Below, in pieces: positions 1-64,000 of a DNA stretch of 64,000 bases. How positions within the stretch are numbered: the first letter of the stretch is position 1; each line of letters starts with the position of its first letter. Origin of the DNA: Minutocellus sp. GHC0000111 (taxonomy: Eukaryota); NCBI GenBank assembly GCA_977018835.1, contig OZ361261.1:930001-994000 (forward strand), in the 5' to 3' direction. The notes beneath the pieces were generated by a model. That model did not search any database, was not told the DNA's origin, and saw only the letters and a list, made by a program, of their open reading frames with translations. The translations under genes and the position numbers were made by a program.

Positions 1-1270
1 AGAGAGCAGTAGGCCCAACGCAATCGAAATGGCTGAAGAGATATTGGATCGGATGGAAAGTAGTTCCGCTGGTGAAACTGGTGATGATGATTATGACGAA
101 AGCAAAGTAGCCGTAGGGACCGTACCACTGCCAGATATCAATACCTACATTGCAGTATTGAAGGGTTATGCAAATCGCGCGCAACCTATGGCAGCTGATG
201 CCATCTTTCGTCGATTGTACGATCGTTTCATGATTACTGGCGACAAAGGCCTGATGCCCACAACAGAGGCATACAATCAGCTAATCAGAGCGTGGATGAA
301 ATCGGGCACTCTATCTGCAGCGTCCGTTACGGAAGATTTACTCAACGAAATGATTGATGCTAAAGATGATGCGGTAATGCCAAATGTTGAAACCTTTGCT
401 CGAGTAATGAATTGCCACACACAGGCAAACAAGGGGAAAGATGCACCTGCTAATGTGCAACGGCTAATGGACCAGATGCAAGATCTTTCAATGGAGCCCA
501 ACGCTGAAGTATACAACGTCAAGATCAAAAGTTTGGCAGTCCGAGGCGTACCAGATGGCGCCGTGCGGGCAGTGGATACTTTGCAATGGATGCTGAACGA
601 ATATCGCAAGGGTAATCAAGATCTGTGCCCCACTCGAGCCACTTTCATCACTGCCATCAACGCCCAAACCAGCAACGGAGGAAAGAGGGCAGCACAAGAA
701 TCGGAGGGATTGTTTGCTATGATGCAAAGTCTGGCAAAGGAATTGAAGGATGATGAGCTTTTACCAAACGTGAGAGTATACAATGCGCTGATTCGGTGTT
801 GGGCGCGAAGCAAGGAGAGAAACAAGGCCGAACGGACTCGTCAGCTACTCGAGACAATGGCAAAGGAAAGTGAGTTGAGAGGTGACGACGAACTTACGCC
901 TAATCTGCAGACTTACAATGGAGTTTTGAATGCCTGCAGTTTTCCGAGCCGGGGCAACAGTATCGAAGAGAAATATGCTGCCTTTCGGATAGCAGTGCAA
1001 ACGCTCAATGAACTTCGAGCCTCCGAAAACTGCGAGCCCAATCATGTATCATACGGAACATTCCTTCGATCCTGTGGCAATCTAATGCCACAAACGCCCA
1101 AGAGAGATGCCGTGGTGGGCAACATATTTCGCAAATGCTGTGAAGAGGGCTTGGTCAGTGAATTTGTAATGGATTCTGTTTCCCACGCAGCCTCTGAGAA
1201 TCTCAAGAGCACACTATTTGAGGACTGTGTGGGCGGAAAGTTGCCAAGAACGTGGAGCTGTAACTTGTAA
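1..1270 (+). CDS. Pentatricopeptide-repeat (PPR) protein, C-terminal part (5' end probably outside the window)
   Basis: Repeated ~35-aa units such as PDINTYIAVLKGYA, PTTEAYNQLIRAW, PNVRVYNALIRCWA, PNLQTYNGVLNAC; frame is open upstream of 29. Confidence 0.85.
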   Translation, partial: ESSRPNAIEMAEEILDRMESSSAGETGDDDYDESKVAVGTVPLPDINTYIAVLKGYANRAQPMAADAIFRRLYDRFMITGDKGLMPTTEAYNQLIRAWMKSGTLSAASVTEDLLNEMIDAKDDAVMPNVETFARVMNCHTQANKGKDAPANVQRLMDQMQDLSMEPNAEVYNVKIKSLAVRGVPDGAVRAVDTLQWMLNEYRKGNQDLCPTRATFITAINAQTSNGGKRAAQESEGLFAMMQSLAKELKDDELLPNVRVYNALIRCWARSKERNKAERTRQLLETMAKESELRGDDELTPNLQTYNGVLNACSFPSRGNSIEEKYAAFRIAVQTLNELRASENCEPNHVSYGTFLRSCGNLMPQTPKRDAVVGNIFRKCCEEGLVSEFVMDSVSHAASENLKSTLFEDCVGGKLPRTWSCNL

Positions 1271-1812
1271 GGCGGTCATGGGAAAGGATGGCAATTGGTT
1301 TAGTAAATGTAAGTAGCATTAGAGCATAGATACTCAGTTAGGATCAGGATTACCGTTAGACTGCCGCCTCGAAATCTCTGACTGACTGACCGGTGTCAGC
1401 TGTCAACTGTGAGCTGGCGAGCCGTACGTCTTTCAAAGTACATAGCGCCAGACCATGATGAAAATGAGGTGGCACGCTCGCCTTGCTTCTCCACCACAAA
1501 TGTCCAGTCATCTTTTCCCGGAATTCAAAATTCGGCAGCACGAGAGGCGAACTAACTAACTGGAGGACGCGCAGAATTGAATTGCAGTTGCATGCAACAA
1601 AGGCCACCAATCGGATCACCGACCAATACTGTGGCGATATTGTATTAGCTCGAGACTCTCGTGTTACTTTTACTGTCATATCCTCTGTCATCTGTTGATC
1701 GTATACGGCACAGGCACATATTCATTGCGCCGAATTCGAACGAAGTCCCGACACATCAATTCCACTCATCGTTGGCATATTGACAACATTTGTTTTTGAA
1801 TAGGCATTTCAT

Positions 1813-3846
1813 CATGAAGCCACTCCATCTCCTAGCAACGGCCGCTGCGACGTTGCCAATGTCGTCGGTTGCCAGTGAGGTAGTAGTTCCCGCTCCTCTA
1901 CACAATAGCAATGATGAAAATATTTATGGCGTTCCCACTGGTGCCGCTGGTGGACACAGACATCACAAACGAGCACGACAGATGGAACACCCAGTCGGTT
2001 CGACGGTCCCATCAGGCCTTTACAATCCCAATCCGACCCCTGATCCAATTCGATCGCCGTATCACATTGTAAGTGTTATTTTCCGACTGGTTTACTTATT
2101 ATTTACTGACTGACCAATGCGGATACCACCAATAAGAATCTCATTAATCTCTCCCCCTTCATGTCCCCTCCACCTTCGACCACACGCAGATCATTGATGG
2201 CGGATCGACGGGATCACGATTGCACATATTCGAATTTATATACAGCACCACAAAGTCCGAAGTGGATTGCGTTCGACGAGGTTCGGCCAAGGCCATGACA
2301 CCACTGTCTGCCTTTGCCCGGGCACCGTCACACTACTGACTCCCTCAATGCCACTGAGGTTGCGGACCACATGCTGTCATTGTTTGAATATGCTGCCGAA
2401 ATTATCCCGGAAAGATACCACGCCCTAACTCCAGTCAAGTACCAGGCATCTGCGGGCATGAGATTGGTCGACGAATCAGAACAGGTGTCCGTTTACGACG
2501 CCCTCTATGATGGATTGGTGGAATCAGAACGGTTTGTCTTTCGCAGCAAGAAACGAGGGGATGTGGCCACGTTGGACGGAGTTTCTGAAGGTCTATATGG
2601 CGCTGTTGCAGTGAACTATCTGAAGGGCGTTGTTGGTGCTGACTTAAAGGTCAAGGCAACGCCACAAGCAGCAGCGGTGAGCGGCGATGGAAGTGGAAGT
2701 GGAAATGATGAGCATGTACTCCACCACAACGGTCCTCTTGGAGCCTTAGACATGGGTGGTGCATCAGCGCAGATTGTGTATCTTCCCGAGTTGGCGATAG
2801 GAGAAAGCTGTGGAGGTGGATCGTGCTCACCGAATGAGCATCATAGCAACAGCGATGGCAGTGATGGGGATGCCGACAAAACCTGCAGTTCTGCCCCGCC
2901 CAAGGCCGGCACCTCATCTTCGTCTCCGCCAGCATTCGATCGTCTCAATGGCGATGCCTTCTTTTCTACCTCCTACCTCGCCTATGGCGCAGATCAAATG
3001 CGAGAACGTCTTTGGGATGCTTGGATTGATGATGAGCACCGAAATGCCGACCCAAATGCGTGCATTGCCAAGGAAATGAAAATTGAAAACCCCTGCTCCT
3101 TTGTAGGTCTTGAACAAGAGTGGAGAGGCTTTACCTTCATCGGTACGGGTGATGCCAAGGCATGTTCCAAGCATATTCGACGGTTGATTCCTCATCACGA
3201 AAATGTTGTTGATCCTGAAAGTTTTGATGATCGTATGGAATCCGATTTCTCAGAAGGTGGTGTCGTAGGAGGTGTTCCTCATCCGCCTATTCGCGGGATC
3301 AGATTCATCGCGATGTCATTGTATTTCTTTGCGCTTGACTGCCTCAGAGAGTTATCAGGTCACGAGGCACTGCGCATGAATTGGCCAACACCTACCCTCA
3401 ACGAAATCGACGACGCCTTGGATGGTCTTTGCTCCCGTAACTGGCGCGGTGATCTCGATGAAATCGGCGAACGGAGGATGCATCGATTCACCCGGGCGGA
3501 TATCTTGCCCCATCGCTGTATGGAGGCAGTCTATATTGCGACGCTGTTGAGGCATGGGTTTGGATTCCATCCCGAAGCGCGGGATATTACCTTTGCATTT
3601 GATGTTGATGGAAGTGAAGTGGAGTGGTCTTTGGGAATGGCGTTGTCGGAAGCCGGGTCGTTGGACTGGCTTTCAGGTGATGATACTTTTAATGGTGGAT
3701 CCACAGTGGTGCCAGCAAGTACTGGTAATGGCGCCACTGGCACTACCAATGCTGATTCAGACGATCAAGAAAACGATAGTGATGCAAATGCTACTTCAAA
3801 GAGCGGCTGTAGTTCCCAGACATGCCCCTCAGCTTGGGCTGAATAG
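1813..3846 (+). CDS. GDA1/CD39 nucleoside phosphatase (apyrase), with signal peptide
   Basis: Intron 2069-2189 (GT..AG) joins to IIDGGSTGSRLHIF (ACR1); also ASAGMR, GVSEGLYGAVAVNY, GALDMGGASAQ and VEWSLG motifs; apparent frameshift near 2320-2335. Confidence 0.85.
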
Positions 3847-4364
3847 AGAGGCGATTTTTTGTGAAAATAAACCTAATTTTTGACTGATGTTGTTGGTTAT
3901 GCACTAGCTAACTAGCACATGTTCATGGATGTTATACATTGGTCGCTGCCACCAACCTGACTCGACTTGATTGAAGGCGAGATATCACTGCGACCGATAT
4001 CTGGACCAGCTCATGCAACAATTACGAGTACTAGCTAGTACCGGTACCTAGCTAGGTAATCTCACAGTCGCCTCTCAGGTACATGTAGGAATTCCTACAA
4101 ACCTGCATGGGCTGAGAGTCTCTCAGCATACTCACATCATCCAACGAATACACAATAAAAATAGTTTCAGCTAGCGCCCGATAGCGGTCTCATCCAGGAA
4201 GAGATAGTTACCATACTTGTTGTTGATGTTTACTTTTTGTTAAATTATCTTTCTCCTTTTTTATGCTAAAAGTACAGCCATGAAACTCGTAACATAATGT
4301 TGCAATAGGTAAATAAAAACTTTGATATGGGTGGTCAAAAACAATATAAACTCGAGAGGTGAGC

Positions 4365-7300
4365 TTAGATGAGATCCTTCTCGATGGCGAACTCCTCTTC
4401 GTCGGTGTCGAGGTCCTCGCCGTTCTTGAGCTTGTTCTTGATCTTCTTGACCAGTTGCTTCTCCTCCTTCTTGGAAAGCTTCTTCTTCTGGCCCTTGACC
4501 TTGGTGACGTTACCGGCGGCATCGGTCATCTCGGTAATTTGTTGTTGGTCGTTGATCTTCTCATCCTGCTTAAGCATCCAGTCGGCATCACCCTTGGTCT
4601 CAAGGTGGCCGGCGTCCATGACCCAGGTCTCGGGGCAAAGCTTCTGGCAGAACTCGTTGTTGTGCGAAATGATGACAACACCACCGTCGAAGGTCTCGAT
4701 GGCGCCGGCGAGGGCACCGAGGGACTCGCGATCGAGGTAGTTGGTGGGCTCGTCGAGGATGAGGATATGGGGCTGGTTCCACATAGCAGCGGCAAGGACG
4801 ACCTTGACCTTCTGTCCTCCGGAGAGGGCAGACATACGGTAGTGGGTACCGAACTCACGGTTGAGACCGCAATCCTCGAGGTGCTGCTCGACGTTCTTGG
4901 TGGAAAGAGGACGGACGTAAAGACCGGCACGCTGGGCGATCTTGAGATCGACGGCCTTCATGGCCTTCTCCCAACCCATCTTCTTGAGGGTCTTGGCGGG
5001 AAGGTACTCGCCAGAGTCGACGGTGGAGCCAGCGTACTTGACCTCGTACTCGTAATCCTTGGACTTGTTCTGCTTACGGCCACCAACGAGCTCGGCGACG
5101 ACCTTCTTGACCTTGGTGATCTTGCCACTCTCCTCATCGACGAACTGGATCTCGAAGGGGGTCTTCTGGAGCTTCTCCTCCTCCTCGGTGAACTGCATGG
5201 TAACCTTGACGAGGGACTCCTTGTCCTCACCGTTGTTGGCGTAACGCCAACGGACGTATTCATTGGGGGTCTTGTTGAGATGGGCCTCAATGTGGTGGAA
5301 GGCGTGCTGGGCGACGTAGGCGATACGGGCGTTGGGGTGCTTCCAGACGTCACCGACCTGGGGCTCGATCTCACCGACGAGGAGCTTGATCATGGTACTC
5401 TTACCGGCACCGTTCTCGCCGACGCAGGCAACACGGGAGCTGAGGGAGACCTGGACGGAAATGTCGAAGAGAGTGGGCTTGTCGTTGACGGGGTAGGTGA
5501 AGGTGCAGCCGGACATCTTCATGAGGGCCTTACCCTTGGACTTGACACCCTCGATGGGACCAGGCTGGGGGAACTTGAACTTCATCTTCGACTCGGAGAT
5601 GGAGAAGTAGGCACGGGCCTCGGGCTTGAGCTTGACGAACTCGTCAAGGTTGCCCTTGAAGGCGTGGAGCTTCAGGTTCTCGATCTGAAGGATGTTGGTA
5701 CAGCAATCGTTGAGAAGGCCGGAATCGTGCGACACAATGATGGCGGTAACATCCTTGAGGGAGTTGAGGTAGTTCTTGACCCAGGCAACGTTGATGACGT
5801 CCAAGTGGTTGGTGGGCTCATCGAGGAGAAGAATATCGGCCTTTTGAAGCATGGCTCGGGCAAGAGCGAGCTTCATGCGCCATCCACCGGAGAGGGTGGA
5901 CACGGCGTTGTCGGGCTTGGCCTTGCCGTCCTCAGTGAAACCGACGGTGGCAAGGACGCGGCGGACCTCCTCCTTCTCAATGTTCATGGCCTGGATCTTC
6001 TCATCGATGAAGACGTACTCGACGCAGGACAAGTGCGACTGCTCACCCTGGATATCGGCCTCGACGAAGACGGTACGGACCTCGGTAACGTCGGGGAAGC
6101 CCTCGACCTGGTTGTTGGCGATGGCACGCATGAGGGTGGTCTTGCCGGAATCGTTACCACCGAGAAGACCGTAGTTCTTACCACGCTTGAGCTTCATCTT
6201 GGTGTTGTGGAGAAGAATCTTGGTACCGTAAGCGAGGGTGAACTGGCAGTTACAGAGCTCCTCGGCATCGTCGTCCTCATCCTCCTCCTCGGGGATGACC
6301 ATCATCTCCTCGGCCTTGATACGGACGGCCTCGGTGGCCTTCTCGGCATCGGCATCGGACTTGAATCCCTTGAGGCCGGTAGCAACGTTCTTCTTCCACT
6401 GAAGGTCATCCATCATGTGCAGGTCCATCATGGTAGTAGAAACGACGGCGAGGTGCTCAATGACCTTGGCATCGACGTCGTCGGCAACGCCAAGGGCGGT
6501 CTTAAACTCCTCGGCGATCTTGGAGGTGTCGCCACGGGTGGTGACGGCCTTGTCGGCGAGGGCCTTGAGGCGCTGGAGCTGGGCAACGGCGCGCTCGGTG
6601 ACCTCACGGGCCTCGGGATCGGCGATGGACTCGGCGTTGGTCTCGAGGGCGGGGAGGAGGAGGGGAAGGAAGGGGGCGGCATCGACCGGGTTGTCAACAA
6701 GCTTGGACATGTTGTTGATAATGACGGCGGACTGACGCTTGGTGGCGGTAGCCTTCTCGCGGAGACCGCGGAGGAGAAGGGGGACGACCATGGCAAGAGC
6801 GGGAGACTCGACGGACTGGACGAAGGTAACGCCAGCCATCTCGTGCATGATCTCGGGGACCTCCTTGGGCTTGGTGATGGCGGTAATGATCTTGGCGTTC
6901 ATGTGCTCAATATCCTTGTTGCCGATGACCTCGCAGGCGGCGCGCATGGCGTCGGTGGAAGCGGTCTTGACCTGCTTCTTGGTGTCCCACATGCAGGCGG
7001 TAACCTCGGGGACGATCTCGGGGAGGGCAATACCGAGCTGCTTGGGGGCGGTCTTGGCGAAGAGAGCGACGCAGTTGAGGGCGAGGACACGCTCCTGCCA
7101 CTTCTTCTCGACGGGAAGACTGGCGAAGAGGGAGGGGAGGAGGCTCTTGATTGCGAAGGGGTTCATCTTCTCGCAGATGGCGGTAGCAGTCTCCTCGGCG
7201 GCCTTGCGGACCTCGGGGTTCTTGGCGGTGGCCTTCTCGAGGCCTGAATTTTCATTCAGCGGGAATTGAAGGAGATAAATGTAAAAGGACATGATGACAG

Positions 7301-7746
7301 TGAGATATTATTTGTATTCGCGGATAATATATGTGGAATTTTGGATGCAGTTGTGCGCATATCAGACGAGCACAAATGTGATTCACACGGAGATTCATTG
7401 TCGAGAAAAAATGACCCATCAAACTCCAATTGCGTTCGTGCAATTGCGCCAACAGAACAATACGTGCTCGAAATGAAATTCCAACCGGAAGACACGCCAC
7501 TATCAAAAACTTACAGGCAGTGAGGCACTCCTTGGTGAAGGCATCGGCCTCAGGAACGTCGGCGAGGGCCTTGGCGGCGGCAAGGCCGGCAAGGGCCTCG
7601 TCGTCGGTCTTGGAGGCACACTTGGCGACGAGGCCGGCAATGTTGGCGGCGAGGCCGGACTTGGCGACACCGTCGGCCTTGACGGCGTCGGCGAGGGAGC
7701 CGGAGTCGGCGAGGGACAACTTCTCGAGAGCGGATTCGATGGACAT
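4365..7746 (-). CDS. Translation elongation factor 3 (eEF3)-like HEAT + twin ABC ATPase
   Basis: Exon 1 7746-7515, intron 7514-7244, exon 2 7243-4365; HEAT region, EELCNCQFTLAYG, GGNDSGKTT, LSGGWRMK, GENGAGKST, LSGGQKVK; strong C-ending codon bias. Confidence 0.93.
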
Positions 7747-8292
7747 GGTTGTTGGTAAGATGGGGGGTAGTTAGGTTGATCTGAATGGCTGTTTCGGATG
7801 GTACCTATCAAAGGAGAGAAATAGTGAGCGCATTGGCGGCCGAGAAAAAAACAGCAACGCGCAGCAAAAGCACGTGCAGAGCAAAGCGATGGCTCTCGCG
7901 TGTGCTGACGCTCGTGTCCTTGGAACGGGTTATGAGTCGACCTTACGTGGCGGCTTCCACGTTCAACAATACGTACGCGATGAAATAGTACGTACGTAAG
8001 GTACGAGCTCAAATAATACGTACGTGGTCGTCCGGAAACAAGCAACGGCGCAAAGCAAGGCGCAAAACGCGGCAAACGAAGCAAGCGCCGACACCAGCTG
8101 CTGCGACAACGCTAGCCTACATGCTAGCTAGGAATAACGCAGGACCTGCTGGAAACGGATGCATTCGCTTGCTGTGAACCGCTCTTGGTGGCCCGTTGGC
8201 GATGCGATACCTTGCTAACTCTCAGCTCACTTCCCAATGGTGACGACGACAAAGATAGCATCGACATGTGACCCATAATTTTTTTATCAGTC

Positions 8293-10183
8293 ATGGCAAA
8301 ACCTCTCAACTACGACCTGCCGTGTGCCGAACCAATCGATGTGCCAACTTTTGATTATAACAACGAGCACGAACATGTGCATGCAGCAGGCGAAGGAGGC
8401 GACACGACGCATCCAGAGGAAACCTTCATTTTCTCGTCGGCGTCTCAACAACGGGAAAGATACGCGTTAGTCCAGAGGGCCATCCGCCATGCGTGGCTAG
8501 GATACAAATCCTACCTTTTGGATCGGCATCCCTACCACCGTCATTTCCTTGGCTTCCTGCCCTTCGACGACCTCAAGCCAGTGTCGTTGTCCGGCGACAG
8601 CATATGGGTCCATTCGGCCGCGACGCTGTACGATTCTCTCGATTCGTTGTACCTTGCCGGTCTCAAAGAGGAGTACGATGAGGCCGTCGAGTTGGCACTG
8701 TCACTTCCGTTGCCGTTACACCCGCAAAAAACGTTTGAGTATTCGATTCGGGTTCTGGGGGGTCTTCTTGGCGCTTACTCGGTGTCGGGCGATGCCAGAC
8801 TGCTCGGTGCCTCGATACGGATCGCTGACGCGCTACTGGACGGGCCCTTCCGGAGCAGCCGCACCGCTCTGCCCAGGAGCTATGATGTACTGGCGCCGAG
8901 CTGGAGGCATGCGTCGAGTTGGAAATTCTGGGAGTGGGGTGGGATACTCGTTCACAGGACTTATGCCTGTGTGTACCGAATTGGAAGAGATTGAATGGGA
9001 GAGCACCGTACGAACAGCCTCGCTGGGGTGGGAACGTTCGCTTTAGAGTTTGCCTACCTGAGCAAACTAACGGGCGATCCGCGTTACAAGGATGCATCTG
9101 ACAAGATTTTCCGGCACATCAACGGGCATACCCAAAATGGTAAAAAACAGCAATCGCGAAAAAAGCAGCAGTGGACTGGTGCCGGTGATTTGGAATGTCA
9201 TGGATGGAGGCATCGTCGGTGGAGAAGCCGGTCTCGGAGCTGGGTCGGATAGCTACTACGAATATCTGGCGAAGAATGCCATAACAAGCCAAAATGATCC
9301 AGACGAGGTTGATATTGCTATGCACGAGAGCTTTCGAAGGGTTCTCCGAGACACCATGATGGCTCATCTTTCGATCGAAACTAAGCACACGGACAACGAC
9401 CAAGAAGAGAGGGGAGAAAAGGGTAGACGAACGAGGGTCGCTTATCCTGTGCAGAGAGGGAGGAATTTCGAGCATCTGCTGTGCTTCGTTCCTGGAATGG
9501 TGGCCCTTTACGAAGATACTTTCTCTACCACTGATGAAGACCATGGGCTCGAGATTCTAGCAGAAGAGATGCTAGAAGGTTGCTGGAAGATATACAGTTC
9601 GACCCGAACGGGCCTAGGTCCCGAGCGCACTCTTATACATCAGACATCAGAACATCCCAAGGTCAAAGAAGCCCAGTACTTACTACGACCCGAATTTGTC
9701 GAAAGTGTCTTTGTCCTTCACCGACTTCGCAGTGAGGATCCCAAGTATTCGGAAATGGCATGGAGCGTTTTCCAAAGCATAGAAAAGTACTGCAAGATGG
9801 ATGTTGGTTATTCCGGGCTGAAAGATGTTGATTCTCTGGAATTCCTCGATAACAGGGATAGCAATAGGGTGAATTCCATGCCGTCCTTTTTGATTGCTGA
9901 AACTCTGAAATACCTACTGCTGACGTTTGCGCCAGACTCGCACGTCAGTCTGCATGACTTCGTCTTCACAACCGAAGCCCATCCCTTGAGGCAGCTGTAT
10001 ACTTTGAATCCAAGTGGTGCAAGAGACGGTCAATGTGTCGGCACGGTAGGTACCGTCCGCCAACCTATTGCACCAGTGCTCATTGTGGTGGCAAACCTTA
10101 TCATTGGATTTGTGGTTCACTTTTCGCATCGGCGATTCGCGAGGAAGCAAAAGATTTCCAAGGGGAACAAGAAATCATTGTAA
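8293..10183 (+). CDS. Class I alpha-1,2-mannosidase (GH47), disrupted
   Basis: HAWLGY..D.LKPVS, TLYDSLDSLY, FEYSIRVLGGLLGAY, GAGSDSYYEY, YLLRPEFVES, AETLKYL, TTEAHPL; in-frame TGA at 8992-8994 and a frameshift near 9140-9165. Confidence 0.85.
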
Positions 10184-10209
10184 CTTAGATCTAGAGAAGA
10201 TTAATTCCT

Positions 10210-12009
10210 CTACAACGACCCCCCAAACCGGTTTGGTGGCCATATTCTGGCAATCGGTCTGCCCACAATGTTATCTTTGGGTAGAGTCCCGAAAACTCTC
10301 GAATCCACACTGACATCTTTGCAATCTCCGAGCACATACGCCTCACCATCTCCCAATCTTTCAATGTTCTTTCCCTTTCCATCTTTGAGCAATCGGTCAA
10401 TCAATCTCAAGGGTTCATCTTCACACAAATCGCGTGGAGGGCCGACAGCAGCTTCGCCGTTGATAAATACATCCTTGGTCGTCTCGTCCATTTGAATGTT
10501 GGTGTCGCCTGGCATGCCAACTACGCGCTTCACAAACAAGGATTGCCCGCCAAGTGGATTGACGCCGCTCCCAAAGCCGGCCTTCTTCATTCCTTGACTT
10601 GCACCTCCCGATCCCCCTCCAGCCCGAGCTCCAATGATTTCTTGGAGAGTTGGCGGGGTTTGAATAATACCACGTCGCCCCTCTTGGTTCTTTCAAAAGC
10701 TCCTGGTAATTTTTCAACCAACAACACGTCGCCCTTTTGCAACGTAGGATCCATGGAGGCACTTGGTATCTCATAGAAGCTCACCACCTCTCGACCGACG
10801 AGCGAAAATAATATTGGGCTAAGGCCAATAAATAGAAACAGCACAAACGCCGCAGCATCTCGCGCAATCAGCGACCGCAACCGAGGTAGAAACGCACCAG
10901 GATTGAATCGAGTCAGAGCATTGGTTTCAGACATCACACCAGCTTCCACCTCTACGGGCCAATCGGTAACTTTGATACCTCGCTGTTGCCACATTTGTTG
11001 GTGCAACCGCCAGCCCACCGGTCGGAGTGCAAGCTTTGCCGCATTTTGCTCCATTGTTGTTGACAATGAATCTGTAGCGAATATTTTCTTTCCTTCGGAA
11101 TCGGCAATCGTCATGACACGATAGTCAACTCCTGGATAAATGCCCAATTGTTCCAGATGCTTCTTGCTCTCCGGTGATTGAGAAGTAGGCACAATTACCT
11201 CACCTGCACGAAACGTGCGGGGATTCTCTCTGGCACCCTGTACTGACCTAATAGCGGCCCCTACCGCTCCCCTCTGGCCCGGTGGGAAGCTGAGAGAATT
11301 TTCGCCACTGCGCACACCGTGGATGGTAACATTGCCCTCAACAACCAAATTCCCCCCTGGTCCTCCGAGGGCACCCACAACATCATCCGTGAACCATGTT
11401 GAGCTGCCCCAATCGCCCGTTCGGCCGAGAGAATCCACCCGCTCCATATTCGACGTAAAGGTCATGGCCGAGCTCCAGGTGTGATTGGAGCGAGGCAACC
11501 CACCGCTGGTGAATAGTGGCAGCGCCTCGCCGGTCCGCCCATCAATCAGGCGCAACGTCCAATCAATATCGACCTCGTCGCCTGGATTTGCGGCATGATA
11601 TCGCAAGTAGGCAGCAGCCGAACCCACTGCCTCGCGATTGAGAATACCACGGGGGTAGAGAATGCATTCAAATGTTTGGTTGTGTATGTCGAATGTGCCG
11701 GTCGTCAGACGGTAAGGCAGTGTCTCCGAGGTGAACTGTTAGGGTTAGGGCATCGTCATCAAATGCCTCTGTAAATGGACGGGGATCATTCCATAACCTG
11801 TCGAGCTTTGCTTGCCATGTTTCCTCTACCTTTTGGCTGTCGGCTTGAATTGTTCGTGAGAAGGAGGTGGTGATGACTGCCGCCGTTTCTGGTTGTGGCG
11901 CTGCTCCTGCCGATCGCTGCTGGTCAACTGGTGCCGAAAAAGCATGTGCAGGATGCAAAAAATAAGTGCTCGCGATGAGCGCGAACGCTATAGCAAGTAA
12001 GCTTTTCAT
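10210..12009 (-). CDS. Signal peptidase I (S26, thylakoid-processing type) with an N-terminal MATH-like domain; plastid presequence
   Basis: Signal peptide ending AHA-FSAP; IPSASMDPTL (Ser), FVKRVVGMPGD (Lys), VLGDCKDVSVDSRVFG; frameshifts near 11700 and 10590. Confidence 0.75.
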
Positions 12010-12302
12010 CCCCCACGTGCTCATTGCAGCGCAGCATTTGTGGTCCTTCCCATCCTCCTTCCATAATTCTTCGTCGCTGACCATGCAATGCGTCTCAAAT
12101 ATCGCCGAGCCTCGCCGGACTGAAGAACTCGATAGCATTCTGGCTGGCTTCGCGGTTGCCGAGTTGAGTTGCCGAACGCACGCCGAAACTCGACCAGCAC
12201 ATCTTGTACCGATACTGAGCTAGTACGAGTACGCTTGCCGCTGTCCGCTGCTACCGTGACCATCGCCCCATCGCTGCGTTCCAGTACCTCATTAGCCTTA
12301 AC

Positions 12303-13443
12303 ATGATGACGGCTCTTCAGCTTGCAGTGCTCCTTTTGAGCCATTTCGTCATCCTGGCGGCTGGTTTCGCGCCTCAATCCGTGGTTGATGTTGCATCATC
12401 CTCGAGCACCGCACTTCAAGCCAAGAGGCTGCCCATCACCATGCCCACGCAGACGCCGATGGTTCCCTACAGAGTAAGTTTCAATGATGATTGTGATCGA
12501 AGGGGGTTGAAATACGCTCTTTGGTTCTTCTTTGGCTTTGATAGTTTCGCTTTCTTGCCAAAACATGCCGCTTTTCGATGTGCTTCCCCGTGGAGTGCTT
12601 CAAAGGATGTGCCATGCAAACTTCTTGCTCACCATATTCTCCCAATTTCCATCCCCAACCCGATGTATTGTGCAGCCACCCGGTTCGGACTACGCCCAAT
12701 TTGTTGGCATCTACGACCGCATGGTCCGCGATCGCATCCTCTTCATTGGAAACTTTATTGACGAGGAGAACGCCAACTCCATCATTTCCTCCATCCTGTA
12801 CCTGCGCAAGGAGGATTCCACTGGTCCCATCACCCTCTACCTCAACGTTCCCGGCGCTCTTCTCCGACCGGGTTTGGCCGTCTACGATCTCCTTCGACAG
12901 ATTGGCAAGGACTGTGAGATCACCACCGTCAACATCGGTCTGTGCACCGGCATGGGTGCCCTCCTCGCTGGCGCCGGTACCAAGGGCCGCCGCTGCGCGC
13001 TGCCCAACTCTCGGTTCCTCCTTCAGCGGGTTGGTATGGAAAGTCCCTTCCAGGGACAGGCCACCGACATTGCCTTGGAGGTGAAGAATGTGAAGAAGAT
13101 GAACGACAATCTCGACATGGAGCTTTCCAAGATGACCGGTCAGACTGCCGAGAAGTGCCGGGAGGACATGAAGAGAGATTTTTATCTGTCGGCGGACGAG
13201 GCCGTTCGGTACGGACTGATTGATAAGGTATTGCAGCCTGCCCCGAGGAAGCGAGCGACGCAAGGACAGGACACCGACCTTGGTGCCTTTGAGGGTGAGG
13301 ATCAGCAACGGTATCAGGATCAAAAGACCGAGGGTGGCAACTGGGGCAAGAGAAGAGGTCCACCCGGTCCTGGTGGTCAGGCACCGCCCGGAGCTGGTGG
13401 CGGAAGTAATGATGATGATCCGCCGATTCAAAAGGGTGGATAA
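12303..13443 (+). CDS. Plastid Clp protease subunit, non-catalytic ClpR type
   Basis: AAG-FAP presequence; intron 12474-12675; [33 protein letters not shown]; catalytic Ser and His positions read GLCTGMG and LLQRV. Confidence 0.85.
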
Positions 13444-13553
13444 ACATGCCCAGCGTTTTGCAGCTGCACCATGCTCTGTGGAGTTGATGCAGTACCCTAA
13501 AATTGCACTTATCCATAAAAACATGCGGTCCAGCAAAAATATTGAATAAACTA

Positions 13554-14057
13554 TCATTCCTTATCCTCGTGCCGTACCATAACATGTTTCGGTTTTCCCT
13601 CCTTCCATTCGATGTTCTCCTTCCATATTGCTCCACCGTCTCCCTCATATACTTCTCTCTTCCATATTGGCACCTTGGCCTTCAATTCATCAACCAAGAA
13701 TTCGACGCAGTGCATGGCCTCCTTTCGATGAGGACTCGACGCGCACAGAATCACGGACGCCGATCCAACGGGACAGTCTCCCAATATATGCACTGCGGCA
13801 ATCTTTCCAATGGTCGAAAATTTCACAGTCGCCTCCTCGCATAGTTTGCGCAGCTCCTTCTCGGCCATGGGAACGTAACCCTCATAGCTGAGATGATTCA
13901 CCTGTTTGCCCTGGAAGTTGTCGCGTGTGATGCCCGCAAAGGAAGATATCGCGCCACACGTTGGCAGATTCACAAAGCTGTGACATTCTTCCAGCGTTGG
14001 GAGGTCTTCGGATACCTTGATGAGGAACCGATCGGTGCTCTGGTCGGCGCTGGACAT
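13554..14057 (-). CDS. MOCS2: Molybdopterin synthase catalytic subunit (MoaE/MOCS2B)
   Basis: CGAISSFAGITRDNF, LSYEGYVPMA, SSPHRKEA, DELKAKVPIWKRE. Confidence 0.92.
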   Translation of the reverse strand: MSSADQSTDRFLIKVSEDLPTLEECHSFVNLPTCGAISSFAGITRDNFQGKQVNHLSYEGYVPMAEKELRKLCEEATVKFSTIGKIAAVHILGDCPVGSASVILCASSPHRKEAMHCVEFLVDELKAKVPIWKREVYEGDGGAIWKENIEWKEGKPKHVMVRHEDKE

Positions 14058-14317
14058 GGTGGGCGCAGGTGGCGGACGGAGGACGAGACGAGATCGAGAT
14101 CGAGAGAAAAAATGAAGCAAAATAGATGCCTGCAGGGGCATGGCAGGCCAAGAGACGATACAGTACTGCAGTACGTCATTCAGAAATATTCTTGAATTCT
14201 TGCGCTCGCGATGTCGATGTGCCGCGTGCCTGTTCATTGCAATCGCAAAGGCGGCCTGCCTCTCTTGAACGCGCTCGACCACCGAGCTCTCCACTTCGTC
14301 AATAGAGTACGACCGGC

Positions 14318-15817
14318 ATGAAGCGCCACATATCAGCTCTATCCACCGTGGTCACGCTGGCGCTGATCAGTTCTCGCTTCGCGCACTCGTTCGTCCCGCC
14401 GCAACATCACGTGCCGGTTCGATTACGAACACGTACGTGGATCGGTGCAAAGAACTCTAACGAAGGCGATAATGCTGATGCTGTGCCCCCAAAGGGAGGA
14501 AAGAAAAAGAGAAAACGAAATCAAAAGCAAAAGGGCTCGGCCGGTGGTGATGCGGGTGTGGAAAACGATGGCAGTGCTGATTCCGTTGCACCATCGCGCC
14601 TTGTTGATGGCGAAGTTCCACCGATACCAACGCTGCAAGGAGGACCGAGAGAAATCTTTGCCATGGCCAGGAGGATGTTGGTTTGGGATGATGAGAATTA
14701 CGTTGGTCAGAACGACACATATCGAACGGGAGAAGAGGCATCGCCGTCTTCATCGGCATTGCCCACAACTGAACCGCTACCTTCGGCAATAGCGGAATCG
14801 CGTCCCTTGCCTCGGTGGCATCCCCACGGGGGCATATCGGACGTCAACCCCTCGTTCCGTTCGGCCCCTCCGGCGATGAGCAATGCAGGATTTGCCGCAT
14901 CGATTCGTCGCAATTCGCGCAAACGAAACAAGCCCAGCCTGTGGCGTCATGCTCTTCGTACATATGATCGAATGAAGGTGTTGGAAGAGGAGGAAAAGAT
15001 GGCACGTAGCAAGGATGCCAAGGAGCAGGGCATTGGCGGCGAGGTTGGGATGGCAGGTCGGCCGAAAGTCAAGGTACGACGGTCAGCTCCCCACTATGAG
15101 AGTGCCATCGTCGCGGCCGGAAAGCTGGGCCTGTGGGAGGAGGCACTTCGAATATTTGAGGATGCAGCTGGCACAAAGTTCACAGGAGCTACATCAGCGC
15201 CGACAAGTGACGCGCAAAATGATTCCCAAAACGAACAAGATGGCGACTCGTCCAGTGTTGCAAAAAAGCGCCGCAGAAGAGTTACGGATAACATGGTTCT
15301 TGCTGTGGTAAGAACAGCGGTTCGTGGGAGCAAGTCAGCCGAAATGAGGCAGATGGATGTGGAATCCAGAAGAGTGCCGTTGGACAAAGTAAGAGATATC
15401 ATCCTCCATATGGAAGATCGCTACGGCCTTTCGGTCGATGCAAGTCACGTGAACCCCCTCGCAGCCGGATATGTAAAACTCGGACTGACCGAGGAAGCTA
15501 CGGATCTGATTCAAACTTGTCTTCCTGATCGAAAGATTCGTTGCGAGACGGATGAAGGTATTATTCTCAACATTAATGAATTCCAATCAAAGAGCCGTGA
15601 GTCCTACTCCCTGCTCGTGAGTGGAGGTGTTGCCAAGGGCGATTGGAAGTCGGCAGTAACGGCCCTGTCGCAAATGGCGGATGCGGGGCTGTATCCATCT
15701 GATAGACAGGTGGCAGTGTGGAATGAGAGCGCTGCCAAGAGGGAGCGTAGAGGCCGCAACAAGAGAAGATCGTGGAAGAAGAGACGAGACGAGTACTGGC
15801 TTCAGAGCTTACAGTGA
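14318..15817 (+). CDS. Plastid-targeted PPR/TPR-like helical-repeat protein
   Basis: Signal peptide ending AHS-FVP; degenerate PPR-like units (HYESAIVAAGKLGLWEEAL, ESYSLLVSG..WKSAVTALSQMADAGLYP). Confidence 0.6.
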   Translation: MKRHISALSTVVTLALISSRFAHSFVPPQHHVPVRLRTRTWIGAKNSNEGDNADAVPPKGGKKKRKRNQKQKGSAGGDAGVENDGSADSVAPSRLVDGEVPPIPTLQGGPREIFAMARRMLVWDDENYVGQNDTYRTGEEASPSSSALPTTEPLPSAIAESRPLPRWHPHGGISDVNPSFRSAPPAMSNAGFAASIRRNSRKRNKPSLWRHALRTYDRMKVLEEEEKMARSKDAKEQGIGGEVGMAGRPKVKVRRSAPHYESAIVAAGKLGLWEEALRIFEDAAGTKFTGATSAPTSDAQNDSQNEQDGDSSSVAKKRRRRVTDNMVLAVVRTAVRGSKSAEMRQMDVESRRVPLDKVRDIILHMEDRYGLSVDASHVNPLAAGYVKLGLTEEATDLIQTCLPDRKIRCETDEGIILNINEFQSKSRESYSLLVSGGVAKGDWKSAVTALSQMADAGLYPSDRQVAVWNESAAKRERRGRNKRRSWKKRRDEYWLQSLQ

Positions 15818-15889
15818 AAACCTGCGAAGAGTATTCGACGCCTGTACATATATAAGTAAAATATAACACAATGCATGCATTAGATAGCG

Positions 15890-16867
15890 TTATCTATCTT
15901 TGCGTTCGTTGAGCCACTCAAACATCTTTTCAGTGGCATTTTTGGCAGTCTTTTGACCCACCATCAAGCCGTGGTCTCCTTTTGGAACTTTCATCATTTC
16001 TTTATCAGAGCACTTTGCCTTCATAAAAAAAGATTCAACTGCCTCCATTGGAATAATCTCGTCAGTTTCACCAGCAATGACCAACAACGACGGAATATCT
16101 AGCTTCAGCTTGCCATTGTTCAGATCCTTCTCAACCCCACCAGAAGTAACGTCGAGCAGCATCTTCGATGTTGATAGTGGCCAACTGCCCTGAAAGTTCC
16201 TCTTGGTGTTGGACGGACAGGCATAATGCGATGGGTCTTCTACCGGGGTCAAGAATCCCGAACTGGGAGCAACTGCTGCCAATACACGAAGTGCACAGAC
16301 AATGGGAGCCGGTGGCACGGCCTCGGGCGCTACTCCAACAGCAGGCACAATGGGTACTGCACCAATAAAACGACCCTTGTACTGAGGATTGGATGCGATC
16401 CTATCGCAAACATACGCTGCCAGCACTCCTCCGAGGGATGCACCACAAATTGCAAATGGAACCTCCGCGGCTTCAGGTGATGATGTTATGTGATGAACAA
16501 AGTCTTCTGCGTGCCCAATCAGGCGAGAGAAGTTTCCGCATACGGAGCGCTTGCCCGTCGATAGACCGTGACCCTCTAACTCGAGCACGGCCAGGCGCCA
16601 GTTGTTTCGTTGCGCCGCTCTTGCTAGATTTTGCACAGTCCAGGTCTCGGCTGATTCGCACACTCCGTGAACAAAGAGAAGGAATGGCCAATTGGAATCG
16701 CCAACATCATCAGTGGCACTTCCAAAGATTTCGACATTGATGAGGCAGCTGGAGGACGACGACGATGAAGGATGGAACGGGCGACGGACCTTGGAGATTA
16801 TGAGATCATCACTGCCGCTGCCCGAGAAGGCGAGCTGGTCGTAACAAGGCTCGAGAGTTGGGGGCAT
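15890..16867 (-). CDS. Alpha/beta hydrolase (monoacylglycerol lipase/lysophospholipase-like)
   Basis: FVHGVCE, ELEGHGLSTG, nucleophile GASLGG, GETDEII, KGDHGL. Confidence 0.85.
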   Translation of the reverse strand: MPPTLEPCYDQLAFSGSGSDDLIISKVRRPFHPSSSSSSSCLINVEIFGSATDDVGDSNWPFLLFVHGVCESAETWTVQNLARAAQRNNWRLAVLELEGHGLSTGKRSVCGNFSRLIGHAEDFVHHITSSPEAAEVPFAICGASLGGVLAAYVCDRIASNPQYKGRFIGAVPIVPAVGVAPEAVPPAPIVCALRVLAAVAPSSGFLTPVEDPSHYACPSNTKRNFQGSWPLSTSKMLLDVTSGGVEKDLNNGKLKLDIPSLLVIAGETDEIIPMEAVESFFMKAKCSDKEMMKVPKGDHGLMVGQKTAKNATEKMFEWLNERKDR

Positions 16868-16884
16868 GGCAAGGTATGAAGGTA

Positions 16885-16946
16885 TGGCGGTCAGTGGTCG
16901 CAGTCGCCGCGCCACGTGGCGGTCAGTGGTCGCAGTCGCCGCGCCA
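16885..16946. repeat. 30-bp perfect direct repeat (period 32) in a short divergent intergenic region
   Basis: tggcggtcagtggtcgcagtcgccgcgcca at 16885-16914 and 16917-16946. Confidence 0.9.
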
Positions 16947-17043
16947 TTGGCGTGGCGATGCGATGGCGATGCGATGGCGGCGGTGTTTCTTCCTGACGTG
17001 TCCGAGCTACTCCAGCAGTTGGCCTCATTTTTCATTCCTCACC

Positions 17044-18495
17044 ATGACGGACCAGGGAGGAGGGCACGCCGGTCTCGGATTCCACACCACCACTGGCGGC
17101 GGAGATGAGGGTGGAGACTCGTCGGCCCTGCTGCTCCAGCAGTACATGTCGCAATGCATCAGCTACCATGAGCAACAGCAACAAGCACAAGATGCTGCGC
17201 CGCCGGGCGCATCTGCCAATCACCAATACGGCGGCCAACATCCACCACCACCACAGCAGCAGCCGACAGCGGCAACGGTACCTTACGACTGGCATGCATC
17301 GCATCATATTCCGTCGACGCCTGCATTTGTTTCGGGCCAGACGTTGCCAGCATCATTTGTTGCGCCTCCATCCGTTGCTGATCATCGGTCCGCCGTGCAG
17401 GTGTTGGTTCCAGCACGTGAGGTTCATGCGGCGGCAGACCACGATCATCCGTCAGATTCAACAGACGATGAAGCAGCTCTCAAAGCACATGTAGACGAAG
17501 CACTGGCCGCTGCTATGCGAGTCCCCCCATCGAGCGCTACTACCTCTGTCGTTGCCCCTCCACCATCTCATCCGCGGATACCAACGTCGATCAGCATCCC
17601 CACCAAACCTCCCTCGGAATATTCCGAAGCCAGAGCCCAGTACGCCGAGATTAGACAGAAACGCCTCCGAGCGGCAATGCTGCGCAATTTCGAGTATGTG
17701 GCTCGGCACGATGAGGCCGACATGCAACGGCACTTGGAGGAGTTGGAACGACAGCGGGAATTGGGCAAAATGATGGACGAGCGGCACAAGAAAAGTTTGG
17801 AGGAACGGATGAGCGCAGCAGCAGCAGCGTCTGCAAAGGCAGAAATGAAGAAGAAGAATGGCGGCGGTGGTGTTGCTGGGGCAGCATCGATGGCTGGCAT
17901 TGGCACCAAATCCCGCCGAAAAATTGAGAAGACCAAGAAAAGGGAGGGACATGTCGTGATTGACACATCCAAGCAACGGGAATTGAGGTGTGCAGTTTAC
18001 ATCACTGGGTTGCCAACTGATCCGACCGCCATGAACGAGGACACATTGGCCGCCTTATTTGCATCTTATGGCGACATCAAGCGTGTGCAGCTTTATGTTG
18101 ATCGAAGAACGGGACGGCGAAAGGGCGATGGGCTGGTGGTATTTGATGCCCCAAGTGGCGGCGGTACCAGCGCGTGGAAGGCCGCTGAAGACATGATCCG
18201 GGCCGTCTGCGAGCAAATGAGCGGCGCGCAGCTTGGCTGTGGTAGCCAGATATCTGTGGAGCCCGCCGATGCCGATTACAAGGCAAGCGGGCGGGCGGCA
18301 AATACTTCGGAGAGCGGGCATTATGGCCCTGCGTCGGCAATGGATTCAGAAGTGGGAGAGGCGGAGGCAGAGGTGGGGGTGGATAAAGAAAAAAGTACTG
18401 GAAACGGTACTGAAAGGAAGGGCGACTCTGCTGAGAAGGACATGGAGGGGGACGAGTCTGAAGATGATCTAGACGACTTTTTTGGTTCTTTGTAA
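17044..18495 (+). CDS. RRM protein (HTATSF1/Cus2-like RRM1)
   Basis: AVYITGLPTD and RRKGDGLVVF RNP motifs; acidic tail DDLDDFFGSL. Confidence 0.7.
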   Translation: MTDQGGGHAGLGFHTTTGGGDEGGDSSALLLQQYMSQCISYHEQQQQAQDAAPPGASANHQYGGQHPPPPQQQPTAATVPYDWHASHHIPSTPAFVSGQTLPASFVAPPSVADHRSAVQVLVPAREVHAAADHDHPSDSTDDEAALKAHVDEALAAAMRVPPSSATTSVVAPPPSHPRIPTSISIPTKPPSEYSEARAQYAEIRQKRLRAAMLRNFEYVARHDEADMQRHLEELERQRELGKMMDERHKKSLEERMSAAAAASAKAEMKKKNGGGGVAGAASMAGIGTKSRRKIEKTKKREGHVVIDTSKQRELRCAVYITGLPTDPTAMNEDTLAALFASYGDIKRVQLYVDRRTGRRKGDGLVVFDAPSGGGTSAWKAAEDMIRAVCEQMSGAQLGCGSQISVEPADADYKASGRAANTSESGHYGPASAMDSEVGEAEAEVGVDKEKSTGNGTERKGDSAEKDMEGDESEDDLDDFFGSL

Positions 18496-18578
18496 ATGGG
18501 AATGTTATTACCGAGCACTAATCTAATACGAAAAAAGGAGAAGACCGGCTTCCATGCCAAGACCCAGAGCTAGAAGAT

Positions 18579-20300
18579 CTAAAGGTAGTGCACCATACAA
18601 CCGTCTGCATGCTCATTCAGCCCTCTGAATCCAAAAGATGCAGGCATATTTTGAGAAGGCAGGTCCCTCAATGACCGCCCAATAATGACGTTTGGGTCTG
18701 CGCGCGAGGGTCTGAGGCCGCAGCCATAGATGCCCATTCTACCAATAAATTTTCGTTGTTTGGGACAGAGGCAGCTGGTAATCTCGGCACATTTCCCGGA
18801 ATCCGAAACATCAATTATTTCTAAACTCTCAGATGCAAGTCTCAATGCCCAGGCACCACGGCTGGGATCCATGTTCAATTTGAGGAATTTCACTTGAGGA
18901 AGACATTGGAGAGTAGCATTAAAACCAATGCTCACCATCTCTTCAATTTCTGAGGGTGACAAGCTGCTCTGCAAAATTAACGAAGCTTCAAAGAATTTGA
19001 TAGATTGCATCGTCGCAACCAAAGGAATGCTAGTGCTGCCCTGCGAAATCCCCGCGTTCATTCTCAGTACTTCGACGTTTGGAAAACAGTGAGAAACAGT
19101 GGTGTAAAATTCGCTTTCTGATACAGATCTCGCAATGTTTTCTTTCATATCGGCCGACACGTTCATGTCGGCAAGCATTTCAGAAGTGTTCCTTCTCCTA
19201 TTGCCTTCCCCTGACACGTCAATAATTGCTCCACAATCCTGCATCGAGTACCATGCCCTCTTGACCATTCCCCCGTCACTATGCCGTCGATCAAGCTTGG
19301 CTTCAAAAGACTTTAGCATTGCAGTATTGCAATGTTCGATGAGAGTAGAGAGTATGCCGAGATCTCTCGATTCTGCTCGAATACGAAAAGTCAACAGTTT
19401 CGCATTGTGCCGCATTAGCCACAAAGCGCAGCAAAGAGCATCACTTCTTTTCACAGCGACAAAGTCTGCCTCGATTAAAGATTCTTTGATGTATGCCGCA
19501 ACTTCTTCCCCAAAGATTTTGGACACAGTCGAAAAGCGGCGGATGATTCTGCACGTATTTGGAAACGAGAGTGCCCTCTGGTGAGGACTGACGGTAATCT
19601 GTGCCATCTGTGTTCGCTCTCTGTTGATTTCGTTCTCTACTTGTGCATTCTCAATGTTTCCCTCGAAGAGACGCCGAGCAAACCAAGAAGCTTCTTCTTG
19701 GACAGTAGAGATGTTTGTTCTCTTGTCCACAAAGAACCCAAATATCTTTGTCCATACATCGCGCGGCATCCGTTCCAAACAAGCGTCGGGATTCTCGTGC
19801 TCCCTACGCAACACTCGGACGGCCGTATCCTTGAGCTTCAGCTTCAACGTCGACAAGGTAACCGCAGAACCTCCATTATTGGGAGGCAAAATGAGGACGC
19901 CTTGCGATGTTAATACACCGAGCATGGCCGACGCTAGCTCCTCGGCCTTGGCTTCCGTGGACTTGCTTGCAAACGTGGGACTTTCGTGGGAAGTCCCGAC
20001 GACGTCGGTGTTTGTTGAAGCATCTCGCTGTTGACCTGCGCAACTTGCAGCGGCAGGGCTAGACCCATTGGTATTGACTAGATCCCAAGTCTGGCTCCTC
20101 CACTTGACAATTTCTCCCTCTCCACTATCATCTCCACCTCCAGCACGCCGGATTTTGACTGTGACCCAACCCCCGGGACGAGGCCCGCCTGTTCCGCCGG
20201 ACGCACTTCCATCAGGAACAACGAGCTCGGCAGTCTCGCCGTTGTAGCGGCGCTTCTTTCCGCGCCCGTTACGTAGGATGAAGGATTTACCGCGGCTCAT
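18579..20300 (-). CDS. Hypothetical protein, possible F-box-like motif plus LRR-like C-terminus
   Basis: Long ORF; LERMPRDVWTKIFGFF resembles an F-box. Confidence 0.5.
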   Translation of the reverse strand: MSRGKSFILRNGRGKKRRYNGETAELVVPDGSASGGTGGPRPGGWVTVKIRRAGGGDDSGEGEIVKWRSQTWDLVNTNGSSPAAASCAGQQRDASTNTDVVGTSHESPTFASKSTEAKAEELASAMLGVLTSQGVLILPPNNGGSAVTLSTLKLKLKDTAVRVLRREHENPDACLERMPRDVWTKIFGFFVDKRTNISTVQEEASWFARRLFEGNIENAQVENEINRERTQMAQITVSPHQRALSFPNTCRIIRRFSTVSKIFGEEVAAYIKESLIEADFVAVKRSDALCCALWLMRHNAKLLTFRIRAESRDLGILSTLIEHCNTAMLKSFEAKLDRRHSDGGMVKRAWYSMQDCGAIIDVSGEGNRRRNTSEMLADMNVSADMKENIARSVSESEFYTTVSHCFPNVEVLRMNAGISQGSTSIPLVATMQSIKFFEASLILQSSLSPSEIEEMVSIGFNATLQCLPQVKFLKLNMDPSRGAWALRLASESLEIIDVSDSGKCAEITSCLCPKQRKFIGRMGIYGCGLRPSRADPNVIIGRSLRDLPSQNMPASFGFRGLNEHADGCMVHYL

Positions 20301-20433
20301 GAATCTATGAGGGGGCAAGAAACTACTAGCTAGAAGCGGAACGGCTCGTACTTATGGACTGCTGTGACTTGGCTTTTCCAACGCAAGGAATTCGTATCTT
20401 GCTTGCTTGTGCGACTTGTGACGCCCGCCTCTT

Positions 20434-20474
20434 GACTCACTCGACTCCTGACTCCTCGACTCACTCGACTCGAC
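20434..20474. repeat. Degenerate GACTC micro-tandem array
   Basis: gactcactcgactcctgactcctcgactcactcgactcgac. Confidence 0.7.
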
Positions 20475-20631
20475 AAGCGGATGGTGGACAGACCACCCGT
20501 TAACCGGGAGATTGGTGTCGTCAATAGCTATGATGGAGATGATGACTTCTCTTTGATAAAAATCATACAGTATGGATTTACAGATACAATACTATTACAC
20601 GCCGGCAGCCTTTCTTGCCGTCCTTTCAACA

Positions 20632-22348
20632 TCAATAGGGCCGATCAAACTCTGGCGAATTCAAGTAACCGCAACACGTGATCACTTTTTGATCATCGAC
20701 CTCGCACTCTCCCATGCCACGTTTCCAATCTTCTCCATTTTGCGTCCGAGGTTTGAATTGGCCTCGGTTGTGAATGACAATTTTGTTTGTTGGCTCCGCC
20801 TTCCCTGGAATCCTCTTAATCTTGATTGCTCCCTTGGGCACGCGAACCATCCGATCCATTGGTTTCATGCGCCTAACTTTTCTGGTTGCCATCGACACCG
20901 CAGTGTAGTAATACGTTAGTTACTCCCCGTTCATCTTGTAATTGTAAAAGCTCCCAGGAATCGTCGATATCCAATGATTTGTAAGACGAAAGAACTACAA
21001 GATCAGCTGGATAGACACCAGCGATGCCAAAGTCGTAGTAGTCTCCGCCCTCTGACCATAGTTCATAACCACAGATACGCATCATGGCACGGATCATTCG
21101 AAAGGATTCCTCCTGGTTTAGGTTCCAAGGATCTACAGGGAACCAAGGGCTTGGATCATCGGCCTCGGTTTGTCGATTCATAAAGCCTAACCCCGTCTGA
21201 CCAATTCTCACCACATATCCAGCATCCTTTTAAGCATGGAAGGCTCTGTAATTCATCATGGGACTCCTCGTCGCAGCCAAGGTTTCGAGGGAATATACTC
21301 TCAACCAGTTTGGTATTGACGGCAGTGTTTGTTCCTTGAAGTTGGCCGCCCTAGCGAAGTTCTGGTGCGCATAAACATCCTGATTTATCAATATTTGCAT
21401 GCCGTGATTGTACGCCACTGCTGGTGTGAATTTGGTCGATGAAGGATAACTATCGACATCGTTTCTAGCCGGTGCATCGAGCAATGCAGCTTTGACCTTG
21501 AAGAGGTTTTCAAGGTCGAAGATCATAAGGCGGTTCTCTGTCCAATCCATGTTGGAACAAAGCCAAGGAAAGCGATTAGGAAGTTCACTGGGCCTTGCCG
21601 CAACACCCCTCCATCCACACACATCATGCCCATGGAGCTGCTCTTCATCCAAGGTTCTCATGGACGGAAATTCTTCAAAAAGATGTGCGTTCATACCCAG
21701 GACTGGTTTGTCGAGATATCTTTCCGGGATCGGCACATTTCGCCTATCGTGTGGATTCTTCACGTAGTATTTGATCAATGAGAAGTCCTTGACCATTTTG
21801 GTAACGATGGTGTCCATACTTTGGTGATATCTGTGTTTTGGGGGAATTGGATGAACGTCGCAATTGTTCTGATGAAGGAATTCGATCGTTGTCCTGGGCA
21901 TCAACTCCTTTCTGGTGTAATCTAATGCAACACGCCGACCAAGGACCTCGCCACCAAAGTTGTCCAGCATGAGCAAAGTTGCGCCAAGTGTGTCCTTACA
22001 ACTAGCGTTTTTCACCATCTCATCGATACCGAACTTTTTCGCTACATCTCCATTGAGAACGAATACCGTCCTCCACTTTGGGTTCAAATGTTGATGGAAG
22101 GAATGACATCCGACCAATGCCTCTCTGTTGGTTACGGCGACAATGACAGGAAGTGTATCGCTTGGGGGGTTGCAGCTGTCGTTTGAATCAACTCGGTCAA
22201 TTACGTGCTCGTAAATGTATTTGGTCGTTGCCATTGCCTTTTCTTTTGGAGCGGCTACAATTTCGGCATTGTTCTGTTGCAGAGCTAGAGCAGCATCTGG
22301 TTGCTTACTGAAGATCTCTGCCAGCTCTTCTTCTGTAAATACTTCCAA
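20632..22348 (-). pseudogene. Interrupted gene of unknown function
   Basis: 372-aa ORF, in-frame TAA at 21232-21230, same frame continues to 20873, then a possible frameshift into 20898-20632. Confidence 0.4.
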
Positions 22349-22817
22349 CCATTGGGATTCAATTTCACTTTATACATGTTCCGAAGACTGTGAAGAAACA
22401 AACACATGGAACAGAAGTGGGGCGAGAATTCGAAGGACGGTCGAAGGTCGAAACATCGTCATGGAATTTCGACTTCTGCGTCGAGAATCATGTGCTGCAA
22501 AATTCCTTATGTCAAAGAAATGGAGACACTAAGGTCGCAGTTGAGATGTATTCGCAAATCCCATCGAGAGGTACATCTAATCAATCAATGCGATGCAGTG
22601 AAGAAAGATCGATCGTACGAGGTCCGGGACAGCAATTTCGGGGACCCGGTTTTTTGGGTCTTCGGACTTTCCGACACGGCGGTTTGCGCGCACCTTGAAA
22701 AACACGCGGCAAAGCAAGCAAATCAAAACACATCCGTCAACAACCGACCTCCAAGCAATTACCACAAATAGACTGGGCAACTTCTGCCGACTGGCGCTTC
22801 AAGAAGCTTCCATACTC

Positions 22818-23960
22818 ATGGATACTCCAAAGGGACACATCTTCAGTCCACCGCGTCCACCGAAACGCGCCGAGGCGACTGCATTCAGCCCCTCGCGCCA
22901 TGAGAAGGAAACTTCCAACGAAACGCCGGAACATCCGCGGTATCGAGAGAACAAGGACAACGATGACGAGGAGGACAACCAAGGGGTCCCACCGGCATCG
23001 TCAGACCTCACATCTCCTCGTGTGTTGAAATATCAACGCGAGTACAACGAAGAGGATGGCTTCGCCGCCGAACAAGCCCAAGCAAGGAAGTACTTGCATC
23101 ATGACATATTGCGTGCCGACTTTCGCGGTACCGCTACCGTTTCATCTCATTCTGATGAAGATGATTCATTCTCAGAGATGAGCATAGCAACCGCCGACGC
23201 AAAGCCAAGCGGCGAGAGGAGAAAGCCCGTGAGCTCATTCGACCTTCCCTCCGCCACGCCCATGGTAACAAGTGTCCAATGTCAGTTCATACTCAGTATG
23301 CTCTTACCCCAAGCCGCTCATGCCCGTCGTTCAGCAACCTTCAATTGTCATCCCCTACCATCTTGGAGCCCTTGCCTCCAACCGAACCAACCGAACGACA
23401 GATTGAACGAGAGGTTGAGGAACATCGGAGGCTTGCGTGCTTTTTGACGTACGGAGAAGCACCACTACCACAAGATATAAAGAACTACAAGTCGCCCACA
23501 TGTAAGCAGAGGCCCGAACCAAGAAGAAAAGAGAAAGGGGTCTACCTCCCCTTCAAACAAGTTCCTGGTTGGGGTAGCGAGGTCGCGGTCACCACAGTGC
23601 TAGGCATGATCGAAGTCGATCGCCAAGTAAGAGAGGGTCGTGGTGCCTACCCGAAAGGGTGGAGAAGCAAGCAGAGAACTCGGATTGTATGATAACAAGA
23701 CAATAGAATTCTCTATTGCATTATCTACTGACAAGATTGCATTAGATGCATATAAGTTGGGATATGAGGATGGGAGTAAACAACCAACTGCTCACCCTGC
23801 CCTCACTGACAATAAACTTGCCGATGCATATGGTGTGAAGCGCGGAAAGATTCGTCAGTCCCTCCACGCTGTGTGGCTTTCTAATGATCATAAGAAGGCC
23901 AAGGAGGCAAAAAAGAATACCGGTAGAAATAGAAGAACAAAGAAGCCCACCGTGATATAA
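22818..23960 (+). CDS. Second (cargo/accessory) gene inside the transposon, unknown function
   Basis: Three consecutive + strand ORFs joinable through candidate introns (~23265-23335, 23502-23561) and one frameshift near 23670; AT-rich 3' region shared with the transposase. Confidence 0.45.
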
Positions 23961-24055
23961 ACAAACCAATGCTGCTGCATCTTACATGTAGATCTATAAA
24001 TAATTTGTAGACGTGTAACATTTATTTAATACATGTGTAAAGATATTAATACTAT

Positions 24056-26131
24056 CTATTTATTAGAAGGATGACGAGCTGAGGGCTCCATCCCCTTGGC
24101 CGTTTCGTTGAAGTCGATCCTAATTCCAGTGTGCAAGTTTTCGTCACCCAACCTTCCAACAAACTCATTGCTACCACCGGCCTTAATCACCAGGCCCATT
24201 ATCCTCCAGTACTGAATGAAGGCCGAAGCAATTTTGCAGTTAGGCATGCTATCGTAAACGTCCTCGGCAGTGTCCCAGATCTGGTCGGTGGAAATGACGG
24301 AGGTGCCTACCATTTTTCGTGCCCATTCCGAGTGCCGCCGGCTCATCGCGGGGAACACGCTCAAGTCAAGGACGTTGGCGTGAGGCATCTGCGGTGCCTG
24401 TGGCTGCCACGTCCAGCCTTGCTCAGCACAGAAGTTAGTAACAAATTGCGTGAAGGTTCCGTCCTCGTGAGGCCCGGCCTGGTCGCCCTGGATAATAACA
24501 TGGCAATCTTCGTATTGCTTGCCCGGACCGACAAGGTTGAGAATCGCTGGGAAAATAGTCTCCTTGAACACGAGGAGCAAAGAGCATTTCGGATCCTTTT
24601 TGGTGCCTTCGTTCGATCCAGTAACGCAACAATCAACAAGAAACGACTCTCCTTTCCGGCGAAGAGTTTCCTTTGGTGTCCCATCGGGGTTGGTATTTGG
24701 GTACCGTATTGAACCATCAGGCTGTGTTACTGCTTCGCACTGAGCTCGCTCCGCTATTTTAGGAGCTTGAGCTCGTACCAGTGGCAGTTTTACAACCTCG
24801 CACCCATTCTCAAGAGAACCGTCAAAGACAGCGGCAACAAATGCAATGGCCATGACCTTGTTGATGTGGCTCCTGTGAAAGGCCGCGTAATCTCGCTTTT
24901 TCACGCCGACTTCCTCGCAAGCCTTCGCAAAAGCTCGGAGGACGAGACCCCAGAACCATTTCTCATCGTAATGCACGAGGAGAACTCGCTTCTTTCCATT
25001 CGGTAAATTGCCGTTCTCATCCCGAATGTTCCAGAAATTCCGCACGAGCTGAGCAAAGGCCAGATGCTTAGCTTTTTGAGCCTCCGACAGGCGCGGCACC
25101 AGCCGCTCCTTGTAGAAAGTGAAGGTGTCGAATGACTTGAGCCACCGCTCAATCGTCTTGTGCGAGCACCACAGACCAATGTCCTGCTCCAAACCACGGA
25201 ACGATCGCTGAGGATTGCTGGAAAGGGCCGCAACAATGTCGCTCTGTATGTACGGCTGCCTTGCCAAGTGCTCCCGCCTCTTCAGCTCCCACAGCTGCTT
25301 GTCATCGTCGCTGATGGTGTCGCACTCGGTCAGGTACGTTTTGAGCAACTCATTGTCAGCCTCCTTCGATACAGAAGCATGGCAGTCTTCCTTTGCCTCT
25401 CTGCACTTATTGATTGCATGCAGGCGCTTAGCAGCAAAGCACTGCTCAGCCGTCTTGTAATCGTCAATGGTAGACTTTGGCCGAACCGACGAATCCTTGG
25501 GAGCGGGGGTGACAAATGCAAGCTCGGCCTGATCTGCTGGTGTGCCCCGGGCAATGGCATTCTTCCGAGACTCGTTCTGGATGTCTCGCAGCCCATTCTT
25601 GCCCTTCCCCCACGCTCTGCAGAGCTCACGAAAAGTGACCCTCCCATCCGACTGAAACTTCTGCGATGAACTGTTCCTGCTTGAGTGCTGCGTCCCTCCG
25701 GTGCTCTTCAACTGCACTTCCAGAAGCAATCCCTGGGCAAAAAGCATGCTCTTCTCCTCGTCGTTCAATCCCTTCTTGCCTTTGGTTGCTTGATTCGCCT
25801 CCTTTCGAAGATGTCCATCGGCCATGGCCTTTTCATCCTTCCGCTTTTCTCGTTTCAAGGTGTCCCTTAGCCCTTTCAAAGCCTCCTCTGCAGCTTTGCA
25901 TTGCGCTTCGGCCTCAACCAGCAGCACATCCAAATTCTCCTCGGTCGATCCACCAGAGTTGGCGGTGCCGGTAGCAGAAACACCGACACTGGCAGGATTG
26001 CCAGATTCTTCACTGTTGCCGCTTCCATCCACCACCATGGACTCGGCGATGCCCCCAGCTTCGATGTTGTCATCACCAGGACGAGCAGCGATACCAGCAT
26101 TGTCCCTCGACCGTCGGCTCAGGGCTGGCAT
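24056..26131 (-). CDS. Mariner-like DDD transposase
   Basis: VHYDEKWF, IQGDQAGPH, QAPQMPHANVLDLSVFP; 38 residues between the 2nd and 3rd Asp; frame intact. Confidence 0.9.
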   Translation of the reverse strand: MPALSRRSRDNAGIAARPGDDNIEAGGIAESMVVDGSGNSEESGNPASVGVSATGTANSGGSTEENLDVLLVEAEAQCKAAEEALKGLRDTLKREKRKDEKAMADGHLRKEANQATKGKKGLNDEEKSMLFAQGLLLEVQLKSTGGTQHSSRNSSSQKFQSDGRVTFRELCRAWGKGKNGLRDIQNESRKNAIARGTPADQAELAFVTPAPKDSSVRPKSTIDDYKTAEQCFAAKRLHAINKCREAKEDCHASVSKEADNELLKTYLTECDTISDDDKQLWELKRREHLARQPYIQSDIVAALSSNPQRSFRGLEQDIGLWCSHKTIERWLKSFDTFTFYKERLVPRLSEAQKAKHLAFAQLVRNFWNIRDENGNLPNGKKRVLLVHYDEKWFWGLVLRAFAKACEEVGVKKRDYAAFHRSHINKVMAIAFVAAVFDGSLENGCEVVKLPLVRAQAPKIAERAQCEAVTQPDGSIRYPNTNPDGTPKETLRRKGESFLVDCCVTGSNEGTKKDPKCSLLLVFKETIFPAILNLVGPGKQYEDCHVIIQGDQAGPHEDGTFTQFVTNFCAEQGWTWQPQAPQMPHANVLDLSVFPAMSRRHSEWARKMVGTSVISTDQIWDTAEDVYDSMPNCKIASAFIQYWRIMGLVIKAGGSNEFVGRLGDENLHTGIRIDFNETAKGMEPSARHPSNK

Positions 26132-27242
26132 CGGCGTTATTGGATGACGAATTGCGCCGAGCAATTTGAATTTGAGAAATCGGCACATCTTGTGCCGGAT
26201 CAGGACCGGTCTGGCTCGGACAGCACAGCTCCTCCTCTCGGGCTTGCTCCACAACATCCTGCTGTTTCTGAAGTGAGAGGCTCGCCCATGCCCGGTTCGC
26301 TATGGTCTGGATCATCCCAGGAGACTTGCCACGAATCGTAGAGGCATCGATGGTGCCGCTCCGATGGACAAAGCAATCAAAGCATGGGATGGAGCTGCCG
26401 GACCGACGGGAGCGGCGACATGCTGGCGCATCAGCTGCGGTGGCAGCAGCAGTAACAGCCATTTGCATTAATATGGTGTTGGATGCAGCATTTTGTGGCA
26501 GTAGAGCAACAGTTTGTATGTCGGGTGGGTTGGAAATGAGGAAGGTTTCATTGAGTGGCGGGCGCGCCGGGCGGGTGATGATTTTTTTGGCCCGCTCGAT
26601 TTTGGCGCGGGGTCACCCGGACCGCATAAGATACGCCATTGTGGGGACCATGGAGACCGATATCGGAGCTCAAACCATATGGCTACTTGAATCAATGCAT
26701 TTGGGAGGTGGTGGTGGGGTCGGGAGGTGGAGGAGGTGACCACCGGTTGTCATCGGAAAAACTGGCAGAAGTCGGGAGGGGCGATGGATGGGGTGAATCG
26801 GCCAGACGCTGGCATGGGAAGATGAAATCGATATCTCCGAGTCGGTCCAAGGTCAAGGACCAACCCGTTCTGGAGATACCACGCTTATCCCTTGCGTGAA
26901 GCGGATGCCGTCGGCACTGCCGTCACCGCCATCTTGAAGACACAGGATGACAGCAAATAAATGCTGCATGCAAGCTGCGTGCGTTTGTGCTGATTTTTAT
27001 GAGATTTTGCCCAAAGACCCGAAAACCGGGTCCCTGAAACTGCTGTCCGCGACCTCGTATCCAACATGGATCGATCGTTGTGCTGCCGATCAACGATGGC
27101 ACAGATTGTCGAGTCGAGAATTTTAGAATTGCAGAATAGCCTTCTCGACATGATAACATAATGACGCCATAGAAACTTGATTAAAGATAATTTACCGATA
27201 ACACCGACGTCTACAGCACCACCAGTAACGGCATGATGGCAA

Positions 27243-28637
27243 TCACTGCCATGAGACAGGCGTCGCCTTCTTCTTTTTCTTCTTCTTGTGATCGACGGCA
27301 ACACTTCTCCTGAAACTTGTTGAGTGCCTGGTCGTCGAGGTTTCTCTCTCGCTCCCGGATGCTGAGGGTTCCACCTTGGATGATTGAGCAAATCTCTTGA
27401 TTGCCTTGCGCTTCGAGCGACGTACAATCTGACTGACCTGAACCTCAATAGTTTCACAAAACAACTCCAGTGGTAGGTCCACTCGATCGGTGCCAAAGGG
27501 CTCGATGAGCTCGCTGCCCAGCACAATGATCATCATGATAATCAAGGAATCAAATCCAATCAATATTGGGAGAGCCCAACCCACGGTAGGGGCAAAGAAT
27601 ATCGGCGCCAGGATGAAATAAAAGTAAAATATCAAGTGATGCACACCATCGTACGTTGGAGGCAAGCCCGAGGCTCGGATGCGAATGGCATCTCCAATTG
27701 CTCCGCCCAAATTGGTAATTGCTCCATCGACCGCTCGAAACAGTTGCGAGTGAACCTTGTGGTTCGCATCGAACATCATTCCCTTCGGCCTCAGATGCAC
27801 CTCGATGAGGAGCTCACTCAGCATGTCAAGACAATAGTGTGGCTCCCATCCGTCATCTTCGTTGATATCATCCAACTCCTCTCGAGTCAAATATCCTCTG
27901 TCAATGAGCATCTCTCCAGCCTCGGCAGCATCTCCCAAACAATGCCCTCTCAAAAGTGCCTTGGTAGCGTAGGCCAACACGATGACAAATCTCGAAAAAC
28001 GACCGGCAAACTCTTCTCCTTCGTCCACCATCCAATAGTTGGCCATGCGCGTGGCATCCAACGACGTCGATATGATCTTCCCCCACGTACTCCGGCCCAT
28101 GGCCCAACGATCGTAGCATCTGTTGAACCGAAACACGAGTGCAAAGATGAACAGGATGCCAACCAGCCGGAACTTGCCCCCAGCTCCCTCCAACCATCCC
28201 AGCCACGTGTCGGCCCTGCCGCCGGGATCGGTGGCGGCGTTCTCGTGCAGCTCTTCGGCGAACGAGGCGCAGGCGCAGGACCACATGACAACAATGACCA
28301 GGGAGGAGAACAGGAAGATCTTTTGCCGGCGGAAGGATTTGATGACCCGGCGGAACAGCCTGCGGCGGAGGGAGGGCTTGCCCAGGACGTCGAGGGCGAC
28401 CTTGTCGTCCAGAACGCAGGCGACGGAGGCCTGGTGGAAGAGGAGGGGCGGAGAATCGCCTCCGTCTTCGGCATCTGCACTACGCGTACTGTCATTGGGA
28501 CTCATCATCATCTTGACAGCATCGTCGTCGTGTTCTTTCGGAGCGGGAGATCGAGGGTGTGTGTCGCCATTTGACGACGCCGTTGTGCTCATGTTACTGT
28601 CGGATGGCATGCGACCAGTGAGGACTGTAGAGGGCAT
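27243..28637 (-). CDS. Bestrophin-like (UPF0187/Bestrophin_2) anion channel
   Basis: LVFRFNRCYDRWAMGRSTWG, ELIEPFGTDRVDLPLE, several TM segments. Confidence 0.85.
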   Translation of the reverse strand: MPSTVLTGRMPSDSNMSTTASSNGDTHPRSPAPKEHDDDAVKMMMSPNDSTRSADAEDGGDSPPLLFHQASVACVLDDKVALDVLGKPSLRRRLFRRVIKSFRRQKIFLFSSLVIVVMWSCACASFAEELHENAATDPGGRADTWLGWLEGAGGKFRLVGILFIFALVFRFNRCYDRWAMGRSTWGKIISTSLDATRMANYWMVDEGEEFAGRFSRFVIVLAYATKALLRGHCLGDAAEAGEMLIDRGYLTREELDDINEDDGWEPHYCLDMLSELLIEVHLRPKGMMFDANHKVHSQLFRAVDGAITNLGGAIGDAIRIRASGLPPTYDGVHHLIFYFYFILAPIFFAPTVGWALPILIGFDSLIIMMIIVLGSELIEPFGTDRVDLPLELFCETIEVQVSQIVRRSKRKAIKRFAQSSKVEPSASGSERETSTTRHSTSFRRSVAVDHKKKKKKKATPVSWQ

Positions 28638-28951
28638 GTTGTCGATCGGTGGTAGGTTGGCAGCCAATGGAATACGAGGTGAGTGAACAAGGTCCGCATG
28701 GATTGATGGATGATTGCATACCTACATGTACTACGGTACCAATTGGTAGTAGGTAGCCGAGCCAGCTTGATGCCGATTTTTGGCGAAGGAGTCTCCTGTA
28801 GAATGAATTCGGGTTTTGCTGTGGCCGTTTCTTTTGCTTCATTTATTTTTGAGCTTTGGCATGGGCCGGATGCCGCCTCCGGATGACTTGCTCGCTCTTG
28901 GCCGGTCGATTTGCTGCTGAACTCGACTACCGATAAAACTCAACAGTCACC

Positions 28952-31900
28952 ATGGACGGAGACCGGTGGATCTGCCCGTCGTGCACCACGCGGAACAAGG
29001 ACACCAAGCTCCGCTGCGGCATATGCATGCGGTCGAGGCCCAAGGCCCTCCTGACCAAGGCGGCGGCGGCAACCAAAAAGTCGAGTAGCAGTGGTCCACC
29101 TAACGGTTCGAACGCAGGCGGTGCCGGTGGTCGTTCGCTCGGAGCCGCTTCAGCTGACGTGGTAGACCTCACAACGTCGCCTCATCAGACCGGCGGTGCG
29201 GGCAGCGGCCGTCGACCGAGTACCGAGTCGGCCCGAAGCAAAAAGCGGCGAAGGGAACGAGAGCAAGGGCGGGGGTCGGGAATCGGCAGCTCGTCGGTGC
29301 TCTCCTCGTCATCGTCGGCGTCGTCATCCGCATCACCGGCAACCTTGGGCGATAATGGCGTGTCGGTGATTTCCCGCAAGGAGAAGGGTATGGAAGCTAC
29401 GTCATCCAATAGCAATGCAAGCGGTGGAAGGAGTAGCAATGACGACCTACCAAAGCAGAGGCAAGATGTCTCTAAGAAGCAGAAGAAAGGCGGCAGTTCG
29501 AGTAGCAGCAGTAACGGTGCCAAGCGCTCGACTGCATCTATGCAGTCGACGTTGTTTGGCAAGATTGTCACCGGTATCCGTGAGAAGGATGCATCGACTT
29601 TGCCCACGACATCTCGAGCGTACGACAGGCCCAGCAATGACGACGCTACTGCCAAGAAGAATCGTCAAGAGGAGATGAACGCAAGTGATAGCGGGACATC
29701 TACAACTGCGGCTACCAACAACAGCGCTGGCACTGGCAATGTGTTCGTTGAGGGCAGATACCAAGCATTAAAGGCCAAGGCCGATCGCGTCATGAAGGAA
29801 ACATTTGGCATTTCATCTTTGCGGAATTTACAGCCCCAAGCTGTCGATGGTGCTCTCCGTGGGCAGTCTCAGATCATTGTGATGGCCACGGGCGGCGGAA
29901 AGTCCTTGTGCTACCAATTGCCAGCGGCGGTACTGCCCGGCGTAACGGTCGTGGTGTCACCTTTGATTGCGTTGATGCAGGATCAGGTCCAGGCGCTCAA
30001 TGCAAAGGGTATCCCGGCAGCTCTTTATTTCTCGGCCAATGGACAGAGGGAGAATACCGAGGTGCTGCAGCGTCTAGTTGGAAAGAGTGGCAGTAAGAAG
30101 GGCGATAAGAAGAAGCGGGCTGGTAGCACAGGTGGTAATGACGCCGGCCTACCGGCACCCAAACCGCTCAAGCTCATCTATTGCACCCCGGAATTGATTG
30201 AGACGGACAAATTTCGCGCAGTCCTTACGGACCTCTACAAGAGAAGGGAATTGGCTCTGTTTGCAGTCGATGAGGCGCACTGTCTATCCTCATGGGGTCA
30301 TGACTTCCGACCGGCTTTCCTCAAACTCACCTGGGTGCGTCAATCATTTCGAGACGTTCCCATTACGGCATGTACTGCCACCGCTACTCCGCGAGTCATT
30401 GCCGATATTCGTTCGATCCTTGACCTTCCCGATAAGATCGTTCCCTGCCATATGGGCTCCTTTAATAGGCAGAACATTACATATGAGGTTCGTTACAAGG
30501 ACAATATCGACTCGACCAACCCAAGGGGGGCAATGGGAGATCTCACTTCTCTCATTAAGAACGAGCACGAGACTGCCAAGGCTACTGGTGTTCCGGCTTC
30601 TGGCATCGTATACGTGCACAAGCGTGCCGATGCATCTATGCTAGCCCAGCGCATTTGTAGGGAGTCAGGGGTTTCAGCGCGGCCGTATCATGCTGGCCTA
30701 AAAGATAAAGAGAGGAAAAGCATCCAAACACAGTGGACTTCAGGTGCCGTGCAAGTTGTGTGGTGAGTGCTGCATTGTATTTGAATCTTTCACTGCAAAT
30801 GTGCTGGCAGAATAAATTGCTCATCGTGTATGAATCTCTTCAAATCCTATACTTTATTTCTTTTCCAAAAATGCAGCGCAACTATCGCATTCGGTAAGTG
30901 GAAAGGAAATGTTTGGCTAGTGAATTGTTTCCCTTTGTCTTCGGATTTGTCGGTGGCGCTTGTTTCTAACCACTTGATTCATAATTCATTTCATCCTTTA
31001 TCTCCCAAAAGGAATGGGAATTGATTTGGCACATGTCCGATACGTGATACACTGGAGCATGGCCAAAACAGTCGAGGGCTTTTCCCAAGAATCGGGCCGA
31101 GGAGGTCGCGATGGCAATCCAGCTCAATCCATTCTCTACTATTCGAAGGACGATGCCGGACTGTTTGCCTTTATCATCAAGAAGAATGCTGAGGGCAAGG
31201 CTGCCCAGAAAAAGAAGCAGGCGCAAGATGATCGGGCTTTGGCAGAGCTTCAGAAGATGGTGGACTATTGTACCACCGCTTGCTGCCGACGCAAATACCT
31301 ATTGGCTCATTTCGGTGAGAAAATTGATCCAAAGGCGGTCTGTAAAAGGACTTGTGATTTTTGCATCAATCCTCAAAAGACGGAAAGGGCCATCCTAAGC
31401 TCACAGGTTTCGCGGGATGTTGCTAAGATGGTCCAGCGAAGCTCCGGCTCTTTCAAAAAGACACAGGAGTGGGATGGCCAGTGGTCCAAACCGCACGGCG
31501 ATAGTGACGATGAATACGGCAGTGATATTGATGCAGATTTTGATGGCGAATCGAGCCTCGGCATCAAGCGATCTAGAGATATTCTCAAGCCGGAGGCGCC
31601 AAGGCAGAATGTCAAAGCCATCTGCCGCGAAAGGCTTCGGTGGTTTTGTGAAGGCTTCGAGCGTCTTGGATAAGTACGAAAAGATGGAAATGAAGGCGGG
31701 AGGAAAGTCTGGTGGAGGAGGATTCATAAATTTTCGTGCTCGGGACTCTGCGCCAGCTCAGGTACCCGCGCACATGAGGACGAATGCCCCAGATCCTTTG
31801 AGCCATTACAACAAGCCCAAAGCAAAAGCTACTGAAGGAAGTGCAGCAACAAAGTCAAGAATTGAACAGCTAAAGGCTGAGCTTGCCGCTGAGGACGCTG

Positions 31901-31953
31901 AATTGGAAAAGAGACGTGCAAAATTATTCGGTGCTGGTAACAAGAAGAAATAA
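28952..31953 (+). CDS. RecQ-family DNA helicase with an N-terminal RanBP2-type zinc finger
   Basis: WICPSCT..CGIC; MATGGGKSLCYQ, VDEAHCLSSWGHDFRP, TATAT, QESGRGGRDG, RQC Zn motif CRR..CDFC; introns 30763-30876 and 30894-31011; frameshift near 31620. Confidence 0.92.
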
Positions 31954-32015
31954 AAGCATGTAGGAAAGTGAAGGGTGCACAGTATCCTATTTTTACTGTA
32001 AGAAATTTGAGCTAG

Positions 32016-34400
32016 CTAGTTGTTAGTATTTTGAGACAATTTTCTTGCCCACTTGACAGCATCAACAAATGATTGAACTGCTTTTTCAGGAGAAGAAATT
32101 TCTCCGCCGCCCTTGATCCAATTGGATACAACATCAGCCGGGCTTTTTCTGCCATTGATTTTGTTTTCAACGATGCGATGCTCAACTATCTTTCCTCTTC
32201 GATCGACTTTGTAGACTGATCTTAATTCCAACTCCAAGGGGAAACCAAGGGGTGACTGTCCTTGTTCGTCATTATTGGGACCTCTTCGTCTCGGCGATAG
32301 AGATGGTAATAATGAAGGCCCTTCAATTCTCAAGGCAAGTTTGATATCGACTTGAATTGAGCCGTTTGAGAGCAATTCTATTCTTGGCACAATATCCTTG
32401 ACCGATCGAACACTACCAGTGCGAAGAGCGGTTCGAAGGGACCCTATCGACGCTGTGAGTGCTTGGCCATATGCCTTTGTGCCGCGCGCGAGTGTTTCGT
32501 AAAGAAGACCAAGGAGCTCTACTTCTTCGCTCAAAAATTGTTTGGCAGGAGTTAGTGCTGGTGCCGTTGCATCGACCAGAGAGGGGAGCTCTGAGTGAAG
32601 AGTTCGCATAATATTGTAAATTGCCGCCGCAGCTGTAACATCCAGATCTGGTGGTACTTGTTGCGCATTTTTCTTCAGTGCCGGGTCTGCTTGGCCAGTA
32701 GACCTGCTGCCAGCTCGTCCACGAGAGATCCGTTTGAGCACGTCGCCCAATATTTCTCCTCCGGCACCTCCTCGCGAACTTTCAACCGCAGAGATTATCG
32801 ATTGAATCCATACCGCGTCGATAATCTTGTTTCCTCCAACAATCAATTCTTTTTGAATAATATCTCTTATCTCGCCATTTTAATTTAAGTAAAAGACGTC
32901 GGTGCCTTCAACTCTGATTTGAACAGTAGATAACCACCTGACAGTGGCAGTTAGGTTCCCCCAATCAACGGAGATGTCGGCTATTCGCCAAGCATCCGCA
33001 GGGTCGCTTGAAAGCCCGGCATTTTGACGCAATCCCGAGGCAGCTCTGTAGAGGTCAGCCACCCTGCCACTGCCTGATACAAGAGTTGTGCCATCGAACG
33101 CCTTTAATTCGACATCAGACGCAAAGAAATCCCGGAATGATTTGCCATTTGGAATGGGAAAAATCGCTGGATCAATTTCCGCCGCGAGATATGGAATCGT
33201 AGTTTTGACGAACGATTGTAAATGACCATGTGCCAACTCATAGGGTTTCCACTCTTTGCCTCCGGGCAGTGGGTATTGATAATCGAATGAATCTGTCACA
33301 TTCTGGGGGGCAACGTCATTGACCTTCCAGCTAGAACTCGTCTTCCAAATCGTTTCATTGGTTTGCTGCGGGGGCGGAATATCTGCCACGAGCACTGGAA
33401 TTTCTCCTTTTTGTTTCTTTTTCGAGCCCCCATCGCTATCTCGCTCTTCTTGCACATTCTGCCTTTGTCTACTACCATTCGCAGCACTGGCAAGCTCAGC
33501 GAGATTGGTCAATAATGGAGCCGCGGCTTCAGCTGCCTCCAGAACCCAAGGTGAACGCTCGGTAACGCTCCTAACAGTCTCTCTCAACGACGCCAATCGA
33601 GGCCCGATGGCATCGACACTTCTGCCATCTATCTCCACGTGCAATATTTGGTGCTTGGATATCAAACCATCCGCATTGAATGTGAAAACAGACGATCCAA
33701 CTATCTTGGAATGACGCCTTGACGATGACGGATCCTCTCGTCGACTGCGCCTCCTTGTCGCAGAGGAGTCTGGAAGTGCACCAGTCACCGAAACTGGCAG
33801 CGTCGTTGTCCACTTGACATGAAGGACGGACAGCGATGAATCCAGCGTCAGCTCGCAATCCACAAGGTCCATGTCCAGGCCTTGATCGCCAGCATTCTCA
33901 ACTGCGCCCGATGTAGCAGCCGCGAGAAATTGCCCAGCTCTTCGTGCAGTGCCGATGGTAGTTGCAATAGCCTGACTCACAGACATGATTTCTTCTCTGT
34001 CGCTGCCCAATACCTCGCCCTTGGGTCCGATGAGAGCACAGTCCTTGGCGTAGGTTTGCTTGGCCTCGTCGGCCTTGATTGGAACGGTGAGCGTGCGAGG
34101 CAGCTGATGCCGCAGATTGTTGAGGGTGCTATGCACGGCCGATCGGTATGCAAAGTCCTTCTCGGACATGAGACCTGGTATAGAAGAGGCTTCTACTGCG
34201 TCAGCGGCGACATCGTTGGAAGTAACAGCAGACGCACACAAGATGCTTCGCCGGCCGCAATGAGAGGTGGCGGAGGTGGGGGCGGCGACTGCGCTCGGCT
34301 GCTTTGGCTCTCTGGATGTATGTGAGAAGCAGAGCGCCGAGCCCACAAGTATCAGAATAAGTGCGAGGTGCGTAAGCATCGCGTGTGCCGGGTAAGTCAT
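32016..34400 (-). CDS. Hypothetical signal-peptide (probably plastid) protein with NTF2/SnoaL-like repeats
   Basis: Signal peptide ending ALC-FS; repeated 'G.SVF.FN.DG.I..H.I'-like segments; two ORFs joined by a frameshift near 32860. Confidence 0.5.
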
Positions 34401-34678
34401 TGTGCTAAAGCTGCTGCCTTTGCCCTGACATAGCTCCTCACATGTGGCTCCGTTTTGCCATGGTATATATGAGCAGTAGAGGAAAAAGACAAAGGTCTAA
34501 TAAAGGGCGAGAGAGGGAAAAGTCAACAAAAAGGTGGGGGGGGGGGGCACTCTGCCCATGGCGATACGCGATGGCATGTCCGCGGGCGGCCTGCGGCCTG
34601 CGAATGATGTGTGCGTATGCTGACGGGCTGATTGACTATCGGCGGCGATCCTCGCTGCTTATCCCCCACCATTCGACC

Positions 34679-35671
34679 ATGCGACGCATCTCGCTGATCG
34701 CCGCGGCACTTTGGTGTCCAGTAGCCGTCACGTCCTCGGCCGCTGGCCAGGAGACGCTCATCGGCGTCGTCGGACGAGATTTTATCATGCTGGGTGCAGA
34801 CTCCTCCACTTCGTCTTCGGTGGCCCTCACATCCTCCAACCTGGACAAGATAAGGGTTCTGTCGGACCCGTTTCCCACGGGGAGGGATCGTCACGATGAT
34901 GGAAATTGGCTGGCTGAAAGCTGGACGCAGCAGACCATTGCAGCTGCCGCCGCAGGTGCATCGGCAGACTGCGACCGCCTCTTGGACATTTTGGCGGCTC
35001 ACTGCACATTGCGGGAGTATGAGACCGGGGTCGGTTGCGATGTTGAGACGGTATATGATGGGTCAGCAGTCGGAAGTGGTAGAAACGAGAATCATGTTGA
35101 ATGGGGCAGCAACAGCATCGATGCGTCGGCGCCATCTGGGCTGGATGCCGAAGCAGTGGCATACCTGGCTCGATCGGTCATTTCCCAGTCGCTACGGTCA
35201 AGAGATCGATTGAGCCTGTGTTTATTGATTGCCGGCATGGTGAAGACAGATATGAATCTTTGCCTGGCAAATGGTGACGCATCCAACGAAGACACGAGTC
35301 ATTCTGAGAGGTTACGGCGTCAAGTAGAGGCTGCAACATCGACAGTGCTCACCACTGGCACAGATGTTGAACCTTCGGAACCAAGCACAGAAAGCAGAGC
35401 AATGTCGCGAAGACAACATCTCGTCCCCAGAATGTTTTGGCTTGACGAATATGGGTCGATACAACAATTGCAGTACGGCGCGCATGGTTATGCCTCGAAC
35501 TTTGCCCTGTCTATTTTAGATCGAGGGTATCGACCAAATATGTCGCGAGAAGAGGCGATGGATCTGATCAAGAATTGCTTTGAACAGCTCCGAACGAGGT
35601 ACATTATCAATTCGCCCAATCCCCCGCGTATCAAGTGCATCAGTGCCAATGGTTGTGAGTTGGTGCAGTAG
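34679..35671 (+). CDS. 20S proteasome beta subunit (PSMB2/beta-4-like) with an N-terminal signal peptide
   Basis: ETLIGVVGRDFIMLGADSS, AAAGASADCD, YGAHGYASNFALSILDR, EQLRTRYIIN; preceded by MRRISLIAAALWCPVAVTS. Confidence 0.8.
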   Translation: MRRISLIAAALWCPVAVTSSAAGQETLIGVVGRDFIMLGADSSTSSSVALTSSNLDKIRVLSDPFPTGRDRHDDGNWLAESWTQQTIAAAAAGASADCDRLLDILAAHCTLREYETGVGCDVETVYDGSAVGSGRNENHVEWGSNSIDASAPSGLDAEAVAYLARSVISQSLRSRDRLSLCLLIAGMVKTDMNLCLANGDASNEDTSHSERLRRQVEAATSTVLTTGTDVEPSEPSTESRAMSRRQHLVPRMFWLDEYGSIQQLQYGAHGYASNFALSILDRGYRPNMSREEAMDLIKNCFEQLRTRYIINSPNPPRIKCISANGCELVQ

Positions 35672-35732
35672 AAGGACTAGCTAACTCAGCTTTGTATTAT
35701 GAAGCTCAATAGCAACTACAGTTTTCATTTTT

Positions 35733-37007
35733 TTATGTTTCCGCGCTTCCCTCCTTGGGATCAAAAAAGAGCGGCTTCTTAACAATACCTCGGTCAATCA
35801 AATCTTGCTGTTTTTGCCGTTCTCGAAAGCGCTCCAGCTGTTTGTCAGTGAGGTCGCCTCGACAATGCTTACAACAGACGCCTTGGACGTAGTCATTCCC
35901 TGCCCTGTCGAATGCCGATACAGGCCGACGGCATCCGTGACAAGCTGAGTATTTATCCGAAGGAACCAAACCATGTTTGACGCTAACTCGTTGATCAAAA
36001 ACGAAGCATTCACCTTTCCAAAGAGATTCTTCTTCTGGCACATTCGCCAAATAAGCTAAAATTCCACCCTCTAAATGATAGATCGGCACGTCGTCTGGAA
36101 AGAGCTTGCGTGACAAAACAAAGCTTGTGGACTTCTCGCACCTAATGCCTCCAGTACAGAACATGGCCACCGCCTTGGGTTTGAGATTCAAGTGAATTGG
36201 CTCCTGCTGATTTTGTGATTCATCACCAACCTGTGGCATGCTTACCAGCTCTGACGTATCACTCTTGCCATCTCGTTCGTCCTTGATCCCGTCAGCGAAT
36301 TGCTGCATCCAGTCGGGAAACTCCGTGAAGGAAAAAGTATCCGGATCGACCGCATTGACAAACGTACCGATTTCAGTTTCATAGCGATTTCTCGTATCAA
36401 TCACCACGACATCTGGATCTAATAGCAAATCATCCCACTCTTTTCCTGGCTTCACATACGTTCCTACCGCCTCTGTTGGGTCTACAGAAGAATTGCCGCC
36501 GCTGCAAGCGCAGCAATCATTTTCTTTCGGGGCATTGGAAGTCTGCCCAGCAGTATCAGCAGGGCGGTCACATCCAATTGTCACAATCTCATTCTTCTGC
36601 TTGATTTTGAGCCTATGAAAGACGTGACCTCCGTTGGATTGGCTTGTCCTCGTTCGCAACCCGCCAAAGTATTTGTGCGATTGCAAATACTGCAGGACTG
36701 CATCGTGCTTATTAGCATCGTCGCCATCGCCAGTATTGTTTTCGAAGACCTGAGGCAGGGGATAGGATATCGTCCCATTGATGCCTTCCGGCGCTAGCAA
36801 TATGGTCCCTCTTGCGTTGGCCGACCGCAGCGTCGTCTCAACCTCCGCTTTGAGACTTGGAAGTTCGGTCGCAGGTATTTTGACAAACTTGTAAAGGGCC
36901 AAAATCCTAAAGGGAGGACGATTAGCAATGGTAGAGGCGGAAGTCGGGCCAGCGGCACCTGAATCATCGACGCATGAGCTGCTCTCTGCTGACATGGTGC
37001 TGGTCAT
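35733..37007 (-). CDS. trhO: UPF0176 rhodanese protein, TrhO-like tRNA U34 hydroxylase
   Basis: RGTILLAPEGINGT, IDTRNRYE, MFCTGGIRCEK, HLEGGILAYL, WKGECFVFDQR, RFRERQKQ. Confidence 0.85.
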   Translation of the reverse strand: MTSTMSAESSSCVDDSGAAGPTSASTIANRPPFRILALYKFVKIPATELPSLKAEVETTLRSANARGTILLAPEGINGTISYPLPQVFENNTGDGDDANKHDAVLQYLQSHKYFGGLRTRTSQSNGGHVFHRLKIKQKNEIVTIGCDRPADTAGQTSNAPKENDCCACSGGNSSVDPTEAVGTYVKPGKEWDDLLLDPDVVVIDTRNRYETEIGTFVNAVDPDTFSFTEFPDWMQQFADGIKDERDGKSDTSELVSMPQVGDESQNQQEPIHLNLKPKAVAMFCTGGIRCEKSTSFVLSRKLFPDDVPIYHLEGGILAYLANVPEEESLWKGECFVFDQRVSVKHGLVPSDKYSACHGCRRPVSAFDRAGNDYVQGVCCKHCRGDLTDKQLERFRERQKQQDLIDRGIVKKPLFFDPKEGSAET

Positions 37008-37152
37008 GCTGCATGGTTATTGAACCAAGTTCTGACTGCGTTGCATGCAGTAGCAGCATTAGCATAGCAGTGTGTGGATGGGTCGAGACGGCGGTCCGAC
37101 CTTCGTGCGTCAGTTCGCTGCAACACCCCTCATTTTTTTCCCCACACGCAAC

Positions 37153-38704
37153 ATGGCCAGCAACAACGGCACCGCTGCCAACAAGCGATCCCTTCCCCAC
37201 GAGGCGGATATATCCGAACATCAGCCTGCCACGTCTAAACAGCCGCGGGTCAGCAGTAGCCAAGAGGAATCGTCAGCCCTGGAGGCCATCCTTGCTGGGG
37301 ACGCTGATGACAACACGATATCCTCCTTCTTTGAGAGGACTTGGCAGGTCGCACCCCGAGTATATCGCCGGAACAAGACAGAAGATGCTAGTTGCCCTTT
37401 AACGAGGGCTGTCAATCTCGGTTGGGACGGTTTGGCCTCTCTACTTGAGCGATCAAGGAAAAGATTTGAAAGCCTCAACAATACTGATGGTGATGATGAA
37501 AGCCCGACGACGGCAGCTGCAGCTGCTGCTGGAACGCTGGATCCGCCCCTCTTCTTTCGCAACCAAATGCCAGTTCAATTACCCGAAGTCCAATCTATGT
37601 ACAACGCGAATCCATTTGCGGCATATCTGGACGGTTGCTCTGTTGTGCTCAATCATGCCGATCAATTGTGCCCGCAGTTGGCGGCACTGTGTGAGGATTT
37701 GCAACAGTCATTTCCACATTGCTATTGCAACGGATATCTCACCCCTCCGGGAGCTCAGGCCGTTCCACCGCATGCCGACGATCGTGATGTTTTTGTCGTC
37801 CAACTATTGGGTGAAAAAATGTGGAAGGTGTACAAAAATGTACCCATTGCCTACCCTTATCCACACGAACAAGTTGGCAAGGGTGGATTGGATGTCCCAC
37901 CTGAAACCTTGGAGGGAGCAACTGCAATCGAAACAACGTTGCGACAAGGAGATGTTCTTTACATGCCAAGAGGGTGGATTCACGAGGCAAAAACTGAATC
38001 TAACCAACCATCTTTTCATGCCACCGTTGCCATTGCTACACATGATTGGACTTTGGCGGGGAACATGACCGAGATTATATCGCGAACGCTTGCGTCAAAT
38101 CCAGAACTGAGATTGGCAGTAGATCGTCGTGTGGGGAGTGCTAGTGGGGGAACAGAACCCAGCTCTGCAAGCGGCGGATGTGATTTATCGTCGCTTCAAT
38201 CTCAGATTGACAATGCAATTGAAGAGATACAAAAACAAGTTACAGCCCAAAAAACTGCTTCGCAGCTGGGAATCACAGAGGAAAATGTGTCGAGGTGCTC
38301 GTATGGCACTCATTGAAAATGATCAGACTGGCCAGACAACAAGCGAAGAAAACAATAAAGCTGTAGTGGGACCGGGGGCATCGCGTCGGGTGTTCATGGG
38401 AACAACTGTTAGAGCAGCTACAGATGAGGAGAGAGCGAGTGTCAGACCACCGCCCCGTCCAGCTGGTGCGGCTGATGCAGCCTCCGATCGTGGCCTCACC
38501 GTGCGCGAAGAAACATCCCTCGCACTAATGACCATTGTTCAGCGCTTGAAACAAGACAGATCACTCAAAGTAAAGGTATCGGATATGCGCTCTCTTGTTG
38601 AAGAGGGCAATGTCGATGAATCAGGCACAAAAATGGTTTGTACATTATCAATTATGGCTTTTATTCGAGCCGCTGTCGAGCTCGGCGCTGTCGCGGTAGT
38701 CTGA
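37153..38704 (+). CDS. JmjC/cupin_4 oxygenase (ROXA/NO66-like)
   Basis: NGYLTP, PHADDRDVFVVQLLGEKMW, GDVLYMPRGWIHEA (HxD..H); frameshift near 38270. Confidence 0.82.
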
Positions 38705-38936
38705 TTTTTTTAAGAACTTCATTTCAATTTATCTCTTTAACACTGACTTATTAGGGCCCATAGGAACAAATAAATGCGTGGCTTGGGTGCTTGTTGCGGG
38801 TCTAATTTCTTTCGGGGGTAACAACAACACCTCTTTCTTGTGAGAGAACCTTCTGCGAAAATATATTCTCGCATAAATAAATCGGAAAAGATTGATTCAA
38901 CAGGAGGAACATATAATGGGAGTGCAAAGGTAGAAT

Positions 38937-39689
38937 TTAAGGGTCGTCGTTGGAGAGAGATCCAAAATTGCGATTATTGCCGATTTCATTGGGGGTAAGT
39001 TCGGCGGGCTCAAGGTCAAAAGTGTTCTTGTCGTCAGATAGGGGTAGGATATTGCTGGAAGTTCCCACGCCATCACCACTTCTGGCGTCTCTTTCGTTGC
39101 CGTCACTCTTCTTGTCGTTGCTATCTTCGCGCAGCAACTCATCGAGGCTAATGGTGGTAGAACCTTTTCCTCTAGAAGAAATGCCTTTTCCACTGCTTGG
39201 GGTTCCTCCCTTGCCGAGGCTGGAGGCGCCCTTTCCACCCGTCGCAGGCCTAGTTGTAGAAAGACCAGTGTCGACGACGGTACCAGTAGTATTTTCGTCA
39301 AAGTCATTCGCAGATCCCTGGCCGTAAGAACCTTTCCCTCCAGATCCAGTGGATCTAGAGATTACATCGCCGGATCCGTCGTCACTTGAATGGCTTGTTT
39401 CGGTTCCTCCCTTGCCTGAAGAGACGGATCCCTTCCCGGGCTGTAGATGACGTCGGGCTTTCTGGTATGATAGATTCGAATAAAATGTTAGCCAAAAGAA
39501 AATAATGCAGGTGGTTAGATTCGATACCGAGGTACTTTGCTTCCAATTGAATAGCAAAAGTGGGATTTCATTTCATCTTACCGTTACCATTCCATCGCGG
39601 GTGCCTGGGCGTGTGCGCAATGTAGCGGCTTCACCTGGGCGGAGCAGATTGAAAGTGGCAAAGAGGAGGGAAATGAGCTGGAACTTCAT
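38937..39689 (-). CDS. Small secreted Gly/Ser/Lys-rich protein with an RXL site
   Basis: Exon 1 MKFQLISLLFATFNLL.. (39689-39582), intron 39581-39462, exon 2 KARRHLQPGKGSVSSGKGG..; repeated GKG. Confidence 0.6.
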
Positions 39690-40332
39690 TCTGGGCGGCT
39701 ATATCTACTAGGTTTGTCGAAGGAAGATATTAGAGTTCGTCTCGTTGGAATACGTTTGTCCAAGTTGGTTGGATAATTATGAGATTATCCGCATTTTGGC
39801 GCTTTGGTGCACTGCATTCATCATACAAGCGCGGCTTGTATAATGGTCGTGAGTCGAGTATGTGCCACTCCAATATGCCCCTATCTGTATGCTTATCTCA
39901 ACGCTAAATATCATGCAGAACATTCTTATGCCTCTTTCTTTTCATCGAAGCGCCAGGAAAGAGTAACGTTATTGTCGTTGGTTCTTTATTTTCCCTCTTT
40001 GCCTAGTTAATGCCACGCCATGTAAAGAGGGTTCGGCCTTTGTCCTCAGTTTGGTGTGAGAAAGCTCAACTCCGCATAATAGTCTATCAACATTGCAACA
40101 TACAATCTTTCTCATCTACACACGACACGCACCTCCGACCGTCAGATCGAAAGAAGACATGAGTCTAGCACGCATATCAGGAGAAGAATGCTAGACGAAT
40201 CAATTGTTCTTATTGAGTGGTCTATAATCTTTCGTAACGCTTCGTTTAATTAAATTTTATTCTTTATCTCCCAATTCTTTTGGCTGGACGTGGAATTTCT
40301 GCTAACTAGATCTAGAGTGCATGCCGTGCCTG

Positions 40333-42927
40333 CTAGAGGTCAAATTCTGTCGGTGAGACCGGGACAATGTCCCCACGTCTATTGTAGACATCGCCCCTAT
40401 TAGACGAACGGTCATTGCGATATCCGTGGTGAAAGTCATGAACAACATCCATGGTGCCGCCAATGGATTCGTCAACCTCAAAGACTGGCGTCGAATCATA
40501 ATGAACACGGCGTCGCTGCAGGAATAGAGCAATCAATGCTACAATGATAACAGCTCCACCGGCGATACCTAAAATCATGCCAATGAATCCCACTCGCCGC
40601 TCTCGGCCGGTTGGAGTGCCGGGCTCAAAGCCATCGCCTCCACCATTTGGTTGCTCGAGATTATCAGGGGCACCGGTCAACTCGACACCAGCAACCGATT
40701 CGATGGCCGCAAAGGCGTTGACTCCCAGGGCGTCCTCAGCATTGTTCTGGAGAAGGGAAATGTAAGAGGAAATCCCTTCCGAAGACTCGAACGGAGAGGA
40801 AAGACCTTCGGCAAGGCTCAAACCAGATGCTTCGATGGATTCTGCGACCTTTGCAGCAGCTGATTCGGTGACGAAACGCTGTTTGTATTTAATGACGTTC
40901 GTCGCGCTTGATAGTAGGCGACGAGTTGAAGAAGATTCAACGACATTCTGAGAAACAATGACCGTCTCAACATTGTCCGATCCGTCGAGGTCATAGAAAG
41001 AGGAAACAAACGAGCTGGTACTGTCTTGCCAAATCAGCATCTCTTCCTCTGATAGAGTCCCAACGCCAATGAGATTCATCGACAAATTGTGGAAGCTGGT
41101 ACTGCCAGAATCGGACGCAGGCTTATCGTGGCACGAATCGAAGAGCGATCGCCATTCGCAGTCAAGGGGGGAGTCTAGACAGGCAGTCTCGGTGACTTCG
41201 ACGATGCAACCAGTGGATGTAGAATTGGTCGATTCGCCAGTTGTGAGGAGGCGGTGGCCTAGATTTGGAGAGTGCGAAGGAATTCTAACAAAGACAGGGC
41301 GAGTACCATACAGCGTGGCATCACTGAAGGAAAGATTCTCATCCGACAAATTGCGACTCTCGAGAAAAGCCGCGTATGCCATCGCACCTGGGGCGGCAGG
41401 CGAATCGACGACAGACCGATCGGTGGTTGGTCCAAGGAAGCTAGCGCCACTCAAAAGGTGGCGACCGTCGGCACCGTGAATTTCCTTCCAGATAGAACAC
41501 ATCTCCTGCACGTAATGAGTAACGTAAACCATGTCGTGATCCTGGATCACCTTCTCGTAGGTAGGGGAGAAAGACTGGGCGTGCTCCATATTATTGACAC
41601 ATGAGGGATACTTGAAGCAGTACTCTTCTGTAGCAGGAGCGAATGGCACAACCAATCTCCCATCATTGGTCATCATTGGTGAGGTGTTACGTCGAATCCG
41701 GTGGTAGCTGTTAGTGAGCATAAAGTGCCCGGTTGGAACCAAATCTGTCGCGGTACAGAGGTCCATGTAATCAAATTCACCATCTTGGCGACGGTAAAAG
41801 GTGAATGGAATGGGAAGCTCAATGTCGCGGTCAGGGACGTTGGAGTCATGGGGGGTCACTACGAGAATGTTTGAGAAGGGGTGGGATCCGTCTTCCAAAT
41901 GGGACAAAAGGAAGGAAGCGTCGGGATCATCCCATGCGCTAACGACAAGCGTGAGGTCATCGCTGCTACCATTATCGTCACTCCAGGGCTCAAGCATGTT
42001 TGCACCATGGACAACGATGGCATCGGGTGGAATATGGCGTGGGAGAATGTTGGTGGAAGCAAAATTGGCGATCGTATCGGTCTCTTTGATGCCCGTGTAG
42101 TTTTTGGTAAAAGTCAGCTGAGAAATTCGAAGGTCGTATGGGGTGGAACCATCTGCTTCGCTCTCAAGCTTCTCAACAATGGAAGGTAAAAGGCTATTCT
42201 CGGTAAGATTGTAAATTGCATTGCCATTGATGTGTTGCACCAGCGACTTGTCGAGGGAACCTAGGAAGGGATCCCACTTGTCGCCCTTGAAGATCGACCC
42301 AAGAATATCGAACGGGCGGTGATTCTCAACGTCGGAGAGGAGAGAATCGAGCCAGGCATCGGCGACGGGGACCGAGTCACCTTCCATCAGATACATTGCG
42401 TCATAATCCATAGTCTGAATCAATCGGATTGTCCGTTCAAAGTGGCGGTTTGGACCATTTACCCAGAGAGAATTGTGCCCCTGAGCGCTGGGGTCGTAAA
42501 TGTCGAGCTTGGGGTCGATGCCGGCGCTCAACGCACGAATCTGACCAATGCAGCCATTCCACCCATTGGTGCGCTCAAAGATTTCCTCGACGGCGGAGAC
42601 CGCCTCCTGGCCCTCCGGAGATAGATCAATCGATTGGCTGTAGACAAGAAATAAATCCGCCCGGGATCCGACAATAACGGAAGGCTTCTTATCGTCATCG
42701 CCCTCGTTGGCGGCACAGGGTGGAAAAACTTCCCATACATCGAACGAAGCAGCAAGCTCTTCAACATCACCGGCACTGAAGGGACGGGCAATGGCAAAGT
42801 TTGTGAGGTTGGGTGCAGTAGCTGTCGTTGGCGCCGATACAATGCTCGAAGAGGCGCCGGTGATGATGACCAGTAGGATGGCAGTGAAGGTGGACCAAGA
42901 ATATGTCTTTATCTCAAAAATCGGCAA
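40333..42927 (-). CDS. Type I membrane protein with an uncharacterised lumenal (possibly glycosyltransferase-like) domain
   Basis: 864-aa ORF; N-terminal hydrophobic segment; WVNGPN, LMEGDSVP, HINGNAIY motifs; C-terminal TM helix followed by RRR; exact start uncertain. Confidence 0.6.
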   Translation of the reverse strand: MPIFEIKTYSWSTFTAILLVIITGASSSIVSAPTTATAPNLTNFAIARPFSAGDVEELAASFDVWEVFPPCAANEGDDDKKPSVIVGSRADLFLVYSQSIDLSPEGQEAVSAVEEIFERTNGWNGCIGQIRALSAGIDPKLDIYDPSAQGHNSLWVNGPNRHFERTIRLIQTMDYDAMYLMEGDSVPVADAWLDSLLSDVENHRPFDILGSIFKGDKWDPFLGSLDKSLVQHINGNAIYNLTENSLLPSIVEKLESEADGSTPYDLRISQLTFTKNYTGIKETDTIANFASTNILPRHIPPDAIVVHGANMLEPWSDDNGSSDDLTLVVSAWDDPDASFLLSHLEDGSHPFSNILVVTPHDSNVPDRDIELPIPFTFYRRQDGEFDYMDLCTATDLVPTGHFMLTNSYHRIRRNTSPMMTNDGRLVVPFAPATEEYCFKYPSCVNNMEHAQSFSPTYEKVIQDHDMVYVTHYVQEMCSIWKEIHGADGRHLLSGASFLGPTTDRSVVDSPAAPGAMAYAAFLESRNLSDENLSFSDATLYGTRPVFVRIPSHSPNLGHRLLTTGESTNSTSTGCIVEVTETACLDSPLDCEWRSLFDSCHDKPASDSGSTSFHNLSMNLIGVGTLSEEEMLIWQDSTSSFVSSFYDLDGSDNVETVIVSQNVVESSSTRRLLSSATNVIKYKQRFVTESAAAKVAESIEASGLSLAEGLSSPFESSEGISSYISLLQNNAEDALGVNAFAAIESVAGVELTGAPDNLEQPNGGGDGFEPGTPTGRERRVGFIGMILGIAGGAVIIVALIALFLQRRRVHYDSTPVFEVDESIGGTMDVVHDFHHGYRNDRSSNRGDVYNRRGDIVPVSPTEFDL

Positions 42928-43453
42928 GGGTAAAAGCTAGATTCGACCTATTCAATTGGGTACCAGAAACTGACATTATATGATACCTTCAAGTCGCCAG
43001 AAAACATCTTGATGCAGCACCAGATGCGACTTTGTCGCATTCAATCGCTTTCATCGGTCATCATGAGTCAATTGGGGCAAAGCGAAGGAAATTCAAATTT
43101 GATGTATTTTGACCGATGAATGACCCAAAGCAAATAGTGCTCGCTCTTTTCAACATTTTTTGTGAACAAAGCACATCCCGAAAGAGGTCAATATGTTATG
43201 TGTCACTGCTAGTCTAGTTGCTAGTACGTGATACTACAAAAAAGAGCGAAGACAGGAAGCTATCGATTTTGCTCAGCTGGACTTGGGCAGATCTGAATAC
43301 AACCGGCCTCAAAACACAAAATGATCACGAATGAAAGGCAAAGCCGGAAAAGGGCGCACCATACCTAGGTACATCATAGAGCACTAGGCAACAACGGTCG
43401 AATTGACACATTGTCCCACCATAGTAGTAACTCTGCCATTACTAGCCGCAGCC

Positions 43454-46400
43454 CTATATCTCTTCAAAAAGATACTCTCGAATCTCTAGTTCTCGGATGA
43501 GCTTCGTTAGATCCAAACGCTTTTGACTGATTGACTTCTGATCGAACCAATTGTTCCCAAAGGGACCGTCCTTCACAACCCCCTTTCGCTCGATGAATTC
43601 AGCATCGATGTTGGGAGGGTTGGCCAGAACACGTTCAATGAATTCAAGTGTGTAGACTCCGCAATCCTTCGCATTGTCCTGCTGTGGAATAGGCGGTGAA
43701 ATACCTGGCAGAGTTTTGGCAGTGATACTACATTGAGGGAACTCTTCTGTTTTGGTTGCCTCATAGCATGCAGCGAGATACTTGCGAATGTGCTTGAAGA
43801 TCGTTCCCGATCGGTGGAGTTTGAAGTGCTTGCCCGAATCGAAGTGGATGAGGCACGGGGCCAGTGATGTATTGGATTCTTTCGACGTGGCGGGCACAGT
43901 AGTCGTTGAAATGCACTCGATATCAGCAGGGACAGTCGTCGCTTCTTGTGTAGTTAACCCATCCGTCCCTGGGCATTCCTCGTTTAGAATTCTAACCTCA
44001 GACTCTATCTCGGCAGCATCAATCTCCATTTTTGCTCCGCTGCCGGGCACTTCAGCCACAGCTGCACCTTCCTTTTCTTCGTCACAGCTGGGCAGTTGCT
44101 GACCAGAAGTTCGTTCTTCGCCATAGGCAGATTCCAATCTTGAAACGGTACCAACATCACCCCTTGCCCCGCCTGCGTCTGAAACTGCTTCTACGTCGGT
44201 GCCTGCCGGTGCCGGTGCCGGTGCTGCATCAGATGCCTTCTTCTTTCTTGGAACCGGCGGCGGTGGAATGATCTTCAATGCATCTCCGGGATTCGCTGCC
44301 AGGACGAAGGTCCAATGCAAATCGTAATTGATGGGAAATATCAAGAATTGTTTTTTGAAGATATCGACGCCCTTGGTCCAACCCTTGACATCCTGATAGA
44401 GCTTCTTTCGTGCAACCTTGGTGTCTTTGTATGCTGTGCCCCCATTTTGCAGGTGACTAATTCGGGAGTAGAAGTATGTCGGAAACACATGAAAGTCATC
44501 AACGCTGAGAGTACTTCCCGTCGCAGACAAATTTTCCATGATCATGTATTTGATGTAAAAGTTGATCAAAGAGTCGTTGAGGTAGGTAAGGGGCCTATTT
44601 ATTTGTAGTGCGGAGGAGTGCAAAATAGATTTGGAGGAAAAGGTCAAGATCGATACTGGTGTGAGGTAGATGATTAGACTTGATCAACACAACAACAACA
44701 ATGTAGGGACATAGATAAATTGAAACAGAGTAGAAATACCATGAAAAGTCAACATACCAAAGGCGCAGCAAATCCATTTTGTTCAGAGTAATGTTGCGGT
44801 ACGTGAGAATGCGCTTTTCTGTGTACTCTGATCCTTCAATGACACTTATCTCAGTGGATGGAATGTGCGCAAAGCCATATCGGAAGGCGATGACATACAT
44901 AAGAATGGGAGCAACCAGAAGCTGTTCGTTCTCCGGAAATCGATCCACTCTGGAACTGACCACCTTTCCGGGACCATATCTTGTTAGAACAAAATCGCCA
45001 ACGTGAAATGCAGGGACTGGGTCGGGCAGTGCGACGGGAAGGGGCCCAATGAGCCGAGTGGGAGGGGTGGGGGGAGACGGAGAGTCGTCTATCAAGGTTA
45101 CAACTTCATCAACATCGTATCCCACCTTGGACGGCTGATCGCCGCTAGGCTGAGCATCCTGAACCTCTTCAATTTCCATACACTCTTTCTTCTCCTCCTC
45201 ATGAGTTTCATCTTCCTCTTCATCACTGCTATCCAAGAGGTCAATAACCTCGTCCTGCTTCGGTGGTGGCAGCGGAGGCGGAACAGTGGATTTGGCGGAG
45301 GCCCCGGACACATCAATGACCTCGGCCTTTCTCCGTCTCTTGGCAGGGCCCGAGTCGAAACTTTCTACAGGATGCGACCTTTTGCTGCCAGACCCTCCAG
45401 TGGCACCACCCGCCAGATCCATCGGGGGAGGAGGTTGAATGACTACCTTGCGGCAGTACGTCACATATATCGGGTAGTTGTGGTCATGCTTGATACAATC
45501 TCCGAACAATTGTATTTGCTCCTTGATTGAGGTTGAAATACATCGTCGAAGGCCATTAATCTGATAGGCGTAGCTCTTCGCTGGCGACTGGACGCGAACG
45601 CTTTCGATATAGTCCCCTTCTCGGATGGCACCAAACAGTGCGCACCTCAGTGAGGTCCTGTTGATCCTTTGCTTGAACATCTCTGTGTCATTGAAGATCC
45701 CAGCTTCGAGAGCTGCGGCGATGGTGCTATCGATGGTGCCAAACACTGAAGGAGGGGGTAAGGTCCCAAAGGGAGAGTCTTGATTGTCGTTCGCATCACC
45801 AGCTGCGTTGGATTTATGAGGATCAACGGACTCCATCTCCGTGTCTGCGTCCTCTACAGGTACATCATCTGCGCTTCCCCTTCTGGCATATTCATCTTCG
45901 CACCATTTTCTCCATCTGCGTATGTTGTCGGCAACGATTAGCACGGGCGATCCAGGCATAATTGTTAGGCGCTTCGCTACATTCTTTTTGGCTCGTGCGG
46001 ATGCCGGTGCTGGGGCTGGCACAGCGGCAGCTGCGGCGGCTGCAGCCACACGACGGGATGATCTTTGGTTTGTAACTGGTACCTCCGGTGCATCATCCTT
46101 CACGACAACACAATCCCCATCTTTGTTCAAAGGTGATACATCCTTAGTTTTGACCGTCTTGTGGGTTTCATCGGCATCTACGATTGCGACCTCTGCAGTA
46201 TCTTCCCCACTTTTCTGACCAGAAGCTTTCGCAGTGGGAGCAGTACTAGTAGCAGTAGTGGCAGTCGCAGCCGTCGCCACCGCCAAGGACTTTCCGTTCA
46301 ACACGACGACATCTTCATCGACCACCACATCGGCCGCGCCCGTATCCTTCATCAAAATCGCCCTCTCGGCATCATTTTTGGATAATAGCGCCGCCAGACA

Positions 46401-47003
46401 CTGGGCATCCTCTCCCTGGACCTTGGCAGCCTTGGTAAGTCGGATGGCATCCCGAACTGCAGCCATGGTGGCTGCCTCGGCCATATCGGCGGCCTCCTGC
46501 TCCATAGCAGCGGCCTCCTCCTCCTTCGTCTTGGTTGCATGCACGGGTTTTGCATCGGACGTGCCGATTTGTGGACTGCTTTGTACCATAATTGAACCAG
46601 AAGAGTCACATTCAGCCGCAGATGACGATGATGATTGTTCCTGCGAAGCGGCCGTTTGGATCGACGGTGCGAGTAGCTGCTGCGGCTGAGGACCCTTTGA
46701 CTGAACTTCAGCACGACCGGCAGCAGTTTGCATACCACTCTCCACATCACCGCCCATCTTGGCTCCAGCATGTGCTGCTGCGCCTTCTTCCTGTTGCTTT
46801 TGCCGTTGCTTCTCCGCCGCTTCCCGCAAGGCCTTCTTCCGGGCCTCATTCTCCTTATGCCTCCTCGCCAGCTCGTAAATGTCGCCACCCTCGGGAACCG
46901 ACTGGATGAGAAACCCCAACTTCTCCTCTCTACGATCGAGTCGAATGGTGTACCGCTGCAGCACCGTCCGAGGCGCTGGCGGCTTTCGTTGCCTCGGTGG
47001 CAT
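43454..47003 (-). CDS. Ulp1/SENP SUMO protease (peptidase C48)
   Basis: Intron 44757-44595; YLNDSLINFY, FPINYDLHW, HFDS, PQQDNAKDCG (His-Asp-Cys triad). Confidence 0.88.
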
Positions 47004-47545
47004 GATGACTGCTGGCCAAATAAATATGAATGAGGCGAGGAGACGCAAGTGTTGGGGAAGGGGCGCACAAACACAAGATACGCTCTGTTTTCCGCCGAAC
47101 AGTCGGGAAAGGTTTCAACCAAGGGCGCCAGGGACTCGCTCTCAAGATACTCGATGCTCTATTGTATTGCCACGGCAGCGAAGGGCGTGGGGTTACCTAC
47201 TACCTCGCCGTCGCCTTCGTGAGAGTGGGGGGGACGAGGTGGTGCTGGTGGCTGCATTTTTGAAGCCGTCACGAGCAGCCGGCCGACCCCTTGCGAAGAT
47301 TTTGGGCTTCCCGCAAACCGCCAGCTATTCGTTCTTCGCCGATTGAATGAATCAGCTGAAGGGGATGAGGGCAGCAAGCATCGTCGTTCGGTAAATTCAC
47401 TTGCACAATAGATCTACATACAACGTTCTGTACCTAGGTAGGGAGATAATTCTATTACATCGTACGCAGCAGCAATTCCTCGCCTATCGTACTTTAAATG
47501 TGTATTTTTTCTAAACTTTTGTACATAGCATAGCAATCAGGGATC

Positions 47546-49915
47546 CTACTCAAATCCAGAAATCTGCGATACCAAGTCCATCGCAAGTTTGTTCATGACG
47601 GGTTTGCCCTTGGCATTGATCTTGGAGTAGAATCCCGACTTGGAGTTGGCCACCATTACCGTATGTCCTAGAGGGAAGTGCATCCTCTCGCTGGGATTCA
47701 TCAGTTCGACAAGCTCCCTGGATTCCAATGTGATGGCAACGGAAGACAGGTGCTTTGTATCGAGTAGACCAACTCTCTCTCCTTCCGACGTATTAGTAGC
47801 GTCTTCAGGTCTCTGATCTCTCCTGCGCTGGAGGGATTCTGGGACAGGCATTTCTTCTTCTTGACCCTCATCTTCAGGTACCTTTACCGGGCTTTCACCA
47901 GGAATGCCGACGACGGAGCTCTTGCGCCTTGTAACAAAATTGCGAAGCTCATTCCTTGCATCAAACCCAGTCGACTGACGTTGCAACTTTTTCATAAATG
48001 CCGGCTTGGGAAGTGCAGGCACAGGAATGCCAGAACGTGTGTCGATGAAGACCTTGGTCCAACCGAGAGCGTCGAGACTTCTCGACATGACGAGGATGTC
48101 ATCCTCAGCCTCTTGGCCATCGTCACTGGTCGAAGACACGGTGGCATCAGAGCTATCAACATTGGCATCGGAAGGGTCGGTGTACAAAACACTCGCAATA
48201 AAATCCAAGTCTTCCTTCTCCGCATCGTTGCAGTATCGATGAGGGCACGTGGACTTGTCGCTCAGAAATGACGCGGTATTGCAGGGCACTTGAAAGTCCG
48301 TTCCAAAGGCATTAGCATACGCTATTCTTCGGCGGAAGGAGGACAGGGGCTTTAGATATGCCGGTTCAGTGCACATGCGGTAAATCAAATCACGCTTCGG
48401 ACCCTCATTCTCGGCACCTGCTTCCTCTTCTTCATTAGCATTGGAACTACTTGCAGGTGGCAGGAGGGGCTCATCATCTCGAGCCTCACCATCATCATCG
48501 GCATCGTTCTCAACATTCTCCTTGTCTTTATTCGTTTTCGAACGTGCAGACGTATCTTTGTCATTGTCTTCTTTCTTCTGAGGCGACGTAGGATAGTCTT
48601 CAACGTCTGCTCGGAAAAGATCCAAACCCGTCACATCCAAAACTCGGCCGATGGCCCGCTCGGCGAAGCGAGGGACTGGAATGTAAGTGTTGGATGAGCA
48701 GCCCAAATGAGGAGTTGCCGTGGTGCAGAAGGTATTGGGGTGGAGAATGATGGTACCAGAGGAGGCATTGTCCTCTTCCGATGCATCCAGACGTAGTTCC
48801 GAGGGGAGGAGGGAGAGGGCATACCGAGAGTATAACCCGCCGAGGGAGTTGCCGACGAAGGATACCGTCACGTGCTCTTCAAAGTCATGACCATCGTCCT
48901 GGGCCTCGCCTTCATTTTCAATCTGTCTCCTCTTTCGACGGTCACGAATGTCGTTGACGATGAACTCAGCAACTTCTTCCGCCAACCGAGTTCCTCCTGC
49001 GGCAATGCCATCGGTCGTTCGACCATTGTTACAGGAGGGCTTGTGCACGACAATGTCCGGCCGGTCCTCCTGAGACTCTTCATCGGATGCCACTGATGCC
49101 ACAGATGCTTCTTGCTGCTCATCAACGTCGCCTTCTTCGTTTCCGTCATTGGCCATCACATGGACAAAGCCATCATCTTCATCTCGGTCATCCTTGTTGT
49201 TGCCATCTTGTTGGTCATTCTCAATACTGGTCGATAGGACGCGTCCGGCAACAACGTCCTCCAACGCCGTGCCCAGGTACGCCATCTCCTGCTCATTGCC
49301 CAGCCATCCATGGACTAAAAATACGTAATGTGGACCAGCGGTAGTGCCCGGAGGGATTGGTGGGACCGATCCCAGAGGTTTGAACTGCACCGCGGCGGCG
49401 GCGGCAGTTGATGCAGAAGAAGCAGTCACGGAAGATGGCACGGCCATGGACTTGGACCGGCCGAAGGCAGCCGCAGCGGAAGAGGAGGCATTGCCGCCAT
49501 CTTCATTTTCGTTGTCGCCAGTTCCATATGCCGACGTTGCCAATCGGTTCAAAAGCGGGATGCGCCTTGGGCTGGTCTCGTCGCCAACCGCCGCGCCGCC
49601 CTGAAGCGAAGCGGCGCGGCGACCGAGAAGGGCGGCGGCTGGTCGACTGCTGCGTGTTCCAACATTAATAGTGTTGGCGCCATTGCCAGCGAGGGACTTG
49701 GCAATGGCATTGGCCGCGTGGCGGGTCAGAACCAGCACCAGGACCGCTGACGCAAACCTCATGAGGAAGGTAAGAAGGACGACGGTGCTGCTGGTGGGTT
49801 CGCCGGAGGTTCCGTCGTCGGGACTTCCCAAGACCGACAGGAGGGCCCGGATAAGATACGCAGAAAAGGTAGAGGAGGTGTCGTCGTCGTTGTTCGTAAC
49901 GCCTTGCTCGTCCAT
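47546..49915 (-). CDS. DUF676 putative serine esterase/lipase
   Basis: FLVHGWLG, DGIAAGGTRLA, GNSLGGLYSRYA, TTATPHLG, RRIAYANAFGTDFQVP. Confidence 0.85.
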   Translation of the reverse strand: MDEQGVTNNDDDTSSTFSAYLIRALLSVLGSPDDGTSGEPTSSTVVLLTFLMRFASAVLVLVLTRHAANAIAKSLAGNGANTINVGTRSSRPAAALLGRRAASLQGGAAVGDETSPRRIPLLNRLATSAYGTGDNENEDGGNASSSAAAAFGRSKSMAVPSSVTASSASTAAAAAVQFKPLGSVPPIPPGTTAGPHYVFLVHGWLGNEQEMAYLGTALEDVVAGRVLSTSIENDQQDGNNKDDRDEDDGFVHVMANDGNEEGDVDEQQEASVASVASDEESQEDRPDIVVHKPSCNNGRTTDGIAAGGTRLAEEVAEFIVNDIRDRRKRRQIENEGEAQDDGHDFEEHVTVSFVGNSLGGLYSRYALSLLPSELRLDASEEDNASSGTIILHPNTFCTTATPHLGCSSNTYIPVPRFAERAIGRVLDVTGLDLFRADVEDYPTSPQKKEDNDKDTSARSKTNKDKENVENDADDDGEARDDEPLLPPASSSNANEEEEAGAENEGPKRDLIYRMCTEPAYLKPLSSFRRRIAYANAFGTDFQVPCNTASFLSDKSTCPHRYCNDAEKEDLDFIASVLYTDPSDANVDSSDATVSSTSDDGQEAEDDILVMSRSLDALGWTKVFIDTRSGIPVPALPKPAFMKKLQRQSTGFDARNELRNFVTRRKSSVVGIPGESPVKVPEDEGQEEEMPVPESLQRRRDQRPEDATNTSEGERVGLLDTKHLSSVAITLESRELVELMNPSERMHFPLGHTVMVANSKSGFYSKINAKGKPVMNKLAMDLVSQISGFE

Positions 49916-50411
49916 GAGAGATCTGATGGCGTAGGAGGCAGGCAAGTGAAATTGAATGATTGTAGTGGAAGCGGGGTCGGGTAGCCGTCACGCTGGTGCC
50001 GGAAGCAATTCAAAAGTGCGCCATGGCGCCATGAGTTGCTTTCGGCCGACTTCGCCGAACTCCCAAGCAATCGAACTCCGCAGCTGAGCAGAAGCAGGCG
50101 GCGGCGGCGGCGGAACTCCTCTCTTTTTCCAGAGAAGGTTGTAACTTACTTGCTGACCCTCTTCTCCAATGGTACCCGATCGTTCAGACCGCAGCAAGGC
50201 GAGATAAGAGATAGGATAGATAGAGAGAAAAAGGACAAACGCCTTAGAAAAAATTTACTCTAAAATAAAAATACAAGACGTGCCACTCCATCCATAATAA
50301 TCTACATGTAAAAAATTTCTTCATTTCGAACTTTGATTTTGATATGTTGTTGTTGTTTGTTTTCACCAACATTGCTCTAATCTTTGTACATTCTGTCCGT
50401 CTCTTCTCTTT

Positions 50412-51914
50412 TCATCTATTCCCTGCTGGTAAGCAGTCACCACCGTCACATTTGCAAGATATACTGTTGTAACCAAATGCGTCGCAAGAACCGTCGCCAA
50501 TCCACTCCCGTCGATCTGCGTCGCAGTCGGGATATTCTTTCAACCAAGAGGAGCAAGACAGGTCACGCATCTTACAGTCAGGATACATTTCATTCCATGC
50601 ATCGCAGTCTCCAAAATCCCAAAGACACGCTTCTGTGTTGTAGTCGGCTCCATCACACTCGCCATCGCCAAGGAAGGCTGGGTCCTCGACCTGACACCCA
50701 GGATATGTGGCGTTGAAGGTTGCACAACTGTGATTGCCTCCCAAACAGTCCGGATATTTCCTATTGAAAACTCGGTTTTTCCTCTTGCAGTCACCCCCAT
50801 CATACTGACAGCGGATGTTATTGTAGCCCATGGCATCACATTCCCCGTCGGATAGCCACTCGGGATAGTGCACGACGCATCCAGGGAATGATTCATTGAA
50901 CGAGGCACAGGTGCCATCACCAATTCGACAGTCGGGATACTTTTCATTGAATCTTTTGCAGTCACCACCATCAAAGCCACAGCCAGCGTGGTTGAGAGGT
51001 CCATGGCAGAACCCATCCCCTACCATTTGTCCCATTTCCTCCACAGTAAAATAGCCGCTCCAAATCGGAGGGACTGTGCAGTTGGCGCAATCTCCCCCAT
51101 CGAGACCACACGAGGGTGCGAAATATGGATATCCATCACAAATGCCATCGCCGAGCTTGGCTGAGTCGGCTGGGTCAATGCTACAATTTGGGTAGCTATT
51201 AATGATGATGCAATCATTGTGATCCCATTGGCATTTCTCTGTATTGTACTCTCCTCCATCGCAGATTCCATTGCCCAGCTTCGATGGGTCTTCTACAATG
51301 CATTGCTCGACCAGGGCATCTTTGCTCCTCTTGCTTCCCAGGACACCGCCAACAATTGCACCCGCGATAACAGCAAGAAGCACAAATATCCCGATCTGGA
51401 CCTTGCGACTCTTGTAATTGACAACCACGTCGTCCAATTTCGATGCCTCCACAACGGATGCGTACTTGTCGCTGTCATCGGCTAACTCGGCGGCAACAGG
51501 GAGCTCATCCACCTCCATCATAACAGAGGGAACGGTAGGTGCATCTCGAGTGCCACCACATGCCTCCTCGGAGATGCCAGGAACATGAACAGCACCGGGC
51601 TTCTGAGTAATTTCTAGGGACGGGTGCTCATACTTTGTTTCGTTTTGACTAGAAGCGGCCGGCAATTTGACTTTCTTGTCAATATCCTTGGAAGTTACAT
51701 TAGCGCCACCGTCGTCATCAACGGACACTTTCTTCTCTTTGTAGTCATCGCCAATAGTCTTCACTTTCAGCGAGGCTTCCTTTCCTTCCACCCTCGCACA
51801 ACTTTCACGCTGGATCTTTTCACGAAGACGATCGGAGGGTTTCCTCGTCGGAGGCTTGTGTGAGTAGCTCTTCTCTTGAAGGGCCGAGGCGTCGACAGAA
51901 GTGCTTGTGCTCAT
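50412..51914 (-). CDS. Single-pass membrane protein with multiple LNR (Lin12/Notch) repeats
   Basis: Repeated GDG.CD...YN...C..DGGDC units after a TM helix. Confidence 0.85.
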   Translation of the reverse strand: MSTSTSVDASALQEKSYSHKPPTRKPSDRLREKIQRESCARVEGKEASLKVKTIGDDYKEKKVSVDDDGGANVTSKDIDKKVKLPAASSQNETKYEHPSLEITQKPGAVHVPGISEEACGGTRDAPTVPSVMMEVDELPVAAELADDSDKYASVVEASKLDDVVVNYKSRKVQIGIFVLLAVIAGAIVGGVLGSKRSKDALVEQCIVEDPSKLGNGICDGGEYNTEKCQWDHNDCIIINSYPNCSIDPADSAKLGDGICDGYPYFAPSCGLDGGDCANCTVPPIWSGYFTVEEMGQMVGDGFCHGPLNHAGCGFDGGDCKRFNEKYPDCRIGDGTCASFNESFPGCVVHYPEWLSDGECDAMGYNNIRCQYDGGDCKRKNRVFNRKYPDCLGGNHSCATFNATYPGCQVEDPAFLGDGECDGADYNTEACLWDFGDCDAWNEMYPDCKMRDLSCSSWLKEYPDCDADRREWIGDGSCDAFGYNSISCKCDGGDCLPAGNR

Positions 51915-52039
51915 TTTTTTTGTTCAATGCGGGAGTAATGGTTCAGGCTATTCTATTGTAATATGGCGTGTGCCATTCGGTTGAAGTAAATTACCAATAG
52001 GATAGACATGGCAAACGGTATGTATCTTCCAACAAAATC

Positions 52040-52659
52040 TTCGGAAGGAGTCGAGTCAGAACATCCCGAGGGCTTCTGTCAAGCAGGGCATCGAAGCGGG
52101 AATGATCCTGCTCAAGTATCCAGACAGTTCGGCTGCCAAGAAGCGAATAAAATCTGGGCCATATCCGATAGTCCTGCAGTTTTACAATTTGGCCGAGAAC
52201 AACGCAAAAAATACCGGGGAGGGGCAGCTATCGGCACAAGAGGCTCTGGAACTAGCTCAAGGTCAAAAGGCGGTTCCAACTCCAACAGAATCGGAATTGT
52301 ACGGCAATCGAGGGGCTGGTCTGGACATTAAGACAATCCAAAAGGCTCCTGCTTCTTGCACTACAAAGTCGAAAAAGGGAGATGTGTTGGAAGTCAAACA
52401 TGAAGCTCGTATCGGTGGACGAGGCGGCATAGTGTACGATTCGTCAGACGAATCTAGCAATGGCTTGTACAAATTGGGTAGGGGCGAAGTAATTGCTGGC
52501 GTGGATCTGGGCACAGTCGACATGTGCGTGGGGGAATTCCGGGAGATCGATGTTCCCTCCCCTTTGGCATGCGGAGCCAAGGGCAATCAGTTGCACCTAA
52601 TCCCTCCGGGATCGCGATTGTTTTGGCGGGTGGAATTGGTTGGCTTAGGGCGAGATTGA
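52040..52659 (+). pseudogene. FKBP-type PPIase fragment, 5'-truncated or degenerate
   Basis: SKKGDVLEV, LGRGEVIAGVDLG..DMCVGEFREIDVP, IPPGSRLFWRVEL; expected Tyr positions read H (VKHEAR) and C (LACG). Confidence 0.65.
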
Positions 52660-53087
52660 ATGCACATGTAGGATGGGGCGTGAATACTGAGTAGATCTAA
52701 TAGCACAAATTCAATTCACATACCGTATTACAAATCAGCAAAGAGTGCCGCTAGTAGGAGTCAGGTGGTCGTTGCTACAACAAAGACCAACGGTCAGCAA
52801 TTCACTTGCTGATGATGCGATGGCTTCAAAAGAGGGACACCTACACATGTATCTTGTGCCATGGATACTGTACATGTAGGCCATGCTTGTTCTAACCTAC
52901 TTTCTTCACTTCCCATCGCCTGAGCATGTCAACATGATAAAACGACTGTGCAGAGAAAATTGTTTGTGTATGTAGGCCATCTCACATGAGGCGGTTTTCA
53001 TCGTTTCCGGGTTACTTTGTAAACACGCCTCGTTTTGGCATGCTTATCATTTACCTAGCACTAGAGGTACCTAGGCCTAGGTACTGC

Positions 53088-55020
53088 ATGGCGGAGACAA
53101 CAATGGCACCTCTCACAGCATATCGTTCCTTGCTAGTTGCCCTGGCCTTCCTTTCGTCGAACTTGACGAGGGGAGCGAGCAGTGGTGGTAACGGCGACCA
53201 GCAAGAGACATGTGCTGCTTCATCAGGTAATGGCGGTGGTGCCAGCAATGACAATGTCGCTAGGCGTACCTCCAGATTGCCGCGTCAACCACCCTGCCGT
53301 CTTTACCTGGCAGAATCGACAGTTCCCGATGCTGGTCTTGGCGTATTTTCAGGAGTGGACATGCCTCGAGGGGCGCCGATTGGTCAACCGGACGTCATTA
53401 TACAACTGCCTGACCCGTCACCGGACCACGCCGATGGTCTATCTCTGCTTTTGAATGATTACCTCTGGGACGGCCAAGAGACGGGTGGACAGTACGAAGG
53501 AATAAAAACGATGTCGGTCATACCGGGGATTGGTATGGCCGCAAACGGCCACCTCCACCTTTACAACGCCCTTCCATTCCGGCCCGATGTGGACGAGTCA
53601 GCTGTTGCACGGACCAAGTCACCAGGTGCTGGGGCCTTCACGCACTACCACAATTACTCGTTTTTCAGTCAGAGGCCAATCGCATCCGGAGGTGAAGTCT
53701 TTGTAAATTACGGCTCGAATTGGTTCCGCGAGAGGGAGGGGCGCAAGATGATATCGCCCATTGACGATGACGCAAGTGATACAGCTGACAGGCACACCCG
53801 ATCAATCGAGTGGTTGCATGAGAATGGCATATGTTTGGACACTCTCCGGCCTGGCCAATCCAAGATCAAAGACGCTGGGAGAGGTGTCTTTGCTCGTCGA
53901 TTTCTACCCAAAAGACTCCATCGTGGCACCATCACTGGTAGTTCAGATTACCAATAGGGATGCGTTGCGAACTGTCCGTGTCAAGTCCGACGATAGCGTG
54001 GAGAAAGGGTGGCAGTTGCTATTGAATTACTGCTTTGGTCATCCACAATCGTCTGTTCTGCTCTTTCCATACGGCAACGGCGTCAATTTGATCAATCACG
54101 ATGCTGAAAATGCCAATGTGATTCTTCGTTGGTCCAATTCAACTCAACACAAAGGGAAGGAATGGCCTGAGAGCATGTCGGTTGATGAGCTCAAGAAAAC
54201 AAACACGTCTGGCCTCATGCTCGAATTTGTGGCGCTCAGAGATATTCATCCTGGCGAAGAAATATATTATGATTATGGAAGCAAGTGGGAGGAAGCCTGG
54301 AAAAGTCACAAACAGCTTTGGAAGCCGTGGTCTGGCGCTTCATCGTCCTACAGCCCATCCTACATCATGGACGATGTAGCCCAAAAGATCAGGACTCAAA
54401 AGGAGCAGAAAGAATATCCCTACGCAGACAACTTATTTACCTCTTGCTTCTATCGGTACTCCGATAACGCTGGTGCTGAAGGATCGATAAGCAACGCCGA
54501 CAAAGTAGAAACAACGGCGGTGAGATGGGAATTAAAGCGAGGTATCTTCGATCTTAGCAATCTTAGGCCATGCACAATTCTCAAACGTGACCAAACTTCT
54601 GATGGAAAGCACTACCTGTATACAGTCCTCATTCGCAACAGATATGGCCTTCGCGAAGAGGAGCGGATACCAAAGGGCGCAATGCATGTCGTCAACTTTG
54701 TCCCGAGACATGCGATCCGATTCAGCGACAAAATCTACACCACCGACGCTCATCTGCCAAATGCATTTCGTCAAGAGATTAGGCTGCCAGAAGGTGTATT
54801 TCCCGAAGCCTGGAAGGATTTGACCAGAACAATCAAGCTAGCAAAAGACACTGTCCTTATCGAACGACTTGCCCTCAGCCATGGCCTTGTCTTTCTCAAC
54901 CTTGAGAACGATGCTCGTATTGACCCATCCAGGGATCAGGAGAGCACCTCGCAATTGGCCACCAGATTCGGCTCGCTCTTTCCGAAGTTCGTGCTCGAGG
55001 CCTTCAGTGCATGCCTTTAG
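53088..55020 (+). CDS. Secreted tandem SET-like domain protein
   Basis: Signal peptide; AESTVPDAGLGVF, GEVFVNYG, QSKIKDAGRGVFA, LINHD, GEEIYYDYG; frameshift near 53910; residues after ..AWKDL (~54822) overlap the antisense SDR remnant. Confidence 0.75.
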
Positions 55021-55518
55021 AGCGGCCTTTGACATGTTACATGTCAAGTTGCCAGGAGGCATCGTAATTCCCTGCTTGCTGCCCGTGTTGACGATGAGAC
55101 CGGGCTTGCCAGACTCTTTCATCTTGGGAACAAAGGCGAGGCAGCCATGAATGGGCCCATGTGTGTTAACCCCCATCACCTTCTGAACGACTTCCATGTC
55201 AGACAGTGCTCCGCTACCCTGACCAATGCCAGCGTTGTTGAAGAGAAAGTTTCATTCTCCAGTCGCCGCAAAGACCTTCTCCGCGACGCCGACCATGGCC
55301 TTCTCGTCGGCAACGATGGCTTGGATCTTTTGAGATTCGTCGGTCGCTTTTTCCGAGACGAGATTTTCCGCCGCCTTCAGGTCGTCCTCATCGACATCCA
55401 CAAGGAAAACATGCATGCCCTTCGCGGCACACATCAGGGCTGCCGCCCTGCCGATCCCACTTGAGGCGCCCGTGATGCACGCCGTCGCGCCAGGCCTGAA
55501 GTGCTCGGAGGTGCTCAT
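54838..55518 (-). pseudogene. Short-chain dehydrogenase (SDR) pseudogene, hypermutated and apparently 3'-truncated
   Basis: TGASSGIG, FNNAGIG, IVNTGS; catalytic YxxxK reads CNMSK; in-frame TGA at 55254-55252; no Tyr in the ORF. Confidence 0.85.
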
Positions 55519-55761
55519 GTTGCGTTCTTCTTGGCCGGAGTGACGAAGCGAGATGCATGCGATGCTCGGGAAAATTCCAGAATTGGACGATCTGTCGTCG
55601 TCCGTCACAGCTTCGAAGCTCTCCGCTCTCGCCGCTCCGCGCGCTGTGTGATGGTCTCCATCTGACCCTGGACTGCTTTTACGGCGCCGTTTGCCTGTTG
55701 AGCGCACTTGTGACTGTTGCTTGCCTGCTAGCTAGTGCCTGGTCCACTGCTTCATGCAACG

Positions 55762-56307
55762 ATGACGACCCTCCGCCCCCTCCGAATGGACGACCTGTTC
55801 AAGTTCAACAACATCAATCTTGACGTGCTTGCGGAAACGTGCAACGTGCCCTTCTGCCTGCAGCACATCAGTCAATGGCCCGAGGCCTTTGCCGTGGCAG
55901 AGGCTCCCGATGGCTCTCTTGTGGGCCACATGCTTGGGAAAGCAGAGGGCATGGGCAAGCTTTGGCATGGCCACGTGAGTGCCGTCACAGTTGCACCGAC
56001 GTGCCGGCGGCTGGGGCTGGCGCGGACGCTCATGGAGGACCTGGACAAGCTGTCGACCGACGTGCATGATGCCCACTTTGTCGATCTCTTTGTTCGGGCC
56101 TCGAACGGCCTGGCGATTGGCATGTGCGAGAGTTTCGGCTGTGTCAAGTGTCGGAGAGTGTTGGGATGTCACTCAGGAGACGACGCAGAAGATGCGTGGG
56201 ACATGAGAAAGGCGTTGCCTCGAGACAAGAACAAGGAGTCCACGACGCCGCTGGACCATCCGATGCGGCCCGAGGATCTCGAGTGGCAGCAGCAAGCGCG
56301 AGGGTGA
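55762..56307 (+). pseudogene. NAA20: NatB catalytic subunit NAA20/NAT3, hypermutated copy
   Basis: DDLFKFNNINLD, WHGHVSAVTVAP.RRLGLA, FVDLFVRASN, EDAWDMRKAL; contains no Tyr, with conserved Tyr positions mostly reading C or H. Confidence 0.9.
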
Positions 56308-57228
56308 CGTGCCCAAACAGACTCACTCTGCATGTCACAGTTTGACTCAACTGCTCTGTTGTGTGACATCAACGGACATGTTGTTCCCCTCGTCGACGCA
56401 CTCCTCTCCATTGGGGCCGCAGAAAAGGTCTGGCTTGTCACCAGCTTCGTCCTCCCCAAAGCGTCGCACTTTGCTCCGACAATCGTTGCAAGTCAGAACC
56501 AGAACCCGACATCTGCAGCACCGAGCCTCCTTGTTGTCACGTGGTGCACGTCCATCGTCACAATCATCACGTGGCACACTGCAGAGAAGGCACTTCCCCG
56601 CACGTCCTGGCCCTGCTGCTGGGTCCGCTCGACGGGGATCAAAGACGAAGTTGCGACCCTTGCAGAGACACGCCTTGCTCCCCGTCGAGTCGCTCTCGGC
56701 AGTCGCACCCTCTTTGTTTTGGTCTTCGTTCATGCTCCCGCATGCTTCAAGACGTCTTTGAATGCCACCTTTCAGTTGACAAATTTCCACGGGCTTGTCG
56801 CCCTTCCATCGATCGGAGTCTGCCAGCGCCTGAAGACACGCCGACGCGCGCTCACACCGAACACCCCCAGCACAGCACGTGCAAACTTTTTTGCCGGCCA
56901 GTTTTTCGGATGTCGCATCGAGTGCTGCCGGCAGTGATGAGCACTTGCGAGTGTTGGGGAGCAACGCAGGCACACCAGGGACGGCAAAATGTCCCACTTT
57001 CGACTCGCACACACTCCTGGCGTCCAACAACGCTGCACCTCCTTCTCCTTCGTTTTGCAATTGCTGACTCCATTGCTCTGGGGACAAGTGATGAGCAGGG
57101 GGACATGCCGTCAAGTCAACGTCCTCTGGTGAAGTTGGAACCACCGATGATTGACTGGACTCCTCTCCATCACGTTGCTCTTGCTTTGAAAATTGATCTG
57201 ACCCAACTGCTTGTTCTTGAGCACTCTC

Positions 57229-57275
<47 letters not shown>

Positions 57276-57276
57276 G
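57229..57276. repeat. (TTG/CAA)n microsatellite encoding poly-Gln
   Basis: About 16 uninterrupted ttg units. Confidence 0.95.
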
Positions 57277-57467
57277 CTCCTTTTCCAATTGTCTCTGCCT
57301 CTGTCTCCACTTTCTTGCCTGGCGACCTCCTCGTCTGCCCTTTTTGTTTGCAGCAGGCTCATTCTTCGTTTCACAGAGCGAAACCACCTCACGTGTTTGT
57401 TTGACCGACAGACTGTTGAACAACTGCTGCTCTGCTGGAGCGTCCGGTCTCAGCTTGCAGCGCTTGA

Positions 57468-57764
57468 CGTCGAGGTCGAGCGACGCGTCACCATTGCCGC
57501 CAACACCGCCATTGTCCTCAACATTTGAATCTGCAAATGTTCTCGTCAACTCGTCATGCAGCCGCTCGTCGAGGTCGAGCGACGCGTCACCATTGCCGCC
57601 AACACCGCCATTGTCCTCAACATTTGAATCTGCAAATGTTCTCGTCAACTCGTCATGCAGCCGCTCGTCGAGGTCGAGCGACGCGTCACCATTGCCGCCA
57701 ACACCGCCATTGTCCTCAACATTTGAATCTGCAAATGTTCTCGTCAACTCGTCATGCAGCCGCT
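57468..57764. repeat. Perfect 99-bp tandem triplication (33 aa, in frame)
   Basis: Identical units at 57468, 57567 and 57666 encoding ERLHDELTRTFADSNVEDNGGVGGNGDASLDLD. Confidence 0.95.
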
Positions 57765-58103
57765 CCTCATGTTGATGCAAGTCGACTGTGCGACCGCTGA
57801 GCGCTCCGTTGACGCCCTCGCGTGACACTCGGACCCGACCGTGAAGAGAGAGGGGTGCGCAAAGACCATTTTGGCATTGGATGTGCTGAGAAAGCGACTC
57901 CTGAGGGAGAGGCCGAGGCGTGTAGAGGCAGCACAGAGCAATCTGGTGCTGCTGTTGGGAGAGTTCGTCGCTCATCATTGACTGCTTGCTGGGTTTGTGA
58001 GGGGCAGGGCGCCACTGGTTGTGGTTCCAATCCAACTCGACTCATAACCTATTGAACCTGCCGCTGCTGCCGTCATTTTTGCTGCTTCCGTTCGTTCGTG
58101 GCC

Positions 58104-60032
58104 ATGAGCCCCGCCAACAACCGCCGTGGGTCTGCAGTTCTATCTGCTGCAGCTGCCGCTGCAATCGTCGTGGGAGCCTCATCTTCTGCGTCGCCGCAGC
58201 CGCCGCCGTGCTCCTCCTCACGACCACTCGCCACCGCTGCCGCCACCTCCACGTCGTCATTGCCCCTCAACGCACCGTTTGGCCTGAGCCGCAGTGCCGT
58301 GGAATCGTTGCGTGGCGGCGAGACAGAGCCCTCAGCATCAGCATCAGCGGCCGGTGATGGTCCCAATGTTCGTGGTGGTGCCGTCGGCGAGAAGAAGTCA
58401 AACCGAAAGAAGAAGAAGAAAAGTCGAAAGAAGAGCAAACAGACAAAGGCGGACAGTGGTGAAGCAGATGCAGGTGCAAATACTAATCCTGCCGATACTT
58501 CGAATCAAACCGAAACAACAGAGAAGGAATCTAGGCCCGAAAATGACGAGAAGCCATCAGAAGATAATAGTCAGCAGCACCACCATCGCTCGACACATTC
58601 ACATGCACACAGCCACCACAAGCAAAAATCAAAGTCCGGCACTGCTACTAGTAGCAATTCACAGCAAGATGCCATCATTGCCAGCATTATGGGTGCATCG
58701 GACCATTATGAGGTGTTAGGTGTAACCAAATCAGCCACCGAGGTGGAAATTAAAAAAGCATACCGTCGACGAGCCGTTCGAACGCACCCAGACAAGCTAG
58801 CAAACTCCGATCGAACGGCATTTGACAAGGTGGCCAAAGCCTATGAGGTTTTATCGGACGAAACGAAACGCGGATTGTATGATCGGTTCGGTGATGAGGG
58901 AGTAGAGGCGGGAGGCAACCCCAATCCTGGCTTCGGTGGGTTTGGATCTGGCGGTATGTTTGGCGCTGCAAGCGCCGAGGAGGTATTCAGTCGATATTTC
59001 GGCGGCACCGGTGGAAGAGGGGTGCCCAACAGTTTCAATCCTTTCCAACCTCGCAACATGAACAAGAAGTTTGAGATGGAGGTGGACCTGGAAGATCTCT
59101 ACAATGGCATCACCCGCAAGGTCACCATGGCACAACCGCCAACAACTCCCAACGGACGTCGAACCAGAAAGACCGTCGAAGTTACGATACAGCGAGGAAT
59201 GATGGCTGGACAATCGATAGTACTGCCAGGAGAGATGGATCAAGTTCCCAATTCAGCTCCAGCTGATATAATTTTTGTCCTGGCACAGCGGCGTCACGAG
59301 ACATTTACTCGACGAGGTCATGATCTCGCGATTGTTGTGACCATATCGCTTCGGGAGGCTCTATGTGGCTTTCGACGAAGCTTCATTCATCTCGACGGTA
59401 GGACAGTGGTCATTGCTCCGCCTCGCGGTAGGAAGATTTATCAAGAGAAGAAGCAAAAACAGATCGAACCAAATGCAGATGAAGAGGGTGAGACTGGCGG
59501 TGACGATGAAGTGGAACAGATCCCTCACGCAGCACCGATTATCATACGCTCTGGAGATATTCATGTCTTGAAGGGAGAGGGCATGCCAAAGCCTGCAGGA
59601 ATGAACTCCAGGGGCGGTGGCTATGGAGACTTGTACGTGCAGTACAAGGTAGAAATGCCATCCGCGGCATCTGGTGCTGGTAACAGTCTCACAATTGAAG
59701 AGCGTGATGAACTGGATCGACTACTCCGCAAGCTTGAAGGAAGTACGCCCAACGGCATGCAAGGGACGGAACTTATGGCAGAGGAGATCGATGCAGATGG
59801 GAACAAAATTCGCTACATGCAGCGGGCATCAGCCGAAGACTTTGGCAAAGCAAGTGGGCCTTTTGAAACATATGACCACCACGGCGAGGAGCACTTGTAT
59901 GGCGATGACGAGGACCCAAGCAGCAACAGCTTCTTCCAAGCGTTTGGTGGTCGTGGCTTTCCAACATCTGGTTTCCACTATTACTCATCATCCTCTGGGC
60001 AGGGTGGCGATCAACAATGCCAACAGATGTAG
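58104..60032 (+). CDS. DnaJ/Hsp40 chaperone (J domain, G/F region, C-terminal domain, no Zn finger)
   Basis: DHYEVLGV, EIKKAYR, HPDK, AYEVLSD, LEDLYNG, ISLREALCGF, KGEGMP, terminal CQQM CaaX-like motif. Confidence 0.92.
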   Translation: MSPANNRRGSAVLSAAAAAAIVVGASSSASPQPPPCSSSRPLATAAATSTSSLPLNAPFGLSRSAVESLRGGETEPSASASAAGDGPNVRGGAVGEKKSNRKKKKKSRKKSKQTKADSGEADAGANTNPADTSNQTETTEKESRPENDEKPSEDNSQQHHHRSTHSHAHSHHKQKSKSGTATSSNSQQDAIIASIMGASDHYEVLGVTKSATEVEIKKAYRRRAVRTHPDKLANSDRTAFDKVAKAYEVLSDETKRGLYDRFGDEGVEAGGNPNPGFGGFGSGGMFGAASAEEVFSRYFGGTGGRGVPNSFNPFQPRNMNKKFEMEVDLEDLYNGITRKVTMAQPPTTPNGRRTRKTVEVTIQRGMMAGQSIVLPGEMDQVPNSAPADIIFVLAQRRHETFTRRGHDLAIVVTISLREALCGFRRSFIHLDGRTVVIAPPRGRKIYQEKKQKQIEPNADEEGETGGDDEVEQIPHAAPIIIRSGDIHVLKGEGMPKPAGMNSRGGGYGDLYVQYKVEMPSAASGAGNSLTIEERDELDRLLRKLEGSTPNGMQGTELMAEEIDADGNKIRYMQRASAEDFGKASGPFETYDHHGEEHLYGDDEDPSSNSFFQAFGGRGFPTSGFHYYSSSSGQGGDQQCQQM

Positions 60033-60082
60033 CTTGCTAGTCTAGTAGTAGAACGTATTATTTATGATTAGATAGTTGAGAC

Positions 60083-61405
60083 TCACAGATCTAAACCTTG
60101 GATGGCATCACTAATCAGCATGCGAGCGGCCTCCTGGACAAAAGGTCTGCCCTTTTCGCTCATTTTCTTGCCCGCATTTGTCTTCGACCACGCCACAAGT
60201 ACAAAATGGCCTGTTGGCAAGCAGTGCAGATGCTCAGAAGATTCCAATAAATCACACAAATCACTCGATAAGAATATAATGTCTGACGAACCTCCACTTT
60301 CATCGTCTTGCATGATATTTCGTCGGCTTTTGCTGATGTAGCTTGAAACCATCTCCCTTCGTGGCCTCCGGCATAGACACCGGACACTGCAGCCTTTCAT
60401 TCCCTTTCGACAGTCCACAAACACTTTTGTCCATCCCAATGCATCCAGTGATTTCGACATGGTCAGAGTCTCGTCATTTTTTCCTGATCGGGTCCCAGAA
60501 GAGAGAAAATGCTTTGGTTGATCACATGCCTTGGTCTGAAACACCAGCGCTTCAATATCTCCAATGGCCCACCTATCCGACATGTCGCCTTCCACCAAAT
60601 AATGCGGTGAGTCGGAAAATTTATTAATCATCCCGGCAGTGGCTGTGGGAACTTGGGCGTCCGTGCCGAAGGCATTGATGAACGATATGCGTCTCCGAAA
60701 CATTGCCAATGGGCGAAGGTACTCATCCTTTGTTGCCATTGCATAGATCAAATCGTTGGCCTCGCTCTTGGTTTTGCTCTTCCTGCCCCCCAAACACGAC
60801 CACTTTCTACCCTTGCGACGATCAACTCTAAATAGATCCCTCCCCGTTTTGCCAAATAGAAAAGCAAAAATGTATTCCATGCAGCTCGGTAATATGAAAT
60901 ATGTGTGTGCAGCGATCCCAAGATGGGGGGTGGCTGCAGTACAAAAGTCCATTGGGTGCAGAATAACTTTTGTAGAACCAACATCAAACTCAAACGGCAT
61001 AACCGACAAAGCGAATCGGCTGTACATTCCGCCGAGGCTGTATCCAAAGAATGAGATCGAAGCATGATATTCGGCACTATTGGATTGTTGCGCGACCTTT
61101 ATTCTTCCCTTGACGTAGGCGCTTATAACATCTTGCACTTCTTTGGCCAATCGAGACCCACCAGCTGCAATGCCATCGAACGTCGACGTATTGTTGCATT
61201 TCACTCGATGGATAATTGCCTCCAGATGAGCATTGTCTTCCCTCTCGGCTAGCTCCTCAGACGCCTCATTCAATGCTTCCTCGAGAAACGATAGCTCCTC
61301 GTGGTTGCCCATGAATCCATGAATGAGAAAGATGAAATGTGACTCCATTCTGGGGTGGTGATGGGGTGAGTGACATAATGGCATTGTCAATTTATCGTAT
61401 TGCAA
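60083..61405 (-). CDS. DUF676 putative serine esterase/lipase (paralog of 47546-49915)
   Basis: FLIHGFMG, DGIAAGGSRLA, GYSLGGMYSRFA, TAATPHLG, NAFGTDAQVP. Confidence 0.85.
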   Translation of the reverse strand: MQYDKLTMPLCHSPHHHPRMESHFIFLIHGFMGNHEELSFLEEALNEASEELAEREDNAHLEAIIHRVKCNNTSTFDGIAAGGSRLAKEVQDVISAYVKGRIKVAQQSNSAEYHASISFFGYSLGGMYSRFALSVMPFEFDVGSTKVILHPMDFCTAATPHLGIAAHTYFILPSCMEYIFAFLFGKTGRDLFRVDRRKGRKWSCLGGRKSKTKSEANDLIYAMATKDEYLRPLAMFRRRISFINAFGTDAQVPTATAGMINKFSDSPHYLVEGDMSDRWAIGDIEALVFQTKACDQPKHFLSSGTRSGKNDETLTMSKSLDALGWTKVFVDCRKGMKGCSVRCLCRRPRREMVSSYISKSRRNIMQDDESGGSSDIIFLSSDLCDLLESSEHLHCLPTGHFVLVAWSKTNAGKKMSEKGRPFVQEAARMLISDAIQGLDL

Positions 61406-61749
61406 AGAGTGAGCGTTCTAATTTTACATGAGGAATTGCCGAAAGGCGAAACACATACAAATGAGAAGCGTCATAATGGCATTGTTGCCTACTTGCCTAC
61501 TTTGATCTTCCGCCAGGTCGCCGGTCGCCGGCCGTGTGCCGCCGTTGATTTTGGCCGGTTTCGACCACACATCATGTGCTTCTTACGAAAGAGACACGAG
61601 ACACAACCACAGATCTTATGAAGCTTCATCAAGTCCAGAAGATAAAACGGCTGCTGGCCTGTTGCTGCCCGCTTCCTATCCTCCCACCACAAGCATGATC
61701 TACAGCGGCAACATCGATAATAAGCACATATCTACGAGGCAATAAAGAT

Positions 61750-63994
61750 ATGTTTGGTGTATTCCAATCGGCCTTTGGCAGGCCAACACCTGCGCTCGCA
61801 TCGCCGCGTACAAACGCAGGCGTAGACGAAGGTGGCAACTCGACGCCTGATGCAAAGCAGCAGCAGCAAAAGCAAAGTAGACCTCCCGTCGATGTGATTG
61901 ACACGGCCAAAAAGGCAAACCGATCGTCAGCGCCGTTGTCATCGCCTGATGACACAATCTCGCCACTTGCCGGGGATGCGTCGACTGTGCCATCATCGTC
62001 ACCACCGACCGGTGGCAGCAGCAGCAGCAAGCTCATCGCCCAGAATCTGCGTGACATCATCAACAAAGAGAACATCCCTGCCCCGCCACTGTTGGGGTCG
62101 GAATCAGCTCGTCCCCCCAAAGCCCGAAGTGATAAGCCCCCTACAAGGACAGTCGCTGGTCGCAAGATAGGAAGAAGTAAAAAGCAGAAGAAGACCAAGA
62201 GATTTACCCTGCCCTTCCTCTTGGGATACGAGAATATGGTTCGTGGTCAAGACAATGCCGATGCCTCCACTCTTACCCATCTGCGACCGGTGTTTGACAA
62301 GCTGAGATACATTGGCGGAGATGCCGACGTCCAGCCGGCTGGTATGGGTATGTCTGACGGCAATGATTCCACCACAAGTCTTGGTGGTGGAGACGACCGT
62401 AGCACTGGTACCTCGGGAACTTTGGACACCTATGGTACTACCGACCGGAGCGATGCCGACAAGGAATCCGATGCCCTGTCCTACCTGACGTCTCTGTCCA
62501 ATCGCATTGACTTGGATGACGGTACACTTCTAACATTTGCGGCGATTGCACAATCCTTGGATGTTCTGACACGCAAGGAGGATGAGATGACGTGCGACAA
62601 TAATCTCATGCTCTTGCTTCAGTCAGTTACCGATGCTGTACTGTCTGCATCAACAACACAGGGTGATGAGATTGATGAAGAGTTTCAATGTGATGGTCTT
62701 ACATTCACTGAATTCTTCCATGCTTACCAAAGCGTTGTTATTAGCATTCGGGCCATGCGTCGATTTCCCAAAGAGGGCGAGGATCGTAAAGGCCGAACGA
62801 GAGACCGAGCCCAGCAGCTCGTGGCTTCTTTCATTCCGAGTGAAATCGTCGTAGAGGAGGAGAATATGGCAGATGTAGACCTGAACGAAAGTGATGACAA
62901 GGATATGGAGCAAGAGAAGGCAAGAGAATGGGTGCTTCTGTCAACATGGACCAAGGTACCATCGCCGAGCTCGAGCGCACAATCGAGACGCTCAAAGTAG
63001 AAAAGGAGGAGGCTGTAAATGAGGCAAAGAGGTTTCTCGATAGCAGGCTACAGTCGCTCGAGGTACAAACGAATTCACTCGAGATGCAACTCAAAGATTC
63101 TAAGCGTCAATATTTTGTAAGCACAGGCCAAACGATCAGCCTCTGAAGAGGAACAAGCGCAACTCCAAGAAACTGTGTCTGCTATGACGAAGAGGATAAA
63201 AACTCTGGAGGATGTCATTTGTGAAATAACAAATGAAAAGAAGGCATCCCTCGCGAAGGCACAAGAAGAACTTGATCAGACGACGTCAGTCTTCTCAAAA
63301 AGAATCCAAGCACTTGAAAGTGAGAAGCAGACACTGCTGGAATCAATCACTGCTAGGGATGATATCAATGCAAAAATGATAAGATCCAATGCCAAGAAAA
63401 CGATACTTCTGTGCAGTGCTGTCGCTCTTGCTGCAACTGCGGCTGGGGTTACAGGTACTGGCATGTGGAATAACGTGACTCTTGAAGAAGCACCGACGAT
63501 GAATAATGGGAATGTTTATACTAATTCAGATGAGTTGGAAAGTAACCCAAATGATGTTATCATCATCGGTGAGTCTATTCCAAACCCGACCAGTCATATC
63601 AGTCCTCGCTCGACCCATCATTTCGCGTTGAGAAACAAGATTAAGGTTGGAGGCAGATCGCATAGAGTGGAGAAAAGAAGCCCGAAAAGCACAAGAAAGG
63701 GCAGCATTCCATGAGCAAATGGATGCACCAATTATCTTTTCCCCCGAGACAGCCCCAATTTCCAATTCCAAGACAGCGAATGTCAATCGATTTGGTAAAA
63801 TTCGGAGTCACGTCGTTTCTGTCTTAAGCGGTGCTACTGTGATGGGACTTGCATCGAACATTTTCGCCGAGGGGGGCACATTTCTTGCTGGGGCGAGTGT
63901 GATTGGCAGTCCCATCGTACTTGTGACCTTGGTGGCAGGGATCGCCGCATTTGCTTTAGTTGGTCGTTTTGATGAAAGTTGCGAGAATTTATGA
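61750..63994 (+). CDS. Hypothetical coiled-coil membrane protein, split by about three frameshifts
   Basis: Consecutive + ORFs 61750-63000, 62928-63146, 63175-63714 and 63647-63994 with coiled-coil heptads and hydrophobic segments. Confidence 0.5.
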
Positions 63995-64000
63995 GTCCAC

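What the first reader, a model, noticed from the sequence alone, without database searches (positions are those of the whole stretch)
54845..57950. TpA-erasing hypermutated island: candidate 'reverse-RIP' A:T->G:C mutation system
Seen in the sequence: my manual scan finds no TA dinucleotide from ~55736 to 57922 (~2.2 kb of coding and intergenic DNA) and very few from 54845 to 55735. The flanking SET and DnaJ genes have ordinary TA and Tyr content. Three recognisable genes have lost almost all Tyr, which now read TGY (Cys), CAY (His) or CGY (Arg). So TpA became TpG or CpA, i.e. A->G at TpA on both strands, sometimes at both positions. Established: fungal RIP does the opposite (C->T, creating TpA); TadA-type adenine deaminases and Pol eta both favour A->G in TA/WA contexts. 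Inference: a regional, near-saturating, homology- or chromatin-directed mutator inactivates duplicated DNA. I know of no formally described system like this in diatoms, but could not check the literature.
Basis: partly seen in the sequence, partly recalled or inferred. Interest (0 to 1): 0.95.

Follow-up and report, generated by a model that had tools for sequence, protein, structure and literature searches.

The report
One-allele TpA hypermutation in diatom genes
In a diatom-like alga, one of the two chromosome copies of three ordinary genes has lost every TA letter pair over 2.2 kb through A-to-G and T-to-C changes while the other copy is intact, likely the work of a locally targeted DNA-editing (adenine deaminase) process that I found reported only for viral DNA in a distantly related alga.

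Summary
No TA lies between 55733 and 57923; about 72 are expected. Contigs of three studies carry these letters, two of them Illumina. In one DNA-like sample the mutated and an intact allele each have about half of normal depth, so this is one allele of a single-copy locus, not a duplicate. 107 of 121 allelic differences are A:T>G:C on the window's side, split evenly between strands. In NAA20, 24 of 24 TA steps of the intact allele are gone. NAA20 lost 11/11 tyrosines, TSTD2 17/18 and SDR 4/4. New detail: ApT is a second target (28/111 vs 8/425 other sites), while other AA sites are spared, which fits a TadA/ADAT-like deaminase better than Pol eta. The same TpA>TpG/CpA process is described in Bigelowiella natans viral insertions (bioRxiv 10.64898/2026.01.13.699255); my ten searches found no diatom report. 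This scan noted the signature before in other diatom-like genomes (unchecked notes). Here it hit host genes with no transposon in view. Enzyme and trigger are inferred. Verdict: new variant of a known kind.

The parts
55734..57922 (.). TA-free core of the hypermutated allele
   Evidence: No TA between 55733 and 57923; same letters in contigs of X1, X3, X4, X7, X8
54843..58082 (.). Heterozygous block holding the whole island, between two tracts that look homozygous in sample X3
   Evidence: X3 contigs 54153-54842 (depth 167, 1 difference) and 58083-61210 (depth 172, 0 differences); inside, allele pairs at about 75-90 depth each
55762..56307 (+). NAA20 (NatB catalytic subunit), mutated allele: 11 of 11 Tyr lost; stop TAG and the next TAA read CAG and CAA, giving a 6-residue extension
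56347..57975 (-). TSTD2/UPF0176-rhodanese, mutated allele and epicentre: 17 of 18 Tyr lost, ApT also hit (18/51 conserved sites), frame runs 4 residues past the end of most homologues
54844..55518 (-). Short-chain dehydrogenase, partly mutated edge: 4 of 4 Tyr lost including the Tyr of the YxxxK motif (motif recalled), a nonsense codon at 55252-55254, a 9-base deletion, last 82 codons missing
54843..54844 (.). Deletion junction joining the 3' end of the SET-domain gene to the inside of the convergent SDR gene; left edge of the island
   Evidence: 310-aa homologues align only to residue 228 at 54844; junction crossed by contigs of X1 and X8, X3 contig ends at 54842
55605..55744 (.). Divergent intergenic stretch between the SDR and NAA20 starts; differs from the other allele and keeps 3 TA (55680, 55729, 55733)
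   Evidence: joints
57468..57765 (.). Three identical 99-base copies in TSTD2, each with the same three amino-acid changes; the other allele has one copy
   Evidence: (joint skipping 198 at half depth)
57229..57276 (-). (CAA)16 polyglutamine run, longer than in homologues
53089..54840 (+). SET-domain gene, unmutated left flank (control)
58107..60032 (+). DnaJ gene, unmutated right flank (control)

Best explanation
One chromosome copy of a three-gene block in a diploid diatom-like alga carries saturating A:T>G:C mutation at TpA on both strands, with weaker mutation at ApT, most likely made by a TadA/ADAT-type adenine deaminase that is inferred to have been drawn in cis to this allele over many cell divisions by the same genome-defence process reported for viral DNA in Bigelowiella natans. 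SHOWN: the spectrum, strand symmetry, saturation, restriction to one allele, and a gradient (TSTD2 > NAA20 > SDR). INFERRED: the intact homologue keeps the cell viable, so the dead allele persists and gathers a deletion, a nonsense codon and repeat expansions, while mitotic recombination may have trimmed its flanks to homozygosity. INFERRED and weakest: the trigger was a local chromatin or RNA mark, such as read-through between these tightly packed convergent genes, not a second copy.
For: 107/121 differences in X3 and X4, 130/158 in X15 and 138/171 in X14 are window G/C against other A/T; 52 C vs 55 G in X3, so no strand bias. In 55782-56330, 24/24 TA steps of the other allele are changed (25/48 strand-sites), ApT 6/57, rest 4/148. 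Protein-based sites in TSTD2+NAA20: TA 45/74 strand-sites, ApT 28/111, rest 8/425, p=3e-14 for ApT; with conserved codons only, AAT/GAT 7/44 vs 6/333, p=2e-4. The order 5' T far above others, with a 3' T boost, matches passages on TadA8.20 (5' U 5-10 fold, 3' U a further 1.5-2 fold; PMC12027372; engineered enzyme, on RNA). Outgroup proteins polarise the changes onto the window allele: 55 of 81 sites are supported by 5 of 5 outgroups. Allelic depth sums to diploid depth. Identical TpA>TpG/CpA signature measured de novo in a single-copy region of B. natans. Mitotic recombination and loss of heterozygosity are frequent in diatoms (abstract of 10.1101/2020.11.08.373134); small RNAs target methylated protein-coding genes in a diatom (abstract of PMC4247016).
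Against: No enzyme was found or searched for: no genome is held. The B. natans preprint itself has only a candidate ADAT2. There the de novo changes fall only on TpA and on silent viral DNA; here ApT is also hit, the genes are host genes, and the mutated allele appears in RNA-library contigs, so it may not be silenced. No transposon or viral sequence was recognised in or beside the island. Mutation is weakest at the deletion junction (7 of 11 other-allele TA lost by transition, 3 kept, 1 differs by a transversion) and strongest 1.5-3 kb away, which speaks against the junction as the trigger. Only 40 of 197 difference rows were shown, and the ApT estimate for TSTD2 rests on protein comparison, not DNA. 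Phase across the block is not shown by any single contig.
Confidence: 0.62

Rival explanations
1. Same kind of mutator, but triggered by homology or by a transposon/viral insert that once lay here and was later deleted (RIP-like, with leakage into neighbouring genes).
For: A deletion junction marks the left edge and a replaced 138-base stretch lies inside; B. natans TpA-depleted sequences are enriched in transposon and viral domains; unchecked scan notes report the signature in diatom transposons and their neighbours.
Against: Depth shows no extra copy today; no element remnant recognised; mutation is weakest next to the junction; the 99-bp repeats carry identical changes.
Confidence: 0.17
2. 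A modified base marks the region (for example 6-methyladenine, or a modified thymine) and its deamination or miscoding gives A:T>G:C at TA and AT.
For: Both targets are A/T palindromes; ApT is the site of eukaryotic 6mA (search listing).
Against: TA, not AT, is the saturated target; the diatom Phaeodactylum was found to carry 5mC only (passage of PMC12695648). This species was not tested.
Confidence: 0.09
3. An error-prone polymerase (Pol eta or iota type) copied the block during repeated repair or break-induced replication.
For: The block is bounded by a deletion and homozygous tracts and holds tandem expansions. Pol eta favours WA>WG (recalled).
Against: AAA 0/30, AAC 2/35, AAG 1/43 against complete loss of TA; almost no other substitution types; both strands equal; saturation is hard to reach by copying errors.
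Confidence: 0.06
4. Double-stranded RNA from the convergent genes was hyper-edited and copied back into the chromosome.
For: The genes are convergent, appear intronless, and the mutated allele is in RNA-library contigs.
Against: One cDNA carries edits of one strand only, yet both are equal; ADAR favours a 3' G (recalled), which is the least-hit neighbour here (TAG 1/6 in DNA rows).
Confidence: 0.04
5. Sequencing, base-calling or assembly artefact.
For: Modified bases can cause A/G miscalls in long reads (recalled); the window's platform is unknown.
Against: Zero-difference contigs of 1.4-1.8 kb in Illumina runs X7 and X8 of two other studies, and both alleles side by side in X3 and X4; the exact mutated NAA20 protein is on 8 contigs.
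Confidence: 0.01

Closest known systems
TpA-specific hypermutation of integrated NCLDV and virophage DNA in Bigelowiella natans (Mettrop et al., bioRxiv 10.64898/2026.01.13.699255; parts 1-4 of 5 of the main text read, supplements not available)
   Same: A:T>G:C transitions at TpA on both strands (TpG or CpA), confined to a region, in single-copy DNA, no second copy needed.
   Different: Different lineage (diatom-like stramenopile vs Rhizaria); host housekeeping genes, not viral DNA; one allele of a diploid; complete saturation over 2.2 kb (their NCLDV region keeps Rho 0.45); a second ApT target; 3 kb vs 25-186 kb; present in RNA-library contigs.
Fungal repeat-induced point mutation (RIP) and its leakage into single-copy genes (recalled; listings)
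   Same: Regional, both-strand, dinucleotide-specific transition mutagenesis that kills genes.
   Different: Opposite direction (C>T, creates TpA), needs duplicated DNA and a RID methyltransferase-like protein; here no duplicate is seen.
TadA/ADAT adenosine deaminases and TadA-derived base editors (PMC12027372, passages read)
   Same: A>G with strong 5' T/U preference and a 3' U boost.
   Different: The cited preference is for an engineered enzyme on RNA; no natural diatom enzyme acting on DNA is shown.
AID/APOBEC clustered hypermutation (recalled)
   Same: Enzyme-like, context-specific, clustered mutation used in defence.
   Different: Acts on C, is strand-coordinated and does not saturate both strands.

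Membership tests
B. natans-type TpA hypermutation | Nearly all changes are A:T>G:C transitions | tested here: met
   107/121 in X3 and X4, 5 in the reverse direction
B. natans-type TpA hypermutation | Target is TpA on both strands | tested here: met
   24/24 TA steps changed in 55782-56330; 52 vs 55 by strand
B. natans-type TpA hypermutation | Changes fall only on TpA | tested here: not met
   ApT 28/111 vs 8/425 other sites; may show only after saturation, which the preprint's short experiment would not reach
B. natans-type TpA hypermutation | Region-limited, single-copy target | tested here: met
   sharp island; diploid total depth
B. natans-type TpA hypermutation | Target is foreign (viral or transposon) DNA | tested here: not met
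   three host genes with diatom orthologues; SET-NAA20-TSTD2 order conserved in L001
B. natans-type TpA hypermutation | About 1000-fold raised de novo rate, on in some lines only | not testable with these tools
   needs mutation-accumulation lines
B. natans-type TpA hypermutation | Same enzyme (candidate ADAT2/3) | not testable with these tools
   no genome held; enzyme unproven in B. natans too
RIP | C:G>T:A transitions creating TpA | tested here: not met
   opposite direction
RIP | Triggered by a duplicate | tested here: inconclusive
   no extra copy by depth in one sample; a lost or much diverged copy is not excluded
Pol eta WA signature | A>G at AA as well as TA | tested here: not met
   AAA/AAC/AAG 3/108
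ADAR-type RNA editing | Changes in RNA only, on one strand | tested here: not met
   both alleles in evenly deep DNA-like runs X3 and X4 (library not on record), both strands hit

The most novel reading that the evidence does not exclude
Diatoms and chlorarachniophytes share an ancient adenine-deaminase genome-defence pathway, the mirror image of RIP, that is steered by chromatin or aberrant transcription rather than by foreignness or homology; it can lock onto a single allele of ordinary host genes, erase every TpA (tyrosine codons and TAA/TAG stops with it), then move on to ApT, and so creates hemizygous, still-transcribed dead alleles that persist in natural populations.
Probability: 0.4. 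Interest if true: 0.9.

Novelty: new variant of a known kind. Interest (0 to 1): 0.72.

Why it matters
Targeted A-to-G hypermutation of chromosomal DNA has one description that I could find, a 2026 preprint on viral inserts in a chlorarachniophyte. This locus extends it to a diatom-like stramenopile and to host genes, and it comes with an ideal control, the intact allele in the same sample. It yields a context ranking (5' T far above C, A, G; 3' T above C above purines) that can be used to pick the enzyme. If the enzyme is a natural DNA adenine deaminase, it matters for genome defence, for GC-content evolution in algae, for gene annotation (Tyr-free pseudo-alleles with open frames) and as a source of base-editing enzymes.

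Tried and rejected
No whole genome is held, so no genome-wide TpA scan and no search for deaminases or polymerases. A scan of JGI metagenomes with the intact NAA20 gave 11 loci, none closer than 85% protein identity and none TA-depleted (TA O/E 0.68-1.0), so no full-length intact DNA allele was obtained; DNA context rests on the 40 of 197 rows shown and 24 rows in 54919-55285. Exact look-ups of the window's DnaJ, TSTD2 and SDR frames found 0 of 6. Among proteins of 160 aa or more fetched up to (261, NAA20 and TSTD2 hits), only the window's own had zero Tyr; the next lowest had 7. The intact allele is not listed in the core for RNA-like runs X1, X7 and X8, but contigs show presence, not absence, so this is not used as evidence of allele-specific expression or homozygosity. 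The idea that SDR is a foreign insert that drew the mutator was dropped: it has diatom orthologues and is the least mutated gene, though it is absent between SET and NAA20 in L001. The idea that the 99-bp repeat is the trigger was dropped. Other short TA gaps in the window (25471-25868, 28114-28481) lie in open frames that still hold Tyr or TA and were not pursued. Literature: ten searches; those aimed at TpA or A-to-G hypermutation in diatoms or algae listed no diatom report, but only the top 20 of 73 and of 566 papers were listed, the library lacks most subscription papers, and the preprint's supplements could not be seen.
Full report
Observation. The window has no TA dinucleotide between 55733 and 57923 (2190 bases); the next longest gap is 465 and lies in the same island. 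About 72 TA are expected at flank density, and block-bootstrapped flanks never gave a gap above 607 in 200 trials. In the core TG and CA are raised (O/E 1.45 and 1.38 vs 1.15 and 1.16), AT is lowered (0.75 vs 1.11), and CG is unchanged. Pfam and homologue searches name the genes as an SDR (minus strand), NAA20 (plus) and TSTD2/UPF0176 (minus), between a SET-domain gene and a DnaJ gene. The nearest named homologues are centric diatoms (Ditylum and Helicotheca at 75% for NAA20; Odontella at 64% for SDR), so the organism is likely a centric diatom; no genome is held.

It is real DNA and it is one allele. Of 24 runs listed, 12 hold half or more of the words; I laid 7 of them. Contigs of Illumina runs X7 (55446-57220) and X8 (55782-57220), from two studies other than that of X1-X4, match the core with 0 differences. 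Runs X3 and X4 (one sample, library not on record, even depth across 14 kb in X3) hold both versions as paired contigs: for example 86.9 and 77.4 depth at 56096-56434, summing to about 165, against 167 and 172 in the flanking tracts 54153-54842 and 58083-61210, where a single contig carries full depth. So the locus is single-copy and heterozygous. Runs X15 and X14 show the intact letters only. X1-X4 may include the window's source and are not independent support.

Spectrum. Over 55290-57200, 107 of 121 differences in X3 are window C or G against other T or A (52 and 55, so no strand bias), 5 are the reverse transitions and 9 are transversions; X15 gives 130 of 158 and X14 138 of 171. Of the 40 rows shown (157 not shown), 36 are A:T>G:C and 26 of these lie in TpA; in 55782-56330 all 24 TA steps of the other allele are changed, one on both strands. 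All 20 amino-acid differences of NAA20 from its closest intact homologue are explained by A:T>G:C changes, and 11 of 11 Tyr are lost; the stop TAG reads CAG. TSTD2 has lost 17 of 18 Tyr; 56 of 66 differences are single A:T>G:C steps, 4 need two steps, 3 are G:C>A:T and 3 are transversions. SDR has lost 4 of 4 Tyr in the part that remains. Outgroup proteins put the changes on the window allele (55 of 81 sites backed by 5 of 5 outgroups).

A second target. Among non-TA adenines, those followed by T are hit far more often: 28/111 against 8/425 from protein-inferred sites (p=3e-14) and 6/57 against 4/148 from DNA rows (p=0.03). Some CAT sites could hide a TA through an unseen synonymous change, but AAT and GAT at conserved codons alone give 7/44 against 6/333 (p=2e-4). 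AAA, AAC and AAG are hit 3/108 times, which does not fit the WA signature recalled for Pol eta. Among TA strands the 3' neighbour gives T 9/15, C 12/20, A 3/7, G 1/6 (small numbers). Passages of PMC12027372 report for TadA8.20 on RNA a 5- to 10-fold preference for 5' U and a further boost from 3' U, but also high editing of UAG in some assays; the resemblance is a lead, not a test.

Shape of the island. Intensity falls from TSTD2 (TA complete, ApT 18/51) through NAA20 (TA complete, ApT 1/29; p=0.001) to the 3' half of SDR (7 of 11 other-allele TA lost by transition, ApT 0/39). TA survives in both divergent intergenic stretches (55680-55733; 58045, 58050) and at the 18th codon of TSTD2. The allele carries further damage: a deletion at 54843/54844 that removes the last 82 codons of SDR and lets the SET frame run into SDR antisense (junction crossed by X1 and X8 contigs), a nonsense codon and 9-base deletion in SDR, a longer polyglutamine run and a 99-base triplication whose three copies are identical and share three amino-acid changes, so it most likely postdates the mutation. 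These lesions are read from the window; their phase is not shown by a single contig. No transposon or long repeat was recognised, and the order SET-NAA20-TSTD2 is conserved in a relative (L001).

Mechanism. Shown: region-limited, both-strand, saturating A:T>G:C change on one allele. Inferred: a TadA/ADAT-type enzyme deaminates A to inosine in DNA; the palindromic TA gives TG, CA or, with two hits, CG; weaker sites appear after saturation; the intact homologue shelters the dead allele; frequent mitotic recombination in diatoms (abstract) could explain the homozygous flanks. The trigger is the open point. A cis chromatin or RNA mark is my best guess, since diatom small RNAs target methylated protein-coding genes (abstract) and the genes here are tightly convergent. 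A since-deleted element is the main rival; the weak mutation next to the junction counts against the junction as origin in either version.

Comparison and novelty. Mettrop et al. (bioRxiv 10.64898/2026.01.13.699255; parts 1-4 of 5 read) measured TpA>TpG/CpA hypermutation at about 6e-7 per site per generation in two viral inserts of Bigelowiella natans, one confirmed single-copy, and proposed an ADAT2 homologue without testing it. The text has no mention of diatoms or stramenopiles. This locus works like that process but fails two of its reported features (foreign target; TpA only), so I file it as a new variant, not a member. My searches listed no diatom report (limits under Tried and rejected). 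Four unchecked notes of this scan report the same signature in other diatom-like genomes, in transposons and in host alleles beside them; I found the preprint and the allele evidence before reading them and did not test their claims. None exists for this genome or this sequence, and none matched an ApT query.

Verdict. Observation confirmed; interpretation partly supported. That this is a real, targeted A:T>G:C hypermutation of one allele is about 97% likely; the deaminase-with-cis-trigger account about 62%. Interest 0.72.

Noticed in passing
window 53910 and 53261: The SET-domain gene is split over two frames; X3 and X7 contigs lack one base at 53910 that the window and X8 have, so the window seems to carry a frameshifted allele.
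   Followed up: partly
window 55446-57220: RNA-library runs X7 and X8 and the unevenly deep run X1 assemble the mutated allele as one clean contig and list no intact letters there; could mean higher RNA level of the TA-free allele or homozygosity, but contigs cannot show this.
   Followed up: no
window 52726-52930 and 61387-61473: Short intergenic stretches with very high depth and many loose ends (thousands-fold in X3): dispersed small repeats flanking the region at 2-3.5 kb.
   Followed up: no
window 50000-52530 and 54919-55215: Alleles in X3 differ by about 7-10% in places (35 differences in 358 bases at 52173-52530) next to fully homozygous tracts, as in a hybrid with loss-of-heterozygosity patches.
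   Followed up: partly
window 55530-55744: The SDR-NAA20 intergenic stretch differs in length and sequence among alleles (joints in X3, X4, X14, X15).
   Followed up: partly
L001:1774-2262: A relative has SET next to NAA20 and TSTD2 with no SDR between them, followed by genes that match window 30164-32219 in reverse.
   Followed up: partly

Follow-up and report, generated by a model that had tools for sequence, protein, structure and literature searches.

A tract of 2,190 nt in the diatom Minutocellus (55734-57922) lacks the TA dinucleotide, where about 73 TA would be expected, and it covers two host genes, NAA20 and a convergent TrhO/UPF0176-like gene. We consider it probable that a region-targeted mutator of mobile DNA saturated this 2- to 3-kb NAA20-TrhO domain, likely on one homolog. 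The features discussed lie in the window, which is the whole stretch of 64,000 nt that was analysed:

54841..55518, minus strand: short-chain dehydrogenase (SDR), broken version, the partly mutated left shoulder of the tract
55734..57922, no strand: TA-free hypermutated tract, from the TA-gap count and simulation
55762..56307, plus strand: NAA20 (NatB catalytic subunit), mutated version, from sequence comparison and intact versus mutated contigs
56347..57978, minus strand: TrhO/UPF0176-like rhodanese gene, mutated version, convergent with NAA20
57468..57768, no strand: 99-nt unit, three identical copies within TrhO
22616..27059, minus strand: Tc1/mariner-like element, with 38-nt inverted ends and the transposase at 24056-26299

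The TA-free tract and its two genes

The tract is real and not a product of chance: when the window was simulated 200 times with a Markov model, the longest TA gap was 450 nt. The loss is confined to one region, since there is a single gap of 2,190 nt, whereas 23 further long ORFs are near normal, with 1.0 to 4.3% tyrosine and 19 to 38 TA per kb. Two CTAG survivors (55729 and 55733) mark the left edge, just upstream of the NAA20 start, and on the right, at about the TrhO start, a lone TA survives at 57923, followed by others at 58045 and 58050. Within the tract, CA (1.43) and TG (1.45) are raised and AT is lowered (0.76 versus 1.11), and the CpG ratio is normal (0.94 versus 0.95), without CpG decay. 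No transposon or viral sequence lies next to the tract within this window.

The first-pass annotation had described an NAA20 copy with zero tyrosines, and this description holds. The region 55762-56307 on the plus strand is a single open frame of 181 residues with no tyrosine, which matches human NAA20 (chain 7stx_A) with an E value of 5.8e-55 and carries the GNAT fold of PF00583; it matches P0002 at 89%, and its best named matches are diatom proteins at 69 to 75%, from which the host is taken to be a diatom. In contrast, each of 140 NAA20 homologues of at least 160 residues has at least 8 tyrosines (mean, 11.9). The closest intact protein, P0249, differs from the window frame at 21 positions, comprising 11 tyrosines (7 changed to Cys and 4 to His), nine other residues and the stop, and all 21 are reachable by A>G or T>C alone; the mutated version has thus lost 11 of 11 tyrosines. 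Beyond what had been noted before, two stops are erased, and the feature is a tract over two genes instead of a single gene. The native TAG at 56287 (56287-56289) is read through, and the following stop at 56293 has likewise disappeared, which adds six residues. Cys122 of the mutated protein aligns with the catalytic Tyr123 of human NAA20, whose Y123A substitution costs 95% of the activity, while Y27A, Y137A and Y138A have mild effects (PMC7494357, excerpted text). Judged from this alignment, the mutated protein has probably lost its activity.

The TrhO-like gene has lost 17 of its 18 tyrosines, and its native stop near 56360 is read through. Its true intact allele was not found among 112 matches and the cluster members, and the relatives P0262 and P0263 were used in its place, so that the TrhO counts include strain differences. 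At 63 positions the window differs where these two relatives agree, and 59 of the 63 differences are explained by A>G or T>C; two of the four unexplained changes match P0265. All three copies of the 99-nt unit share the mutated residues, and the relatives carry one copy, so the triplication likely postdates the hypermutation, and we rejected it as a trigger for the same reason. Two further observations concern this family. A (GTT)n microsatellite at 57229-57276 encodes a Gln run in TrhO that is longer than in the relatives, and a second, intact UPF0176/TrhO-like paralogue with 10 tyrosines lies at 35733-37016.

Intact and mutated versions in sequencing runs

Twenty of 24 listed runs contain the stretch or part of it; the evidence below comes from seven examined runs, and the other thirteen holders were unused. 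Run contigs allowed a comparison of two versions over 56096-56434 (339 nt). Two contigs are present there in X2 and X3, which are samples from a single study, and in X12, which belongs to a different study; in each pair, one contig equals the window exactly and the other carries 34 differences. The depths of the two versions were 89.8 and 83 in X2, 86.9 and 77.4 in X3, and 5.2 and 8.6 in X12, a ratio of about 1:1, and the stretches common to both showed the summed depth in these three runs. The flank depth in X3 was 142 to 167, about twice that of each version. In the same run, at least 57 C>T and at least 60 G>A places were seen over 53500-57200.

Almost all of the 34 differences belong to one class: 33 are A:T>G:C and one is a transversion. 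On the plus strand these 33 divide into 13 A>G and 20 T>C changes (p=0.30 for the split), which are interspersed, and neither NAA20 nor TrhO shows a transcription-related strand bias. X14, which comes from another organism and yields one contig, agrees with the intact version at each of the 32 sites that are visible (32 of the 34 differences of X3), and therefore the window version is the derived one. Every one of the 23 TpA steps of the intact version was lost, 11 to TG, 11 to CA and one to CG. By context, 24 of 46 TpA adenines changed versus 8 of 127 other adenines (p=1.5e-10); because TpA is palindromic, an attack on T is indistinguishable from an attack on A. TAY (22/34) was hit more often than TAR (2/12; p=0.007), with TAT at 15/23, TAC at 7/11, TAA at 2/5 and TAG at 0/7, read on the strand of the A. 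Outside TpA, ApT sites changed in 7 of 43 cases versus 1 of 84 for the others (p=0.002); in detail, AAT reached 4/10, CAT 2/14, GAT 1/19 and AAG 1/8, and the rest remained at zero.

The earlier annotation had proposed that nearly all divergence was of this one transition class, which the 33 of 34 changes and the complete loss of TpA bear out. Its ATA>ATG and ATA>ACG changes, given there as probable, are seen directly in the intact version (at 56265 and 56246-56247, respectively), and its threonine-to-alanine change is supported at the protein level as T24A in the comparison with P0249. Its narrower rule of TA to TG, CA or CG stands for the TpA steps but falls short for the remainder, because, of the 32 visible changes, 8 fall at other sites, among them 7 at ApT. 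These additional changes may reflect over-exposure after TpA saturation. They are unevenly spread: the non-TpA share was 1/15 in the NAA20 part versus 7/17 downstream when counted by nucleotides (p=0.04), and 2/22 in NAA20 versus 33/62 in TrhO when estimated from proteins (p=0.0003), with the ApT damage heaviest in the TrhO-like gene. Such a rise would fit a dose gradient centred on TrhO.

The order of 5' neighbours of the changed A, T (24/46) > A (5/34) > C (2/37) > G (1/56), brings polymerase errors to mind. WA is the motif of Pol eta, TAC and TAT are hot spots of somatic hypermutation, and there A>G is favoured after T and then after A. Repeated error-prone synthesis of the Pol eta or iota type, with G placed opposite T at WA motifs, or else thymine oxidation, would follow a similar order, and yet we regard this origin as improbable. 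Pol eta produces many transversions, and somatic hypermutation has a mixed spectrum and a low density, whereas the spectrum here is pure and saturating, with one transversion in 34 changes and no indel between the intact and mutated 339 nt in X2 and X3. Saturation of TpA would also demand a rate far above that of known repair clusters.

The mutated version is letter-identical, with 0 differences, in runs of four studies from 2016 to 2024, and errors of base calling or assembly are thereby excluded. That the sequence is an artefact of sequencing or assembly, or that a sole NAA20 undergoes RNA editing or recoding, is extremely improbable on other grounds as well: nothing speaks for it directly except that RNA-labelled runs contain the mutated version, and their contigs equal the DNA letter for letter, with no editing back. 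A-to-I RNA editing in particular is ruled out, since A>G and T>C occur together, which editing of one RNA strand could not produce, and since the DNA-like runs contain the mutated version, at half depth. In addition, the protein P0001 is found on 8 contigs from two sources.

An intact NAA20 elsewhere in the genome had been predicted by the first-pass annotation. An intact version, P0249, does exist in the same samples; the two versions are most likely alleles of the native locus, with one homolog mutated, rather than copies at two loci. This allelism is deduced from the half-flank depth of each version and from synteny with the relative L001, which keeps the order SET-NAA20-TrhO without SDR; the depths are contig depths, and contigs show neither strand nor level and drop rare variants. 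L001 was the one informative locus, for synteny, of 11 in a JGI metagenome scan, none of which was closer than 85% at the protein level.

Three runs behave differently. Over most of the tract, the contigs of X1, X5 and X8 match the mutated version exactly, and none with the 34 differences was seen among them. X5 (RNA on record) is unbroken and identical to the window over 55446-57200 at a depth of 15.3, and it also contains two SDR versions at depths of about 6 each. In X8 (RNA on record) the contig has no gap over 56069-57200; farther left it is interrupted and shows a few differences. X1 comes from the sample that also gave the 1:1 run X2. It is continuous over 54852-57200 and takes the other SDR version; its depth was 36 on the tract versus 8 to 11 on the flank, and no library type is recorded for it. 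These mutated-only runs are not what a silent, complemented allele would predict, and they count against our preferred explanation. The pattern could arise from allele-specific RNA, loss of heterozygosity or assembly simplification. The first-pass annotation had named a sole, expressed NAA20 as the outcome that would suggest editing or recoding; the intact version in X2, X3 and X12 speaks against a sole copy, but X1, X5 and X8 hold almost only the mutated one.

These runs give some footing to a reading that we hold to be unlikely but worth weighing, namely that targeting is linked to transcription, with the mutated allele over-transcribed on both strands, or that some strains lost the intact allele by mitotic recombination. 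The genes are convergent and have lost stops and, presumably, AT-rich 3' signals, and their RNA or exposed single strands would draw the mutator; the tract boundaries, which lie shortly ahead of the NAA20 start and near that of TrhO, would agree with it, as would the excess depth in X1. Frequent loss of heterozygosity is described for diatoms in the excerpted text of bioRxiv 2020.11.08.373134. Against it stand the blindness of contigs to strand and level, the unrecorded library type of X1, the possible presence of DNA within RNA libraries and the lack of strand bias in either gene; moreover, a viral (NCLDV) target of a comparable process in Bigelowiella natans is transcriptionally silent (bioRxiv 10.64898/2026.01.13.699255, excerpted text). 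A bolder form, to which we give an equally low credence, supposes a diatom DNA adenine mutator guided by RNA or transcription that would lock on one allele of an essential gene and wipe out TpA and then ApT, the mutated allele being the main source of RNA; some strains may then live without an intact NatB subunit.

Flanking genes and the Tc1/mariner-like element

The SDR gene to the left of NAA20 would be a partly affected shoulder of the domain. It carries an in-frame stop at 55252, lacks 9 nt at 55306, and reads Cys at 55040 in place of the tyrosine of what we take to be the SDR motif YxxxK. Eight of the 12 sites with G/C in the window and A/T in the other version fall at TpA. Its 3' end is probably cut at a junction near 54843, as read from the contigs. 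There X1 forks, and another sequence joins that, read by hand, would continue the SDR frame; by this comparison, the SDR 3' end and the DNA that separates SET from the convergent SDR gene would have been lost from the window version. The two SDR versions show about 24 mixed-type differences in about 370 nt, a divergence that exceeds that of the flank and that would also suit old paralogues.

It is conceivable on this evidence that a duplicated segment was the target, as in a reversed repeat-induced point mutation (RIP), and that the window holds a decaying paralogue with the intact copy elsewhere. The two SDR versions, the fork near 54843, the placement of the intact protein on a 3.28-Mb contig and of the mutated one on a 0.56-Mb contig, and the fact that repeats (the transposase family) are targets too would all agree with such an origin. 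We nevertheless judge it distinctly improbable, because each version stands at half the flank depth in X3, with common stretches reaching the summed depth in three runs, synteny places the genes where the window has them, and the internal 99-nt repeat is younger than the damage.

Several observations on the surroundings are recorded here. The SET-domain gene (52941-55020) has a frameshift in the window from one extra base at 53910; all four runs compared contain the version that lacks this base, and X1 contains both; its frame runs into SDR without the stop that is present near there in L001. In the common upstream region of SDR and NAA20 (55496-55744), the versions differ by 1-, 2- and 8-nt deletions and an unresolved 138-nt stretch, a possible promoter lesion. 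The 5' part of a DnaJ gene (58050-58481) is TA-poor, with one TA in 430 nt; it may be the right-hand shoulder or just GC-rich. In L001 (2853-7789, compared with window 31227-34259), what comes after TrhO is homologous to window 32028-34259 and to the RecQ end, which implies that one lineage has a rearrangement breakpoint where the tract ends on the right. Far to the left, 4365-7307 is a long ABC-type ORF, presumably resembling the elongation factor eEF3, with a 965-residue open antisense frame.

The same process has likely also struck part of the Tc1/mariner-like element. It contains a 397-nt TA-free gap (25471-25868), and its transposase has Cys or His at five ancestral tyrosine columns. The close clusters of this transposase family contain no fewer than 200 protein records, and we aligned the window transposase with 15 outgroup proteins and with 60 proteins from its four closest clusters, which together have 200 members. 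Nine well-aligned columns were kept of the 22 in which the outgroup has tyrosine; the other 13 were dropped for thin coverage, misaligned rows mixed in, fixed Phe or invariance. Over 61 rows, the residues in these nine columns are Tyr in 234 cases, His in 38, Cys in 31 and others in 3, in many different patterns, cells that are not independent events given that the copies are related, while the outgroup rows have Tyr in 96 of 96. Some transposase copies lie on a contig equal in size to that of P0249. As an aside, the 38-nt inverted ends of the element begin and end with TA.

Related mutators and a proposed mechanism

The nearest known process is that of the alga Bigelowiella natans, in which de novo T/A>C/G mutations arise only at TpA in two viral inserts, at a rate raised 1000-fold and still acting in mutation-accumulation lines, and for which ADAT2 has been proposed as the enzyme (Mettrop et al., bioRxiv 10.64898/2026.01.13.699255, excerpted text, as for the figures below). 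Both processes produce nearly all A>G/T>C changes, turn TpA into TpG or CpA on both strands, are confined to a region and also occur in transposon-related sequences; the main B. natans target is single copy. They differ in other respects. Here the target is a set of diatom housekeeping genes at a syntenic site, probably on one allele, and no viral sequence was seen in the window, whereas there it is viral inserts; TpA is fully removed here and about 1.8-fold lower there; ApT as a second context and the TAY preference contrast with hypermutations that are all at TpA; and the extent is 2 to 3 kb versus 25 to 186 kb. Since it shares the spectrum, the strand symmetry and the regional confinement but neither the restriction to TpA nor the foreign target, we regard the Minutocellus process as a variant and not a plain member. 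From 211 mutations over 3,132 generations and 6,169 TpA in B. natans (bioRxiv 10.64898/2026.01.13.699255), a rate of about 1.1e-5 per TpA per generation is derived, which is a lower bound. At this rate, a TpA loss of 95 to 99% takes roughly 2.7 to 4.2e5 generations, so that no single burst is required.

Fungal RIP converts C to T, creates TpA and needs a duplication and a sexual cycle. It resembles the present case in its dinucleotide-specific transitions, its action on both strands, its saturation over rounds and its killing of the genes of a region. Here, however, TpA is destroyed (A:T>G:C, polarised by X14) and the target looks allelic; with the direction opposite and CpG at 0.94 versus 0.95, RIP itself is ruled out. 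TadA-derived base editors prefer TA and TAY. The amphioxus enzyme BjADAT2 edits DNA, prefers GAA, TCG and hairpin loops, and also deaminates C (PMC10354150, excerpted text); A-to-I conversion in DNA by ADAT2/3 would give A:T>G:C as seen here, but the context preference and the editing of C are unlike our data.

In our preferred explanation, the mutator would be recruited to a chromatin domain rather than to a gene and would act over many rounds with the preference TAY > TAA/TAG. Once TpA was exhausted, weaker ApT sites would accumulate, mostly in TrhO, the putative centre of the domain. The same mutator would likely decay the Minutocellus transposons and strip the tract on both strands. Tolerance of the damage is proposed to come from the other allele, which would provide NatB and TrhO. 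So pure a transition is better explained by deamination of a base (A to inosine) than by errors of a polymerase, and the predicted enzyme would deaminate adenine in DNA; an ADAT2/TadA-type enzyme is our guess.

In the literature searched, from which subscription journals were mostly absent, there was no paper on TpA hypermutation in diatoms, and a TpA mutator is described from one rhizarian alga only, with viral targets. What is probably new here is the diatom host, the native housekeeping genes, the probable 1:1 intact allele, the saturation, the ApT tail and the polarised motif. The locus offers a clean before-and-after pair within one diatom, and its motif (TAY > TAA/TAG, then ApT, no CpG decay) can be used against candidate enzymes. 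As the two versions differ at 10% of sites, allele-specific tests are easy; annotators who meet a tyrosine-free open frame in a diatom may be looking at a dead allele. The process can remove a native copy of an essential gene in gene-dense DNA, which bears on how such mutators are targeted and is relevant to the high allelic divergence of diatoms.
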